Shown: positions 1 to 64,000, counted from the stretch's first letter. The stretch: 64,000 bases of DNA from an uncultured Clostridium sp. (GCA_948470565.1 CAOKPF010000004.1:220-64219); one strand, 5' to 3'. Notes: generated by a model from the letters alone, not told the origin. Translations and numbers: made by a program.

Positions 1-1701
1 GTATTTGTAAGTGGAGGATATGCAATAGATAATACACCACCAAGTACACCAACAATAGCAATAGCACCAACAGGATATACAAATGGAAATGTAACAGCGA
101 CAATAACATATCCAAGTGATGCAAATAAGAAAGAATATAGCTTAGATGGAAGTACATGGAATCCATATACAGCAGCAATAACAGTAAGTACAAAGAAAAG
201 AGTATATGCAAGAGCAACAGATATAGCAGGAAACGTATCAACGGCAGCACAAAAAGATGTAGAAAAAATAGATAAATTAGCACCAAGTAATGCGAATGTG
301 ACTTTAGTAGGAACAGTAAATATAACAAGTGGAACAAGTACAACAATATCAGCAACAGTAACACATAATGACGCAGAAGCAGCAAGTGGTTCATGTAAAA
401 GTGGAGTAAATATATCAAGTTGTAAGTATGTATGGAATAATTCAACTAATGCAATTGGAACAAACGCAAGTAGCTATACAGGAGGAACATTTAGTAGTAA
501 TGGTCAAAGTGTATCAAAAACAGGTGCAACTAAAGGAACATGGGTATTACATGTATTAACAGTAGATAATGCAGGAAATGCAAAAGAAACAATAGCAACA
601 CCAATAACAGTAGTACAAAAGGTGACAGCAATATCAGTAAGTGGAAGTTCAACAGTAATAGAAGGAGAAACAATAACGTTAAGCGCATCAGTAACACCAA
701 GCAGTGCAAACAATATAGGAGTGACATGGAGTAGTAGTAATACAAGTATAGCAACAGTAAGCAGTTCAGGTGTAGTAACAGGTAAAGCAGCAGGAACAGT
801 AACAATAACAGCAACAGCAGCTGATGGTAGTGGAGTAAAGGGAACAAAATCAATTACGGTAGAAAATAATTTATTTACAATAACAAGCGTGTCTATGTCA
901 GGTTCAAATCTATTAGTTAGTTATAAAGGTGGAAGTAAGTATATAGGTAAATATATAAAAATTACAAATGGTTCTTATAATTATGTTACAACAGGAGCTG
1001 GATATTGTAGTTCTGCTGGAAGTGATTTTTGTTCAGATACAGAATATAATACTAATCGTTGGAGAGTATATAACTATACATATAAACCAGGAACTGCAGT
1101 AGCAATAAGTAGTGCAAGTGGAACATTAACAATACCATTATCAAAATCTACTGTAACAGGAAATGTAACAAATTTCGCTGATTATGTATATGATAAAGCT
1201 TGGTCTAGTTATTCATTTAGCTTAGGAGTATCATCAACAAGTACAGGTACAGCAGAAGAAACATTTGTAGTAGCTCCAACAGATAGTACTTTTACAGTAA
1301 CAAGCGCTTCAATATCAGGTTCTAATTTAGTAGTAAAATATAGTTGTAATAGTTCATATGTAGGAAAATATATAAAAATTATAAGTGGTTCTTATAATTA
1401 CGTTACAACAGGAGCTGGATATTGTAGTTCTGCTGGAAGTGATTTTTGTTCAGATACAGAATATAATACTAATCGTTGGAGAGTATATAACTATACATAT
1501 AAACCAGGAACTGCAGTAGCAATAAGTAGTGCAAGTGGAACATTAACAATACCATTATCAAAATCTACTGTAACAGGAAATGTAACAAATTTCGCTGATT
1601 ATGTATATGATAAAGCTTGGTCTAGTTATTCATTTAGCTTAGGAGTATCATCAACAAGTACAGGAACAGCAGATAAAATGATAACAGTTTGTCCTCAATA
1701 G
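1..1701 (+). CDS. Surface protein, 5' end outside window; Ig-like (Big_2-type) repeat region plus duplicated C-terminal module
   Basis: Frame 1 is open from base 1 (VFVSGGYAIDNTPPSTPTIAIAPTGY...), so the ORF-track start at 298 is internal. T/S/A/G/N-rich beta-repeat composition with a recurring D-x-AGN motif (TDIAGNVS, VDNAGNAKE). Big_2-like segment VTAISVSGSSTVIEGETITLSASVTPSSANNIGVTWSSSNTSIATV..GKAAGTVTITATAADGSG. Stop at 1699-1701 is followed by a hairpin terminator. Confidence 0.7.
   Translation, partial: VFVSGGYAIDNTPPSTPTIAIAPTGYTNGNVTATITYPSDANKKEYSLDGSTWNPYTAAITVSTKKRVYARATDIAGNVSTAAQKDVEKIDKLAPSNANVTLVGTVNITSGTSTTISATVTHNDAEAASGSCKSGVNISSCKYVWNNSTNAIGTNASSYTGGTFSSNGQSVSKTGATKGTWVLHVLTVDNAGNAKETIATPITVVQKVTAISVSGSSTVIEGETITLSASVTPSSANNIGVTWSSSNTSIATVSSSGVVTGKAAGTVTITATAADGSGVKGTKSITVENNLFTITSVSMSGSNLLVSYKGGSKYIGKYIKITNGSYNYVTTGAGYCSSAGSDFCSDTEYNTNRWRVYNYTYKPGTAVAISSASGTLTIPLSKSTVTGNVTNFADYVYDKAWSSYSFSLGVSSTSTGTAEETFVVAPTDSTFTVTSASISGSNLVVKYSCNSSYVGKYIKIISGSYNYVTTGAGYCSSAGSDFCSDTEYNTNRWRVYNYTYKPGTAVAISSASGTLTIPLSKSTVTGNVTNFADYVYDKAWSSYSFSLGVSSTSTGTADKMITVCPQ
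874..1698 (+). repeat. In-frame tandem duplication of a 417-bp (139-aa) module inside the surface-protein CDS
   Basis: Unit 1 starts at TTT 874 (FTITSVSMSGSN...) and unit 2 at TTT 1291 (FTVTSASISGSN...). The core from about 970-1250 matches about 1387-1667 with only a couple of mismatches by eye. The first ~90 bp of each unit are clearly diverged. Confidence 0.9.
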
Positions 1702-1711
1702 TATAATAAAC

Positions 1712-1741
1712 AAAAAGATAGTATTTAACTATCTTTTTGTT
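1712..1741 (+). terminator. Rho-independent terminator
   Basis: AAAAAGATAGT-attta-ACTATCTTTTT hairpin followed by T-rich tail, 11 nt after the stop codon. Confidence 0.8.
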
Positions 1742-1775
1742 AAATTATTTACGAATGTAGTAAAAAGGAGAGTAA

Positions 1776-3266
1776 ATGAAAAAAGTAAGAATAAGCAGGG
1801 AATTGTTATTCAATATATTTGTATTAATAATATTCGTTATTTTTACAGGTTATGTAGCATTACACCATGAAATATGGAGTGATGAGGCACAATCATGGTT
1901 AATTTCTAGAGATTTATCAATAGTTGAGATATTTAAAGAAATGAAATATGAAGGACACTCAATGTTATGGAATTTAATATTAATTCCATTTATAAAATTA
2001 GGGTTTCCATATGAATATTTTAATCTAATAAGTTGCGCAATAGTAGGTATATCAGTATATATAATTTTGTTTAAAATACAAATTAGCAAAATAATAAAAC
2101 TATTAATAATATTTAGTGAACCATACATATATTTTTATACAGTAATTTCTAGATGTTATTGTTTAATACCATTATTAGTGAGTATATTAATAATGTTAGA
2201 AAAAAATAAAGAGAAAAATATATATTTACATGCATTTATACTAGCACTTCTTTCAAATGTACATGCTATAATAATACCATTTGTAATAGCAGTAGTATTA
2301 GAAGATTATGTATCTTATATAAAAAAGTATAAAAAAGAGAATAATAAGGAATTATTAAGAAAGTATGTAGTATCACTTGGAATAGTTATAATTGGGATAG
2401 TAATATTTATTATACAAGTAATTGATTTAAAATCTTCGATAGTAGTAGAAGAAATAAGTAATAAAAAAAGTATAAATACAGTTGTATACAGTATATTAGA
2501 TACATGCAGAAATATATGTTTTTATTACATACCATATCAACTAGCAACTATACTTTTTATAATTTTATTTATTTTAATGATTATAGTATCAATATACTAC
2601 AAAAAACAATCAATAATATTTTATATTTCTTTGGTAGGTATAATAATAGCAAACTATATTGTTGTATTTTGTAGCAAAGTGCAAAGATCACAGGCGATAA
2701 TAATAGTACTATTTTATATTACAGTTAAAATATATAAAAACAAAAAAGAAAAAATACCTAAATATGTAAATAAAATAGCAGTAGGAATATATATAGTAAT
2801 ATGTGTAAGTTCAACAATAGATGCTATACCATCTATAAAAAATGAGATAACAGAAAGTTATTCTTGTTCAAAAGAGACAATGGAATATATAAATAATAAT
2901 TATGGAGATGGATATAATATATGTTGTTTTACAAATTATTTAATATCTACATCATTAGTTCCATATTCAAAACATGAATATACATTTTTTGACTTGGTAA
3001 ATAATAGGCAATTTACATATTATCACTGGGATAAGGGGGCACAAGATTATGCAGACATACGTATGCACGAAATAGTTGAAAGAATAGAGGCACAATTAAA
3101 AAATACAAATAAAATATTGTTAGTAGTATCAAGTGATATGGATTATTTATGTAATTTTATAAAAGTAGAATTTAACATTATTTTAAAATATACTTCTGGA
3201 AAAGTATTTCAATCTAAAAATAATCTTGAAGAGGAATTCTTAGTTTACGAATTATATGAATATTGA
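1776..3266 (+). CDS. Multi-pass membrane protein, possible GT-C-type (ArnT/PMT-like) glycosyltransferase
   Basis: SD AAAAGGAGAG upstream of the ATG. Many long hydrophobic segments. The first-loop motif HHEIWSDEAQSW resembles the acidic loop motif of GT-C enzymes. The last ~130 aa are soluble. Family assignment is tentative. Confidence 0.4.
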   Translation: MKKVRISRELLFNIFVLIIFVIFTGYVALHHEIWSDEAQSWLISRDLSIVEIFKEMKYEGHSMLWNLILIPFIKLGFPYEYFNLISCAIVGISVYIILFKIQISKIIKLLIIFSEPYIYFYTVISRCYCLIPLLVSILIMLEKNKEKNIYLHAFILALLSNVHAIIIPFVIAVVLEDYVSYIKKYKKENNKELLRKYVVSLGIVIIGIVIFIIQVIDLKSSIVVEEISNKKSINTVVYSILDTCRNICFYYIPYQLATILFIILFILMIIVSIYYKKQSIIFYISLVGIIIANYIVVFCSKVQRSQAIIIVLFYITVKIYKNKKEKIPKYVNKIAVGIYIVICVSSTIDAIPSIKNEITESYSCSKETMEYINNNYGDGYNICCFTNYLISTSLVPYSKHEYTFFDLVNNRQFTYYHWDKGAQDYADIRMHEIVERIEAQLKNTNKILLVVSSDMDYLCNFIKVEFNIILKYTSGKVFQSKNNLEEEFLVYELYEY

Positions 3267-3372
3267 TTATATTTTTTGTAAATTATATAAAATATTTATT
3301 ATTGTTTAAATTAAAAAATGTTGCACTTTTAATGTTTTTGTATGTAAATATAAATATTTAAATGTAATATAT

Positions 3373-3433
3373 TGAAATGTGTAAAATAAAAAAAGTGAAA
3401 AATGTTAAATATAATTATTGAAAAGTGTTAAAT
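3373..3433 (+). promoter_or_regulatory. Three 15-bp direct repeats at 23-bp spacing upstream of the DUF4143 ATPase gene
   Basis: TGAAATGTGTAAAAT (3373), TGAAAAATGTTAAAT (3396), TGAAAAGTGTTAAAT (3419). The last copy ends 33 nt before ATG 3466. Confidence 0.45.
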
Positions 3434-3465
3434 TATATGGTAAAATAATATTTAGGAGGAATTTT

Positions 3466-4743
3466 ATGAGTTTAGTGCAAAAAGATTATCGTAGAAGATT
3501 GATAGATGATAAGATTGAGAAATATTTAAAAGTGTTTGGTGCAATTTCAATTGAAGGACCAAAGTGGTGTGGTAAGACCTGGACTTCCTTAAATCATTCA
3601 GAGAGTGTAACTTATTTAACAGAAAGAGGACCTAGAAATTTGGCTAAAGTAGATCCTAAATATATTTTTAATGATAAAAGACCACAACTATTAGATGAAT
3701 GGCAACTTGTACCAAGTATATGGGATTCAGTAAGGCATGAATGCGATAGTTCTAAGAATACAGGAAATTTTATATTAACTGGTTCTACATCTTTGAATAA
3801 AAGTGAAAGAGAAGAGGTTGTATTCCATTCTGGTACAGGAAGAATTGCTACAATGAGAATGCATACAATGAGCTTGTATGAATCTGGAGATTCTACTGGA
3901 GACGTTTCAATTTTAGATATGTTATCAGGAAATGTAAAAGGAAAATATATTAGAAAAGTTGAATTAAATGAACTTGCAAAGTTAATTATAAGAGGAGGAT
4001 GGCCAGCAAATATAGAAATTGATGATATAGATATTATACCTAAAAGCTATATTGAATCGATTGTAACTAAAGATATTCATGAAAGAAAAGATAGAAAAAG
4101 AGATACTAATAAAATGAGAATGTTAATACGTTCATTAGCTAGGAACGAATCTACAATAGCAGGAAATGATACAATAGTAAAAGATATTAAAGAATATGAA
4201 AATGGTGCAGGGTTAATTGAAAGTAGGCAAACAGTAGCAGATTATATAGGCGTATTAGATAGTCTGTACTTAACATGTGTTCAAGAAGCATTTAGTATAA
4301 ATTATAGATCTTCTAGTAGAATAGGAAAATCCCCAAAAAGACATTTAGTAGATCCTTCTTTAGCTTGTGCAAGTTTAGATTTAAGCATAGAAAAGCTTTT
4401 AAATGATCATGAAACATTTGGGTTAATGTTTGAGGCGTTAGTAGAAAGAGATTTAAGAATATATATGGATTATTTAGATGGACATTTGTATCATTTTAGA
4501 GATAATATTTCAGGAGATGAGGTTGATAGTATTCTGGAATTTGCCAATGGAGATTATGGAGCAATAGAAATAAAGTTAAGTGATGGCAGTATAGATGATG
4601 CCAAAAAGAGTTTAAAAACTTTTTATAACAATGTAAAAAGAAAGCCTAAATTTATGTGTATTATTGTTGGTCATTATGAAGCTGTAATACAAGATCCAGA
4701 AACAGGAATATATATAATTCCAATTACATCATTAAAACCATGA
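3466..4743 (+). CDS. AAA-type ATPase of the AAA_14/DUF4143 family
   Basis: SD AGGAGG lies 7 nt before ATG 3466, whereas the ORF-track start at 3418 lies inside the upstream repeat array. P-loop-like GPKWCGKTW. C-terminal block LYHFRDNISGDEVDSILE...AIEIK is typical of DUF4143 proteins. Paralogue of the broken gene at 21709-22918. Confidence 0.7.
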   Translation: MSLVQKDYRRRLIDDKIEKYLKVFGAISIEGPKWCGKTWTSLNHSESVTYLTERGPRNLAKVDPKYIFNDKRPQLLDEWQLVPSIWDSVRHECDSSKNTGNFILTGSTSLNKSEREEVVFHSGTGRIATMRMHTMSLYESGDSTGDVSILDMLSGNVKGKYIRKVELNELAKLIIRGGWPANIEIDDIDIIPKSYIESIVTKDIHERKDRKRDTNKMRMLIRSLARNESTIAGNDTIVKDIKEYENGAGLIESRQTVADYIGVLDSLYLTCVQEAFSINYRSSSRIGKSPKRHLVDPSLACASLDLSIEKLLNDHETFGLMFEALVERDLRIYMDYLDGHLYHFRDNISGDEVDSILEFANGDYGAIEIKLSDGSIDDAKKSLKTFYNNVKRKPKFMCIIVGHYEAVIQDPETGIYIIPITSLKP

Positions 4744-4784
4744 TTTATATTTTATATAATTAAATACAAAAAAAGTATAATATA

Positions 4785-4820
4785 ATACCAATAGCTAAGA
4801 ATCAATAACTATTGGTATTT
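4785..4820 (+). terminator. Rho-independent terminator
   Basis: TACCAATAG...CTATTGGTA hairpin followed by TTTGTTT. Confidence 0.6.
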
Positions 4821-4915
4821 GTTTATATTAATAATTTTTAGCAAAGTTTTTATTTTAAAAATATGTTAATAGAAATATTTAGATTATTAATTCAAGGAAT
4901 TTTAATTACCAGAAT

Positions 4916-4944
4916 TTGACTAAAACCTAAAAGTATGATAAAAT
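4916..4944 (+). promoter_or_regulatory. Sigma-A-type promoter for the ABC exporter gene
   Basis: TTGACT, a 17-nt spacer, then TAAAAT, with TG one base upstream of the -10 (extended -10). Lies 23 nt upstream of the start codon region. Confidence 0.55.
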
Positions 4945-4966
4945 AAGCCTAAATGAAGGAGGAATT

Positions 4967-7264
4967 ATGCTTAAATTAAAAAATATTAAAAAAAGTTATA
5001 AGACAGGAACTTTTGTACAAAATGCATTAAAAGGTATCAATTTATGTTTTAGAGAAAATGAATTTGTAGCAATACTAGGACCTAGTGGAAGTGGAAAAAC
5101 TACACTTTTAAATATTATAGGTGGGTTAGATAGGTATGATTCTGGTGATTTAATTATAAATGATAAATCGACAAAAGAATTTAAAAATAAAGATTGGGAC
5201 GCATATAGAAATAATTGTATAGGGTTTATATTTCAAAGCTATAATTTAATAAGTCATATTACAGTGCTAGAAAATGTTGAAATGGGTATGACACTTAGTG
5301 GAATTAAGTCAAAAGAAAGAAAAAACAAAGCTTTAGAATTACTTGATAAAGTTGGTTTAAAAGAACATGCACATAAAAAACCAAATCAATTATCAGGAGG
5401 GCAGATGCAAAGAGTTGCAATAGCAAGAGCTCTTGCAAACGATCCTGAAATAATTTTAGCAGATGAACCAACTGGAGCACTTGATTCAAAAACAAGTGTA
5501 CAAATTATGAATTTGATTAAGGAAATTGCTAAAGACAAACTAGTGATAATGGTTACACATAATCCAGAACTTGCCAAAGAATATGCAAGTAGAGTAGTAC
5601 AGTTTAAAGATGGAGAATTAATTGATGATTCAAATCCTATAAGAGATACTGAAAGTGATGAAAAGAAAGTTATAATTAAGAAGACAAAAATGAACTTTTT
5701 TACAGCTTTAAAACTTTCATTCAATAACATAAAAACAAAAATCGGAAGGACTTTTTTAACAGCATTTGCATCTTCCATAGGTATTATTGGAATAGCCTTA
5801 ATATTATCACTTTCCAATGGATTTCAAATTCAAATAGATAAGTTTCAAAAAGATACTTTATCGCAGATGCCAATAGCTATTATGCCAGAAGTATCAGTGC
5901 TTGATGAACAGGAGATTGATAAGGATATTCCTAAAATAGAAAATTCATATAGTGATGAAAAAAATGTTTATCCACTAATTTCTTTTGGTAATTTAACACA
6001 TAAAAATAATATTAATATGGATTATGTTGAATATATAGAAAAAGTTAATCCAGAATTAATAGGTGGATTAAGTTATGTTAGAAGTACAGCTTTAAATATA
6101 TTATATAAAAATAAAGATAATGAAATTGCAAAGGTTGATTCGTCAGTACTATTTCCTTTACCAGAAAGTATAGATGGTAGAGAAGATGCAGTTATGGTAG
6201 ATAATTTTGATGTAATTTATGGAAGTATGAGTAAAGAATATAATGAGGCAGTACTTTTAATCGATAAAGATAATAGTCTTAATTTAGATACTTTAGAATC
6301 ATTAGGATATACGAAAAATGATAAAGTTCCATTTGATCAATTTTTAAATAAGGAATTAAAAATTGTATTAAATGATGATTACTATACAGGTTTTGGAAAC
6401 CTATTTATACCTAAAACTGATTTAGAAAGTGCATATAATTCAGAAAATACTATTACTTTAAAAATAACTGGTATAGTAAGAGGAAAAGAAGGCAATAAAT
6501 TTGGTGAATTTAGTGGAACAGGTATATGTTATAAAGAAGCACTTATGGATGAAATAATGGAAAAAAATGAAAAATCAGCTATCGTAAATGCACAAAAACA
6601 AGCAAACTATAATGTACTTACTGGTGAAACTATTGATGGAACTGAAAAGGAAGTTAAGCAAAAACAAAATAATATACTTGGATATTTAGGCGCAAAGTCT
6701 GCTCCATCATATATTCAAATTTATCCAAAAGACTTTAATTCAAAAGATGAATTAGTAGAATATTTGGATAAATATAATGAGAATTTGTCTGAAGAAGATA
6801 AGATAATTTATACAGATTATGCAGAGACAATATCTACTTTATCTGGTGGAATAATGTCTGGTATAACAATTGTGCTTATTGCTTTTTCTGCTATTTCACT
6901 TATTGTATCATCTATTATGATTGGTATAATAATATATATAAGTGTACTTGAAAGAACAAGAGAAATAGGAATATTAAAGGCATTAGGTGCTAGAAATAGA
7001 GATATAACAAGAGTATTTAACGCAGAAACATTTATAATTGGTATGTCTTCTGGTTTACTTGGTATAATAATTGCAGAACTTTTATGCATACCAGCAAACA
7101 TTATATTAGAAAAGTTAACTGAACTAAAAAATGTAGCAATGTTAAATCCAGTTCATGCAATAATTTTAGTATGTATTTCAGTAATACTTACTCTTATCGG
7201 TGGGTTTATACCAGCAAAAATTGCTAGCAAGAAAGATCCAGTAGATGCACTTAGAACTGAATAA
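4967..7264 (+). CDS. Fused ABC transporter ATP-binding protein/FtsX-family permease (MacB-like)
   Basis: Walker A GPSGSGKTT, signature LSGGQMQR, Walker B IILADEPT. A TM helix is followed by a large extracytoplasmic domain, then a C-terminal FtsX-type 3-TM bundle (ERTREIGILKALGA motif). Confidence 0.9.
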   Translation: MLKLKNIKKSYKTGTFVQNALKGINLCFRENEFVAILGPSGSGKTTLLNIIGGLDRYDSGDLIINDKSTKEFKNKDWDAYRNNCIGFIFQSYNLISHITVLENVEMGMTLSGIKSKERKNKALELLDKVGLKEHAHKKPNQLSGGQMQRVAIARALANDPEIILADEPTGALDSKTSVQIMNLIKEIAKDKLVIMVTHNPELAKEYASRVVQFKDGELIDDSNPIRDTESDEKKVIIKKTKMNFFTALKLSFNNIKTKIGRTFLTAFASSIGIIGIALILSLSNGFQIQIDKFQKDTLSQMPIAIMPEVSVLDEQEIDKDIPKIENSYSDEKNVYPLISFGNLTHKNNINMDYVEYIEKVNPELIGGLSYVRSTALNILYKNKDNEIAKVDSSVLFPLPESIDGREDAVMVDNFDVIYGSMSKEYNEAVLLIDKDNSLNLDTLESLGYTKNDKVPFDQFLNKELKIVLNDDYYTGFGNLFIPKTDLESAYNSENTITLKITGIVRGKEGNKFGEFSGTGICYKEALMDEIMEKNEKSAIVNAQKQANYNVLTGETIDGTEKEVKQKQNNILGYLGAKSAPSYIQIYPKDFNSKDELVEYLDKYNENLSEEDKIIYTDYAETISTLSGGIMSGITIVLIAFSAISLIVSSIMIGIIIYISVLERTREIGILKALGARNRDITRVFNAETFIIGMSSGLLGIIIAELLCIPANIILEKLTELKNVAMLNPVHAIILVCISVILTLIGGFIPAKIASKKDPVDALRTE

Positions 7265-7269
7265 AAATA

Positions 7270-7305
7270 ATAAGAGAACTTACATGATTTGTATAGTTCT
7301 CTTAT
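7270..7305. terminator. Bidirectional hairpin terminator between convergent genes
   Basis: ATAAGAGAACT...AGTTCTCTTAT, 11-bp stem, flanked by A-rich and T-rich tracts. Confidence 0.7.
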
Positions 7306-7322
7306 CTTATTTGGTATTAGTT

Positions 7323-7844
7323 TTATTTGTTTTCAAATAAAAAAAGTTCATATATAATTATACATATACACATAACAACAGCTGATATAGGATAAGAAAT
7401 TATAACAATTATTAGTGTAATATCAAGTAATTCAAATAATATATGAATAATTTTATTTTTCCTTAGTCTTTTTATAACAATTTCTTTATCCTTGCTGTTT
7501 AATTTAGTAGCACATACAGTGATTAAAATATTCCCTTTTTTAATGGTCATATTTAGGTTTTCAACTTTTTTATTATTTGATTTCTTATATGAATTAATAA
7601 TATAATTATCATATAAAAAGAAATTTCTGTTTTCTATTATATCTTTTGCCTCTAATTCAAGTTCTTGATATTCTTTTTCAGGATAATAAAGTAATTTTGA
7701 AAAATAATTATTTTTAGTAATTGTTATTAAAATTACAAATGTTATAATTAGTATAGTATGCTTAAGAAAAAAACGTTTACATTTTACTATATTATATAAT
7801 ACATAAAAACTTTTATTATACCGACTTTTAATATTTTTACTCAT
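7323..7844 (-). CDS. Hypothetical membrane protein
   Basis: 173-aa ORF with SD GAGAGGAA upstream. Hydrophobic helices sit near both ends. No recognisable motif. Confidence 0.5.
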   Translation of the reverse strand: MSKNIKSRYNKSFYVLYNIVKCKRFFLKHTILIITFVILITITKNNYFSKLLYYPEKEYQELELEAKDIIENRNFFLYDNYIINSYKKSNNKKVENLNMTIKKGNILITVCATKLNSKDKEIVIKRLRKNKIIHILFELLDITLIIVIISYPISAVVMCICIIIYELFLFENK

Positions 7845-7983
7845 AAATTAAATTCCTCTCTTTATTATAATAGTTTTAAATAATTATATTTAAAAATTAA
7901 TAATATTATTAATGGATTATAACATACAAATTAAATAAATTCAAGCTTGAACAATAAATTAGTTATCAAGTCTAATTATATAC

Positions 7984-8013
7984 TTGACAATATACCCATA
8001 TAGGGTATATAAT
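7984..8013 (+). promoter_or_regulatory. Promoter with embedded CsoR-type operator
   Basis: TTGACA (7984-7989), an 18-nt spacer, then TATAAT (8008-8013). The spacer is filled by the inverted repeat ATATACCC-atata-GGGTATAT (7990-8010), a GC-cored palindrome of the kind bound by CsoR-family repressors. Confidence 0.75.
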
Positions 8014-8069
8014 TATTTAGATTTAAAAATAATATAAATAAAAAGGAGGGGAGATAAAGCTGTATAAAT

Positions 8070-8378
8070 ATGAATTGTTGTAGGAATAATGATGACAAAA
8101 TTATTTTAAAAAGAACATATAGAACAAGAGATGAAAAACGATATTTTGAAAAAAGACTAAATATTATTGAGGGTCAAATAAGAGGAATTAAGCAGATGAT
8201 AAATGATGATAGATATTGTAATGATGTTTTAATACAAATTTCTGCTATAATTAATTCATTAAAAAGTTTAGAAAATAATATGCTAGAAAAGCATTTAAAA
8301 AAATGTGTTTGTGAAGGAATAAAAAATGGTAATGAAGATATAGTTGATGAAGTTTTAAATTTAGTTAAAAAGTTATAA
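8070..8378 (+). CDS. csoR: CsoR-family metal-sensing transcriptional repressor
   Basis: RLNIIEGQIRGIKQMINDDRYCNDVLIQISAIINSLKSL matches the CsoR/DUF156 helix pattern with the metal-ligand Cys. Sits directly upstream of copA. The start is somewhat far from the SD. Confidence 0.85.
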   Translation: MNCCRNNDDKIILKRTYRTRDEKRYFEKRLNIIEGQIRGIKQMINDDRYCNDVLIQISAIINSLKSLENNMLEKHLKKCVCEGIKNGNEDIVDEVLNLVKKL

Positions 8379-8397
8379 TATTTATGGGAGTAGGATT

Positions 8398-10947
8398 ATG
8401 AAAAAGGAAAAATTTAATGTTACTGGAATGACTTGTAGTAGTTGTGTAGCACATGTAGAAAAGGCAGTAAAGGAATTAGATGGTATTCAAAGTGTTAATG
8501 TTAATTTGTTATTAAATAGTATGGAAACAGAATATGATGAAAATTTAGTTTCAAGAAACCAAATCATTAAAGCTGTAATAAGTGCTGGGTATGGTATAAA
8601 TTATAAAAGTGATGAAGTAAATGATAAATTAGAAAATGATTTTGGTGAGAATGAAAAACAAATAATGGAAATGAAATTTAGATTAATTGCATCAATTTGT
8701 TTTCTTATTCCTTTGATGTATATATCTATGCATCATATGTTATATGAATGGTTTAAAATACCAGTTCCACAAATTATACAAAATGTATTTGATGGTGCTA
8801 ATAATGCGATTATATTTGCATTTACACAATTTTTACTACTTATACCAATTGTGTTTTTGAATAAAAATTATTTTTCAGTAGGTTTTAAACGACTTATAAA
8901 AAAAACACCTAGTATGGACACTTTAATTGCACTTGGAAGTTCTTCTGCAATATTATATGGTATATTTGCAATTTATATGATAGGCTATGGCTTAGGTAAT
9001 AATAATTTTGAGCTTGTAAATAAATATTCTATGAATATATATTTTGAATCTGCGGGTATGATACTTACACTTATTACACTTGGAAAATATTTAGAGAAAA
9101 AATCAAAATTAAAAACTAGCGAAGCAATAAGTAAACTTGTAAATTTAGTTCCAAAAACAGTGACTGTTATTAGAGATAATAATGAATTTTTAGTTAATAC
9201 AGAAGATATTTTGTTAGGTGATGTTATTGTTATAAAACCAGGTGAGAGTATTCCTGTAGATGGAATAATACGTTATGGGAGTTCTGCTTTAGATGAATCT
9301 AGTATTACAGGTGAAAGTATACCTGTAGAAAAAACAGTTGGGGATAATGTAATTTCAGGAACAATTAATAAAAATGGAAGTTTAAAGATAGAAGCAACAA
9401 GGGTTGGCTCTAATACTACTATTTCACAAATTATAAAGTTAGTTGAAGAGGCAAGTAGTTCAAAAGCACCGATTTCAAGGCTTGCAGATAAAGTAAGTGG
9501 TGTATTTGTTCCATGTGTAATAATAATAGCAATTTTAGCATTTGTATTTTGGTTAATTGTAGGACAAAGTTTTGAATTTGCACTTAGTATTGGTATTGCT
9601 GTGCTTGTAATATCTTGTCCCTGTGCATTAGGACTTGCAACGCCTGTTGCAATAATGGTAGCAACAGGAAATGGAGCTAAGAATGGCATTTTAATTAGAT
9701 CTGCTGAGAGTTTAGAATTATTGCACTTAGTAGACACAGTAGTATTAGACAAGACAGGTACTATAACAGAAGGTAAACCACGAGTTGACAATGTTTATTG
9801 TAGTGATAGTATGTCAAATAATAAGCTTTTGCAAATTGCAGCAAGCTTGGAAAAAAATTCCGAACATCCACTAGCAGAAGCGGTGACTCAATTTGCAAAA
9901 GATAATGAAATAGATATAAAAGAAGTAGAAGAGTTTAAATCAATATTTGGTAGAGGTGTAAAAGGTAAAATTGATGGTATACAGTATTTTGGTGGTAATA
10001 TTTTGCTAATGAGAGAAAATAATATTAATCTTTGTAATATGGAAAGCATAGCAGATGAATACTTAAATAATGGAAAAACAGTTTTATTTTTTGCTAACAA
10101 CAAAGAAGTTATAGGGATTATATCTGTTGCTGATTTTGTAAAAGATACTAGTAAGGTAGCTATTAAAGCTTTGCAAGAAAAAAATTTAGATATAGTAATG
10201 CTTACAGGAGATAATAAAATAGTGGCTGAAAAAATAGGAAAATCACTTAATATAAAAAATATAATTTCAGAAGTTTTACCACAAGATAAGGAAAAAGAGA
10301 TTTCAAGATTACAGGAAAGTGGTAAAAGAGTAGCTTTTGTTGGAGATGGAATAAATGATAGTCCTGCTTTAGCTAAGGCTGATGTTGGTATTGCAATTGG
10401 TTCAGGTACAGACATAGCAATAGAATCTGCCGATATTGTACTTGTAAAAAATAGTTTGTTAGATGTAGTTACAGCAATTTTACTTAGTCACGATGTTATA
10501 AAAAATATAAAGATGAATTTATTTTGGGCATTTTTTTATAACTGTATTGGTATACCTATTGCTGCTGGAGTATTTTATCCTACATTTGGTGTTGTTTTAA
10601 ATCCAATGATAGGTGCTGCGGCTATGAGTCTTAGTTCAATATGTGTTGTTACTAATGCATTAAGATTAAGAAAGTTTAAATCATATTTTAAGGAGGAAAA
10701 TGTAGAAATGAAAAATAATAATGAGAATATCGAAATGAAAAAAAAGATTGTGTATATAGATGGTATGCAATGTAATCATTGTAAGATGAGTGTTGAAAAA
10801 GTCTTAGGAAAAATTGATGGTGTTACTAGTGTAGAGGTAATTTTAGATGAGAAAAAGGCAATTATATTGTCTAAACTAGAAATTAATAATAATGAAATTA
10901 ATACCGCTATAACAGATGCTGGTTTTACTGTTAAAAAGATTGATTAA
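8398..10947 (+). CDS. copA: Copper-translocating P1B-type ATPase with N- and C-terminal heavy-metal-binding domains
   Basis: N-terminal HMA GMTCSSC, TGES, CPC (SCPCALGLATP), DKTGTIT, GDGINDSPAL. A second HMA fold with GMQCNHC occupies the last ~70 aa. Confidence 0.95.
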   Translation: MKKEKFNVTGMTCSSCVAHVEKAVKELDGIQSVNVNLLLNSMETEYDENLVSRNQIIKAVISAGYGINYKSDEVNDKLENDFGENEKQIMEMKFRLIASICFLIPLMYISMHHMLYEWFKIPVPQIIQNVFDGANNAIIFAFTQFLLLIPIVFLNKNYFSVGFKRLIKKTPSMDTLIALGSSSAILYGIFAIYMIGYGLGNNNFELVNKYSMNIYFESAGMILTLITLGKYLEKKSKLKTSEAISKLVNLVPKTVTVIRDNNEFLVNTEDILLGDVIVIKPGESIPVDGIIRYGSSALDESSITGESIPVEKTVGDNVISGTINKNGSLKIEATRVGSNTTISQIIKLVEEASSSKAPISRLADKVSGVFVPCVIIIAILAFVFWLIVGQSFEFALSIGIAVLVISCPCALGLATPVAIMVATGNGAKNGILIRSAESLELLHLVDTVVLDKTGTITEGKPRVDNVYCSDSMSNNKLLQIAASLEKNSEHPLAEAVTQFAKDNEIDIKEVEEFKSIFGRGVKGKIDGIQYFGGNILLMRENNINLCNMESIADEYLNNGKTVLFFANNKEVIGIISVADFVKDTSKVAIKALQEKNLDIVMLTGDNKIVAEKIGKSLNIKNIISEVLPQDKEKEISRLQESGKRVAFVGDGINDSPALAKADVGIAIGSGTDIAIESADIVLVKNSLLDVVTAILLSHDVIKNIKMNLFWAFFYNCIGIPIAAGVFYPTFGVVLNPMIGAAAMSLSSICVVTNALRLRKFKSYFKEENVEMKNNNENIEMKKKIVYIDGMQCNHCKMSVEKVLGKIDGVTSVEVILDEKKAIILSKLEINNNEINTAITDAGFTVKKID

Positions 10948-10987
10948 TTTATATATGTAATTTTATAAATTATAGGTAGGGGGAGAA

Positions 10988-11731
10988 ATGTCAGATCAAT
11001 TTTCAAGAACTAGACTACTTATTGGAAGTGATGGAATTGAAAAATTGCACAATGCAAAAGTTGCAATTTTTGGAATAGGCGGAGTAGGTTCGTTTGTTGT
11101 GGAAGCTTTAGCAAGGGCTGGTATAGGCAATTTTATACTTATAGATAATGATACAGTAAGTATATCTAATTTAAACAGGCAAATTATTGCAACGAAAAGT
11201 ACTATTGGAAAGTTTAAAGTTGATGTTGCAAAACAAAGAATATTAGATATAAATGAAAATGCAGATGTTCAAATATATAATGAATTTTTTATGCCTGATA
11301 GTAAAATAGATATATTAAATAATTCAGTTTCATATATAGTTGATTGCATAGACACAGTAACCGCCAAAATTGAATTGGCTATTAGAGCAGAAAAAATGAA
11401 TATTCCGATTATTTCAAGTATGGGAACAGGTAATAAGTTAGATCCAACTAAGTTTGAGATAACTGATATATACAAGACAAGTGTATGTCCTTTAGCAAAG
11501 GTTATGAGAAAAGAATTAAAGTCAAGAGGAATTAAGAAATTAAAAGTTGTATATTCTAAGGAAGAACCAATAAAACCTAATTACAATATTAGTAATATTA
11601 ATAATGATTTAGATATTAATATAAATAGTATTCATAAAAAACAAGTAGCAGGTAGTATATCTTTCGTTCCATCTGCTGCAGGTCTTATTATTGCTGGTGA
11701 AGTAGTAAAGGATATAATTAAAAATAACTGA
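10988..11731 (+). CDS. tcdA: tRNA threonylcarbamoyladenosine dehydratase (ThiF/E1-like, TcdA/CsdL family)
   Basis: FSRTRLLIG..G...L....V.IFGIGGVGS Rossmann motif, LIDNDTVSISNLNRQ, and a size (~247 aa) typical of TcdA. Confidence 0.8.
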   Translation: MSDQFSRTRLLIGSDGIEKLHNAKVAIFGIGGVGSFVVEALARAGIGNFILIDNDTVSISNLNRQIIATKSTIGKFKVDVAKQRILDINENADVQIYNEFFMPDSKIDILNNSVSYIVDCIDTVTAKIELAIRAEKMNIPIISSMGTGNKLDPTKFEITDIYKTSVCPLAKVMRKELKSRGIKKLKVVYSKEEPIKPNYNISNINNDLDININSIHKKQVAGSISFVPSAAGLIIAGEVVKDIIKNN

Positions 11732-11802
11732 TAGTATAAAATAAATTAAAAAATATATTTAAATTTATTAAAGAAATTATATTTTTTTTATATAATTATC
11801 AT

Positions 11803-11844
11803 AAAACTAGTAAAATCCGAAATTTTCATAATTTTACTAGTTTT
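11803..11844. terminator. Bidirectional terminator between tcdA and the Spo0E-like gene
   Basis: AAAACTAGTAAAAT...ATTTTACTAGTTTT, a perfect 14-bp stem. Confidence 0.8.
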
Positions 11845-11861
11845 ATTAATTGCATAAATAT

Positions 11862-12026
11862 TTATTTATCCTCTTTCTCTTTGTTATTTTCTAGCATATG
11901 CTTTAGTATGTATTTATCTAGTATTTGACTTTGTTTTAGTATTTTCTCATATGGTGCTTTTTCATTAATCATTTTTTCTAGCTTTTTTTTATTCTTTTGT
12001 ATTTGCAAAAATGTTTTTTTATTCAT
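11862..12026 (-). CDS. Spo0E-family aspartyl-phosphate phosphatase-like small protein (54 aa, absent from the ORF track)
   Basis: Hand translation: MNKKTFLQIQKNKKKLEKMINEKAPYEKILKQSQILDKYILKHMLENNKEKEDK. Contains the Spo0E signature SQxLDxxI. SD AAGGAGCTGA precedes the ATG (complement of 12024-12026). Confidence 0.65.
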   Translation of the reverse strand: MNKKTFLQIQKNKKKLEKMINEKAPYEKILKQSQILDKYILKHMLENNKEKEDK

Positions 12027-12169
12027 GAAATCAGCTCCTTTTGTTTACATTATAACATATACATTATGAGAAAATAGCAGTATTTTGTCAAATATAAAAT
12101 TTACATAAAAAATATTGCAATATTTATTAATATATGTTAAAATAAGTATAGTAAAATGGAGGGATTAGA

Positions 12170-12373
12170 ATGGATTGGAAATGTATAAAATGCGGAAATG
12201 ATAAATTTGATAAGGACAGTTTTCAAGCAACTGGAGGAAACTTTGCTAAATTATTTGATGTACAAAATAAAAAATTTGTTACAGTAAGTTGCAGTAAGTG
12301 TGGTTATACTGAGCTTTATAGAACTGATACATCAGCAGAAATGAATATATTAGATTTTCTAATTGGTGGATAA
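12170..12373 (+). CDS. Small zinc-ribbon protein
   Basis: Two CxxC pairs (CIKCGN ... CSKCGY). 67 aa. SD GGAGGG upstream. Confidence 0.65.
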   Translation: MDWKCIKCGNDKFDKDSFQATGGNFAKLFDVQNKKFVTVSCSKCGYTELYRTDTSAEMNILDFLIGG

Positions 12374-12474
12374 TAATGATTTTGTATAATTATAGAAGAA
12401 ATAATTTTTTAAGACATTTTATGGAAAATAGAATTTGGCAAGAAGAAGGAGTTAGTTTTTAAGGAGATGATAAA

Positions 12475-12793
12475 ATGGCAACAACAATAGATTTTGTAAA
12501 TTATGTATGTGAACAAATATCTGGCATAGGGGATATTAATTATAAAAAAATGTTTGGAGAATATATGGTATATATTAATGGAAAACCTGTTATTATAATA
12601 TGTGATAATACAGCATTTGTAAAAAAGCTTGATTGCATTGAAGAGCAGATGAAAAATGCACGGAATAGGTTACCCATATAAGGGCGCAAAAGAACATTAT
12701 ATTTTGGATATTGATAATAAGGAACTTTTAAGAGACGTTGTTATTAAATTAGAAAATGTTATACCATTACCCAAACCAAGAAAAAAGAAATAA
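12475..12793 (+). pseudogene. TfoX N-terminal-domain protein, interrupted by a +1 frameshift
   Basis: Frame A reads MATTIDFVNYV...KMFGEYMVYINGKPV...EEQMKNARNRLPI*. The next frame continues (G)IGYPYKGAKEHYILDIDNKELLRDVVIKLENVIPLPKPRKKK* to 12793. Deleting C 12661 gives one 105-aa reading frame. The indel must lie within 12653-12678. Confidence 0.7.
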
Positions 12794-12989
12794 TTTATTT
12801 ATTCAAATAAAATTATTAGTTTATAATAATATATTTTTAAATGTCTTTTATTAGAAATTATATTTATATCCATGATAATATATGTAAAGTAAATACTATG
12901 TAGAATAAAAGTAGTATATTTGTTTAGGAGAGTAGTTTTTGGCTACTTTCCATTTTTTTATAAAAATATAATTCTTAAGATTTTCTTTA

Positions 12990-13023
12990 TGTCACTTACT
13001 TGTCACTTTGAGTATGGTATAAT
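12990..13023 (+). promoter_or_regulatory. Direct-repeat box overlapping the -35 region plus extended -10 promoter of the ABC operon
   Basis: TGTCACTT at 12990 and again at 13001 (11-bp phasing), then TGgTATAAT at 13015-13023. This geometry is typical of OmpR-family activator sites. Confidence 0.5.
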
Positions 13024-13054
13024 TTTTTATAGAATATGAAAGGAGAAAATATTT

Positions 13055-13717
13055 ATGGAAATATTAAGAGTTGAAAACTTAAACAAAGTTTATGGAGAAG
13101 GGGGGACAAAAGTAACTGCACTAGATAATGTATCTTTTAGTGTAGAAAAAGGAGAGTTTGTTGCAATAGTTGGTGCAAGTGGTAGTGGTAAATCTACATT
13201 ATTACATTTAATAGGAGGGGTAGATAGACCAACAAGTGGTAAAGTATATATTGATGGAAAAGATATATATAAGTTTAGTGATGATGAACTTGCTATATTT
13301 AGAAGAAGACAGGTAGGTCTTATATATCAGTTTTATAACTTAATACCAATTTTAAATGTAGAAGAAAATATAACTTTACCACTAAATCTAGATAATAGAC
13401 AAGTGGATAATCAGCTTCTAGATGAATTAATAAATATATTAGGCTTAAGTAGTAGAAAGACACATTTACCTAATCAGCTATCAGGTGGTCAACAACAAAG
13501 AACTTCAATAGGTAGAGCAATGATAACTAAACCTGCAATTATTTTAGCAGATGAACCAACAGGAAACTTAGATACAAAATCTAGTGATGAAATAGTAGAG
13601 TTGCTAAAAAAATCTAATAGAGATTACAAACAAACTATAATTATGATTACTCATAATTTAGAGATTGCAAAACATGCTAATAGAATTATAAAAATTGAAG
13701 ATGGAAGGATTGTTTAG
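13055..13717 (+). CDS. ABC transporter ATP-binding protein (BceA/MacB-type)
   Basis: Walker A GASGSGKST, signature LSGGQQQR, Walker B ILADEPTGNLD, H-loop ITHN. Confidence 0.95.
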   Translation: MEILRVENLNKVYGEGGTKVTALDNVSFSVEKGEFVAIVGASGSGKSTLLHLIGGVDRPTSGKVYIDGKDIYKFSDDELAIFRRRQVGLIYQFYNLIPILNVEENITLPLNLDNRQVDNQLLDELINILGLSSRKTHLPNQLSGGQQQRTSIGRAMITKPAIILADEPTGNLDTKSSDEIVELLKKSNRDYKQTIIMITHNLEIAKHANRIIKIEDGRIV

Positions 13718-13727
13718 GAGGTATAAT

Positions 13728-16313
13728 ATGAACATTCTTAACAAATTATCAGTAAAGAATTTAAAACTTAATAAGAAAAGAACTATTAGTACAATTGTAG
13801 GAATAACTTTGTCAGTTGCACTTATTTGTGCAGTTGCAACTTTGTTTTCAAGCTTTCAAGCAACATTAGTACAAAACGCTATAAATGAGACAGGATATTT
13901 TCATCTAGGGCTATTTAATGTAACTGATGAAAATATAAATGAACTTAAGAATAATAGAGATATAAAAGATATATATACTGTAAATGAAATAGGATATGCA
14001 AATCTTGAGAATAGTAAAAATCCATTAAAACCATATCTAAAATTAAAGTCAATGGATAAAGCAGTATTTGAAAAATTAAGTTTAAAATTAATAGAGGGAA
14101 GATTTGCAAGTAATAGCAATGAACTAGTTATAAGTAATCATATAAAAACTAATGCTAGAGTTGAGTATAAAGTTGGAGATAAGATTAAATTAAACGTTGG
14201 AAAAAGAATGTCATTAGATGATTATGAGTTGGGTTCATATAATATGTATAATGAAGCAGACGAAAAGTTAGTTGATTGTATAGAACGTGAATTTACAATT
14301 GTAGGAATTATAGAAAGACCAGATAATAGTTTTGAAGAATATGCAGAACCAGGGTATACAATTATTACAACAGGTATAGATTCAGAAAGTAAGAATTCAT
14401 ATATAGTTTTGAAAAATCCAATGGAACATAATGTTGCAATAAATAGGATACTTGGAATAAAAGAACCAAATAAAGAAGATTTGTCAGAAGATGATTATAA
14501 GGATTTAAAATATGATAATTATATGAAAAATAGAGAGTTACTTAGATGGGAAGTATTTGCATTTAGTGATTCTACAGTAAGTATGTTATATATATTATGT
14601 ATAATAGTAGTAGGAATAATATTATTTACTAGTGTATTTTGTATAAGAAATTCATTTGCAATAGCTACTACTGAAAAGATAAAAATGTATGGAATGCTTG
14701 CAAGTGTTGGAGCAACTAAAAAACAGATAAAGAAAAATGTAATTTTTGAGTCTTTTTTACTTGGAATAATAGGTATACCATTAGGATTAATATCAGGAAT
14801 TTTTGCAGTATTTTTATTAACACAAATAGTTTCAATGCTACTTGGTGAAAGATTGCTTCAACATGTAGATGGAATAATATTTAATGTATCAATTATTCCT
14901 GTATTAATATCAGTTATATTAGGAATTATAACAATATATTTTTCTGCAATTTCATCAGCAAGAAAAGCAAGTAAAGTAAGTCCAATTGAAAGTTTAAAAA
15001 ATACTAATGATATAAAAATAAAAGGAAAGAAATTAAAATCACCAAAGATAATATCAAAAATATTTAAAACAGGTGGAGAACTTGCATATAAAAATTTAAA
15101 AAGAAGTAGAAAAAAATATAGAACCACTGTTATATCAATTACCGTAAGTATAGTTATATTTATAACAATGAATAGTTTTATAACAAATATGATTGGATTT
15201 TCTTCAAATTATTATACATTATATGATTATAATATTGAACTTTATAATAATTTAGAAAATTTGAGTGATCAAGATATAAAGAAGATAACTTCTCTTAGTG
15301 ATATAGATGAATATTTTATTTCATATCAGGAAATAGGAAATTATATAAAAATATTCGATATTGATAAAGTAAATCAAACTGGTGATACGGAACTTATAGA
15401 AGATTATACATATGATGAAAACACAGGTGAAAAGGTCAATACTGGAAAAGGTAAAGTAGCAAATTTAAGTGTTATTGCATTGGATGATGCTACATTTAAA
15501 AAGTACGCCAAAAAAATAGGGAAAGACTATGAGAAAATAAAATCTACAGGTGTACTAAATGATATGTATAAATATTATGATGAGAGTAGTGATAATGTAA
15601 AGGAAACTAGAAGATATAAATATAGTGAAAACGATATAATAAAAGGTGAATATAAAAATAAAGCTATTAATATAAAAGTTGGTGCTGTAAATGATATAAA
15701 ACCTTATGGATTTGAGCAAACATATAATGGTGGTGGATATTTGATTGTAAACAAAGATGAACATAAAGATTTTGAATTTGAAATGTATGAAATATGTATA
15801 AAGTCAAGTAATCCAGATAAGTTACAAAAGGATTTAGAAAGTTTGAATTTTGATTTTAAAATTAGGAATATAGATAAAGAGGCAAAAGAACAAGAGTCAA
15901 TGATTTTGGTTATTAATATATTTATTTATGGATTTATAACAGTAATTACACTTATTGGTGTTACTAATATATTTAATACAATTACATCTAATATGGAACT
16001 TAGGCAAAAGGAATTTGCAATGCTTAAAAGTATAGGTATGACTAAAAAAGAGTTTAATAGAATGATTAATTTAGAAACTATATTTTATGGAACAAAATCT
16101 TTGATATATGGAATAATATTAGGGCTACTTGGTACATTTGCAATATATAAAGCTTTTTCAGTAAAGATTGATAGTGGAATATATATACCAGTAGTACCAA
16201 TTATAATTTCAATAATCTTTGTATTTGTTATAGTATTTGTAATTATGAAATATTCAATAAGTAAAATAAATAGGCAAAATACAATAGAAACCATTAGAAA
16301 TGAAAATATTTAA
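13728..16313 (+). CDS. FtsX-family ABC permease with two FtsX modules and a large extracellular domain (BceB-like)
   Basis: Start moved to ATG 13728 (SD AGGAGG 7 nt upstream). The ORF-track start overlaps the ATPase gene. Two FtsX 4-TM modules (around aa 290-420 and 740-860) are separated by a ~230-aa soluble domain. Confidence 0.85.
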   Translation: MNILNKLSVKNLKLNKKRTISTIVGITLSVALICAVATLFSSFQATLVQNAINETGYFHLGLFNVTDENINELKNNRDIKDIYTVNEIGYANLENSKNPLKPYLKLKSMDKAVFEKLSLKLIEGRFASNSNELVISNHIKTNARVEYKVGDKIKLNVGKRMSLDDYELGSYNMYNEADEKLVDCIEREFTIVGIIERPDNSFEEYAEPGYTIITTGIDSESKNSYIVLKNPMEHNVAINRILGIKEPNKEDLSEDDYKDLKYDNYMKNRELLRWEVFAFSDSTVSMLYILCIIVVGIILFTSVFCIRNSFAIATTEKIKMYGMLASVGATKKQIKKNVIFESFLLGIIGIPLGLISGIFAVFLLTQIVSMLLGERLLQHVDGIIFNVSIIPVLISVILGIITIYFSAISSARKASKVSPIESLKNTNDIKIKGKKLKSPKIISKIFKTGGELAYKNLKRSRKKYRTTVISITVSIVIFITMNSFITNMIGFSSNYYTLYDYNIELYNNLENLSDQDIKKITSLSDIDEYFISYQEIGNYIKIFDIDKVNQTGDTELIEDYTYDENTGEKVNTGKGKVANLSVIALDDATFKKYAKKIGKDYEKIKSTGVLNDMYKYYDESSDNVKETRRYKYSENDIIKGEYKNKAINIKVGAVNDIKPYGFEQTYNGGGYLIVNKDEHKDFEFEMYEICIKSSNPDKLQKDLESLNFDFKIRNIDKEAKEQESMILVINIFIYGFITVITLIGVTNIFNTITSNMELRQKEFAMLKSIGMTKKEFNRMINLETIFYGTKSLIYGIILGLLGTFAIYKAFSVKIDSGIYIPVVPIIISIIFVFVIVFVIMKYSISKINRQNTIETIRNENI

Positions 16314-16365
16314 AGAAATAAATTATATAATAAATTTATTTACTTTAAAAATATATAATTTTTAA

Positions 16366-16406
16366 TAAAAAATCGCTGAATTTATATATAGTCAGCGATT
16401 TTTTTA
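16366..16406. terminator. Bidirectional terminator
   Basis: AAAAAATCGCTGA...TCAGCGATTTTTTT between convergent genes. Confidence 0.8.
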
Positions 16407-16430
16407 AATTTTTTCATGATTTAAATATTT

Positions 16431-17102
16431 TTATGCTCTAAGGTAGTAATGTGCGAGTAGGCTTTTTATTTTTCCATCTTTTATAACTGCATTATATCCA
16501 GTATTATTTCGATACATTGGAGAATTAACATCATCATTTCCAGAAATATGAATTTCATTTTTTTTTCTTTCTGACATGTATGGAGCTAGAAATTTTTCAA
16601 AAAAGTGTTCAACTTCTTTGCTGTAAACCTCTTTTTTAGGATTGTTTATTTTATAAATTAGTTCATCTCGTACTTGTTTAGCTGTTACGGAACCTGATAC
16701 AGATGTTTCAAATACATAATAGTATATCGAATTTTCACATAGTATGTTAAGACATGGATCAAATACGAAATCTTTATTATTAAATTTAAAACAGATCCAT
16801 GAATGCCAATATTTTTTATAAGGAGAAAATATTAAATTGCCCCGTTTAATACAATCATCATCTTTTAAAAACATTATTGCAGATTCGGTTGTTTCCCAAC
16901 ACCAACCTTCAAGTAATCCATCATTCATTAAATCTATGATATTTTTTTGTGGTGAAGTGGCAATTTCTATTGACAAATTTTTAAGTTTACGCTTTAGATA
17001 ATTTAGTGCAGGCTTTGGGACAGGTATAGAATTAATTAATTCAAACCTTTCTAATTCGTCCATGTATTTAACATCTTTTGTTCGTAATAAAGTTTTATTC
17101 AT
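16431..17102 (-). CDS. Hypothetical protein with possible transglutaminase/papain-like Cys-His-Asp arrangement
   Basis: SD AGGAGG upstream. Ordered motifs LEGWCWETT ... YWHSWICF ... FVFDPCLN resemble the C..H..D core of transglutaminase-like cysteine peptidases. Tentative. Confidence 0.4.
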   Translation of the reverse strand: MNKTLLRTKDVKYMDELERFELINSIPVPKPALNYLKRKLKNLSIEIATSPQKNIIDLMNDGLLEGWCWETTESAIMFLKDDDCIKRGNLIFSPYKKYWHSWICFKFNNKDFVFDPCLNILCENSIYYYVFETSVSGSVTAKQVRDELIYKINNPKKEVYSKEVEHFFEKFLAPYMSERKKNEIHISGNDDVNSPMYRNNTGYNAVIKDGKIKSLLAHYYLRA

Positions 17103-17662
17103 AGTATACCTCCTAAAATAATTTAGCCAAATAATGGATTTTAAATTGTAAGTTTACAATATATAAAATATGTTATGTATAGTATTTTACCATATTACTG
17201 ATAAAAATCAATAGTTTAGTTGACTTTTTTAGTAAAATATTGTAAAATAAATTTAAATTTATAATTTTAAGTATGAAAAATAAAATGGTTTTTGGCAGTA
17301 TTTCTAAAGAAAAAGGGTTTAATTTTTTTATAAGGAGGAATTTAGAGTAGTAATAAAATTAATAGGAAAAAGCTGTAAACATGTGATACTAAATGTTGTA
17401 GTGAGTTAGGAGATAAAGTGGTAATAAATGGTTTCATGTGACTAGATGAAACAATTTTTATGTTCATGATAAAATAAAAAATAAATGAGGGTGTCTAGAA
17501 AATATAATTCTAGTACTCTCATTTATTTTTATTCATCTACCTTGAAAGTCTACAAAAACATATATTCCAAATTATAAAATATATACTTTTAAATTATACA
17601 TCTCTATGTTATAATTATTTAGTAATAGTTTTGATATAAAACAATTATAAGGAGAATAAAAA

Positions 17663-18322
17663 GTGAAAATTTTATTAGTAGAAGATAACATTATTCTTGC
17701 AAAAAGTTTGATCTATTCATTAGAGCAAAAGGGATATGAATTGGTACATAAGGCTAATGTAAAAGATACAATTAGCTTTTTAGATAATTGTAAAGTAAAT
17801 TTAGTAATACTTGATGTGTCTTTACCAGATGGAAATGGTTTTTCATTATATGAAAATGAAATAAAAATCAAAGGAATACCAACAGTTTTTTTAACTGCAA
17901 AAGATGATGAAGATGACGTCGTAAGGGGTTTGGAGCTTGGAGCAGATGATTATATTACGAAGCCATTTTCAACAAAAGAACTGATTGCAAGAATTAATAA
18001 AATAATGTTAAGAGATAAGAAAAATGCAGTTTTAAAAGTAAAGGATATATCATTTAATATGGATAAAATGGTTGTTTATAAAGGTGAAAACGAGTTACTA
18101 CTTACAAGTTTGGAATTAAAAATTCTTCACTTATTATTTTTAAATTTAAATAAAGTAGTGTCAAGAAGTGATATTATTTACAAAATATATGAGTGGACTG
18201 GAAATGATGTAAATGATAATACTGTGACCGTTTATTTAAAAAGAATAAGAGAAAAGATAGATACTGATATTATAGTTACAATTAAGGGTATTGGATATAG
18301 GATTGATGAATATGGAAAATAA
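17663..18322 (+). CDS. OmpR-family response regulator
   Basis: GTG start with SD AAGGAG. Receiver domain (LLVEDN, phospho-acceptor context ILDVSLPDGNG, K in YITKPF). Winged-helix C-terminus (LTSLELKILHLL..., TVTVYLKRIREKI, GIGYRI). Confidence 0.9.
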   Translation: MKILLVEDNIILAKSLIYSLEQKGYELVHKANVKDTISFLDNCKVNLVILDVSLPDGNGFSLYENEIKIKGIPTVFLTAKDDEDDVVRGLELGADDYITKPFSTKELIARINKIMLRDKKNAVLKVKDISFNMDKMVVYKGENELLLTSLELKILHLLFLNLNKVVSRSDIIYKIYEWTGNDVNDNTVTVYLKRIREKIDTDIIVTIKGIGYRIDEYGK

Positions 18323-19529
18323 AATAATGTTAAAGAAAGTAATAATTTTAAATTTAGTAATAATTGTAATAGCTAATATAATTTTTGGATTTGCTAGTTA
18401 TTATGAATATAGAACATATACTGATATTTTTAATAAAAAAGTATCTTTAATTGTTTCAAAAGTATTAGAACAATATCCAAACATTGATAAAAATGATGTA
18501 ATGTATATACTAAATAATGATATGACTCAAAGTGATTTTTCATTTGAGGATTATGGTATTGATTTGAATAAAGATTCGCTTATATTAAAAAATGATAAAT
18601 ATTTTATAAAGTTTTTACTCTTTAATATGATAATTGCAACAATATTATTATTTAGTGTATTAATAGTATTTTTAATATATAATAATTCGAGGAATAAAAC
18701 TTTGATGGAAATAACTAGATATATAGAACAAATTAATAGAAAAAATTACAAATTAGATATTAATGATAATACTGAAGATGAGCTGTCAATACTTAAAAGT
18801 GAAATATATAAGACAACAGTTATGTTAAAGGAAGTGTCAGAAAATTCTATACAAGATAAAATTAATATAAAAAATTCATTATCTGATATATCTCATCAAA
18901 TAAAGACACCACTAACATCAATATCAATTATGCTAGATAATATATTAGATAATGCTAATATGGATATAGAAACAAGAAATACATTTATTAAGGATATAAA
19001 AAAGGAAATTTTAAATATTAACTTTTTGATTAGTTCTTTGTTAAAATTATCAAAGTTTGAAACAAATATAATAAAATTTGTAAAAAGAGAAGAATATGTA
19101 AAGGATATAATTGATCAATCTTTAAAAAATATATCTTCACTATGTGATTTGAAAGATATTAACATAAGTATTAATGGTAATGAAGATTTAAAGATAGTGT
19201 GTGATTTTAGGTGGCAGGTAGAGGCTATTACCAATATTTTAAAAAATTGCATAGAACATTCTAATTCTGGGGGTAAAGTATTTATAAATTATGAAGAATG
19301 CACATTATATACTAAGATAGAAATAAAGGACTTAGGGAATGGAATAGATACAGAAGATTTACCACATATTTTTGAAAGATTTTATAATGGTAAAAATGCT
19401 AATTTTGATAGTATTGGAATAGGTTTGGCTTTAGCAAAATCAATTATTGAAAATAGTAATGGCTATATAAGTGTTACTTCGAATGAACAAAACGGAACAA
19501 TATTTATTATAAAGTATTTTAAAAATTAA
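18312..19529 (+). CDS. Sensor histidine kinase
   Basis: Two TM helices flank a ~85-aa loop. H-box SDISHQIKTPLT. N-box ILKNCIEHS. G-boxes DLGNGI and GIGLALAK. The start is uncertain: ATG 18312 overlaps the regulator stop, and the ORF track gives 18291. Confidence 0.85.
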   Translation: MENKIMLKKVIILNLVIIVIANIIFGFASYYEYRTYTDIFNKKVSLIVSKVLEQYPNIDKNDVMYILNNDMTQSDFSFEDYGIDLNKDSLILKNDKYFIKFLLFNMIIATILLFSVLIVFLIYNNSRNKTLMEITRYIEQINRKNYKLDINDNTEDELSILKSEIYKTTVMLKEVSENSIQDKINIKNSLSDISHQIKTPLTSISIMLDNILDNANMDIETRNTFIKDIKKEILNINFLISSLLKLSKFETNIIKFVKREEYVKDIIDQSLKNISSLCDLKDINISINGNEDLKIVCDFRWQVEAITNILKNCIEHSNSGGKVFINYEECTLYTKIEIKDLGNGIDTEDLPHIFERFYNGKNANFDSIGIGLALAKSIIENSNGYISVTSNEQNGTIFIIKYFKN

Positions 19530-19593
19530 ATATGAAAGTATAAAAAAATTATATTTTTTATAAAAGCACAAGAATAGTTTGTAACTAATTAAA

Positions 19594-19628
19594 AAAATCA
19601 TTGAAAATTTTAATTTCAATGATTTTTA
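19594..19628. terminator. Bidirectional terminator
   Basis: AAAAAAATCATTGAAA...TTTCAATGATTTTT. Confidence 0.75.
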
Positions 19629-19653
19629 GTGTTTTGCTCACTTCTAGTAAAAA

Positions 19654-20157
19654 TTAATGTATGTAATGAAAATTATGGTTTGGGGAGTAAAACCATGAAA
19701 ATCGCTCATCCACATTAATCATTTCTATACTTATATCAATTTTTTTATCATTAGTTAGAATAACTTTTATTTTTTCTATACTTATAGGAAATTCCAATTT
19801 ATTTTCAAGTGCTTTTTTATTCCAAACTAGAGTTGCGACATAATATAAATCATCTGGATTCTTAATATGTGATATAGTATAATCATTAATTATTGGTATA
19901 AATGTTATGCCATTTTCCTCTATTATTCTTTTTAATTTACATATGGAATTTTCGGAAAAATTCTCAAATAAGATATGACATGCACTTGAATGAGTTGTGC
20001 TTGCAAGTTTAAATAAATATAGCTTGATATATTCAAATACACGTTTTTCAAAGTACCCTTCTTCTTGGGAGTTAATTAGCTCCATAGCAAAAGTACATTC
20101 GTTAATATTTTTTTTATTTTCTTTAGGATTATAATCATCAAATACATCATATACCAT
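19654..20157 (-). CDS. Hypothetical cytoplasmic protein
   Basis: 167-aa ORF with SD AGGAGGAA. No motif recognised. Divergent from the HipA-like gene. Confidence 0.5.
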   Translation of the reverse strand: MVYDVFDDYNPKENKKNINECTFAMELINSQEEGYFEKRVFEYIKLYLFKLASTTHSSACHILFENFSENSICKLKRIIEENGITFIPIINDYTISHIKNPDDLYYVATLVWNKKALENKLEFPISIEKIKVILTNDKKIDISIEMINVDERFSWFYSPNHNFHYIH

Positions 20158-20391
20158 TTTTCATTCCTCCTATAATAATAGTAAGACACAATTTCAGTTG
20201 CATAATGATTATATCAGACATATAATTAAAAGTCAATATATATAAATTTTATGAGAAAAATGAAATATCATACATAATGTTTATTTTATTTGCTTTATTT
20301 GTAGTATTATTAAATTAGATAAAAAAATGCTATTAAAATTAATATTGTTATGATATAATAATATAAATAATGATATGAAAGGATTTTAAAT

Positions 20392-21537
20392 ATGTATTAT
20401 TTGAAAATATTTGATGAAACATTACTTACTTTTGAAATGGAAAGGGAGATATCGTTAAAAATATATGATATTAATGTTATTTCCAATAAAATTAATATAT
20501 TTCCTGAGTTATTGCAAGGAGATATTAATAGTGAGACAATTGAAGAATTTTTAAAGCAGAGAATTATACCCAAAAATAGAGCTTTTGTACAAGAGATTCT
20601 TAAAGAACAAGATCTTAATTTAAAAGATATAAAGGGAATAATAGATATATGTAAAGGATTGTCACTTAATGATTGTTACTGGATAGTTAATAATGATAGT
20701 ATGAAATTTAGCGAATATAATTTGTATGACAATAATTTTTCTAATACATTGTCATTAATTGCATTTACAGGATATACGTCAAAAATCAAAGGAATTGCGT
20801 CTTCACCAGAGTTTACAACTAACGGAGCTTTACCTAAAGCATGGAGAAAAATAGATGATAATATTTATTTATATAAGGGAAGTACTGAAAGGTTAAATTG
20901 TTCTAATACAGGATATGAACCATATAGCGAGTATTATGCAAGTAAACTTGCAGATATAATGGGAATAAATGTTGTAAAATATGATTTAGATAAATGGAAA
21001 GGTATACTTGCCTCTGTGTGTAAGTTATTTACATCTAAAGAATATTCTTATGTTCCAATTTGGCAAGTGGTAAAGACTGATAAAATTGATGAAATATATA
21101 AATGGTCATGTGAAAATGGTTTTAAGAAAAAATTTTCTGATATGATAATTTTTGATAGTTTAGTGCTAAATTCTGATCGTCATTTAGGAAATTTTGGAGT
21201 TATAAAGAATAATTTAACAGGTAAGTATATTGACTTTGCTCCAATTTTTGATAATGGAGAAAGTTTACTTGCAAAAGGGGATATTAGTGCTTTTGAAAGT
21301 GAGAAAGTATTTATAGATTATATCAATAGTAATTTTATTAATACTTCATATTATGGAGTTAATTATAAAGAGTTAGTAAAAGCATTTTGTGATAAGTCCC
21401 ATGTAGCTAATTTAAGGAAAGTATTAACATTTAGTTTTCCAAAGCACCCTAAGTATAACTTGCAAGATAGTCGTTTAAAATTACTTGAAACTATGGTAAG
21501 AATGAGAGCAAATATGTTAATTGAGGAATTAAAATAA
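20392..21537 (+). CDS. HipA-like kinase-domain protein
   Basis: C-terminal catalytic-loop-like LNSDRHLGNFGV followed by FAPIFDNG (compare the HipA D-x-H-x-x-N and APxYD motifs). N-terminal GLSLNDCYWIV block. No adjacent HTH gene. Confidence 0.55.
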   Translation: MYYLKIFDETLLTFEMEREISLKIYDINVISNKINIFPELLQGDINSETIEEFLKQRIIPKNRAFVQEILKEQDLNLKDIKGIIDICKGLSLNDCYWIVNNDSMKFSEYNLYDNNFSNTLSLIAFTGYTSKIKGIASSPEFTTNGALPKAWRKIDDNIYLYKGSTERLNCSNTGYEPYSEYYASKLADIMGINVVKYDLDKWKGILASVCKLFTSKEYSYVPIWQVVKTDKIDEIYKWSCENGFKKKFSDMIIFDSLVLNSDRHLGNFGVIKNNLTGKYIDFAPIFDNGESLLAKGDISAFESEKVFIDYINSNFINTSYYGVNYKELVKAFCDKSHVANLRKVLTFSFPKHPKYNLQDSRLKLLETMVRMRANMLIEELK

Positions 21538-21561
21538 TTAGGAGCTATAAAAGTTTGTATG

Positions 21562-21591
21562 AAAAATGAGTGAGAAATTCACTCATTTTTA
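21562..21591 (+). terminator. Rho-independent terminator
   Basis: AAAATGAGTGA-gaaat-TCACTCATTTTT. Confidence 0.8.
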
Positions 21592-21708
21592 TATGGAAGT
21601 GCTACAATATTTAATATCTAAAATTATAAATATTTAAGTATTATCCTATAAAGTATAAAAGATAATAATATATCCACACTGTAAAAACCTATATCTAGCT
21701 TTTGTTTA

Positions 21709-22918
21709 TTATATATATTCAACAGGTATATAATTATTGTTATCATCTATTGGAAATACCTCGTCTATATTGCATATAATACCACCATTTCCAATCTTTT
21801 TGCCAAGCCTGTTTAGAATTTTAAAATTCTTTATCAAATTTTTTTGAGGTGTTGAATCTTTTTTTATCTCTATTGGATATAATCTATTGTCATAATTTAT
21901 GATAAGGTCTATTTCTATTTTATCTTTATCTCTATAATAATATATTTGTGACTCCTTTGCGTTATTATAATATTTTTTTATAATTTCAGATATAACATAG
22001 TTTCAAAAAAATTACCAGCAACACTGCTATTTTCTGGTGTTTCATAATTTGACCACTTTGTAAGATAGGCACAAAGTCCAGTATCTTGGAAATATACTTT
22101 ATTCATTTTATTCATTCGTTTTAAAATATTACTTTCATAAGGAGGTAAAATATTTTTTATACCAGAAGTTACCAATATTGATAACCACTGCTTTACAGTA
22201 TTTACAGTTACACCAACCTCATTAGAAATATTTGTATAATTTAATTGTTCACCAGTTCTAGCAGCAATAGTAGTAAGAAATCTCATGAAAAGCATTTCAT
22301 CAGCAACTTGTGTAAGTTGCCTTACATCTCTTTCTAAATATGTTTGTATATATGATGAATAGTAAATATCTCTATCAATTTCTGCGTTTGTAATAAGTTT
22401 TGGCGTTGAACCTTGAAAAATGTATTTAAATATGTTGTCAGCCTTTTTTAGCTTTTTTTCTTTATTTGTTAGATACTCTTTTGTAGGTAAAAATATTGTA
22501 TTGTCAATGTTATTCGTTATTTCATCATATGACAGTCCTTGAAGATTTAAACATGCAACACGTCCTGCTAAACTTTCAGTAATATCTTTCATCATATTAA
22601 ATTTTTGTGAGCCTGTTATCCAAAACTCGCCAGGTTTATTATTCTTATCAACATGCATTTTTATATAAGGTAGTAATTCAGGAACATATTGTATTTCATC
22701 TATTAATAATGGTGGATTGTATTTTTTAAAGAACCATGCGGGATCTTGTTTGGTCTCCATTCTAATAATAGGGTCATCAAATGTAACAAACTTCCTATTG
22801 CTATCTAGATTTTGTAGCAATGTAGTTTTACCAACTTGTCTAGGACCAGTAAGCATTACTACTAGAAACGTATTACTAACATTAATTATTTTTCTTTAAT
22901 TTCTCTTCTTATAAACAT
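21709..22918 (-). pseudogene. AAA_14/DUF4143 ATPase broken by two single-base deletions
   Basis: Three frame pieces: MFIRREIKEK* ; (RK)IINVSNTFLVVMLTGPRQVGKTTLL...AGNFFET.. ; YVISEIIKKYYNNAKESQIYYYRDKDKIEIDLIINYDNRLYPIEIKK...VEYI*. The first break is in a 5-nt homopolymer (22889-22893); one extra base restores the frame. The second break is near 21999. Confidence 0.8.
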
Positions 22919-23047
22919 AACTATACCTCTTGACTAATTTATAATTATATTATAGCGTAGCCTAATAAATATTTAATTAAAGATATAGTTTTTTATGTAA
23001 AAGAGAAATATTTTTAATTTATTCTATATAAAAGTAAATTTTTTTCA

Positions 23048-23076
23048 TTGACTAAGCTTTAAATTTATGGTATAAT
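23048..23076 (+). promoter_or_regulatory. Near-consensus sigma-A promoter
   Basis: TTGACT, a 17-nt spacer, then TATAAT with upstream TG (TGgTATAAT). Confidence 0.7.
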
Positions 23077-23135
23077 GCGTCAAAGAAATTCTAAAAATAT
23101 TTGTTAATTAATAAATTTTGAGAGGAGGTAAAATT

Positions 23136-23768
23136 ATGTCTGATAGTATTATTTTAGTAGATCTTGATGGTACTTTGATAGACTTTAAAGCTATTGATGA
23201 TATTATTATTTTAAAAATTTTTCGGAATAATAGAATTGTAAAATTTGTAAATAACATTCTTTGGAAAATAAATTTGTTAGATTTTTTCCCTAATAATGGT
23301 TTAATCTTTTCAGCTAGAATGCTAATTTACAATATTTTTTCTAAAAATAGCTTTTTCCAGACCATGGTAATTTATGGAGAACTATATGAAAAATACGCAA
23401 ATGAAAGTATAATTAATCAATATGCAAAATTTGATTTACTAAAGGAGAGAGGATATAAAATTATTGTAATTACACAAAATATGTACTGTGCTAAAAAGTT
23501 TGATATAAATATAGTCAGTACAAGTAATAAGTTAAAATATGTAAAGAAAAATTTTGACAAAGAAAATATAAAATATGTTATAGGTAACAATTATCATGAC
23601 GATATAAAAATGGCATATAATATAAATGCCAAGGCTATCTATATTGGAAATAGCAGTTTAGTAAAAAAAATTTTAAGGAAAAATAGCTATAATGTATGTA
23701 GTATACAAGAGGCTGTTAATGTAATTTTAAAAGATATAGATGAAAATAATTATAATAAAAAAGACTAA
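23136..23768 (+). CDS. HAD-superfamily hydrolase
   Basis: Start at ATG 23136 (SD GAGGAGG). Motif I LVDLDGTLID. A downstream GNNYHDD acidic motif. The small cap region is poorly conserved. Confidence 0.6.
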   Translation: MSDSIILVDLDGTLIDFKAIDDIIILKIFRNNRIVKFVNNILWKINLLDFFPNNGLIFSARMLIYNIFSKNSFFQTMVIYGELYEKYANESIINQYAKFDLLKERGYKIIVITQNMYCAKKFDINIVSTSNKLKYVKKNFDKENIKYVIGNNYHDDIKMAYNINAKAIYIGNSSLVKKILRKNSYNVCSIQEAVNVILKDIDENNYNKKD

Positions 23769-23833
23769 TCTTACGAGTGTAACTTTAGTCTTTTTTATTT
23801 TAACATTTTTATAAATAGAAGTTTTATTTATCA

Positions 23834-24637
23834 TTATTGACTATTTGTTATTTTTACTAGTCTAACTGTTACATTTTGTGCATCATTACTTGCATATATT
23901 TTTATACTACCATCTGTATTATTAATAAATTTTAAGTCAAGTGAGTCATAAAGTATAGTAGCATCTTTATCTTTTGGTACATAATATACACGTCTGCTGT
24001 GCGGGTGTCTTTCAGTAACTTCAAGTCCTGCAATTAATGCAGTGTTATACAAAGTACTACTAATCTGACACATACCACCACCAGGAATTTGAATTTTTTT
24101 ACCATTACCATCAAATCCAACAGCTTTTTTAAAGCCTTGAGCCTCTCCCATAGGACCTACTGTTCCATTAAATGAAAACTCACTCCCTTTTTCAATAACT
24201 TTACCATTTATTTTAGAAATTGCAAGGGTAATATTGTCAACTCTATTTTGATCTTTATCATATATTGTAGTAGTATAAGCTGCAATTTCGGTTTCTGTTT
24301 GTTCAGGTACTGGCGGTTTGGTATTAGTTGTATTGCTATTTTGAACATCTACATTTAATCTATCCTTTTCCTCTTCTGATACTGTGACATTGGAATTATT
24401 TGATGTACCAGAATTTGAATTATTTGTATTGTTTGAATTATTTGAATTACTACCATTTGGAGTAGAATTTTGAGACGGTGTAGTTGTATTTGTGTTTGTG
24501 TTATCATTATTAGATGTGTTAATTTTTAGCAGATTTTTTGAAGAGAAAACAGAATATAATACAACTAATATAATTATAGCAATTAAAATAATTGTAAAAA
24601 TCAATGCTATATTATCATTATTTTTACTTTCTTTCAT
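23834..24637 (-). CDS. VanW-family protein, membrane anchored, with N/S/T-rich linker
   Basis: N-terminal TM, an NSN/NT low-complexity linker, and a C-terminal VanW-like block GGGMCQISSTLYNTALIAGLEVTERHPHS. Confidence 0.75.
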   Translation of the reverse strand: MKESKNNDNIALIFTIILIAIIILVVLYSVFSSKNLLKINTSNNDNTNTNTTTPSQNSTPNGSNSNNSNNTNNSNSGTSNNSNVTVSEEEKDRLNVDVQNSNTTNTKPPVPEQTETEIAAYTTTIYDKDQNRVDNITLAISKINGKVIEKGSEFSFNGTVGPMGEAQGFKKAVGFDGNGKKIQIPGGGMCQISSTLYNTALIAGLEVTERHPHSRRVYYVPKDKDATILYDSLDLKFINNTDGSIKIYASNDAQNVTVRLVKITNSQ

Positions 24638-24851
24638 AATTAATTACATTCCTTTCGTCAATATATAAATTACATAGTATTAATTTGTTTTAAAATACTA
24701 TAAAAAAATACATATTTATTTTGTAATATTTTGTGTAAAAAATAAAAAAATATGTAAATAATAAAAAATAAATTTGTAAAAAAAAATAAAAATATGTAAA
24801 ATAATTTTAAAAATTATCTTTACATACAAATTTGTCTATGATAAAATATTT

Positions 24852-25490
24852 GTGGTGAGTTTTTTGAGTGAAGAAGAGTTAAAGAGATTAAAAGAAATGA
24901 ATAAAATAGAAGAAAATTTACATAAAAAAGGATATGAACTTGTATGTGGAGTTGATGAGGCAGGTAGAGGACCATTGTGTGGACCTGTTGTGGCAGCAGC
25001 TGTAATTTTAAAGCAAGGGACATATATAGAGGGCGTAAATGATTCTAAAAAATTAACTGAGAAAAAAAGAGAAAAACTTTATGATGATATAATGAAAATG
25101 GCGATTGCTGTTGGAATTGGTATAAGTGATGTGCAAGTAATAGAAGAGGTAAATATATTAAATGCGACAAAACTTGCAATGAAAACTGCGATTTTAAATT
25201 TAAAAATAAAACCTGAATATATATTAATAGATGGAAATCAAATGATAGATATAGATATACCAGGAGAAACAGTAATATCTGGTGATGCGAAATCTGAAAC
25301 AATTGCAGCAGCTTCAATTATTGCAAAGGTTACAAGGGATAGAATGCTTATAGAATATGATAAAGAATATCCTGAATATGGTTTTGCAAAACATAAGGGG
25401 TATGGAACTAAAGTACATATTGAGGCGATAGGCAAGTATGGACTTACACCAATTCATAGACCTAGTTTTTGTAAAAAATTTGTAAAATAA
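24852..25490 (+). CDS. rnhB: Ribonuclease HII
   Basis: GVDEAGRGPLCGPVVAAAV, DSKKL, and the IIAKVTRDR..., KGYG motifs. The exact start codon is uncertain (GTG 24852, no clear SD). Confidence 0.93.
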   Translation: MVSFLSEEELKRLKEMNKIEENLHKKGYELVCGVDEAGRGPLCGPVVAAAVILKQGTYIEGVNDSKKLTEKKREKLYDDIMKMAIAVGIGISDVQVIEEVNILNATKLAMKTAILNLKIKPEYILIDGNQMIDIDIPGETVISGDAKSETIAAASIIAKVTRDRMLIEYDKEYPEYGFAKHKGYGTKVHIEAIGKYGLTPIHRPSFCKKFVK

Positions 25491-25584
25491 AAGCGTAAAA
25501 TGCAAAAATTACATAAAAATGTTGAAAAAAGATATATTATTTGTTAAAATATAACAATAAATGATTTAGTGGGGAAGGATATTT

Positions 25585-26562
25585 ATGAAAAAATTTTTTA
25601 AGATTATGGGACTTTTTTTATTGTTTCAAATTATTTATGTTCCAATTTTGTCAATTTGTTTAGTATATTATGGACCATTTACACATATAAGAGATATGAT
25701 AGTCACAACTGCTATGACTACTATGTCACATCAGTATTTTGCTACATGGTTTTTAAGTAATGAGAAAATAGATGAAATTTTAAAAGCTAATAGACCTGAG
25801 GAGGTTTTAGCAGAACAAGAGTTAGATGAAATTGAAATAAAGGAAACAGAAGAGGTTTCTAATGATACGGATGGTATAGAATTAGTTGATGTTAGTACTA
25901 ACTCATTTAATGGATATTTACTTATTGTAAGTGATCCATCTCGTGTAAAACTTGTAACTGCTCCAAAGCTTGGAGTGGTTGGTTCTACTACATCTCAAAT
26001 AGTAGAAGCATATGATGCAATAGGTGGTATTAATGCAGGAGGTTTTGCTGATGATGCATTGGGTACAGGTGGTAAACCTAGTGGAATTATAATTCAAAAT
26101 GGTGAGTTAAAGACAGGGAATACATCAGGTTCATATAAAATTGTGGGAATTGATGCAAATAATAAAATGATAGTTTCAAACTCTATGACCTATTCAAAAA
26201 TGAAACAGCTAAATATACAAAGTGCAGTGTCCTTTGGACCAGTTATAATACTTAATGGTAATAAGACTATATATAGTGGTGATGGGGGCTGGGGTATTCA
26301 GCCAAGAACTGCAATTGGTCAAAGAAAAGATGGAACTATACTTATGCTTGTAATAGATGGAAGGCAAGCAGGTAGTCTTGGTGCAACATTAAAAAATGTT
26401 CAAGATATTTTCTTAAAATATGATGCATATAATGCATTTAATCTTGATGGAGGAGCATCAAGTACTATGGTATTTGATTCTAAACTTATTAATAATCCTA
26501 GTGATATAATGGGGGAAAGATATGTTCCATCAGCTTTTATAATAACTAAAGCTAATAAGTAA
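25585..26562 (+). CDS. Phosphodiester glycosidase (DUF2233/NAGPA-like) family protein, membrane anchored
   Basis: N-terminal TM helices. C-terminal GINAGGF...RTAIGQRKDGTILMLVIDGR...AFNLDGGASSTM pattern is characteristic of this family. Confidence 0.75.
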   Translation: MKKFFKIMGLFLLFQIIYVPILSICLVYYGPFTHIRDMIVTTAMTTMSHQYFATWFLSNEKIDEILKANRPEEVLAEQELDEIEIKETEEVSNDTDGIELVDVSTNSFNGYLLIVSDPSRVKLVTAPKLGVVGSTTSQIVEAYDAIGGINAGGFADDALGTGGKPSGIIIQNGELKTGNTSGSYKIVGIDANNKMIVSNSMTYSKMKQLNIQSAVSFGPVIILNGNKTIYSGDGGWGIQPRTAIGQRKDGTILMLVIDGRQAGSLGATLKNVQDIFLKYDAYNAFNLDGGASSTMVFDSKLINNPSDIMGERYVPSAFIITKANK

Positions 26563-26574
26563 AAGAGGTAAAAT

Positions 26575-27612
26575 ATGAAAAAATTTTTGTTATACTTAGT
26601 TGTATTTTTTTCAATTGGTACAATTGTTACAATATTTGTATTATATAATGTTGATAAGTATATATATAGTTTGAGTAATTCTGAAACAGAGATAAAAACT
26701 GCATCTAAACAAAATTCTATGATTGCATTACTGGATAAAAAAGAGAGTACTCCAAAAATTGTAATTCCAAATGATGCTAAAGATTTAGAATATTCATATA
26801 ATAATAAATATTATACATATCTTAGTGATTCGAAAATATATATTAATAATATAAAGGATGGAAAAAATGTTACAGTTATAGAAGAGGATAATCCTATATG
26901 TTATTGTACTTTATTATATGATAAGAATTTAATATTATATTTTACGCAATCTGTTAAAGGAACTACTTCTACATTAGTACTAAAAACATACAATATAGAT
27001 AATGAGGTAAAAAGTTCATATAATAAATTTGTAGTTAATAATTTTTCATGTATAAAGGATATGCATATGTCACCAGTTATAAATATAATATATATAAATG
27101 TTGAAACAAAAAATGGTAATAAAGCTAATAATATAATTTATAGAATAGATTTATTTAATAGTATGTCAACAGTAAAGTCAGGACTTATTGTTAATAAAAT
27201 GTTGATGTTGCAAAATAAAGATATGGTATATTATGAAGATGTTAATTCAAATATATATTATGGTTCACAAAAATTAAGGGCATTTAAAGAAGATGTAGAA
27301 ATGATTGGAATAGATGAAAATGATGCATTATATTTCTTAAGTTCAAAGAATAAAAATAAAGTGTATAAGGTTGTTGGAAATAAGATAAAGGATACTATCG
27401 AATTAGAAGATACTAATATTGTTACAACATATACAAATAATAAAGGAGTATATATAATCTATAAAGATTATGTTATAAATGTAACTTCAAGTAATCCATT
27501 AAAGAAGATCGGCAGATTGTCCGAATATGTAAAATTTGAAGCTATAAAGGCAAATAAGATGTATATGAGAACAGCAGATAATACACTTATTAGTGTAGAT
27601 ATAAAAGAGTAG
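26575..27612 (+). CDS. Hypothetical membrane-anchored protein
   Basis: Single N-terminal TM, then a beta-rich N/Y/K-rich ectodomain. SD AGAGG. No family recognised. Confidence 0.5.
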   Translation: MKKFLLYLVVFFSIGTIVTIFVLYNVDKYIYSLSNSETEIKTASKQNSMIALLDKKESTPKIVIPNDAKDLEYSYNNKYYTYLSDSKIYINNIKDGKNVTVIEEDNPICYCTLLYDKNLILYFTQSVKGTTSTLVLKTYNIDNEVKSSYNKFVVNNFSCIKDMHMSPVINIIYINVETKNGNKANNIIYRIDLFNSMSTVKSGLIVNKMLMLQNKDMVYYEDVNSNIYYGSQKLRAFKEDVEMIGIDENDALYFLSSKNKNKVYKVVGNKIKDTIELEDTNIVTTYTNNKGVYIIYKDYVINVTSSNPLKKIGRLSEYVKFEAIKANKMYMRTADNTLISVDIKE

Positions 27613-27623
27613 GGGGAGATTAA

Positions 27624-28448
27624 TTGTTTAGTATATTACAGTCTATAATACTAGGAATAGTGCAAGGAATAGGTGAATTTTTACCTATTTCCAGTTCTGC
27701 ACATTTAATACTTGTAAGGTATTTGTTTAATTTTCCAAGTATTGATGAGTCATTTGAGCTTGCTTTTGATGTGGCATTACATTTAGGAACTTTAGTTGCA
27801 GTATTACTAGTTTTTTGGAAAGATTGGTTAAATTTATTTGTTGGAGCAGTAGAGGGAATTACTAAGAAGAAAAAAACGTTTAATTCAAAGATGTTTTGGT
27901 ATTTAGTAGCAGCAACTATACCAGGAGCTATTATAGGTTTTATATTTGAAGATATAATTGAAGAATTTGTAAGAGGTAATGTAGTAATTATTTCAATATG
28001 TCTTGCGGTTATGGGAGTACTTATTTATCTTGGGGATAAATGGTCAGAAAAAAAATATAAAACTCCAGTTGAATATAAAGATATGAATTTTAAGCAAACA
28101 TTTATAATAGGACTTTCACAAGCTCTTGCTGTAATACCTGGTTTTTCACGTTCAGGTACAACAATACTTGCTGCAAGAATTATGGGAATCTCTAGAGAGG
28201 CAGCAGCAAAATTTACATTTTTGTTATCAACACCAATTATATTTGGAGCAGCTCTGCTAAAAATTAAAAAATTATTTGTATGTTTTGACTTGTCAATAAT
28301 AATAGGTGTTGTAACTGCTGCTATAGTAGGTGTGCTTAGTATAAAATTTTTATTAAGATATATTAAGAAAAATGATTTTGCAGTATTTGCTTATTATAGA
28401 GTTATATTTGCAATTATAATTTTAGTAAAATTTTTTGTATTTAGTTAG
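27624..28448 (+). CDS. uppP: Undecaprenyl-diphosphate phosphatase
   Basis: TTG start with SD GGGGGAG. GEFLPISSSAHL and PGFSRSG motifs. 8 TM helices. Confidence 0.95.
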   Translation: MFSILQSIILGIVQGIGEFLPISSSAHLILVRYLFNFPSIDESFELAFDVALHLGTLVAVLLVFWKDWLNLFVGAVEGITKKKKTFNSKMFWYLVAATIPGAIIGFIFEDIIEEFVRGNVVIISICLAVMGVLIYLGDKWSEKKYKTPVEYKDMNFKQTFIIGLSQALAVIPGFSRSGTTILAARIMGISREAAAKFTFLLSTPIIFGAALLKIKKLFVCFDLSIIIGVVTAAIVGVLSIKFLLRYIKKNDFAVFAYYRVIFAIIILVKFFVFS

Positions 28449-28506
28449 AATAATTTTTATAAAAAGAATATAGTGGTAAAATTATTTTATTTGTATAGGT
28501 GAACAA

Positions 28507-29952
28507 ATGAAAAATATTATTAATAGTAAAAATAATAAATTCAATAGTAATATAGTTAGTATAATAGTAGTTGTTATAGCAATATTTAATTATATATATT
28601 TAGTAAAAATTGGGTATATTAAAGAAGTGTGGATTGATAAAATTACAAATCCACCAAATATATTTTCAGATTATGTAGATAATTATTATAGGCAAACATA
28701 TGCTTTTGCAAATGGTAGCCTATATTTTTTAGAACCTACTGCTAATTTACAAAATTTAAAAAATCCATATAGTTATGAAGAAAGAACAAATGCTGGTATT
28801 TTTTATCTATATGATACTAGCTATTATAATGGAAGATATTATTCTTACTATACAGTAATACCTATATTTTTTATATTGTTACCACTATATTTTATTACAG
28901 GAAAATTTTTAAATTTAGCTATTGTAAATTTGTTTATACTTATGTTAGCAATTCTGTTTATAGGTAAATTATATAAATTAGTAGTTGATAACTATATAGG
29001 AAAAATTTCACGTAAGTTATATATTTTTTGTTTTTTAGCCATTATTTTTAGTTGTAATATATTTCTTTTGATGAGAGGTTTAAAATATGATATACCAATT
29101 TCATGTGGTATATTATTTATAACATTAACACTTTACTTTGTATTAGCAACATGTAATAATAAAAATATTAAATTAAAAATGTTTTTTGCAGGGATTTGTA
29201 TGGCATTTATTGTGTGCTCGAAACCAACATATATAGTCTATTATGTGTTAATAGCATATATTTTATTAAAATTATTAAGAAATAATAGTATAAATATAAA
29301 AGATATAATCTTTTTAGTGATACCATGTATTGTTATTGGAATATTTCAGATGCTATACAATTATGTAAGATATGACTCTGTTTTTGAATTTGGAGCTAAA
29401 TATAATTTGACAGAAATAAATATGATTGAATATATGGGATTTTCCTGGAGTAAATTATTAAGAGGATTTAAATTTTATTTATTTAAACTTCCATGCATTG
29501 ATATTACTAGGTTTCCATATATATTTATGAATTTATATAGTGATAATGATATACATTCTGAAATTTTATATGAAAATAGATATGTTGGAATGATTATTTT
29601 TCCAATAATTGTATTAGGTTTGATACTTAATCTTACAGTAGGAAAAAATCATAAAGAATTAAAAGAAATAATTACAGTGCAAAGAGTTTTATACATCATT
29701 TTCTTAATATTAGTAGTTATAAATACTACTTTTGCTGGTGTATCAGAAACGTATAGTCTTGATATAAAGTATTTATTAGTTTTTAGTAGTGTAATATTAT
29801 TTTTAAAATATATTAGTGTACAACCTAATAATACTATACTAAAATTTACTATTATATTAGTATGTATTATTAATATAGCTATTATTTTGCCAATTTCATA
29901 TAGTGGCGAAGGACAGATATTTTTAAATTTAATTGAAAAAATAAGTATATAG
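28507..29952 (+). CDS. Large polytopic membrane protein (possible lipid-linked glycosyltransferase)
   Basis: 481 aa with more than 10 hydrophobic helices and a Tyr-rich external loop near the N-terminus. Adjacent to uppP. No firm motif. Confidence 0.4.
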   Translation: MKNIINSKNNKFNSNIVSIIVVVIAIFNYIYLVKIGYIKEVWIDKITNPPNIFSDYVDNYYRQTYAFANGSLYFLEPTANLQNLKNPYSYEERTNAGIFYLYDTSYYNGRYYSYYTVIPIFFILLPLYFITGKFLNLAIVNLFILMLAILFIGKLYKLVVDNYIGKISRKLYIFCFLAIIFSCNIFLLMRGLKYDIPISCGILFITLTLYFVLATCNNKNIKLKMFFAGICMAFIVCSKPTYIVYYVLIAYILLKLLRNNSINIKDIIFLVIPCIVIGIFQMLYNYVRYDSVFEFGAKYNLTEINMIEYMGFSWSKLLRGFKFYLFKLPCIDITRFPYIFMNLYSDNDIHSEILYENRYVGMIIFPIIVLGLILNLTVGKNHKELKEIITVQRVLYIIFLILVVINTTFAGVSETYSLDIKYLLVFSSVILFLKYISVQPNNTILKFTIILVCIINIAIILPISYSGEGQIFLNLIEKISI

Positions 29953-29978
29953 GGGAGTAAAAGTAACAGGAGAAACAT

Positions 29979-32168
29979 ATGAAAAAAATATCAATACCAA
30001 TAATAATTATTATAACTATATCTTTGTGTATTATATATAGTTATATTGGTAAAACTGATTATATAGAGTATAAAACAATAGGAGATGAAGATATAAATAA
30101 CTTTACTGTTTATGATAAGGCTATTATTGAACAAGAATTTTTTATTCCATATAGTAAATTTTATGGAGTAGGCTTTTATTTAGTATCAGAGAACATAGAA
30201 GAAAATATAAATTTAAGCGTAACTATTATTGATAAAACAGATAACAGGATAATTTTAGAAAAAGTGATTAATCCAAAAGATAATAATGAAACAAATGAAT
30301 ATAGAGTAAGAAGTAATAAGGGTATAAAAGTTGATACATCACATAAGTTTTCTATTGTGATTAAACCTGATCAAAGTATTAATAGTACAATACAACTTTT
30401 AGCTACTCATAAAATAGAAGAAAATCATATGTTATATTATAATAATGAAATTAAACCTAGTTGTTTATTACTTAATATATATGGTGGTGAAACTAAAGGC
30501 TTTTTTATGATATTTGCAATAGGATTTGGAATATATATTATATTGCTTATAAGTTATATAGTTTTTTTACATAAATCAAATGAGGATATAAGAAGTAACA
30601 CTATTGTACAAGTTGGAATAATCTTTTTAATATTTTTTTTGATGATGCTTCCTTTTTCCAAAATTAAGTCGTTTGTAGACGAAGATGATTATATAATAGG
30701 TGGAATGCTAATGCTTGATGGAAAAGTACTTTATAAAGATTATATAGTTCAACATATGCCAGGTTTATATATTATAACTATGTGTTTTTCTGCTTTAAGG
30801 GCTACTTCTATTACACAATTTAGAATATATTTTTATATTTTAAATGCAATACTTTATTGTATTATATATATAAGGAATAAGGATAAGATAGGTGCAAAAA
30901 AACTATTTATTTGTATTCTTACTTTAATTGCATTTAAACAAGTATATTCAAAGTATACTCTTATGGTTATTGCAGATAATTTACAGGTTATTTGTATGTT
31001 AATGTTATTTTTAGAATTTTATAGCTATTTAAAAGATAATATAATTGATTTAAAAAGAATAATTATAATTTCAATGTGTATTTTTTTTGGAGTAAATATG
31101 ACATTTTTATGTATATATCAAATTTTCGCTATATTTATAGGATTTTGTATTAACGAGGTAATTTATTTAAGGAAATTAAAAAAAGTATCTTTTAACATTA
31201 TAAGTAATAGATATTTAAAATTAATAGGCATATGTATTTTACCTTTTTTGTCATTAGTTATATATTTCTTAGTAAATGATAATTTTAAAGAATTTTATAT
31301 ACAAGCATATAGATTTAATAGGGAAATATATAGCAATTATAACGTATATAATAGCTATCCAAATTTTGGTAGGAGTATAATTCAACCATTTTATACAGGA
31401 GTACTAAATTTTATATGTATTATACCAACTATGATTTTAAATATATTTAGATTAGATAATGTATTTTTATCTTTAGTAAAAATAATAGTAGTGTTATATT
31501 TCGTAATTACAGAAATAAAGCTTATAAAATTAAAAAAATATTTAGAAACAGTTATAAATATGCTTTTTGTATGGCTTTGTATGTCAAGAACAAGCGAAGA
31601 ATTTCATGCTTTTTTGGCATGGGCTTCGATGTTAATTATAGTTCTTATTAATACAAATCAGTTAAACGTTAAACTGCGTTTAGAAAAAGTATATTTAAAA
31701 AAATGTATATTAAATTTGTCAAAAAGTCCAATTTTGTTATTGTTAATACTTATTTTATCAAAGTACATTTTTAATTATGTGCAATTTACTTTGATAAAAG
31801 ATAAAATAATTACAAAAACTTGTGAAGAGGTAATTTCCCTTACTAAAGAGGGGGAGGAAATATTTTATGATATTAATACAACACGTGAAGAGGCAGTATA
31901 TTTTATGTATAAAAATAGAAAACTTGGAAATAGTGTACCATATATATTTCCTTGGTTTATGGATTGGTATGAAGAATATCTAGTAGAAGAATTAATTCAA
32001 AAGAAACCCAGTATTGTTGTATATGATGAAACAATTGAAGATACAGTAGGAGTATTTGGTGCTAGAATAACAGGATATGCAAATTTTTTCCAAGATAAAC
32101 TTAATAAAAATTATGATAATTTAGAGGATTTTAGAGTATGGAAATTAAAAGATCTTTCTAAAAAGTAA
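29979..32168 (+). CDS. Large polytopic membrane protein with N- and C-terminal soluble domains (YfhO/GT-C-like architecture, tentative)
   Basis: 729 aa. One TM, a ~150-aa ectodomain, a block of more than 10 TM helices, then a ~130-aa C-terminal soluble domain. SD AGGAGAA. Confidence 0.4.
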   Translation: MKKISIPIIIIITISLCIIYSYIGKTDYIEYKTIGDEDINNFTVYDKAIIEQEFFIPYSKFYGVGFYLVSENIEENINLSVTIIDKTDNRIILEKVINPKDNNETNEYRVRSNKGIKVDTSHKFSIVIKPDQSINSTIQLLATHKIEENHMLYYNNEIKPSCLLLNIYGGETKGFFMIFAIGFGIYIILLISYIVFLHKSNEDIRSNTIVQVGIIFLIFFLMMLPFSKIKSFVDEDDYIIGGMLMLDGKVLYKDYIVQHMPGLYIITMCFSALRATSITQFRIYFYILNAILYCIIYIRNKDKIGAKKLFICILTLIAFKQVYSKYTLMVIADNLQVICMLMLFLEFYSYLKDNIIDLKRIIIISMCIFFGVNMTFLCIYQIFAIFIGFCINEVIYLRKLKKVSFNIISNRYLKLIGICILPFLSLVIYFLVNDNFKEFYIQAYRFNREIYSNYNVYNSYPNFGRSIIQPFYTGVLNFICIIPTMILNIFRLDNVFLSLVKIIVVLYFVITEIKLIKLKKYLETVINMLFVWLCMSRTSEEFHAFLAWASMLIIVLINTNQLNVKLRLEKVYLKKCILNLSKSPILLLLILILSKYIFNYVQFTLIKDKIITKTCEEVISLTKEGEEIFYDINTTREEAVYFMYKNRKLGNSVPYIFPWFMDWYEEYLVEELIQKKPSIVVYDETIEDTVGVFGARITGYANFFQDKLNKNYDNLEDFRVWKLKDLSKK

Positions 32169-32204
32169 GATTATAAAAAATAGTTTAAATAAAATAATTA
32201 TACA

Positions 32205-32235
32205 AAAAACGCTAGAAAATATTTTAGCGTTTTTT
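32205..32235. terminator. Hairpin terminator between convergent genes
   Basis: AAAAACGCTA...TAGCGTTTTT with flanking A and T runs. Confidence 0.7.
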
Positions 32236-32296
32236 TACAAATAAAAAAGAGCATTTAGATAAATATTTATTTCTAAAAACTCTGTTTATTAATATA

Positions 32297-32551
32297 TTAT
32301 TTTGCAAGCATTTTTGCTAAGTGAGCTTTTTTTCTAGCAGCAGTATTTTTAGCAAGAACACCTTTTGACCAAGCTTTATCTACAAAACTAACAGCTTCTT
32401 TGAATAATTCTTCTTTATTATTGCTATTTTCTTTAACAGCTTTTTCAAATGATTTTATAGCTTCTTTATAAGCTTTTTTTGTAGCTTTATTTTGAAGAGT
32501 TTTTGCTTCAATTACTTTTATTCTTTTTTTGGCTGACTTTATATTTGCCAT
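32297..32551 (-). CDS. rpsT: 30S ribosomal protein S20
   Basis: [13 protein letters not shown]... is the canonical S20 N-terminus. SD AGGGAGGTG upstream. The ORF-track start (MQLM) was trimmed to the ATG at the complement of 32549-32551. Confidence 0.95.
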
Positions 32552-32839
32552 GAGTTGCACCTCCCTTTAGTCATCTCATTATTACTTAGATATTTTAACA
32601 TATAAATTTGTAAAAATCAAGATGTAAATTTAAAATAGTACATATTTGATTAATTTTAATGTTACTGTCAACACGGGTTTTAAACACTTTTTAATACTTA
32701 AAAATCTGAAAAGAATTGAAAATGCTTAATTTTTTTGTCAAATTTTCCTTTTAAAATTCATACATATATCAATAATTTATCTTTTTTATTATAAGTTTGA
32801 TGATTTGGATAATTATCAAACTTATAATAAAGAAATTAC

Positions 32840-33818
32840 TTAATTTAAACTATCTTTTATGGCATTAGCAACTATATTTGCTAATCTAACTGGGACTGCA
32901 TTTCCCACCATTTTATACCCATCTGCTACATCTGTATAATAAAATTTGAAACTATCTGGAAATGTTTGAATTCTAGCACATTCTCTTACCGTTAATCTTC
33001 TATATAAATTCTCTTTTCCCTTTACAAACTCTCTTTTATTTTTTTCTACAAATGTCATTTTAGGTGCTTGCGGATGTATTGGTGCATGTCTACCACCAGC
33101 TTGTATTGTAAATGATGGTTCATCCCAACTTCTAACACGATTTCTTGACATATATATGGTAGAGAATCCACCTGTCAGATATTCATTATTAGGAAACTTA
33201 CAATATACACCATTGGTTTTATTTTTTTCTAATGCTGGTATAGCAGTATATTGTAAATCTCCAATTGCATCTTTTAAGTTTATTTTTTTCCCTAATGGTT
33301 TTGGAAATTTAAAGTCAATATCTAAATCATCTCTAAAACCTATATAAAATACCCTTTTTCTATCTTGTGGTACACCATAATCAGCAGCATTTACCAAATA
33401 TAGATTAACATTATATCCAGTTTCTTTAAACATCTTTATAAAATTTTGAACTGCAGTTTTATGTTTTTCTGCTAGCATTCCTGATACATTCTCTGCTACA
33501 AAGAATTTAGGCTTCTTATCATTTAAAATTTTAATAAATTCATAGAATAGTTTTCCTCTATCATCTTCTATACCTTTACATGCTCCTGCTTCACTCCAAC
33601 TTTGACATGGAGGACCACCGAATTATTCCATCGCATTCTGGTATTTCATTTAGTGGTATTTTTCTTATATCTCTTTTATCTAAATAATTGTTATGATTCT
33701 TTTCATATGTCTCCCAAATTGATTTGTCAAATTCATTTGCCCATTTTATTTCAAATCCTGCTTTTTCAAATCCCAAATCTAATCCCCCAGCTCCAGAAAA
33801 AAGACTAATAACTTTCAT
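32840..33818 (-). pseudogene. C5 cytosine DNA methyltransferase, M.HaeIII-like, with one extra base just before motif IV
   Basis: Motif [15 protein letters not shown]. The frame then breaks at CDGII|RWSS*. Removing the base at 33620 gives [17 protein letters not shown] (motif IV), ENV (VI), [11 protein letters not shown] (VIII), [13 protein letters not shown] and GNAVP (X) as one ~325-aa frame. Collinear with my recollection of M.HaeIII (GGCC). Confidence 0.85.
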
Positions 33819-33827
33819 GTTTCCTCC

Positions 33828-34593
33828 TTATTTACTATATGTTATTATATATGCTCCATTTAGTATTTCTGGATTATCAGGATCTTTAATTTTTATTTTT
33901 GCCATAGTTAACTCATTGTTATTTGCAAAATCTTCAAATTCTCTTCGATCTTCCTTACTAAAATTTGCATATTTTTCCTCATTTATAATTGCAAAAAAAT
34001 TGAAATCTTTTTCTAAATTTTTTCATATACATATTTAAAAACTGTCCATGGATTTTCTATTCCCCACATACCACGAACTCTTAAATATGTTATTCCTAAT
34101 GGATCAACCTTATTAACTCTTCCTAATTCTTTTGTTTCTGAAAATTCAACTCCATGTATAGCTTCAACTCCATCTTTAATGAAAAGCTACAATTCTTTTA
34201 CTTAATTTTGTAGAAATTACATTATATGTTTTTATCATATCTTTTTTTATATATTCATTATGTTTAAATATTTTCATCTTATTGTTTTTATTTTTAAAAA
34301 ATGCTGTTACCTGTGTGCAATCTGTATTTTGCAGAATATTTGACTTTCGCTTTTGTTTATGTAACAACTTAAAATCAAATTCATTGATTGATATACTGCA
34401 AATATTTCAATTCAGTAGAATTTTTTATTTCAATTATACTTTTCTTAGAATATGACTTTAAAATTTTATTTTCTGACATTATTATAATTGAATATGTTGC
34501 AACACTATTTTGATTGTCAAAGTTAGCATCTGTGTGTATATTATGCTTTTTTTTGCTTTTTAATATAGCATCACTCAACTCTTGTTTTTTCAA
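33828..34593 (-). pseudogene. Shredded gene directly upstream of the methyltransferase (candidate cognate restriction endonuclease remnant)
   Basis: At least four same-strand fragments in different frames: MKKQELSDAILKSKKKHNIHTDANFDNQ...; ..KQKRKSNILQNTDCTQV...; [55 protein letters not shown]; [32 protein letters not shown]...AYIITYSK*. The last stop is 9 nt before the methylase ATG. The function is inferred from position only. Confidence 0.4.
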
Positions 34594-34637
34594 ATTATAT
34601 AATACTTTTTCAAATTATATAATACTTTTTCAAATTT
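34591..34637. repeat. 20-bp tandem duplication (2.3 copies)
   Basis: CAAATTATATAATACTTTTT at 34591 and 34611, then a partial CAAATTT at 34631. Sits at the 5' edge of the decayed gene. Confidence 0.85.
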
Positions 34638-35082
34638 GTCAAACATTTGTTTTTTGCTTTTTGAAAAAACTTTCCTCTAATTAATTAGGCTTACAGGTCT
34701 TGTATAAAAAACTCTAATAACATATTTCCGATTATATTGATATAAATCTCATTTCAATGTTTCAAAACAAATAAGGTAACCTATATATTTTCCAGCTATT
34801 TCAGGCTATATGTTTGCTTTCCATTTAGTATACATACGGAACCATTCTCATGTAAATATACTTTCGCAATATAAACTACTGCTTTGGTCTTTTTTATTCC
34901 AAAATTCTATATATCTTATTTTATAAATGTTGTACTTTTTATATTGCAAATCTACAGATAATAATAATGTATATATATATTAAAATTTTTTAATATATAT
35001 TTTTTAAATTATTTTTTATAAAGAATTAAATTTCTACATTTTTTTCAATAATCATGTAGTATAATATAGTAGAGGTGGTTAT

Positions 35083-35406
35083 ATGAAATATAGTTATGAG
35101 GATGGAAGTTTGAGTATTAATTTAGAGGAAGAATTAGATATGAAGTCATGTAAGGTATTAAGGACAATAATAGATGGATATATAATGAAATATCAACCAA
35201 AAAAATTTATTATAGATTTGAGTAATGTTAGATTTATGGATAGTAGTGGTATAGGTTTAATTGTTGGAAGATATAATCTAATAAAATTTATGGATTCTAA
35301 AATGGTTATACTAAACCCTACTAATAGTATAAAAAGGGTACTTGAATTATCTAATATAGCAAATAATATTGAGATGAGGAGTGTAGAATATGAAGAGAAA
35401 AAATAA
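35083..35406 (+). CDS. spoIIAA: Anti-sigma factor antagonist (STAS domain, SpoIIAA/RsbV family)
   Basis: 107 aa. FMDSSGIGLIVGRY contains the phosphorylatable Ser in a DSSG context. SD GAGGTGG. Confidence 0.8.
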   Translation: MKYSYEDGSLSINLEEELDMKSCKVLRTIIDGYIMKYQPKKFIIDLSNVRFMDSSGIGLIVGRYNLIKFMDSKMVILNPTNSIKRVLELSNIANNIEMRSVEYEEKK

Positions 35407-35842
35407 TATTAAGATGAATATTCTTGCAACATTAGATAATGTATCAGTAGTAAGGGTAGCTGTATCTTCGTTTGTTTCAAATTTAGATATAACAGTAGAT
35501 GAATTAATGGATATAAAGACGGCAGTATCAGAAGCAGTTACAAACTCTATTGAACATGCTTATAGTAATGAGGAACTAGAAAATAGAGTTGAATTTGAAG
35601 CTAATATATATGAGGAAAACGATGCAATTGTTGAAGTTATAATATCTGATAACGGTTGTGGTATAGATGATATAGAACTTGCTACAACTCCAGCGTATAC
35701 TTCTAAACCTGAATTAGAACATGCTGGAATGGGATTTACTATAATGGAAACTTTTATGGATGAAATTGTGATAAATTCTAGTAAAGGTGCAGGTACTGTT
35801 ATTACGATGAAAAAGAAAATTAAAAAAAAGAAATCAAAATAA
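35390..35842 (+). CDS. spoIIAB: Anti-sigma factor / serine protein kinase (SpoIIAB/RsbW family)
   Basis: GHKL ATPase motifs EAVTNSIEHAY (N-box), DNGCGIDD (G1), GMGFTIM (G2). Overlaps the antagonist gene by 17 nt. Confidence 0.8.
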   Translation: MKRKNNIKMNILATLDNVSVVRVAVSSFVSNLDITVDELMDIKTAVSEAVTNSIEHAYSNEELENRVEFEANIYEENDAIVEVIISDNGCGIDDIELATTPAYTSKPELEHAGMGFTIMETFMDEIVINSSKGAGTVITMKKKIKKKKSK

Positions 35843-35909
35843 AATACTAATATGATAAAGGCTTAAAGTATAAATTTTAAATTAGAATACCGATAAAAAA
35901 CTCTCCTTT

Positions 35910-35940
35910 AAGGCAATCGATAGATTGTCTTTTCTGTTGT
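35910..35940 (+). terminator. Rho-independent terminator after the anti-sigma gene
   Basis: AAGGCAATC-gata-GATTGTCTT (9 bp with one G-U pair) followed by a T-rich tail. Confidence 0.6.
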
Positions 35941-36320
35941 TATATAATGAGATTTATTAAGGTTTATGTAAAATAACAATACAGAAAATATTTTAGATAA
36001 TAAATATGATTATATTAGTAAAAATTAAATTTTAAGAAATTTACCTTTCTAATTACTAAAAATATGTAAGTATATTTAAAATGTTCTACAAAAAATACTT
36101 TACAAAGTTAATAGAATTATTGGATCTGGAAGTGGTTTGCAACTATCTTGTGTTTTTTTACAAAAAATATAAAACAAGTAGCCCTATATTTTTATCTATT
36201 TTTTGTCTAGTTTTGTCGAATAAAGTCAAATAGTGTATATTTTTATTATTTTACTTTATTTTTTTGACTTATTATGGTATAATTTAGATATAAGTATTAA
36301 TTGTTTTTAAGGAGAAAAAA

Positions 36321-37643
36321 ATGAATTTGGGATTAGTTACACTTGGATGTAGCAAAAATCAAGTGGATAGTGAAATGTTGCTTGGTATTTTTAAGAATAA
36401 TGGATATACAATAGTAAGTGAACCAGATAATGCTGATATAATTGTTGTAAATACGTGTGGTTTTATAGAGTCAGCAAAAAAGGAAGCTATTGATACAATA
36501 TTGGAAATGGCTGATTATAAAGTAAATGGAATGTGCAAATATTTAATAGTAACTGGATGTCTTGCAAAAAGATACAAAAAAGATATTTTAGATACTATGC
36601 CAGAAGTAGATCTTTGTATCGGCGTAGATGAATATTGTAAAATTAGTGAAATTTTATCTGACTTTTTTAATAAAAAATTCTTAAATAATAGTTTTAATTT
36701 TAAACATAGGATAATTTCAACAAAATTTCCAAGTACATATATTAGGATTTCAGATGGTTGCGATAATAGATGTAGTTATTGTGCTATTCCATTAATTAGA
36801 GGTGATTTTAAAAGTAGACCAATGGAGGAAATTTTGGAAGAAGTTAAACTTTTATCCAGTCAAGGAATTAGTGAATTTAATATTATTTCTCAAGATACGA
36901 CAAGATATGGTTTAGATTTATATAACAAACTAAAACTTTCAGAATTATTACATAAAATTACTCAAATTCCAGGAGTAAAATGGGTAAGAGTTTTGTATAT
37001 GTATATTTATGAAATAACAGATGAATTAATAGAAGAGATAAAAGTAAATGATAAAATTAGCAAATATTTTGATATACCTATTCAACATATCAATGATAGG
37101 TTATTAAAATTAATGAATAGGCATGATACAAAAGACCAAATATTAGATGTAATTTCTAAGATAAGAAAAAATATACCAAATGTAATTTTAAGAACTACAT
37201 TAATAACGGGATTTCCTAGTGAAACAGATGTGGAATTTGAGGAATTAAAGCAATATGTTAAGAAATTAAAGTTTGATAGATTAGGAGCATTTACTTATTC
37301 AAGAGAGGAGGATACCAAGTCTTATTCTATGAATAATCAAATAGATGAGAAAGTAAAAACTAAGAGATTAAAAGAAATATTTGAGCTTCAAAAAGTTATA
37401 TCACTTGATGCAAATACCAAAAGAGTAGGTAATGTCGAAGAGGTTTTAGTAGAAGATGTATCATCAGATAATAAATATTTTGTTTGTAGGAGTATAAAGG
37501 AAGCGCCAGATGTAGATGGAAAAATATATGTAAGAATAACAAAAAATAGTGCAAGTAAATTAGTAATTTCAGATTATGCGTTTGTAAAAATTACAGGTTG
37601 TAATGAATATGATTTATTTGCAAGATGTGTAAAGGGGGAATAA
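36321..37643 (+). CDS. rimO: Ribosomal protein S12 methylthiotransferase
   Basis: MTTase N-domain (LGCSKNQVDSE), radical-SAM CDNRCSYCAIP, C-terminal TRAM domain. The ~440-aa size favours RimO over MiaB. Confidence 0.85.
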   Translation: MNLGLVTLGCSKNQVDSEMLLGIFKNNGYTIVSEPDNADIIVVNTCGFIESAKKEAIDTILEMADYKVNGMCKYLIVTGCLAKRYKKDILDTMPEVDLCIGVDEYCKISEILSDFFNKKFLNNSFNFKHRIISTKFPSTYIRISDGCDNRCSYCAIPLIRGDFKSRPMEEILEEVKLLSSQGISEFNIISQDTTRYGLDLYNKLKLSELLHKITQIPGVKWVRVLYMYIYEITDELIEEIKVNDKISKYFDIPIQHINDRLLKLMNRHDTKDQILDVISKIRKNIPNVILRTTLITGFPSETDVEFEELKQYVKKLKFDRLGAFTYSREEDTKSYSMNNQIDEKVKTKRLKEIFELQKVISLDANTKRVGNVEEVLVEDVSSDNKYFVCRSIKEAPDVDGKIYVRITKNSASKLVISDYAFVKITGCNEYDLFARCVKGE

Positions 37644-37645
37644 AA

Positions 37646-38950
37646 ATGTACACAAAGGAAAATTTAAAAAAATCAACATTAACAGAATTAAGGAGTATAG
37701 CAGAGGAGCTAAAGCTTGATGGATATGAAAGATTAAAAAAGGAGTATTTAGTAGAAGAAATTATAAATAGTTTAGAGGGGTCAAATCAGATACAAGAAAA
37801 AGTTGATATACAAATTGAAAATCCTGAAACAGATTATATTGCAAGTGGTATTTTAGAGGTTATGCCAGATGGGTATGGTTTTTTAAGAAGTGATAATTAT
37901 TTACCAGGTAACAAGGATATATATGTATCACAGTTACAAATTAGAAGATTTAGACTTTCAACTGGAGATATGCTAAAAGGAATTGCAAGATTTACAACTG
38001 ATCCTCAAAACAAATTTCCATCATTAATATATATAGAAAGTATAAATGAAGATAGAGTAGAGATTGCTTTAAAAAGACGTTCTTTTGATAGTTTAATTCC
38101 AATATATCCTACAGAGAGATTAAAACTAGAAATAGAACCTAAGGAATTTTCAACTAGGATTATTGATATACTTGCACCTATTGGAAAAGGTCAACGTGGT
38201 CTTATTGTAGCTCAACCTAAAGCTGGTAAGACTACTATGTTAAAAAAGATTGCAAATAGTATTTTAAAAAATAATCCAGAAGTATATCTTATGGTATTGC
38301 TAATTGACGAAAGACCAGAGGAGGTAACTGATATTGAAAGATCTATTGATGCTGAGGTAATTCATTCAACTTTTGATGAGTCTCCTGAACATCATATAAA
38401 AGTATCAAAGATGGTATTAGAAAGAGCAAAAAGATTAGTTGAACATAATAAAGAAGTTGTAATACTTGTTGATAGTTTGACAAGACTTACTAGGGCTAAT
38501 AACCTTACTGTTGATCCAAGTGGTAGGACTTTATCTGGTGGACTTGATCCTGCAAGCCTTCATTTTCCAAAAAAATTATTTGGTGCTGCTAGAAATATTG
38601 AGAATGGTGGAAGCTTAACAATACTTGCTACAATACTTGCTGATACTGGTAGTAGAATGGATGATATAATTTTTGAAGAGTTTAAAGGAACAGGTAATAT
38701 GGAATTACATCTTGATAGAAAACTATCAGAAAGAAGAATATTTCCATCAATTGATATTCATAAATCTGGAACTAGAAGAGAGGATTTACTTCTTAATAAA
38801 GAGGAACTTGAATGTAGTACTTATATGAGAAGACTGATGGCTCAAAGTAATAATATAGAAATTGTGGAAAAAATAATTAATATTATCACTAAAACCAAAT
38901 CTAATGAAGAGTTTGTAAATGTATTTTTAGAAAATGTAAAAAAGAAGTAA
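37646..38950 (+). CDS. rho: Transcription termination factor Rho
   Basis: Start at ATG 37646 (SD AAGGGGGAA). N-terminal Rho_N ([12 protein letters not shown]), a cold-shock-like RNA-binding domain ([14 protein letters not shown]), Walker [17 protein letters not shown], and LIDERPEEV. Confidence 0.95.
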
Positions 38951-39021
38951 ATTATAAAAAATATAATATTAGTTAATTTATAAAAAAATAATATGTAATA
39001 AATAATAGTATTTATAAATAA

Positions 39022-39059
39022 AAACGACTATATGATAGAAATATATATAGTTGTTTTTT
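39022..39059 (+). terminator. Rho-independent terminator downstream of rho
   Basis: AAACGACTATAT...ATATAGTTGTTT (one G-U pair) followed by TTTTTT. Confidence 0.7.
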
Positions 39060-39094
39060 CTTTTTATATCTTTTGAATAAAATTATATATTCTT

Positions 39095-39145
39095 TTACAT
39101 AATAATATTACGTTTATATTACAGTAATATTACATTAATGTTACA
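39095..39145 (+). promoter_or_regulatory. Five helically phased TTAC(A/G) direct repeats upstream of the filament operon
   Basis: TTACA 39095, TTACG 39108, TTACA 39119, TTACA 39130, TTACA 39141, giving spacings of 13, 11, 11 and 11 bp. The last three share the context (T/G)TATTACA / TGTTACA. Confidence 0.5.
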
Positions 39146-39180
39146 TTTTTGAATAAAACGTAAAAAAACAAAAAAAAGAA

Positions 39181-39209
39181 TTGATTTTTTTTTTTCTTTA
39201 TTATATACT
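39181..39209 (+). promoter_or_regulatory. Candidate sigma-A promoter with a T11 tract in the spacer
   Basis: TTGATT (39181-39186), a 17-nt spacer, then TATACT (39204-39209). The uninterrupted T run spans 39185-39195. This is the only reasonable -35/-10 pair between the rho terminator and the first operon gene. Confidence 0.4.
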
Positions 39210-39259
39210 ATATTCAGTAAATTGACACTGTCGTATAGTGTTTGGAGGTTAGATATAAT

Positions 39260-40300
39260 ATGGTTAGAATGAGTCAATTAAAAAAGAGGCTATTTACAGG
39301 AATAGCTATTGGAGCAGGTGTAGGAGTTGTAATTTCAGGAATTATTGGTTGGTGGTCTTTATCTACCATAAAAAGTTATCAAAATGGTACTAATAAAAAG
39401 TATCAACAATTGTATACAAAGCTTGTAACAGTTCTTACTACTGATGTTATACAAGGTCAAATAATAGATGATACTATGGTAAAGGAAGTAAGAGTACATA
39501 ATACTACTGTACCAGCAGGTGCACTTAGCAAAGATATAGTAGTAGGAAGCGTAGCAAGTTATAATATACCTGCAAATGTCCCTGTTACAAGTACTATGGT
39601 ATCAGAAGATATAGTTGACAGTGATTTAAGAGAACAAGAACTTAATATGGTTGTGTTACCAAGTAACTTAAATGTAGGTGATTACATAGATGTAAGGCTT
39701 ATGTATCCAAATGGTACTGACTATGTTGTACTTACAGGTAAAGAAGTTAAAGAATTAACTGAACAAACTATGTGGATAGATATATCAGAAGATGAAAGAC
39801 TATTATTAAATGGTTCAATAGTAGATTCATATTTAAAAGCGGGCTCAAAATTATATGCAACAAGATATATAGATGCTGCAACTCAACTTGATGCCTCAAA
39901 TCAAGTTGAAGGTGCTGATTCTAATGCAGATTTGGCAAGGCAGTATTTAAAAGATCAATACGAATCTGAACTTAGAGGAATAGGTTCTGCTAGTAGTGAT
40001 TCAGCAGTTGAAAAAATACTAGATTTTATAGTATCATATAAAGCATATTCGGCTGTTGTTTCAAAGACAAAAGTAAATTATCAACCAAATGCTCAAATTA
40101 TTCAAATGATGAATACAAATCCTAATATACTTCAAGAGGCAAAGGATAAACTTAGTGCAGAAGCAAGAACTAATATGGAAAATGCTATAAATAGTTATCA
40201 ATTATCAAATTCAGAAGAGTACAATAACGTAATAACTGGTGCTCAAGAGTCAATCACAAATCAAAAGAATCAAAGAACATCATTATTAAATGTAGAATAA
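39260..40300 (+). CDS. CpaB/RcpC-like pilus assembly protein (N-terminal TM, SAF domain)
   Basis: Start at ATG 39260 (GGAGG 11 nt upstream). TM LFTGIAIGAGVGVVISGIIGWW. SAF-like VTVLTTDVIQGQIIDDTMVKEVRVHNTTVPAGALSKDIVVGSVASYNIPANVPVTSTMV, then LNVGDYIDVRLMYPNGTDYVVL as in the RcpC/CpaB C-domain. Confidence 0.65.
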   Translation: MVRMSQLKKRLFTGIAIGAGVGVVISGIIGWWSLSTIKSYQNGTNKKYQQLYTKLVTVLTTDVIQGQIIDDTMVKEVRVHNTTVPAGALSKDIVVGSVASYNIPANVPVTSTMVSEDIVDSDLREQELNMVVLPSNLNVGDYIDVRLMYPNGTDYVVLTGKEVKELTEQTMWIDISEDERLLLNGSIVDSYLKAGSKLYATRYIDAATQLDASNQVEGADSNADLARQYLKDQYESELRGIGSASSDSAVEKILDFIVSYKAYSAVVSKTKVNYQPNAQIIQMMNTNPNILQEAKDKLSAEARTNMENAINSYQLSNSEEYNNVITGAQESITNQKNQRTSLLNVE

Positions 40301-40316
40301 AAGTAGGAGGTATAAA

Positions 40317-41030
40317 ATGCAAGTTATAGGTTTAATTGGTTATGCAGATAAGTATGATTTTGCATTAAATTTAGCAAAGACAATAAATATAATGGGAAAG
40401 TCAGTTTTAGTTGTAGATGCAACTTTAGAGAAAAAAATTAAATATATAGTGCCTGCTCTTAATAATTTAGGAGAGGCCTACGTAACACAGTATAATAATA
40501 TAGACTTTGCAGTAGGTTTTGATAGTATGCATGATATAGAAAATTATATGTGTGAAGAGGGAATAAATATTGGATTATATGATTTCATAATAATTGATAT
40601 TGATAGTGCAAAAACATATGAATTTTTTAGAAATAGAGGCTTTGATAAAATGTATTTCTTTACTAATACTAGCGTGCTTTCAGCTAATAAAAACAAAGAA
40701 ATAGTAAAAGCAATAAAAGTATATCATCAAGGTGAAGAAAAATTGCAAATGACTAAAGTTTTGTATAAAGAATTTATTTCAAGAGCAGCTGAGGATTATA
40801 TTGATAAACAAATTGAAGAATATGCAATTGAGTGGAAAGAACCAGAATATGAAATAAATGTAGATGATCAAGATAAAATGGCAGATATAGATTCACAGTT
40901 TAGCGGAAATATAAATATAAGGGAACATACAAAAAATTTTATAAATACAATTGCAGATCTTAGTGCAGATATTCTTGAAGATGTTACATCAAAAGAAGTT
41001 AGAAATGAAATAAAAAGGAGGAAGGATTAA
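40317..41030 (+). CDS. ParA/MinD-fold protein lacking a Walker A lysine (TadZ/CpaE-like, degenerate) - copy 1
   Basis: Beta1-loop-helix pattern VIGLIGYADKYDFALNLAKTINIMGKSVLVVDA, where GYADKYDF replaces G-K-G-G-x-G-K-T. Walker-B-like YDFIIIDID. Confidence 0.5.
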   Translation: MQVIGLIGYADKYDFALNLAKTINIMGKSVLVVDATLEKKIKYIVPALNNLGEAYVTQYNNIDFAVGFDSMHDIENYMCEEGINIGLYDFIIIDIDSAKTYEFFRNRGFDKMYFFTNTSVLSANKNKEIVKAIKVYHQGEEKLQMTKVLYKEFISRAAEDYIDKQIEEYAIEWKEPEYEINVDDQDKMADIDSQFSGNINIREHTKNFINTIADLSADILEDVTSKEVRNEIKRRKD

Positions 41031-41845
41031 TGGCAAGAGTAGCGTTTTGGAGTCTTGATACTAGTATGACTGGAAATACACATACTGCAATAGCAGTTTC
41101 AACACTTGTTAGTATTACTCATAAAACATCTAGTTTATTATTACATGGTAATTTTGATTCAAGAAAAATTGAATCAGCCTTTACTCCATATGCAGAATTA
41201 AAAGATAAAGGCACATTTGAGAATTCAAATATTGGTGTTAGTGCACTTATAAGGCTGGTTACAAGTAATAAGCTTACTGCTGATGCAGTTCAAAACTATG
41301 CAAAACCAGTATTAAAAGAAAGATTAGATGTACTTTATGGAATGAATCAAAAAAATGAAGTTGATTATGCAGATTTAGTAAATAATTTACCATATATAAC
41401 CAGAAAAGCAGATCAAATATATGATTTGGTGTTTATTGATATACCAAAAGGTACAAAAGAAAAATATGTAACTGATACATTAGCTGATTCAGAAATTGTT
41501 GTATGTGTTGTTAATCAAGATTCAGTAAAACTAGATGATTTCTTTGAAAGAATTAATAATTTAGAAGCATTAAAGGATAAATCTAAAATAATAGTAATAG
41601 GGGATTATGAACAAAAATCAAAATATACTGTACAAAATATAAAAATTAAGTATAAAACAAAAGATGAAATTTTTGTACTGCCTCATAACTATTTATTCTC
41701 AGATGCTTGCAATGATGGTAATGTTGTAAATTTCTTTTATAACAATATGAATGCAGACCCAAGAGATTATAATGGTTATTTTATATCGGAAACATCTAAA
41801 ATTGTAGAAAAAATTATAGATGAAGCTAAGATAAAAGATTTATAA
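41030..41845 (+). CDS. ParA/MinD-fold protein lacking a Walker A lysine (TadZ/CpaE-like, degenerate) - copy 2
   Basis: The ATG overlaps the previous stop (TAATG). RVAFWSLDTSMTGNTHTAIAVSTLVSITHKTSSLLLHG with SMTGNTHT in the P-loop position. Walker-B-like YDLVFIDIPKG, then EIVVCVVNQD. Confidence 0.5.
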   Translation: MARVAFWSLDTSMTGNTHTAIAVSTLVSITHKTSSLLLHGNFDSRKIESAFTPYAELKDKGTFENSNIGVSALIRLVTSNKLTADAVQNYAKPVLKERLDVLYGMNQKNEVDYADLVNNLPYITRKADQIYDLVFIDIPKGTKEKYVTDTLADSEIVVCVVNQDSVKLDDFFERINNLEALKDKSKIIVIGDYEQKSKYTVQNIKIKYKTKDEIFVLPHNYLFSDACNDGNVVNFFYNNMNADPRDYNGYFISETSKIVEKIIDEAKIKDL

Positions 41846-41871
41846 TAAAATAAAAAAGAAGAGGTGGAAAT

Positions 41872-43767
41872 ATGACAGTTGCATTTGTATTTAATATAAT
41901 ACTTATAATTCTTTTAGTAGGATTTGTCGCAGCGTTTTTTTGGTATAAAATAAAAAATGGTAATCCAAAAAATGATAATGATGCCATTATTGCAAGAGAA
42001 AGAGAAAAGTATAGCATTAAAACTATGCAAGAATTTATAAAAAAGCAATTTGATGAAATTACCAGAATGAATTTATATGATTTAGCTTTATCAGAAGAGG
42101 AATTTGAAAGAAGAAAAAATATAAAATATGAGTTGAAAAAAGCGTTAAAAGGTGCAGGTTATGCAGATCAGAGTGATAAAAAGTATGTAAAAACTTTAAT
42201 GTTTGACTTACTTAGAAATAACTACAATGTTAATAACCATAATATAAATTATGCTATTAATTTTAGTGATTTTGAAGATTTGACATCTCAAGATAAGTTT
42301 GAAATACTTATGCATATTTATAAAAAAGAGTTTAAACAAGAGGCTCTAACTCAAATTATCACAAAATATGGCTTGGATTTTCCTAAATATGAATTTGATT
42401 CACAAGTCCCATCATATGTAATCACTGCAAAAGAGATAGATGAGATATTTGCAAAAGAAGTTAGTGAAGATTTGCTTACATTTGATGATAAGCTTGAGAT
42501 AGTTGTACAAAGGATATACCAAGGATACAAGGGATATAGCGTTGTTGACGATATTCGTGATATGAATATAGATGGTGTATCTGGTGGTGTATCTGGTATT
42601 CCACCATCATTCTTAGATCAAATATCTGGAATGGACGAATATATGGATCAAATGAATGGTAGAAAAATACCAATGTCATATGATTCAGTTTGGATATTCT
42701 TTAGAGGTAAAGCTACATATTTATCATTTTTATCATTTGGTAGTGAAGCAGAACTTAAAAGAGTTTGCCAAAATATATATAAGTATAATAATCCAGGACA
42801 GTTATCAGAATCTGTTGGTTACAAGGTAAATGAAATGAAAGATGGTTCCAGAATAGTTGTTTTGAGACCAAACTTTTCAGAATCTTGGGCATTCTTTGTA
42901 AGAAAGTTTGCTCCACCAACACTTATATCTGCTGAACAATTATTAGTACATAAGAATAAAGAAAATGTAATAGAATTACTAAAATATTTAATAAGAGGCG
43001 CAAGAGTTACATCAATTACTGGTGAGCAGGGTTGTGGTAAAACAACACTTTTGATGGCTATTATGAAATATTTATACCCAACTATTACAATCAGGGTACA
43101 GGAAATGGCGTTTGAGTTACACTTAAGAAAAATTTATCCTTACCATAACATATTATCATTAAGAGAAACTGATACAATATCTGGACAACAAGGTTTGGAC
43201 GTACAGAAAAAGACAGATGGTGGTGTTAACATACTAGGAGAGGTTGCAACAGATCCGGTTGCCGCTTGGATGATTCAGATGGCACAGGTTGCCTCAAAAT
43301 TTACTTTGTTTACACACCATGCTAAAACTTTTCCAAACTTAATAACTGCACTTAGAAACTCATTATTAAAGATTGGTATGTTTAATAATGAAGATGTAGC
43401 AGAAGTTCAGGTTGTACAAGTTATAAACTTTGATATACACTTGGTTAGAGGTGTTGATGGTACTAGATATATAGAAAGAATTACAGAATGTATACCTTTA
43501 GAACCAACATTTCATTATAACAATGATTATAGGAAAGAAAAATCATTAGAGGGAAAACTTGATAAATTTATGGATAATGCGGTAGAATACTTTGAACATG
43601 TTACAAAAACTAGTAACTATACATATAAAAATATAGTTGAGTTTAGAGATGGGGAGTATGTATTTGCCAATCCATTATCAGAAACTAATATAAAAGCTAT
43701 GAGATCTAATATGTCTCCAGAAGATGTAAAAGAATTTGATGAATTCTTAGACACTGCTTGGAGGTGA
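41872..43767 (+). CDS. CpaF/TadA-like secretion ATPase (T2SSE/VirB11 superfamily) with N-terminal TM helix and long N-extension
   Basis: Walker A ITGEQGCGKTTLLMAI, Walker-B region GGVNILGEVATDPVA, His-box-like FTLFTHHAKT. Residues 1-27 (MTVAFVFNIILIILLVGFVAAFFWYKI) are strongly hydrophobic. About 370 aa precede the ATPase core. Confidence 0.7.
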   Translation: MTVAFVFNIILIILLVGFVAAFFWYKIKNGNPKNDNDAIIAREREKYSIKTMQEFIKKQFDEITRMNLYDLALSEEEFERRKNIKYELKKALKGAGYADQSDKKYVKTLMFDLLRNNYNVNNHNINYAINFSDFEDLTSQDKFEILMHIYKKEFKQEALTQIITKYGLDFPKYEFDSQVPSYVITAKEIDEIFAKEVSEDLLTFDDKLEIVVQRIYQGYKGYSVVDDIRDMNIDGVSGGVSGIPPSFLDQISGMDEYMDQMNGRKIPMSYDSVWIFFRGKATYLSFLSFGSEAELKRVCQNIYKYNNPGQLSESVGYKVNEMKDGSRIVVLRPNFSESWAFFVRKFAPPTLISAEQLLVHKNKENVIELLKYLIRGARVTSITGEQGCGKTTLLMAIMKYLYPTITIRVQEMAFELHLRKIYPYHNILSLRETDTISGQQGLDVQKKTDGGVNILGEVATDPVAAWMIQMAQVASKFTLFTHHAKTFPNLITALRNSLLKIGMFNNEDVAEVQVVQVINFDIHLVRGVDGTRYIERITECIPLEPTFHYNNDYRKEKSLEGKLDKFMDNAVEYFEHVTKTSNYTYKNIVEFRDGEYVFANPLSETNIKAMRSNMSPEDVKEFDEFLDTAWR

Positions 43768-43771
43768 TAAC

Positions 43772-45829
43772 ATGATAATGTATGTAGCAATAGGATTGAT
43801 AGTTTTTGCAATTTTAGGAATTATTGCAGCGTTTGTTGCATATAGCCTTTTTAAGAAGAAATATAAAAATAATAGTGCCTTGCACCAAAAAGACACATTA
43901 CTTGTAAGGAATAAAAGTACAACAAAAGATACTTTTGATAGACTATTTCAAATGATATATCTTGTTTTTGTTAAAATGCCTGTAATAAAATATTATACTA
44001 AAAAAACAAGATTAAAATTAGAAATGACAAATGATTACTCTGAATATGAAATAAGACGTAGAGCTGGAAAATACATGTTAATAGCAATAGTATTTATATT
44101 TGTATCATTGTTTGTTGTCCTAAATCTAGTTTCTGATTTGTACATGTCACTTATTGTTATAGTAGGTGTACTTGTAATATCAGAGAAAATGATTGATATT
44201 GGTATTACATCAGTATCTGATAAGATATTAAGACAAATGCCAGAAGCATTTACAAGTATAAGACATGCTTTTCATGAGCATGGTATGATAGAGGAGTCTT
44301 TTGATACAGCTATTGATGATTTAGGCGAAAAAGAAATTGTTCCTCAATTAAAAAGAATAAAAGAAGCAATGATGGCTGAAAATCCTGAAATTGAACTTGA
44401 AAGATATTATGATACAGCACCAAATAGATTTTTGAAATTATTTGCAGGTGTTTCATACTTAACACTTGAACTAGGGGATAGAAAAGTAGATGGTTCATCT
44501 GTTTATCTTAGAAACTTAAATAATATACTTAGTGATATATATCTTGAAATATTAAAAAGAGATAAGATAAATTATATGTTTAGAAGTTTAACTGTAATAG
44601 CAGTTGTACCTATATTTTTCATAACACCACTTCAAGCTTGGGCTGAGAATAACTTTCCAGCATTAACAAACTTTTATAGTAGTAGTATAGGTTTTATAGT
44701 TCAGTCTTTGATAATAATATCTATATTTGTATCGTATATAATGCTTAGAATTATTAGAGAAGATCCTGAACAAATAAAATTTGATAGGGTTTCAAATGTA
44801 AAGTGGCAAGATAAATTATACAAAAAAGCATATGTAAAAATGCTAATAGATGCATTTAAGCCACAAGAACATACAAGAAAGTATCGACGAGAAACAATGA
44901 TTATAAAAAACACAAATGCTTACCTTACAATTGAATGGTTGTATGTAAATAAATTTACAGCTGGTATAATTGCATTTTTACTATCGTTATTTCTTATGTT
45001 TAACTTGCAAAGAATTGATTTAGCTTCAGTTGCAAATGCTATTGGTGATGAGTTTTTAGCAATGGGACAATTAAGTGATTCTCAAAAGGAAGCTGCGGAA
45101 GCCTTAAATCAAGCGGATATGACTTACGTAAATAAGTATAAAAATTCAAAGATTACAAGAGAAGAACTAGAACTTGAGCTTATGAATGATGCTACAGGTG
45201 AGATTGAACAAGATGATGTTGATAGAATATATGGAAAAATTTCAACTGTTCAAAATGCATATTTAAAATATTGGCAATTAATAATTTGTTTATTTGTTGC
45301 AGTACTTGGATATATGATACCAACAATAGTACTTATTATAAGAAATAAGATGAGAGAACTTGAAAAAGAAAATGAAATTATGCAATTTCAGTCAATAATT
45401 TTAATGCTTATGTATATTGATAGAATTGATGTTCAAACTATATTAGAGTGGTTATGTAGATTTTCTTATGCTTTTAAAGAACCAATAGCAACTGCTCTAA
45501 ACAATTATGAGGCAGGAGCAGAAGCAGCACTTGCACAACTTAAAGAAGATGTTCCATATAAGGATTTTGTAAGAATAGTTGAACAATTAGAATCAGCAGT
45601 TGAAAGAATACCAATAAAGGATGCTTTTGATGAATTAGAAACTGAGAGAAGTTTTTATCATGATAGAAGAAAAGAAGGTAATGAAAGATTAATTCAAAAG
45701 AAAGTAACTTATGGTAAAGTTTTAGGCTTTGCGCCACTGGTTATACTTATAGGTGGATATTTAGTTGCACCACTTATGATTGTAAGTATAATGCAAATGA
45801 TGACATACTTTAGTAGTATGACATTCTAA
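43772..45829 (+). CDS. Fused double T2SSF-type platform protein (TadB-TadC-like)
   Basis: 685 aa. Two repeats of the platform architecture (TM, a ~110-aa helical cytoplasmic domain, then paired TMs). First domain ILRQMPEAFTSIRHAF...LRNLNNILSDIYLEILKRDKINYMFRSLTVIAVVPIFF. Second domain MQFQSIILMLMYIDRIDVQTILEWL...ERSFYHDRRKEGNERLIQKKVTYGKVLGFAPLVILIGGYLVAPL. Confidence 0.6.
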   Translation: MIMYVAIGLIVFAILGIIAAFVAYSLFKKKYKNNSALHQKDTLLVRNKSTTKDTFDRLFQMIYLVFVKMPVIKYYTKKTRLKLEMTNDYSEYEIRRRAGKYMLIAIVFIFVSLFVVLNLVSDLYMSLIVIVGVLVISEKMIDIGITSVSDKILRQMPEAFTSIRHAFHEHGMIEESFDTAIDDLGEKEIVPQLKRIKEAMMAENPEIELERYYDTAPNRFLKLFAGVSYLTLELGDRKVDGSSVYLRNLNNILSDIYLEILKRDKINYMFRSLTVIAVVPIFFITPLQAWAENNFPALTNFYSSSIGFIVQSLIIISIFVSYIMLRIIREDPEQIKFDRVSNVKWQDKLYKKAYVKMLIDAFKPQEHTRKYRRETMIIKNTNAYLTIEWLYVNKFTAGIIAFLLSLFLMFNLQRIDLASVANAIGDEFLAMGQLSDSQKEAAEALNQADMTYVNKYKNSKITREELELELMNDATGEIEQDDVDRIYGKISTVQNAYLKYWQLIICLFVAVLGYMIPTIVLIIRNKMRELEKENEIMQFQSIILMLMYIDRIDVQTILEWLCRFSYAFKEPIATALNNYEAGAEAALAQLKEDVPYKDFVRIVEQLESAVERIPIKDAFDELETERSFYHDRRKEGNERLIQKKVTYGKVLGFAPLVILIGGYLVAPLMIVSIMQMMTYFSSMTF

Positions 45830-45878
45830 GTGATAAATACACTGATACGTGTGTTTATATATAAAGGAGGTTAAATAT

Positions 45879-46292
45879 ATGGATAATGCGCAAAAGGCGA
45901 TAATGATTGGTGTAGGATTATTTATAACAATCATAGTAATAGCAGCAGTAATGTTAATTACAGGAATGGGGCAAGATTTGTTAAATAGTGGTACAAATCA
46001 ACTTGGAGGAGTTACATCAAGTTTGGAGTATCAAGTAGTACAGCCATATGATGGAACAATAATGTCAAGAGAACAAGTAATAGCAGCATTTAAGTCACTT
46101 ATAACAAATGAGAGTGTTGATACTGGTTATCAATTAAAAAATGGTTCAGGTTATGGACCTGAAGTTTCATGTACATCTATGCCTAATATCAATACTTTTA
46201 AAAATAGTGTTACAGCATCTTCAAAATTTAAAGGAGTTGTAACAGAGACTACAGGTGGAAAAACATATAAGGTTATATTTCAACAACAATAA
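45879..46292 (+). CDS. Pilin-like protein, candidate major subunit 1
   Basis: Start at ATG 45879 (SD AAAGGAGG). MDNAQKAIMIGVGLFITIIVIAAVMLITG N-terminal hydrophobic helix, then a ~100-aa beta-rich domain with a single Cys. Confidence 0.6.
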   Translation: MDNAQKAIMIGVGLFITIIVIAAVMLITGMGQDLLNSGTNQLGGVTSSLEYQVVQPYDGTIMSREQVIAAFKSLITNESVDTGYQLKNGSGYGPEVSCTSMPNINTFKNSVTASSKFKGVVTETTGGKTYKVIFQQQ

Positions 46293-46325
46293 TTTAAATA
46301 TAATGTGTAAAGGAGGTTAAAATAT

Positions 46326-46724
46326 ATGGATAATGCGCAAAAAGCGATAATGATTGGTGTAGGATTATTTATAACAATCATAGTAATAGCAGCAGTAATG
46401 TTAATAACAGGAATGGGGCAAGATTTGTTAAATAGTGGTACACAACAACTTGGTGGAATTGGAACAAGTTTAGAGTATCAAGTAGTACAACCATATGATG
46501 GTACAACGATGTCAAGGGATCAAGTAGTAGCAGCTTTAAAATCACTTATAACTAATGAAAGTGTAGAAGTAGGATATGGTCCTGTGGCATCTCCAACAAT
46601 GTGTACATCAATGCCTAACATTAATACATTTAAAAGTAGTTATACTGCATCTAAAAAATTTGTAGGTAATGTAACAGAAACTACAGGTGGAAAAACATAT
46701 AAAGTTATATTTGTACCACAATAA
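46326..46724 (+). CDS. Pilin-like protein, candidate major subunit 2 (tandem paralogue)
   Basis: The SD and the first ~115 nt are nearly identical to the gene at 45879 (2 mismatches by eye). The C-terminal half is diverged and includes an indel (QLKNGSGYGPEVS versus GPVASPTM). Confidence 0.6.
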   Translation: MDNAQKAIMIGVGLFITIIVIAAVMLITGMGQDLLNSGTQQLGGIGTSLEYQVVQPYDGTTMSRDQVVAALKSLITNESVEVGYGPVASPTMCTSMPNINTFKSSYTASKKFVGNVTETTGGKTYKVIFVPQ

Positions 46725-46743
46725 TAATTAATTATTTATATAC

Positions 46744-46772
46744 AAAAGGTATATACAGATATATACCTTTTT
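46744..46772 (+). terminator. Intra-operon hairpin terminator/attenuator after the tandem pilin genes
   Basis: AAAAGGTATAT-acag-ATATACCTTTT followed by TTG. Confidence 0.65.
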
Positions 46773-46819
46773 GTATAATTGTATATAACAAGTTATATTT
46801 TATATACTATGTGTGTTTT

Positions 46820-46861
46820 AAAAAGAATAAAGTAGAATAAATTAGTGTAATTATTCTTTTT
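46820..46861 (+). other. Second hairpin in the same intergenic gap
   Basis: AAAAAGAATAA-(20 nt)-TTATTCTTTTT, ending 10 nt before the SD of the next gene. Confidence 0.45.
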
Positions 46862-46884
46862 AAAGTATATATGGAGGGGATAAT

Positions 46885-47352
46885 ATGGATGAAGATATTA
46901 CGGTACGAGCTATAACTATAGGTGTTAGCGTATTTATAGCAGTAATTACAATATCACTTGTTTTAACATATTATAACACTGCAAGACAAGCTGCACAGAG
47001 CGCAGGTACAGGAATTGAAACGAATGGATATAGTGATAATATAAATACATTACTTGCTAAAAATAATAGAACTAATGCACTTACAGGTACAGATGCCAAA
47101 AATTTAATAAGTTATTTTTATGGAGAACCTACTGTTGAAATTACAGTTAAAAATTTAGCATATATAGGTGAACTTGGAGATTTTGAATATGCAAATACAA
47201 GTGGTACTCACTCTTCATATGTTAATATAAATAATGATAGATATAAATATAATAATGCTATGAAACTTATTATTTCTAATCATGCATATACTTTAAATTA
47301 TGTTGATAATGGAAATAGGCTTGTTATAGAATTAGTAGGAAAAACTATATAG
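46885..47352 (+). CDS. Pilin-like protein (minor-subunit candidate, type B)
   Basis: MDEDITVRAITIGVSVFIAVITISLVL N-terminus. Shares ISYF, NNDR.Y and NH.Y.L.Y blocks with the gene at 48609. Confidence 0.5.
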   Translation: MDEDITVRAITIGVSVFIAVITISLVLTYYNTARQAAQSAGTGIETNGYSDNINTLLAKNNRTNALTGTDAKNLISYFYGEPTVEITVKNLAYIGELGDFEYANTSGTHSSYVNINNDRYKYNNAMKLIISNHAYTLNYVDNGNRLVIELVGKTI

Positions 47353-47370
47353 TAAAGTTAGGGGGAGAAT

Positions 47371-48129
47371 ATGGAGGATAATTTACAAAGGATATTTTCA
47401 ATTATAATTTCAATTATTATTTTCTTTTTACTTCCAATGTATATGGCGTATGAGAAAACAGATGATATATCATATGCATTAGCCTTAAAAATAACAAGTG
47501 GTTTTATGGATAATGTTAGAAGTAAAGGTTATATATCTTTAGCTATGTATAGTGATTTTGTAAGTAGACTTAATACTGCTACAAATAACAAGTATGAGAT
47601 AAAAATGGAACATGTAGCCAAAAAGTATAATCCAGCCTTTTATATTTATAGTGATGACAATAGTAAAATAATTGCAACTTTAGATTATCAGTCATATAAA
47701 GATAAGTTTACATCAAGTGGAGCAGATCCAAAGAAAGGCTCAATTTTATACAATGGAACAAATTACAATAATGTGGTATTGTCGTACAAGCTAGATGAAG
47801 AAAGGTATAATGAAAATACTATAATAGATGTACTTCATAGAGAACCTGGTAGTACAGATAATCCTTTAACAATATATAGTGATTTTGATAATTATGCTCG
47901 TATTACTTTTGAACAGGTTCCATATATAACAAATATGTATGGAACTGAGGATAATAGTTTGTATACAATGTCCACAGGAGATGAATTTAATATAATTGTA
48001 AAAAATGAAAATGTTACAATTGCTTCAACTTTATTTAATACACTTACACTGGGTACTACTAGTAGTGAAATTGTAAAGATATATATAAATTATGGTGTAA
48101 CAATTGCTAATGAATCATATGAGCAGTAA
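47371..48129 (+). CDS. Membrane-anchored accessory protein X1
   Basis: N-terminal TM IFSIIISIIIFFLLPMYMAY, then EKTDDISYALALKITSGFMDNVRSKGYIS. Paralogue of the gene at 49102. Confidence 0.5.
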   Translation: MEDNLQRIFSIIISIIIFFLLPMYMAYEKTDDISYALALKITSGFMDNVRSKGYISLAMYSDFVSRLNTATNNKYEIKMEHVAKKYNPAFYIYSDDNSKIIATLDYQSYKDKFTSSGADPKKGSILYNGTNYNNVVLSYKLDEERYNENTIIDVLHREPGSTDNPLTIYSDFDNYARITFEQVPYITNMYGTEDNSLYTMSTGDEFNIIVKNENVTIASTLFNTLTLGTTSSEIVKIYINYGVTIANESYEQ

Positions 48130-48144
48130 CAAGGAGATGGATAT

Positions 48145-48540
48145 ATGGATTTCTTAAGTAATAAAGCGATAATGATAGGTGTTAGTTTGTTTGTAACTAT
48201 GTCTATTGTTTCAGGTGTAATGCTAGTTGTAACACAAATACAAGGTATATATAAAGGAGTATATAAAACTAATATATCAATTAGTAGAATGTTTAGTGAA
48301 TATGATGCATTTGATGATGCGCAAAAAACAGGTGTGGATTTGTTGAATGCAGCAAAAAGGTATAAAGACAATAGAAAAGTAAATGTGTATTTAGGTGGTA
48401 CATTAATAAATAATGATGCAGGGATTTCAAATCTTACTACACAACTTAGTAGTAATACAGGAACTATTAGGTATGAAACTAAATATAGGACAACTGTTAC
48501 ATATAACACTAATGATACAGTTAGTATTACATTTAGATAA
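48145..48540 (+). CDS. Pilin-like protein (minor-subunit candidate, type A)
   Basis: The MDFLSNKAIMIGVSLFVTMSIVSGVMLVV N-terminus closely matches the tandem pilins. 131 aa. Confidence 0.5.
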   Translation: MDFLSNKAIMIGVSLFVTMSIVSGVMLVVTQIQGIYKGVYKTNISISRMFSEYDAFDDAQKTGVDLLNAAKRYKDNRKVNVYLGGTLINNDAGISNLTTQLSSNTGTIRYETKYRTTVTYNTNDTVSITFR

Positions 48541-48608
48541 TTTGGATTATAAAAAGATAGAAAATAAAAATTAAGAATAATAGAGAGTAATAAAAGGAGG
48601 GACACATA

Positions 48609-49058
48609 ATGGATGATTCAGCAACAGAACTAATATATATAGGAGCGTATTTATTAATATTTATGTCAGCAGTGGCACTTACAATATATTTATTTAGAGC
48701 GGTATATGACTATTCTGAAAGTGCATATAAATATCAAACAGTAGCAATAAATGATTCTGATATTGTAATGCCAGCAGAGGATGCATATTATAGGTATGTG
48801 TCTGCTTCAGAATTAGTATCATATTTTTCTAATTATATAAAAAAAGATAACTATGCGCCAACTGACAATTTTTCAGATTGTACAGTAACGATAAAAAATA
48901 GTGCAGGTGCTGTAATTTTTGCAACATCTGTAAATAATGATAGAACATATAGTGAATTTATAAATACAATTCAGACAAATCACAGATATATTTTAAAATA
49001 TATTGGAAAAAATACGTCAGGACCAATAATTGAAATATATGATAGTGGTAGTATTTAA
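48609..49058 (+). CDS. Pilin-like protein (minor-subunit candidate, type B)
   Basis: MDDSATELIYIGAYLLIFMSAVALTIYLF N-terminus. C-domain paralogous to the gene at 46885. Confidence 0.5.
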   Translation: MDDSATELIYIGAYLLIFMSAVALTIYLFRAVYDYSESAYKYQTVAINDSDIVMPAEDAYYRYVSASELVSYFSNYIKKDNYAPTDNFSDCTVTIKNSAGAVIFATSVNNDRTYSEFINTIQTNHRYILKYIGKNTSGPIIEIYDSGSI

Positions 49059-49101
49059 TAAAAATTGAATATTAATATTAAGAATATAAATAGGAGAAAT
49101 T

Positions 49102-49641
49102 ATGAAAAATAGTTTAAGTATTGTTGTAACAATAATTATCTTAGTATTGTTTGTAGTAATATTTCCTCTATACAACTATTTTGAAAGAGAAGACGATATG
49201 TCATATAACATAGTGTTAAAAGCTACTACTAATATGGTTGAAGAGGTAATAAATAATGGATATATCGATCAAGAAAGTGTAGATAAGTTCTATGCACAAC
49301 TAGCCCAAACTGGAAATGGATATGATGTAGTATTTGAGGCACATAAACGTTTACTTATAAAAAATCCAGATGGTGGTGATAGCTTTGTAGAAAAGTTTAT
49401 AATAGATTATAACGATGATATTTTCACCAAAACAGATTCTACGGCAGTAAATAGTACAGTGTTAAAATCAGGTTCATACTTGTTGGAAAAAGGAGATAGA
49501 GTATATATAAAAGTAAAAAATAGTAATACTACAATGGCAGGTGCAATATTTAATATTATTATTCCAACATCAAGTAAAGATAGAATTGTAGTAAATTATG
49601 GTGGTATAGTAAAAAATGCTGCTTGGAAAGCAGTAACCTAA
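49102..49641 (+). CDS. Membrane-anchored accessory protein X2
   Basis: TM IVVTIIILVLFVVIFPLYNYF, then EREDDMSYNIVLKATTNMVEEVINNGYID. Paralogue of the gene at 47371. Confidence 0.5.
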   Translation: MKNSLSIVVTIIILVLFVVIFPLYNYFEREDDMSYNIVLKATTNMVEEVINNGYIDQESVDKFYAQLAQTGNGYDVVFEAHKRLLIKNPDGGDSFVEKFIIDYNDDIFTKTDSTAVNSTVLKSGSYLLEKGDRVYIKVKNSNTTMAGAIFNIIIPTSSKDRIVVNYGGIVKNAAWKAVT

Positions 49642-49678
49642 ACTCTAATTTTGATAAAAAAAGAATGGAGGGAGAGTT

Positions 49679-50881
49679 TTGCAAATAACAGATTATGCAC
49701 TTATATTTGCAGCTATTATGTTTCCTGTAATTATAATTGTCTATATAAATGTTTCATATACAATTAAGGCAGGTGAGCAAGAGCTATATTATGAAAAGAT
49801 AATAAACCAAGCTGTTGCAGATGCTGCATTAGAAATGAAAGAAGTTGAAAATAGTGATGGTAACATTGACTATGGATATTCTGGAAATACTGATAAAAAA
49901 ATAAGTGTAAACGCACAAATTGGTGTAGACACATTTTTAAATTCATTATATAATAATTTTGGAATAATTGGAAATGAATCAGCAGAACAATATCTCCAAT
50001 TATTTATACCAGCTATTGCTATAATAGACTATAATGGTATTCAAGTATCTTCTATTGAAAAGTATAATGAAACTATTAGTGGTGTTTCTACTGAAGTAAA
50101 GAAACATGCACTAAAGCCAAAAAGATATTATACATATTCATATAGTATACTTAGAGATGGTACTATATTAGATGGTATGCAAACATCAAATAGTATGGTA
50201 GATTCAATTCATACAATAGAATTTACTATGGATGATTATATCACTCATAGAGGAGTGTACAAAAATGGGACAGGTTGGATACCAATATACAAAGATCAAA
50301 GTAACACAAATTCTACAACTGTTCAATCTTTTTATATAAAAGATAGTGTGAATAATTCAGTCTTGTATAGAGGTACAGTAAGTCATGGGTATGATGTAAA
50401 GGATAAAGTAGAAACTTTACTAACTGAAAAGCGAGCACAAGTTATAATTGATACAATTACAGAAGAGATGTCTTATGCTGTAAGTGCAAATAATTCATAT
50501 GCAGCTGCTGAGGGAATATCATATAATTTTGTATTTCCAACTATAACAGTAGATGAGATGTATGAAACAATACAAGAAGTTGGAATGATGGCGTTTGTAC
50601 AAGGAATATCAGTTGGAAATAAATATTTAAACACTAAAGCTTATGGACTTTCAAAACTAAATTTAGTACATAAATATTATTTTACAGTTCCATCTGTAAG
50701 TTCAAAGTATAAGATGAATTTATACCATAAATCACTGTCATGTCCTGAATATAAACTTGCAACACATACTAATATAATACCACAATATGTAACAAGTAAA
50801 CAACAAGCAGCTTCAGCAAAATGTACATTAAATGGTAGTACATATATGGGATTTTATCCATGTCAGATATGTAGACCATAG
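49679..50881 (+). CDS. Membrane-anchored 400-aa protein with C-terminal four-Cys cluster
   Basis: TTG start with SD GGAGGGAG. N-terminal helix YALIFAAIMFPVIIIVYINV. The last 60 aa contain C-PEY...C-TLNG...C-QIC. Confidence 0.5.
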   Translation: MQITDYALIFAAIMFPVIIIVYINVSYTIKAGEQELYYEKIINQAVADAALEMKEVENSDGNIDYGYSGNTDKKISVNAQIGVDTFLNSLYNNFGIIGNESAEQYLQLFIPAIAIIDYNGIQVSSIEKYNETISGVSTEVKKHALKPKRYYTYSYSILRDGTILDGMQTSNSMVDSIHTIEFTMDDYITHRGVYKNGTGWIPIYKDQSNTNSTTVQSFYIKDSVNNSVLYRGTVSHGYDVKDKVETLLTEKRAQVIIDTITEEMSYAVSANNSYAAAEGISYNFVFPTITVDEMYETIQEVGMMAFVQGISVGNKYLNTKAYGLSKLNLVHKYYFTVPSVSSKYKMNLYHKSLSCPEYKLATHTNIIPQYVTSKQQAASAKCTLNGSTYMGFYPCQICRP

Positions 50882-50891
50882 GAGGGATAAT

Positions 50892-52472
50892 ATGGAAGAT
50901 AACAATAAGAATAAAAATGGATTTGTACCATCATATATAAAGCAAGAAGAGGTAGCTGAAAATACTACGAATAAAAATGATAATTCAAAAGATAAAAAGA
51001 AATCATCTAATAATTCTAGAAAAAGGCTTGGAATTATAACTATAATTTTTATAGTTGTAATTTTAGTATTAGTTATATTTTTTGCAATTAAGATATATTC
51101 ATACTTTTCAAATATGAAGTATAATGATTACAAGATGAAAATGGATGCATATGGCTATAACATATTATATAATAATGAAAAATCAACTTCATCAGAAAAT
51201 TTGACTAAATCTGAGGCTTTAAAAGTAGTTATTGGAACTGTTATGGGAAAAACAGATATATCAGATTTGTATGGAACTTTAGGTGATACAGATAATGTAG
51301 ATGATTTAGGAGAGTTAAAACAAATAACAGGTTCATATGAAGCATATGATGCAGAAGGTAATTTAGTAACTGTTGAAATTCCAGAAGATGCTGATTATAC
51401 TATATATGAAGGTACATATGATGATGAAACAGGAGATATTATTTTAGATGATGAAAACGAGGAAAATAATGATAATAAACCTAATGATAAATTAGATAAA
51501 TATACAGAAACTTATAAAAACCAAATATGGGTAGATTATGCAGTTGATAAAGGAATAATAGCGACCGATGATGTTAATAAAGATAATGCAGGAAAAAAAG
51601 CTACTTTTATGGATGTACTAAAATATTTAGAGGGTACAAAAAAAACTATATTAAATATGCAGGCAGGTGCTAAGGAAGATGATGTAAAAGATATGGAAAT
51701 ATATACAAATGAAGAACAACTTATAATATCAGATCTTTTAAAATCAAAGGCATTAACTGATACAAATCAAAAATTAAATGCATATAAAGATGCTACTAAA
51801 GGAAAAGTTAATATGTTACTTGTAAACTTTATGGAAAATAACAACTTAATGACATATGGAGGAAAGATAAATATAAACAAAGAAAAGGAACCATCAAATA
51901 AATCAGATTATCCATATACATTAGCAAACATTGATAAATCAGTATATGAAGTACAAAATTATATTGCAGATAAAAAGAATTATAAAACAGCAAAGCAATT
52001 ATATAGTCAAATGAGAGCAGAATATTCACAAATAGAAGATGTAATAACTACATACTTTAATACTATACTAAATATAGATTATAACTCACCATTAACTGAA
52101 GATAGTTTAGATGATTTGATAAATTTAATGGATATGACAAGCTCAACTGAATACAACGAGATATATGATTATTTTGAATATGTAAAGACAAACGAGATAA
52201 AACTTACTGGTACTTCAAGTATAATTTTTCCAGCAATATATTATGATGGAAATAATTATAGAGTAAGAGTAAAAGTTGAATATACAGTGGAAAATGCTAA
52301 AGATTATAACAATTTGATATTGGGAGATTATAAAAGTAATTCAAGCATTGGATATGAAAAATCTAAAAAAGAACTATTATTAGATGTACCATTAAATAAA
52401 TTTGAAGATACAACAGTAATGAGTGTAGTTTTAAAACCAATATCAGAAATGATAGCAGGACAAATTAAATAA
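50892..52472 (+). CDS. Bitopic envelope protein, paralogue A1
   Basis: Start at ATG 50892 (SD GGAGGGA). Basic N-tail, one TM (LGIITIIFIVVILVLVIFFAI). Ectodomain with W-x-x-YA-x-x-x-GII (SLH-like) and a conserved C-terminal block YFEYVKTNEIKLTGTSSIIFPAIYYDGNNYRVRV. Confidence 0.55.
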   Translation: MEDNNKNKNGFVPSYIKQEEVAENTTNKNDNSKDKKKSSNNSRKRLGIITIIFIVVILVLVIFFAIKIYSYFSNMKYNDYKMKMDAYGYNILYNNEKSTSSENLTKSEALKVVIGTVMGKTDISDLYGTLGDTDNVDDLGELKQITGSYEAYDAEGNLVTVEIPEDADYTIYEGTYDDETGDIILDDENEENNDNKPNDKLDKYTETYKNQIWVDYAVDKGIIATDDVNKDNAGKKATFMDVLKYLEGTKKTILNMQAGAKEDDVKDMEIYTNEEQLIISDLLKSKALTDTNQKLNAYKDATKGKVNMLLVNFMENNNLMTYGGKININKEKEPSNKSDYPYTLANIDKSVYEVQNYIADKKNYKTAKQLYSQMRAEYSQIEDVITTYFNTILNIDYNSPLTEDSLDDLINLMDMTSSTEYNEIYDYFEYVKTNEIKLTGTSSIIFPAIYYDGNNYRVRVKVEYTVENAKDYNNLILGDYKSNSSIGYEKSKKELLLDVPLNKFEDTTVMSVVLKPISEMIAGQIK

Positions 52473-52486
52473 GGAGAGAAACTTAT

Positions 52487-54385
52487 ATGTCTAAAGATGA
52501 AAATGTTGAAAAAAACATAATTAAAGAAGAGGGTGTAGAAAAAAAGACTAAGAAGGTTGGTAGACCAAAAACTACTAAGACTGAAACAAAGAAAAGTACA
52601 ACAAAGACTAAAACTTCAACAAGGAAAACTACAACTAAAGTCAAAACTAAGACTGAAGATACTGTTAAAAAACAAGTTGAGGAAAATACTAACGCTACAG
52701 TAAAGCCTTTATTTGAAATTGGATTAGATACTAAAGAAAAAGAGGCTGAGGATAAAAAGTCTGTAAGTAATCTTGATGATAAATTAAAAGCAAAAATTGA
52801 GGAAGAAATGGCAGGGGGAGCTATTATAGCTCCCAAAGAAAATAAACCTTTGGAAGAGGTAGAAGAAAAAAAAGAAAATAATGTTGTAGATGGAAAAGGT
52901 AAAATAAATAATCAAATAAGCTTACAACCAGAAAATAATGTCAAAATTGATTCAAATATAGAGCAAATAGTATCAAAACATGAAATAAAACAACAAAATA
53001 TAAAAGTACCATCAGAAGAGTACATAAAAAATGATGCTCAAATAAAAAAGATAAATGAAAATATAGCTAAAAAAGAAAATAAGGAAAATAAGAAAAAAAG
53101 TAGAGAAAAAAAACCTAGAAGTGATTATAGATTGAAACAAAGGATTGTATTAATAGCTATAGAAATTGCTATTGTTTTATTAGTTATATTTGTTGTTGTA
53201 TGGGCTTTTAGTTTATTTACTAATAGTGAGTATAAGGAATATACTTCTAAAATGGATAACTTAGGGTTAAGTGAGCTATATAATAATTCTTCTGCTAAGT
53301 ATACACAGTATGTAACTAAAGGTGAGGCTATTAAATTAATAATTGCAACATTACTTAATACTAATGATATATCTAGTTTAGTGGCTCCTTTAAAAGAGGA
53401 AAGTTACTTAAATGAAACTTGGATAAATTATGCTAAAGATATTGGGATTATTACTGATGAAGAGATAAATGAGAATAATTGTAATGATAAAATTACATAT
53501 ATTGATATATTAAGTTTGCTTTCAAAAGCTGAGGTGGTATTAAATGATGTTTCACTAAATACTACTGAAAAAATTAATTTTTCAAATGCAGATAAGCTAT
53601 CTTTTGAACAAAAAGCAGTTATAAGACAAGCTATTAGTAATGGTATTATTGAAAATAATGAGAATGAATTTAATATAGAAAAAAAGGTTACAAAAGGACT
53701 TTTAAACAAAACTTTAGTACAATATGTAAAGAAAAGCAAAGTAATCGCTATAAGTGATGAGAATATAACTTTTGATAATGCTAATTATCCTTATACATTA
53801 GAAAGTTATGGAAACAATGATGAAATGTATATTAACCCATATAATATAGAAGAATTTAAAAGTGTTTCTGGTGGGTATAAAAGCTCAATTGAAACATATA
53901 AAACAATGAAACAATATTATAAAGAGTTTTTAGAAACTGTACAAAATTATTATAATGTAATTTTAAATATAAATTCTAATACTATTACAGAAGAAACATT
54001 TTTAAATGACATTAGTAAATATGTTGTAGTAACAAAAGATACTTCAAAAAATGTTCATGAATATGTGGAGTATGTAAAAAATAACAATATAAATATTAAT
54101 GGAAATGCAAAGGTTGTGTTACCAGTTATATATTATGATGGACTAGATTATAGGGTAAGAACAGAAATTAAACTTACAGTTGAATCTGCTAATAATTTAA
54201 AAAATGTATTATATATGGATTTATCCTCAGGTGGGGAATATGAGTATAGTATAGGTAACGTTTCTGATATTATAGATGTGCCTGTTAAAAAATTAAAACG
54301 TGAAAAACCAGTAGTGGTGCAAACAACAGTACATGATATATTTGCAGGTAGCGTAAAAGAAAGTAGTGTAATGAATAATATGTAG
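52487..54385 (+). CDS. Bitopic envelope protein, paralogue A2, with long K/T-rich N-terminal tail
   Basis: A ~225-aa charged N-region including KKTKKVGRPKTTKTETKKSTTKTKTSTRKTTTKVKTKT. TM IVLIAIEIAIVLLVIFVVVWAF. C-terminal block YVEYVKNNNININGNAKVVLPVIYYDGLDYRVRT. Confidence 0.55.
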   Translation: MSKDENVEKNIIKEEGVEKKTKKVGRPKTTKTETKKSTTKTKTSTRKTTTKVKTKTEDTVKKQVEENTNATVKPLFEIGLDTKEKEAEDKKSVSNLDDKLKAKIEEEMAGGAIIAPKENKPLEEVEEKKENNVVDGKGKINNQISLQPENNVKIDSNIEQIVSKHEIKQQNIKVPSEEYIKNDAQIKKINENIAKKENKENKKKSREKKPRSDYRLKQRIVLIAIEIAIVLLVIFVVVWAFSLFTNSEYKEYTSKMDNLGLSELYNNSSAKYTQYVTKGEAIKLIIATLLNTNDISSLVAPLKEESYLNETWINYAKDIGIITDEEINENNCNDKITYIDILSLLSKAEVVLNDVSLNTTEKINFSNADKLSFEQKAVIRQAISNGIIENNENEFNIEKKVTKGLLNKTLVQYVKKSKVIAISDENITFDNANYPYTLESYGNNDEMYINPYNIEEFKSVSGGYKSSIETYKTMKQYYKEFLETVQNYYNVILNINSNTITEETFLNDISKYVVVTKDTSKNVHEYVEYVKNNNININGNAKVVLPVIYYDGLDYRVRTEIKLTVESANNLKNVLYMDLSSGGEYEYSIGNVSDIIDVPVKKLKREKPVVVQTTVHDIFAGSVKESSVMNNM

Positions 54386-54396
54386 AGGAGGTAGGA

Positions 54397-55521
54397 ATGA
54401 AAAGTATAAAAAATTATATAAAAAAATTAATACTAGGTTGTGCTTTTACACTTCCTATCTGTTTTGGATATAGTACAATTAATGCAACCTCAGATATAAT
54501 TGCAAATTGCGTAGATGACGAATGTAGTGAGCTATATTTTGTTGTAAAAAGAACACCATCACAATTTGATACAAAGTATTATAACGGAGAATCAGTTGTT
54601 GTTACAAATTTAAAAGATGAAACTACATTATCACCGCTTATGGGTTCATTTGAAACAGCAAAAGTTTTAATATCTGAAGCACAATATGAAGAAAAGAAGG
54701 CAAAGGCAAAATATACTAATGAAAATGATATAAAGTGGGTACAAAGATCTGATAATCAAATATTTTATAACTCATTAGATTTACTTAGAAATTATCTAAA
54801 ACCATATATGTATAAAATTGCAAATAAGCCTGATATATCATCATATTTTACATATTCTGATGATATTGAAAAGAAGTTTTATATTACAGGAAATAACGAA
54901 TATGTATCATATAATGTAATAGATTCTAAATTACTATCACTACTTAAGAATAGTTATAGTGAAGATAATAGTTTTCTTGAAGATGCAGGGGATTATTATA
55001 GGATATATTTATCTAATGTATATAGGGGTCAGGATGTTATAATTGGTAGAGATTATCAGTTTATGTATGATATAGACGATAGCTCAAAAGTACCACAAGA
55101 TATTGAAACTAATTGTTACTTTTATCAACCAATACTTATACCAAAATCAGTTATAAATAGTACGAAAAGAAAACAAGTGTTAGTTATGTATAAGTATGAA
55201 AATGAAGATGGAAAATACGAGTTAAAATCTAGTTATCTTATTGATGAGATGCTAAGTTTTACTGATGGATTAAAGGAATATACTACAACATATAATGCTA
55301 CACAAAATGAATATTATCATATACTAGGAGAAAATAATAATACTTATGAATATGCTGGTATAAGACTTGCTAATGGAGATAATCTAGAATTTTTGCAAAA
55401 TAATATTGATAAGAGTACAAATAAGTATTCAACTGGGTATACTGAGTATAAGTTTTATATAAATCATTTATCAGATGATGTACAAGTTATATGCTATTAT
55501 TTTGATTTGAAAACTGAATAA
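54397..55521 (+). CDS. Secreted protein, paralogue B1
   Basis: Signal-peptide-like N-terminus. NCVDDECSELYF near the mature N-terminus. Collinear with the first ~370 aa of the 1700-aa protein. Confidence 0.55.
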   Translation: MKSIKNYIKKLILGCAFTLPICFGYSTINATSDIIANCVDDECSELYFVVKRTPSQFDTKYYNGESVVVTNLKDETTLSPLMGSFETAKVLISEAQYEEKKAKAKYTNENDIKWVQRSDNQIFYNSLDLLRNYLKPYMYKIANKPDISSYFTYSDDIEKKFYITGNNEYVSYNVIDSKLLSLLKNSYSEDNSFLEDAGDYYRIYLSNVYRGQDVIIGRDYQFMYDIDDSSKVPQDIETNCYFYQPILIPKSVINSTKRKQVLVMYKYENEDGKYELKSSYLIDEMLSFTDGLKEYTTTYNATQNEYYHILGENNNTYEYAGIRLANGDNLEFLQNNIDKSTNKYSTGYTEYKFYINHLSDDVQVICYYFDLKTE

Positions 55522-55543
55522 TTATTTGAAAGGGGGATATTTT

Positions 55544-64000: not shown

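Follow-up and report, generated by a model that had tools for sequence, protein, structure and literature searches.

Pilin-like proteins with a non-canonical N-terminal signature in a Tad-like locus of gut Clostridia and Paenibacillaceae

A stretch of 64,000 nucleotides from an uncultured Clostridium sp. (here called the window) codes for five consecutive plus-strand ORFs whose genomic context, topology and predicted architecture support a pilin-like nature. We consider them, with a probability of about 50%, to be the subunits of a divergent Tad-like filament, cut between Ala and Ile/Leu by an A24-type peptidase encoded elsewhere. They would correspond to a major pilin encoded twice in tandem and to three minor pilins of a Tad-like (type IVc-related) type IV filament. 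At their N-terminus, a short leader, acidic or neutral, leads through a near-invariant Ala-Ile/Leu junction into a helix free of charges. The locus is already known, as it is the TANB77 pilus gene cluster described by Kim et al. (2024, Nat Commun 15:10726; PMC11680825), with pilin-like proteins 932-938. Among the additions made here is that the pilin family extends beyond TANB77, into cultured Paenibacillus and Cohnella.

The gene order SAF-Z1-Z2-ATPase-platform-pilins is identical in 75 syntenic loci, from about 75 species-level gut MAGs, and the genome matches (n = 71) are all to uncultured gut Clostridia, including CAG:465, CAG:921 and CAG:1219. The same order is also found at Paenibacillus and Cohnella loci, whose hosts are cultured. 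Our locus shares with the published cluster the order, sizes (358/231/280/640/693 aa in Kim 2024 versus 352/237/271/631/685 aa here) and TM counts of the machinery, as well as the run of single-TM pilin-like genes (PMC11680825). By structure, those authors recognized the orthologues as CpaB, TadZ, CpaE, TadA and TadC+TadB, and they assayed one large minor protein (938) only, leaving out the major pilin; in their main text the words "peptidase" and "N-terminal" appear 0 times, with no N-terminal motif and no cleavage site (PMC11680825). They called the cluster exclusive to TANB77, at a threshold of ≥50% similarity (PMC11680825), whereas we found homologous loci in Paenibacillaceae and other Firmicutes. 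Most species of TANB77 and many of Paenibacillus have the family; in the latter, the pilin carries the wrong name "ABC transporter permease."

Table 1. Features of the pilin-like locus in the window; functional names are predicted (OG, orthogroup)
Feature	Coordinates	Strand	Remarks
CpaB/RcpC-like SAF-domain protein, one N-terminal TM helix	39242..40300	+	Pfam SAF; in 69 loci
TadZ/ParA-like protein 1, 237 aa, degenerate P-loop	40317..41030	+	in 69 loci
TadZ/CpaE-like protein 2, 271 aa	41030..41845	+	in 69 loci
CpaF/TadA-like secretion ATPase, 631 aa	41872..43767	+	PDB CpaF match; in 73 loci
Polytopic platform, fused TadC/TadB-like, 685 aa, ~8 TM	43772..45829	+	Kim 2024 structure of orthologue
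Putative major pilin copy 1, 137 aa, N-terminus MDNAQKAIMIGVGLF	45879..46292	+	OG1, first after platform in 71 loci
Putative major pilin copy 2, 132 aa	46326..46724	+	85% identity to copy 1
Terminator-like AT-rich hairpin, then UUUUGU	46742..46778	+	directly 3' of second major pilin gene
Putative minor pilin OG2, 155 aa, N-terminus MDEDITVRAITIGVS	46885..47352	+	69 genes, 68 loci
Second-class N-terminally anchored protein OG0, 252 aa, MEDNLQRIFSIII...P, TadE/DUF4320-like	47371..48129	+	
Putative minor pilin OG3, 131 aa, N-terminus MDFLSNKAIMIGVS	48145..48540	+	64 loci
Putative minor pilin OG4, 149 aa, N-terminus MDDSATELIYIGAY	48609..49058	+	63 loci
Second OG0 protein, 179 aa, MKNSLSIVVTIII...P	49102..49641	+	paralogue of 47371..48129
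OG5, 400 aa, N-terminally anchored, MQITDYALIFAAIMFP, Cys-rich C-terminus	49679..50881	+	conserved, 60 loci
Downstream accessory genes	50832..62029	+	synteny

The first machinery protein matches Pfam SAF just above the cut-off (E 1.4e-4, 22.8 versus 21 bits) and the NCBIfam CpaB model TIGR03177 far below it (E 1.7e-5); its orthologue was named CpaB (PMC11680825), and its true start is probably the ATG at 39260, immediately 3' of a GGAGG. Neither of the following two proteins has a match in Pfam or NCBIfam, and both are called TadZ-like solely because of the structural similarity reported for their orthologues, to TadZ for protein 1 and to CpaE for protein 2 (PMC11680825). The ATPase has a TM helix in its N-terminal part and is extended there by ~270 aa, and its sole match among PDB sequences was CpaF (E 1.1e-6, residues 274-546), in an alignment that includes the Walker A (GCGKTT), the GEV motif and the His box. 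With the NCBIfam TadA family (E 1e-5) and Pfam T2SSE (E 0.011) both below their cut-offs, it is, judged by its sequence, a member of the CpaF/TadA family, and only a distant one. For the platform, there was no sequence match in Pfam, NCBIfam or PDB, and the GxGD motif was not found; it keeps 55-78% identity among 69 orthologues, two of its helical cytoplasmic segments resemble each other, and the halves of the orthologous platform are reported to be structurally TadC and TadB (PMC11680825).

Downstream of the platform, the five ORFs translate exactly to the N-termini listed in an earlier, sequence-only reading of this DNA, i.e., MDNAQKAIMIGVGLFITIIVIAAV (twice), MDEDITVRAITIGVSVFIAVITI, MDFLSNKAIMIGVSLFVTMSIV and MDDSATELIYIGAYLLIFMSAV. 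A strong Shine-Dalgarno sequence (AAAGGAGG, ATGGAGGGG or AAGGAG) lies 6 to 9 nt 5' of each ATG, and because of this sequence we place the first pilin start at ATG 45879 rather than at the upstream GTG 45849. The hairpin has a minimum free energy of -17.4 kcal/mol (z = -3.8 versus shuffles) and was overlooked by a consensus terminator scan because its stem has few G-C pairs. A sixth gene, coding for the larger OG0 protein, lies inside the interval 45879-49058, and its N-terminal class differs from that of the five. The OG0 paralogue shows a faint DUF4320 match (E 0.54), and the OG5 protein was found at Paenibacillus loci too. The accessory genes code for three paralogues, each with one TM segment and a charged cytoplasmic tail (50832-52472, 52487-54385 and 55526-56908), as well as for two secreted proteins, one at 54397-55521 and one of 1700 aa at 56927-62029, all of which we tie to the putative pilus because of synteny alone.

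The N-terminal signature is specific to these genes within the window. The motif [ALVST]-I-x-I-G-[VAIS] appears in the first 60 residues of 5 of the 131 ORFs of at least 50 aa, all of them the pilin-like genes, and a regular expression scan of all window ORFs found no canonical G-x-x-x-x-E prepilin N-terminus. As had been claimed, the -1 Gly, the Flp Glu-Tyr pair and the +5 Glu are all missing; Gly is present in none of the leaders, Ala followed by Ile or Leu forms the junction, +5 is Val or Ala, and none of the five has Asp or Glu from the junction to about residue 33. We do not attribute this pattern to chance, as it is kept in 182 ORFs of the 75 loci and in the 1,315 50%-identity clusters that the family comprises in public data. 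A K/R immediately precedes the junction in 149 of the 182 ORFs, and Ala occupies it in 159, in 136 of 140 diverse major pilins and in about 116 of the 120 Paenibacillaceae pilins listed. The first ~30 residues are nearly invariant and the C-terminal domains diverge; since the invariant codons show synonymous diversity, it is the protein that is under selection.

The five proteins were matched by none of the Flp, TadE, N_methyl and archaellin models, and the Flp (PF04964) and TadE (PF07811) profiles gave no match at E up to 1; there was no clear HMM membership in a non-pilin family either. AF2 modeling of major pilin copy 2 (pLDDT 90, pTM 0.66) predicts a helix of 56 residues (2-57), then a small β-α-β-β-α-β-β head, a pilin-like topology with the lollipop architecture. 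A Foldseek search of this model against the PDB retrieved no solved pilin (best E 0.19, none ≤0.001), with the same outcome for a first, weaker model. The original proposal that these are pilin-like proteins is supported by the neighboring CpaB-, TadZ-, CpaF- and TadB/C-like genes, the topology and the predicted lollipop. We take as pilin hallmarks the invariant helix with its diverging head, the helix and head predicted by AF2 and the hairpin after the major pilin genes, while the lack of a match to any known pilin, by sequence or fold, argues to the contrary.

The K/R-Ala junction had been likened to archaeal class III signal peptides, and the documented PibD sites (KA↓IS, RA↓LS and RA↓VS; PMC4371748) agree with this. 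The class III rule consists of a charged -2, G/A/S at -1 and then a hydrophobic H-domain near the N-terminus (PMC4371748), and four of the five window proteins conform to it (KA, KA, RA and KA), with the fifth (E-L) deviating at -1. The assertion that the cleavage site is lacking was therefore overstated for those four, whose Ala the rule allows, and holds for the fifth, whose Glu-Leu offers no acceptable site. We could also corroborate the absence of an A24 peptidase gene from the 64-kb window, and none was found within 10 kb of the 75 TANB77 loci or in the 10-20 kb around the Paenibacillus and Cohnella loci examined, the search covering the window and 10-20 kb flanks of ~80 loci from two distant lineages. 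Such a locus does not show that the subunits are unprocessed, because prepilin peptidase genes often lie apart from the locus or are shared, the MSH loci all being without one (PMC6668835).

In the reading that we prefer, each subunit would be made as a bitopic N-in membrane protein with a polar leader of 6-8 residues, an uncharged helix of ~22 residues and an external α/β head. Its signal would be a distinct class III-like one, M-[DE]-x(3-6)-[KR]-A↓[IL]-x-I-G, without Gly at -1 and without Glu at +5. The near-invariant junction would be cut by an A24-type prepilin peptidase whose gene lies elsewhere in the genome, at a site of archaeal PibD-like specificity (charged -2, Ala -1), leaving the N-terminal helix wholly uncharged, as in archaeal pilins. 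The membrane-anchored CpaF-like ATPase would then drive the fused TadB/C-like platform, and subunits pulled out of the membrane would stack via their N-terminal helices into a fiber that may be primed or capped by the minor pilins together with the larger proteins that have an N-terminal anchor. In favor of cleavage, besides the frequency of Ala and K/R at the junction, its accord with the class III rule and PibD sites, and the unlinked or shared peptidase genes of other systems, Ala-Ile/Leu is kept across paralogue groups (most OG1-3 and OG5 members and some of OG4) that share little else. To our knowledge, no filament has ever been seen, and TANB77 is uncultured, which counts against this explanation.

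The leader itself complicates the picture. It is as conserved as the hydrophobic core (entropy 0-0.94 bit, with N3 and K6 at least 90% conserved) and acidic or neutral, not basic, with a net side-chain charge ≤0 in 45 of the 49 unique leaders; acid residues are excluded from i-1 to i-3 relative to the K/R and enriched to 74-84% at i-4 and i-5. In the 120 Paenibacillaceae pilins listed, a single basic residue sits at position 6 or 9, never both, around an invariant A7-L8, and in half of them it is at position 9, where it would become mature +2 after a cut behind Ala7, which speaks against that cut. Rare natural F, V or M at position 7 (the putative -1) in some homologues and the frequent lack of a small residue there in OG4 and OG0 also weigh against cleavage, and OG4 has Glu/Gln/Thr in place of the Lys/Arg of other groups (its window leader is acidic, without a basic residue). 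Together with the missing A24 genes and the AF2 prediction of residues 2-10 within the helix (pLDDT 95), these traits would suit the same filament with a leader that is never cut, which we find possible but doubtful. In such a peptidase-independent type IV filament, the short near-neutral leader would be the first helix turn, and acids 4-5 residues before the Lys/Arg would neutralize it or pair with a neighboring subunit, in place of the canonical pair of Glu5 and N-terminal amine. TANB77 gut Clostridia and Paenibacillaceae might then, although we rather doubt it, possess a widespread lineage of filaments without prepilin peptidase, whose subunits keep the leader intact on polymerization, and it is no more than tentatively that we would let an acid/base pair or a single movable Lys replace the universal Glu5/N-terminal amine contact. 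Every characterized type IV filament requires a prepilin peptidase, though, and our literature search found no precedent for a peptidase-free one; Paenibacillus species normally have ComC/PilD-type enzymes, and the peptidase absence covers the window and locus flanks. Small-xxx-small packing (A7...G11) might account for the Ala, but this is ad hoc, and an Ala-Ile/Leu near-invariant across paralogues has the look of a -1/+1 site. Cleavage by an unlinked peptidase is slightly favored over assembly without cleavage. Very improbable, in our opinion, is removal by a non-A24 protease or at another place, e.g., straight after the Lys/Arg, the most position-specific polar feature: besides the lack of any linked A24 gene, a Peptidase_S11 gene does lie upstream in 55 of the 75 TANB77 loci, but S11 enzymes are extracytoplasmic D-Ala-D-Ala carboxypeptidases, the gene is missing from the window and from the Paenibacillus loci, no further conserved protease-like gene is found at the loci, and cuts after K6 versus K9 would put the mature ends out of register.

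It is also unlikely that there is no external pilus at all, and that the five build a short pseudopilus or piston, or serve as plain membrane-anchored partners of a machine that transfers DNA, or that exports or displays the large proteins encoded downstream (candidate cargo being the 1700-aa protein in the window and DUF5704 proteins in Paenibacillus). The locus is always trailed by large secreted or anchored proteins, and no known pilin fold was detected by Foldseek, but the tandem duplication of the major subunit and the terminator-like hairpin point to a highly expressed polymer subunit, and surface-exposed fibers typically have such a variable, fast-evolving head joined to an invariant helix. 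The P. polymyxa copy is carried by a megaplasmid, with ParM and a replication-relaxation gene as neighbors (typed MPF_F by MOB-suite), but GGDEF and HD-GYP genes that suit adhesion or biofilm pili adjoin it. Likewise, the best NCBIfam match of the ATPase, far below the cut-off, is the "conjugal transfer-associated" TadA family, although chromosomal TANB77 loci are without relaxase or coupling protein. A GGDEF-like gene is located 3' of another locus (L075) too.

Type IV filaments are held to be defined by prepilin-peptidase processing at Gly (or Ala/Ser) and, for bacterial ones, by Glu5, traits on which pilin finders (PilFind, Pfam N_methyl/Flp/TadE and MacSyFinder) are built; this pilin family escapes these finders, though common. 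Since a link has been drawn between TANB77 pilin-like proteins and the response to checkpoint immunotherapy, it matters for antigen, biomarker and recombinant-protein work which protein is the major subunit and where the mature chain truly begins. Cultured, genetically tractable Paenibacillus carry the system, so peptidase dependence is directly testable there; P. polymyxa M1 (pPPM1a, PPM_RS26980) is one cultured carrier.

Among known systems, Gram-positive type IVa/Com pilins (ComGC, Streptococcus sanguinis PilE) also have a monoderm host, a short leader and a small-headed lollipop, but they are PilD/ComC dependent and carry the G↓F-T-L-x-E N_methyl motif, absent from the pilins here. Closer at the N-terminus are the archaeal type IV pilins (Sulfolobus UpsA and AapA/B, Haloferax PilA1-6, PibD substrates; PMC4371748), with a short leader, charged -2, Ala -1, aliphatic +1, no +5 Glu and a near-invariant H-domain common to several pilins. 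Our proteins differ from them in their bacterial host, acidic or neutral instead of basic leaders and a head not predicted as an Ig-like sandwich; no PibD, FlaK or EppA gene was found at the loci examined, and the ATPase is closest to bacterial CpaF, not to archaeal ATPases. A Flp pilin is a headless helix of ~50-60 aa that carries G↓XXXXEY and needs TadV, whereas the subunits here have 130-190 aa and an α/β head, without the Gly, the Glu-Tyr or a linked TadV; the ATPase is membrane anchored, the platform is one fused protein, and none of the Flp, TadE, T2SSF and T2SSE models reaches threshold at the locus. With the Tad/Flp (type IVc) pili of Caulobacter crescentus and Aggregatibacter actinomycetemcomitans, the locus shares a single CpaF-like ATPase of the bifunctional type, several downstream pilin-like genes and, as putative counterparts, a SAF CpaB-like protein, TadZ-like proteins and a TadB/TadC-type platform.

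The five pilin-like proteins described in the sequence-only reading are confirmed, as five ORFs between 45879 and 49058 translate to exactly the N-termini given there. Each of the five ATGs is preceded at 6 to 9 nt by a strong Shine-Dalgarno sequence, so we can consider these starts, and hence the leaders, reliable; for the first gene, the ATG was favored over a GTG at 45849, the start given by the ORF listing. Among the 131 window ORFs of at least 50 aa, only these five carry [ALVST]-I-x-I-G-[VAIS] near the N-terminus, and a motif scan found the canonical G-x-x-x-x-E prepilin start in no ORF of the window. The five genes sit within a single co-directional block that extends from 39242 to 62029, in a window with a G+C content of ~26%.

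Features of the pilin-like gene block and of its upstream region
Feature	Coordinates	Strand	Remark
C5 cytosine methylase ORF	32840-33478	-	covers just 115-323 of the 324 model positions, so probably truncated
Interval of ~1.6 kb	33478-35083		no convincing ORF
STAS (SpoIIAA-like) and HATPase_c_2 (SpoIIAB-like) pair	35083-35842		no sigma-factor gene adjoins the pair; next come RimO/MiaB-like and Rho genes
Rho	37625-38950
SAF-domain protein	39242-40300		first in block
Two proteins	40317-41845		~240 and ~270 aa
ATPase	41872-43767		631 aa; N-terminal TM helix and ~270-aa extension ahead of the conserved core
Polytopic protein (platform)	43772-45829		685 aa
Major pilin, first copy	45879-46292	+
Major pilin, second copy	46326-46724	+
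Hairpin, then U-run	46742-46778		z = -3.8
Minor pilin	46885-47352	+
Protein of second N-terminal class	47371-48129		interleaved with pilin-like genes
Minor pilin	48145-48540	+
Minor pilin	48609-49058	+
Protein of second N-terminal class	49102-49641		interleaved with pilin-like genes
Anchored protein	49679-50881		400 aa
Three single-TM paralogues	50832-52472, 52487-54385, 55526-56908		Lys/Glu-rich cytoplasmic tail, one TM, conserved ectodomain
Two large secreted proteins	54397-55521, 56927-62029		share one similarity cluster; one has 1700 aa and no Pfam domain

We consider it well supported, with a probability of about 0.85, that these proteins are structural subunits of a Tad-like filament machine. 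The sequence signals of the machinery in Pfam and NCBIfam (SAF, E 1.4e-4; CpaB, E 1.7e-5; TadA family, E 1e-5; T2SSE, E 0.011) are each weak, yet mutually consistent. Among solved structures, only those of CpaF proved related to the ATPase (E 1.1e-6), and the catalytic motifs line up; the platform has no sequence relative in Pfam, NCBIfam, or the PDB sequences. TadA/CpaF proteins are normally soluble, so a membrane-anchored ATPase is unusual; its Paenibacillus orthologues (620 to 640 aa) keep both the TM helix and the extension. The hairpin directly after the tandem major pilin genes fits expression of the major subunit above that of the minor ones.

The AlphaFold2 model of the major pilin, built from a diverse alignment of 140 sequences (pLDDT 90, pTM 0.66), consists of a single helix (residues 2 to 57) followed by a small β-α-β-β-α-β-β head, so that the predicted layout is the lollipop of type IV pilins. 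Foldseek gave no match at ≤0.001 for two models against the PDB, nor for the better model against BFVD, the weaker first model agreeing, and both single-sequence and profile searches of the PDB sequences with the pilin were empty. Clear membership in a known non-pilin family had been proposed as evidence against a pilin, and Pfam and NCBIfam returned no meaningful family for any of the pilin-like ORFs or for the distant and Paenibacillus homologues. The His1 virus capsid family PF25665 matched residues 1 to 32 of both major pilins below the cutoff (E 0.04 to 0.06), most likely as noise from hydrophobic-helix composition. As no solved pilin or significant match was found, the label "pilin" comes from context, topology, and architecture, not from homology, and filament formation is here predicted from the genes and the modeled structure.

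A word-index search yielded 821 homologues of the major pilin, not one of which has a Pfam domain or an informative name; in these proteins the first ~40 residues are almost invariant and the rest has diverged. A scan with one genome per GTDB species recovered 71 loci, all from uncultured gut "Clostridia bacterium" MAGs and including Clostridium sp. CAG:465, CAG:921, and CAG:1219. Clustering of all ORFs from 75 TANB77 loci revealed a fixed order: SAF protein, two TadZ-like proteins (Z1 and Z2), ATPase, platform, major pilin(s), minor pilins, 400-aa protein, and 456-aa protein. In loci L002 and L003 (positions 1-2233), the cluster is closely preceded by a pair of large serine recombinase genes (Resolvase, Recombinase, Zn_ribbon_recom), which some TANB77 genomes have and others do not. 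CAG-492 does not carry the cluster.

As a putative pilus, the locus is already in the literature: Kim et al. 2024 (PMC11680825) described it as a "pilus gene cluster exclusively conserved in TANB77." In that article, CpaB, TadZ, CpaE, TadA/CpaF, and TadC plus TadB are assigned by structure, the subsequent single-TM proteins are termed pilin-like without any homology, and one recombinant large minor protein is reported to activate dendritic cells via TLR4; its main text mentions neither a peptidase nor the N-terminus. New here are a defined N-terminal class, the assignment of the major subunit, the recognition of a misannotation, the extension of the family to cultured Paenibacillaceae, and the observation that a linked peptidase is consistently absent.

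Louvain clustering resolved six orthogroups (OGs) of N-terminally anchored proteins per locus.

Orthogroups of N-terminally anchored proteins
Orthogroup	Length	Representative N-terminus
OG1, major pilin	130-190 aa	MDNAQKAIMIGVGLF
OG2, minor pilin	~155 aa	M[DE]x5[KR]A[IL]xIG
OG3, minor pilin	~134 aa	MD[FY][ML]SNKA[LI]xI[AG]
OG4, minor pilin	~154 aa	acidic leader, no basic residue, e.g. MENANEAIYIG, MDDSATELIYIG
OG0, two per locus	180-1500 aa	M[EK]DN[LI][SQ]...P
OG5	~400 aa	MK[IL]TDFALIF.G

Across 140 diverse major pilins, M1 never varies, and conservation reaches at least 90% at N3, K6, A7, I8, I10, G11, V12, G13, L14, F15, I16, T17, and I18; the leader entropy (0 to 0.94 bit) is equal to that of the hydrophobic core. 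Every invariant position shows codon variation, so the constraint acts on the protein. At the Ala-Ile/Leu junction between leader and helix, Ala is found in 159 of 182 ORFs, and K/R immediately precedes the junction in 149. Among 49 unique leaders, the three positions before K/R are free of acidic residues, i-4 or i-5 is acidic in 74 to 84%, and the net side-chain charge is ≤0 in 45. As the helix has no acidic residues, there is no Glu5, in agreement with the absence of Glu at +5 described in the sequence-only reading.

Beyond TANB77, an exhaustive profile search (E up to 1e-3) retrieved 1,315 50%-identity clusters, and all of the best 150 matches listed align at or near the first residue of the protein. 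The distant members start with M[DNES]N[AS]x[KR]A[LI]x[IV][GA].G, share a C-terminal Y-[IV]-N-P-S-G-x-F motif, have no Pfam family, and occupy the same kind of locus. The ATPase of one distant locus has >6,800 homologues, named CpaF or TadA in the cultured genera Paenibacillus, Cohnella, Tumebacillus, and Metabacillus, and the gene order is the same in the Paenibacillus polymyxa and Cohnella algarum loci; a literature search found no characterized Paenibacillus system. In NCBI and UniRef, the major pilin orthologues of Paenibacillus and Cohnella (P0403, P0407, P0430, and others; positions 13955-14434 in locus L082) go by the name "ABC transporter permease." For a 160-aa protein with a single TM in a Tad-like locus, this name appears to be a misannotation that has been propagated.

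The P. polymyxa M1 locus (NC_017543.1, 131769-180877), in which PGAP labels seven of nine genes hypothetical, lies on the 366-kb megaplasmid pPPM1a, typed MPF_F by MOB-suite; the genes are PPM_RS27005 to PPM_RS26965, and the pilin is WP_014600154.1. It adjoins ParM and a replication-relaxation gene and is followed by stalk-domain, DUF5704, GGDEF, VWA, and HD-GYP genes, a setting that may point to regulation by c-di-GMP and to a horizontally mobile system. In the Firmicute locus L075 (GCA_040391905.1; G+C, ~38%), a type VII secretion cluster (EssC-like FtsK_SpoIIIE, WXG100, YukD) is located upstream (1-3400). Downstream (12473-14774) are genes for a GGDEF-like polytopic protein and for a ParA-like one that ends in a C-terminal TM helix and, as judged by eye from its sequence, may have a receiver-like region at the N-terminus. 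The small second subunit of P. polymyxa locus L081 (14522-14905, 127 aa) starts with MKNAASMIEFSALFF, and if cut after Ala4 it would give a Flp/TadE-like A↓xxxxEF spacing, which is not kept elsewhere (Cohnella, MSHFVRTMIDMSF; L075, MQQILKLAAFF).

The window was said to encode no peptidase, and a scan of all its polytopic ORFs indeed found no A24-like protein, the prepilin peptidase family. The same holds for the 75 TANB77 loci and their flanks of up to 10 kb, where ORFs were clustered and screened for multiple TM segments plus GxGD-like motifs: only ABC/FtsX-type permeases combined both, and there was no conserved small polytopic family. Nor was an A24-like protein present within 10 to 20 kb of the Paenibacillus and Cohnella loci. 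The platform was rejected as a fused peptidase, as an alignment of 69 orthologues showed no GxGD and a single intramembrane Asp that is conserved. A Peptidase_S11 gene (PBP5-type D-Ala-D-Ala carboxypeptidase) immediately precedes the SAF gene, in the same orientation, in 55 of the 75 TANB77 loci (~8 kb upstream of the pilin in L001 to L074); the window has Rho there instead. Its compartment and enzyme class are wrong for a leader peptidase, and it is absent from the window and from Paenibacillus; it may serve cell wall remodeling for the fiber or be there by mere synteny. One peptidase can serve more than one system, tadV is sometimes a "loner," and no MSH locus has a peptidase gene of its own (PMC6668835). 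For these reasons, absence at the locus level is not decisive.

To our knowledge, every type IV filament needs a prepilin peptidase, which speaks for cleavage of the leader by an unlinked A24-type enzyme, a reading to which we give even odds. The Ala-Ile/Leu junction is the sole feature common to most OG1 to OG3 and OG5 members and some OG4 members, obeys the general G/A/S rule at -1 and, with K/R at -2, resembles the real archaeal PibD sites KA↓IS and RA↓LS (PMC4371748). The archaeal class III likeness suggested from the sequence stands for the K/R-Ala pair. Against cleavage, the small residue is often missing in OG4 and OG0, and F, V, or M takes its place at the junction of some rare natural major pilins. 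The leader, moreover, is no less conserved than the core and is not basic. Among the 120 Paenibacillaceae pilins listed, 56 have their sole basic residue at position 6 and 60 have it at position 9, the two never occurring together, around an invariant A7-L8, so that Lys would sit at +2 of the cleaved pilin in half of them. Assembly of uncleaved subunits is the somewhat less likely alternative, and a literature search found no peptidase-independent type IV pili. The remaining probability goes to a non-pilus role or to another protease.

Compared with the Tad pilus, the pilin and peptidase features that define the family failed here, as did most curated models; the likeness lies in the predicted way of working, with a distant kinship through the ATPase. 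For the signal peptide, the closest match is found in the archaeal class III signals.
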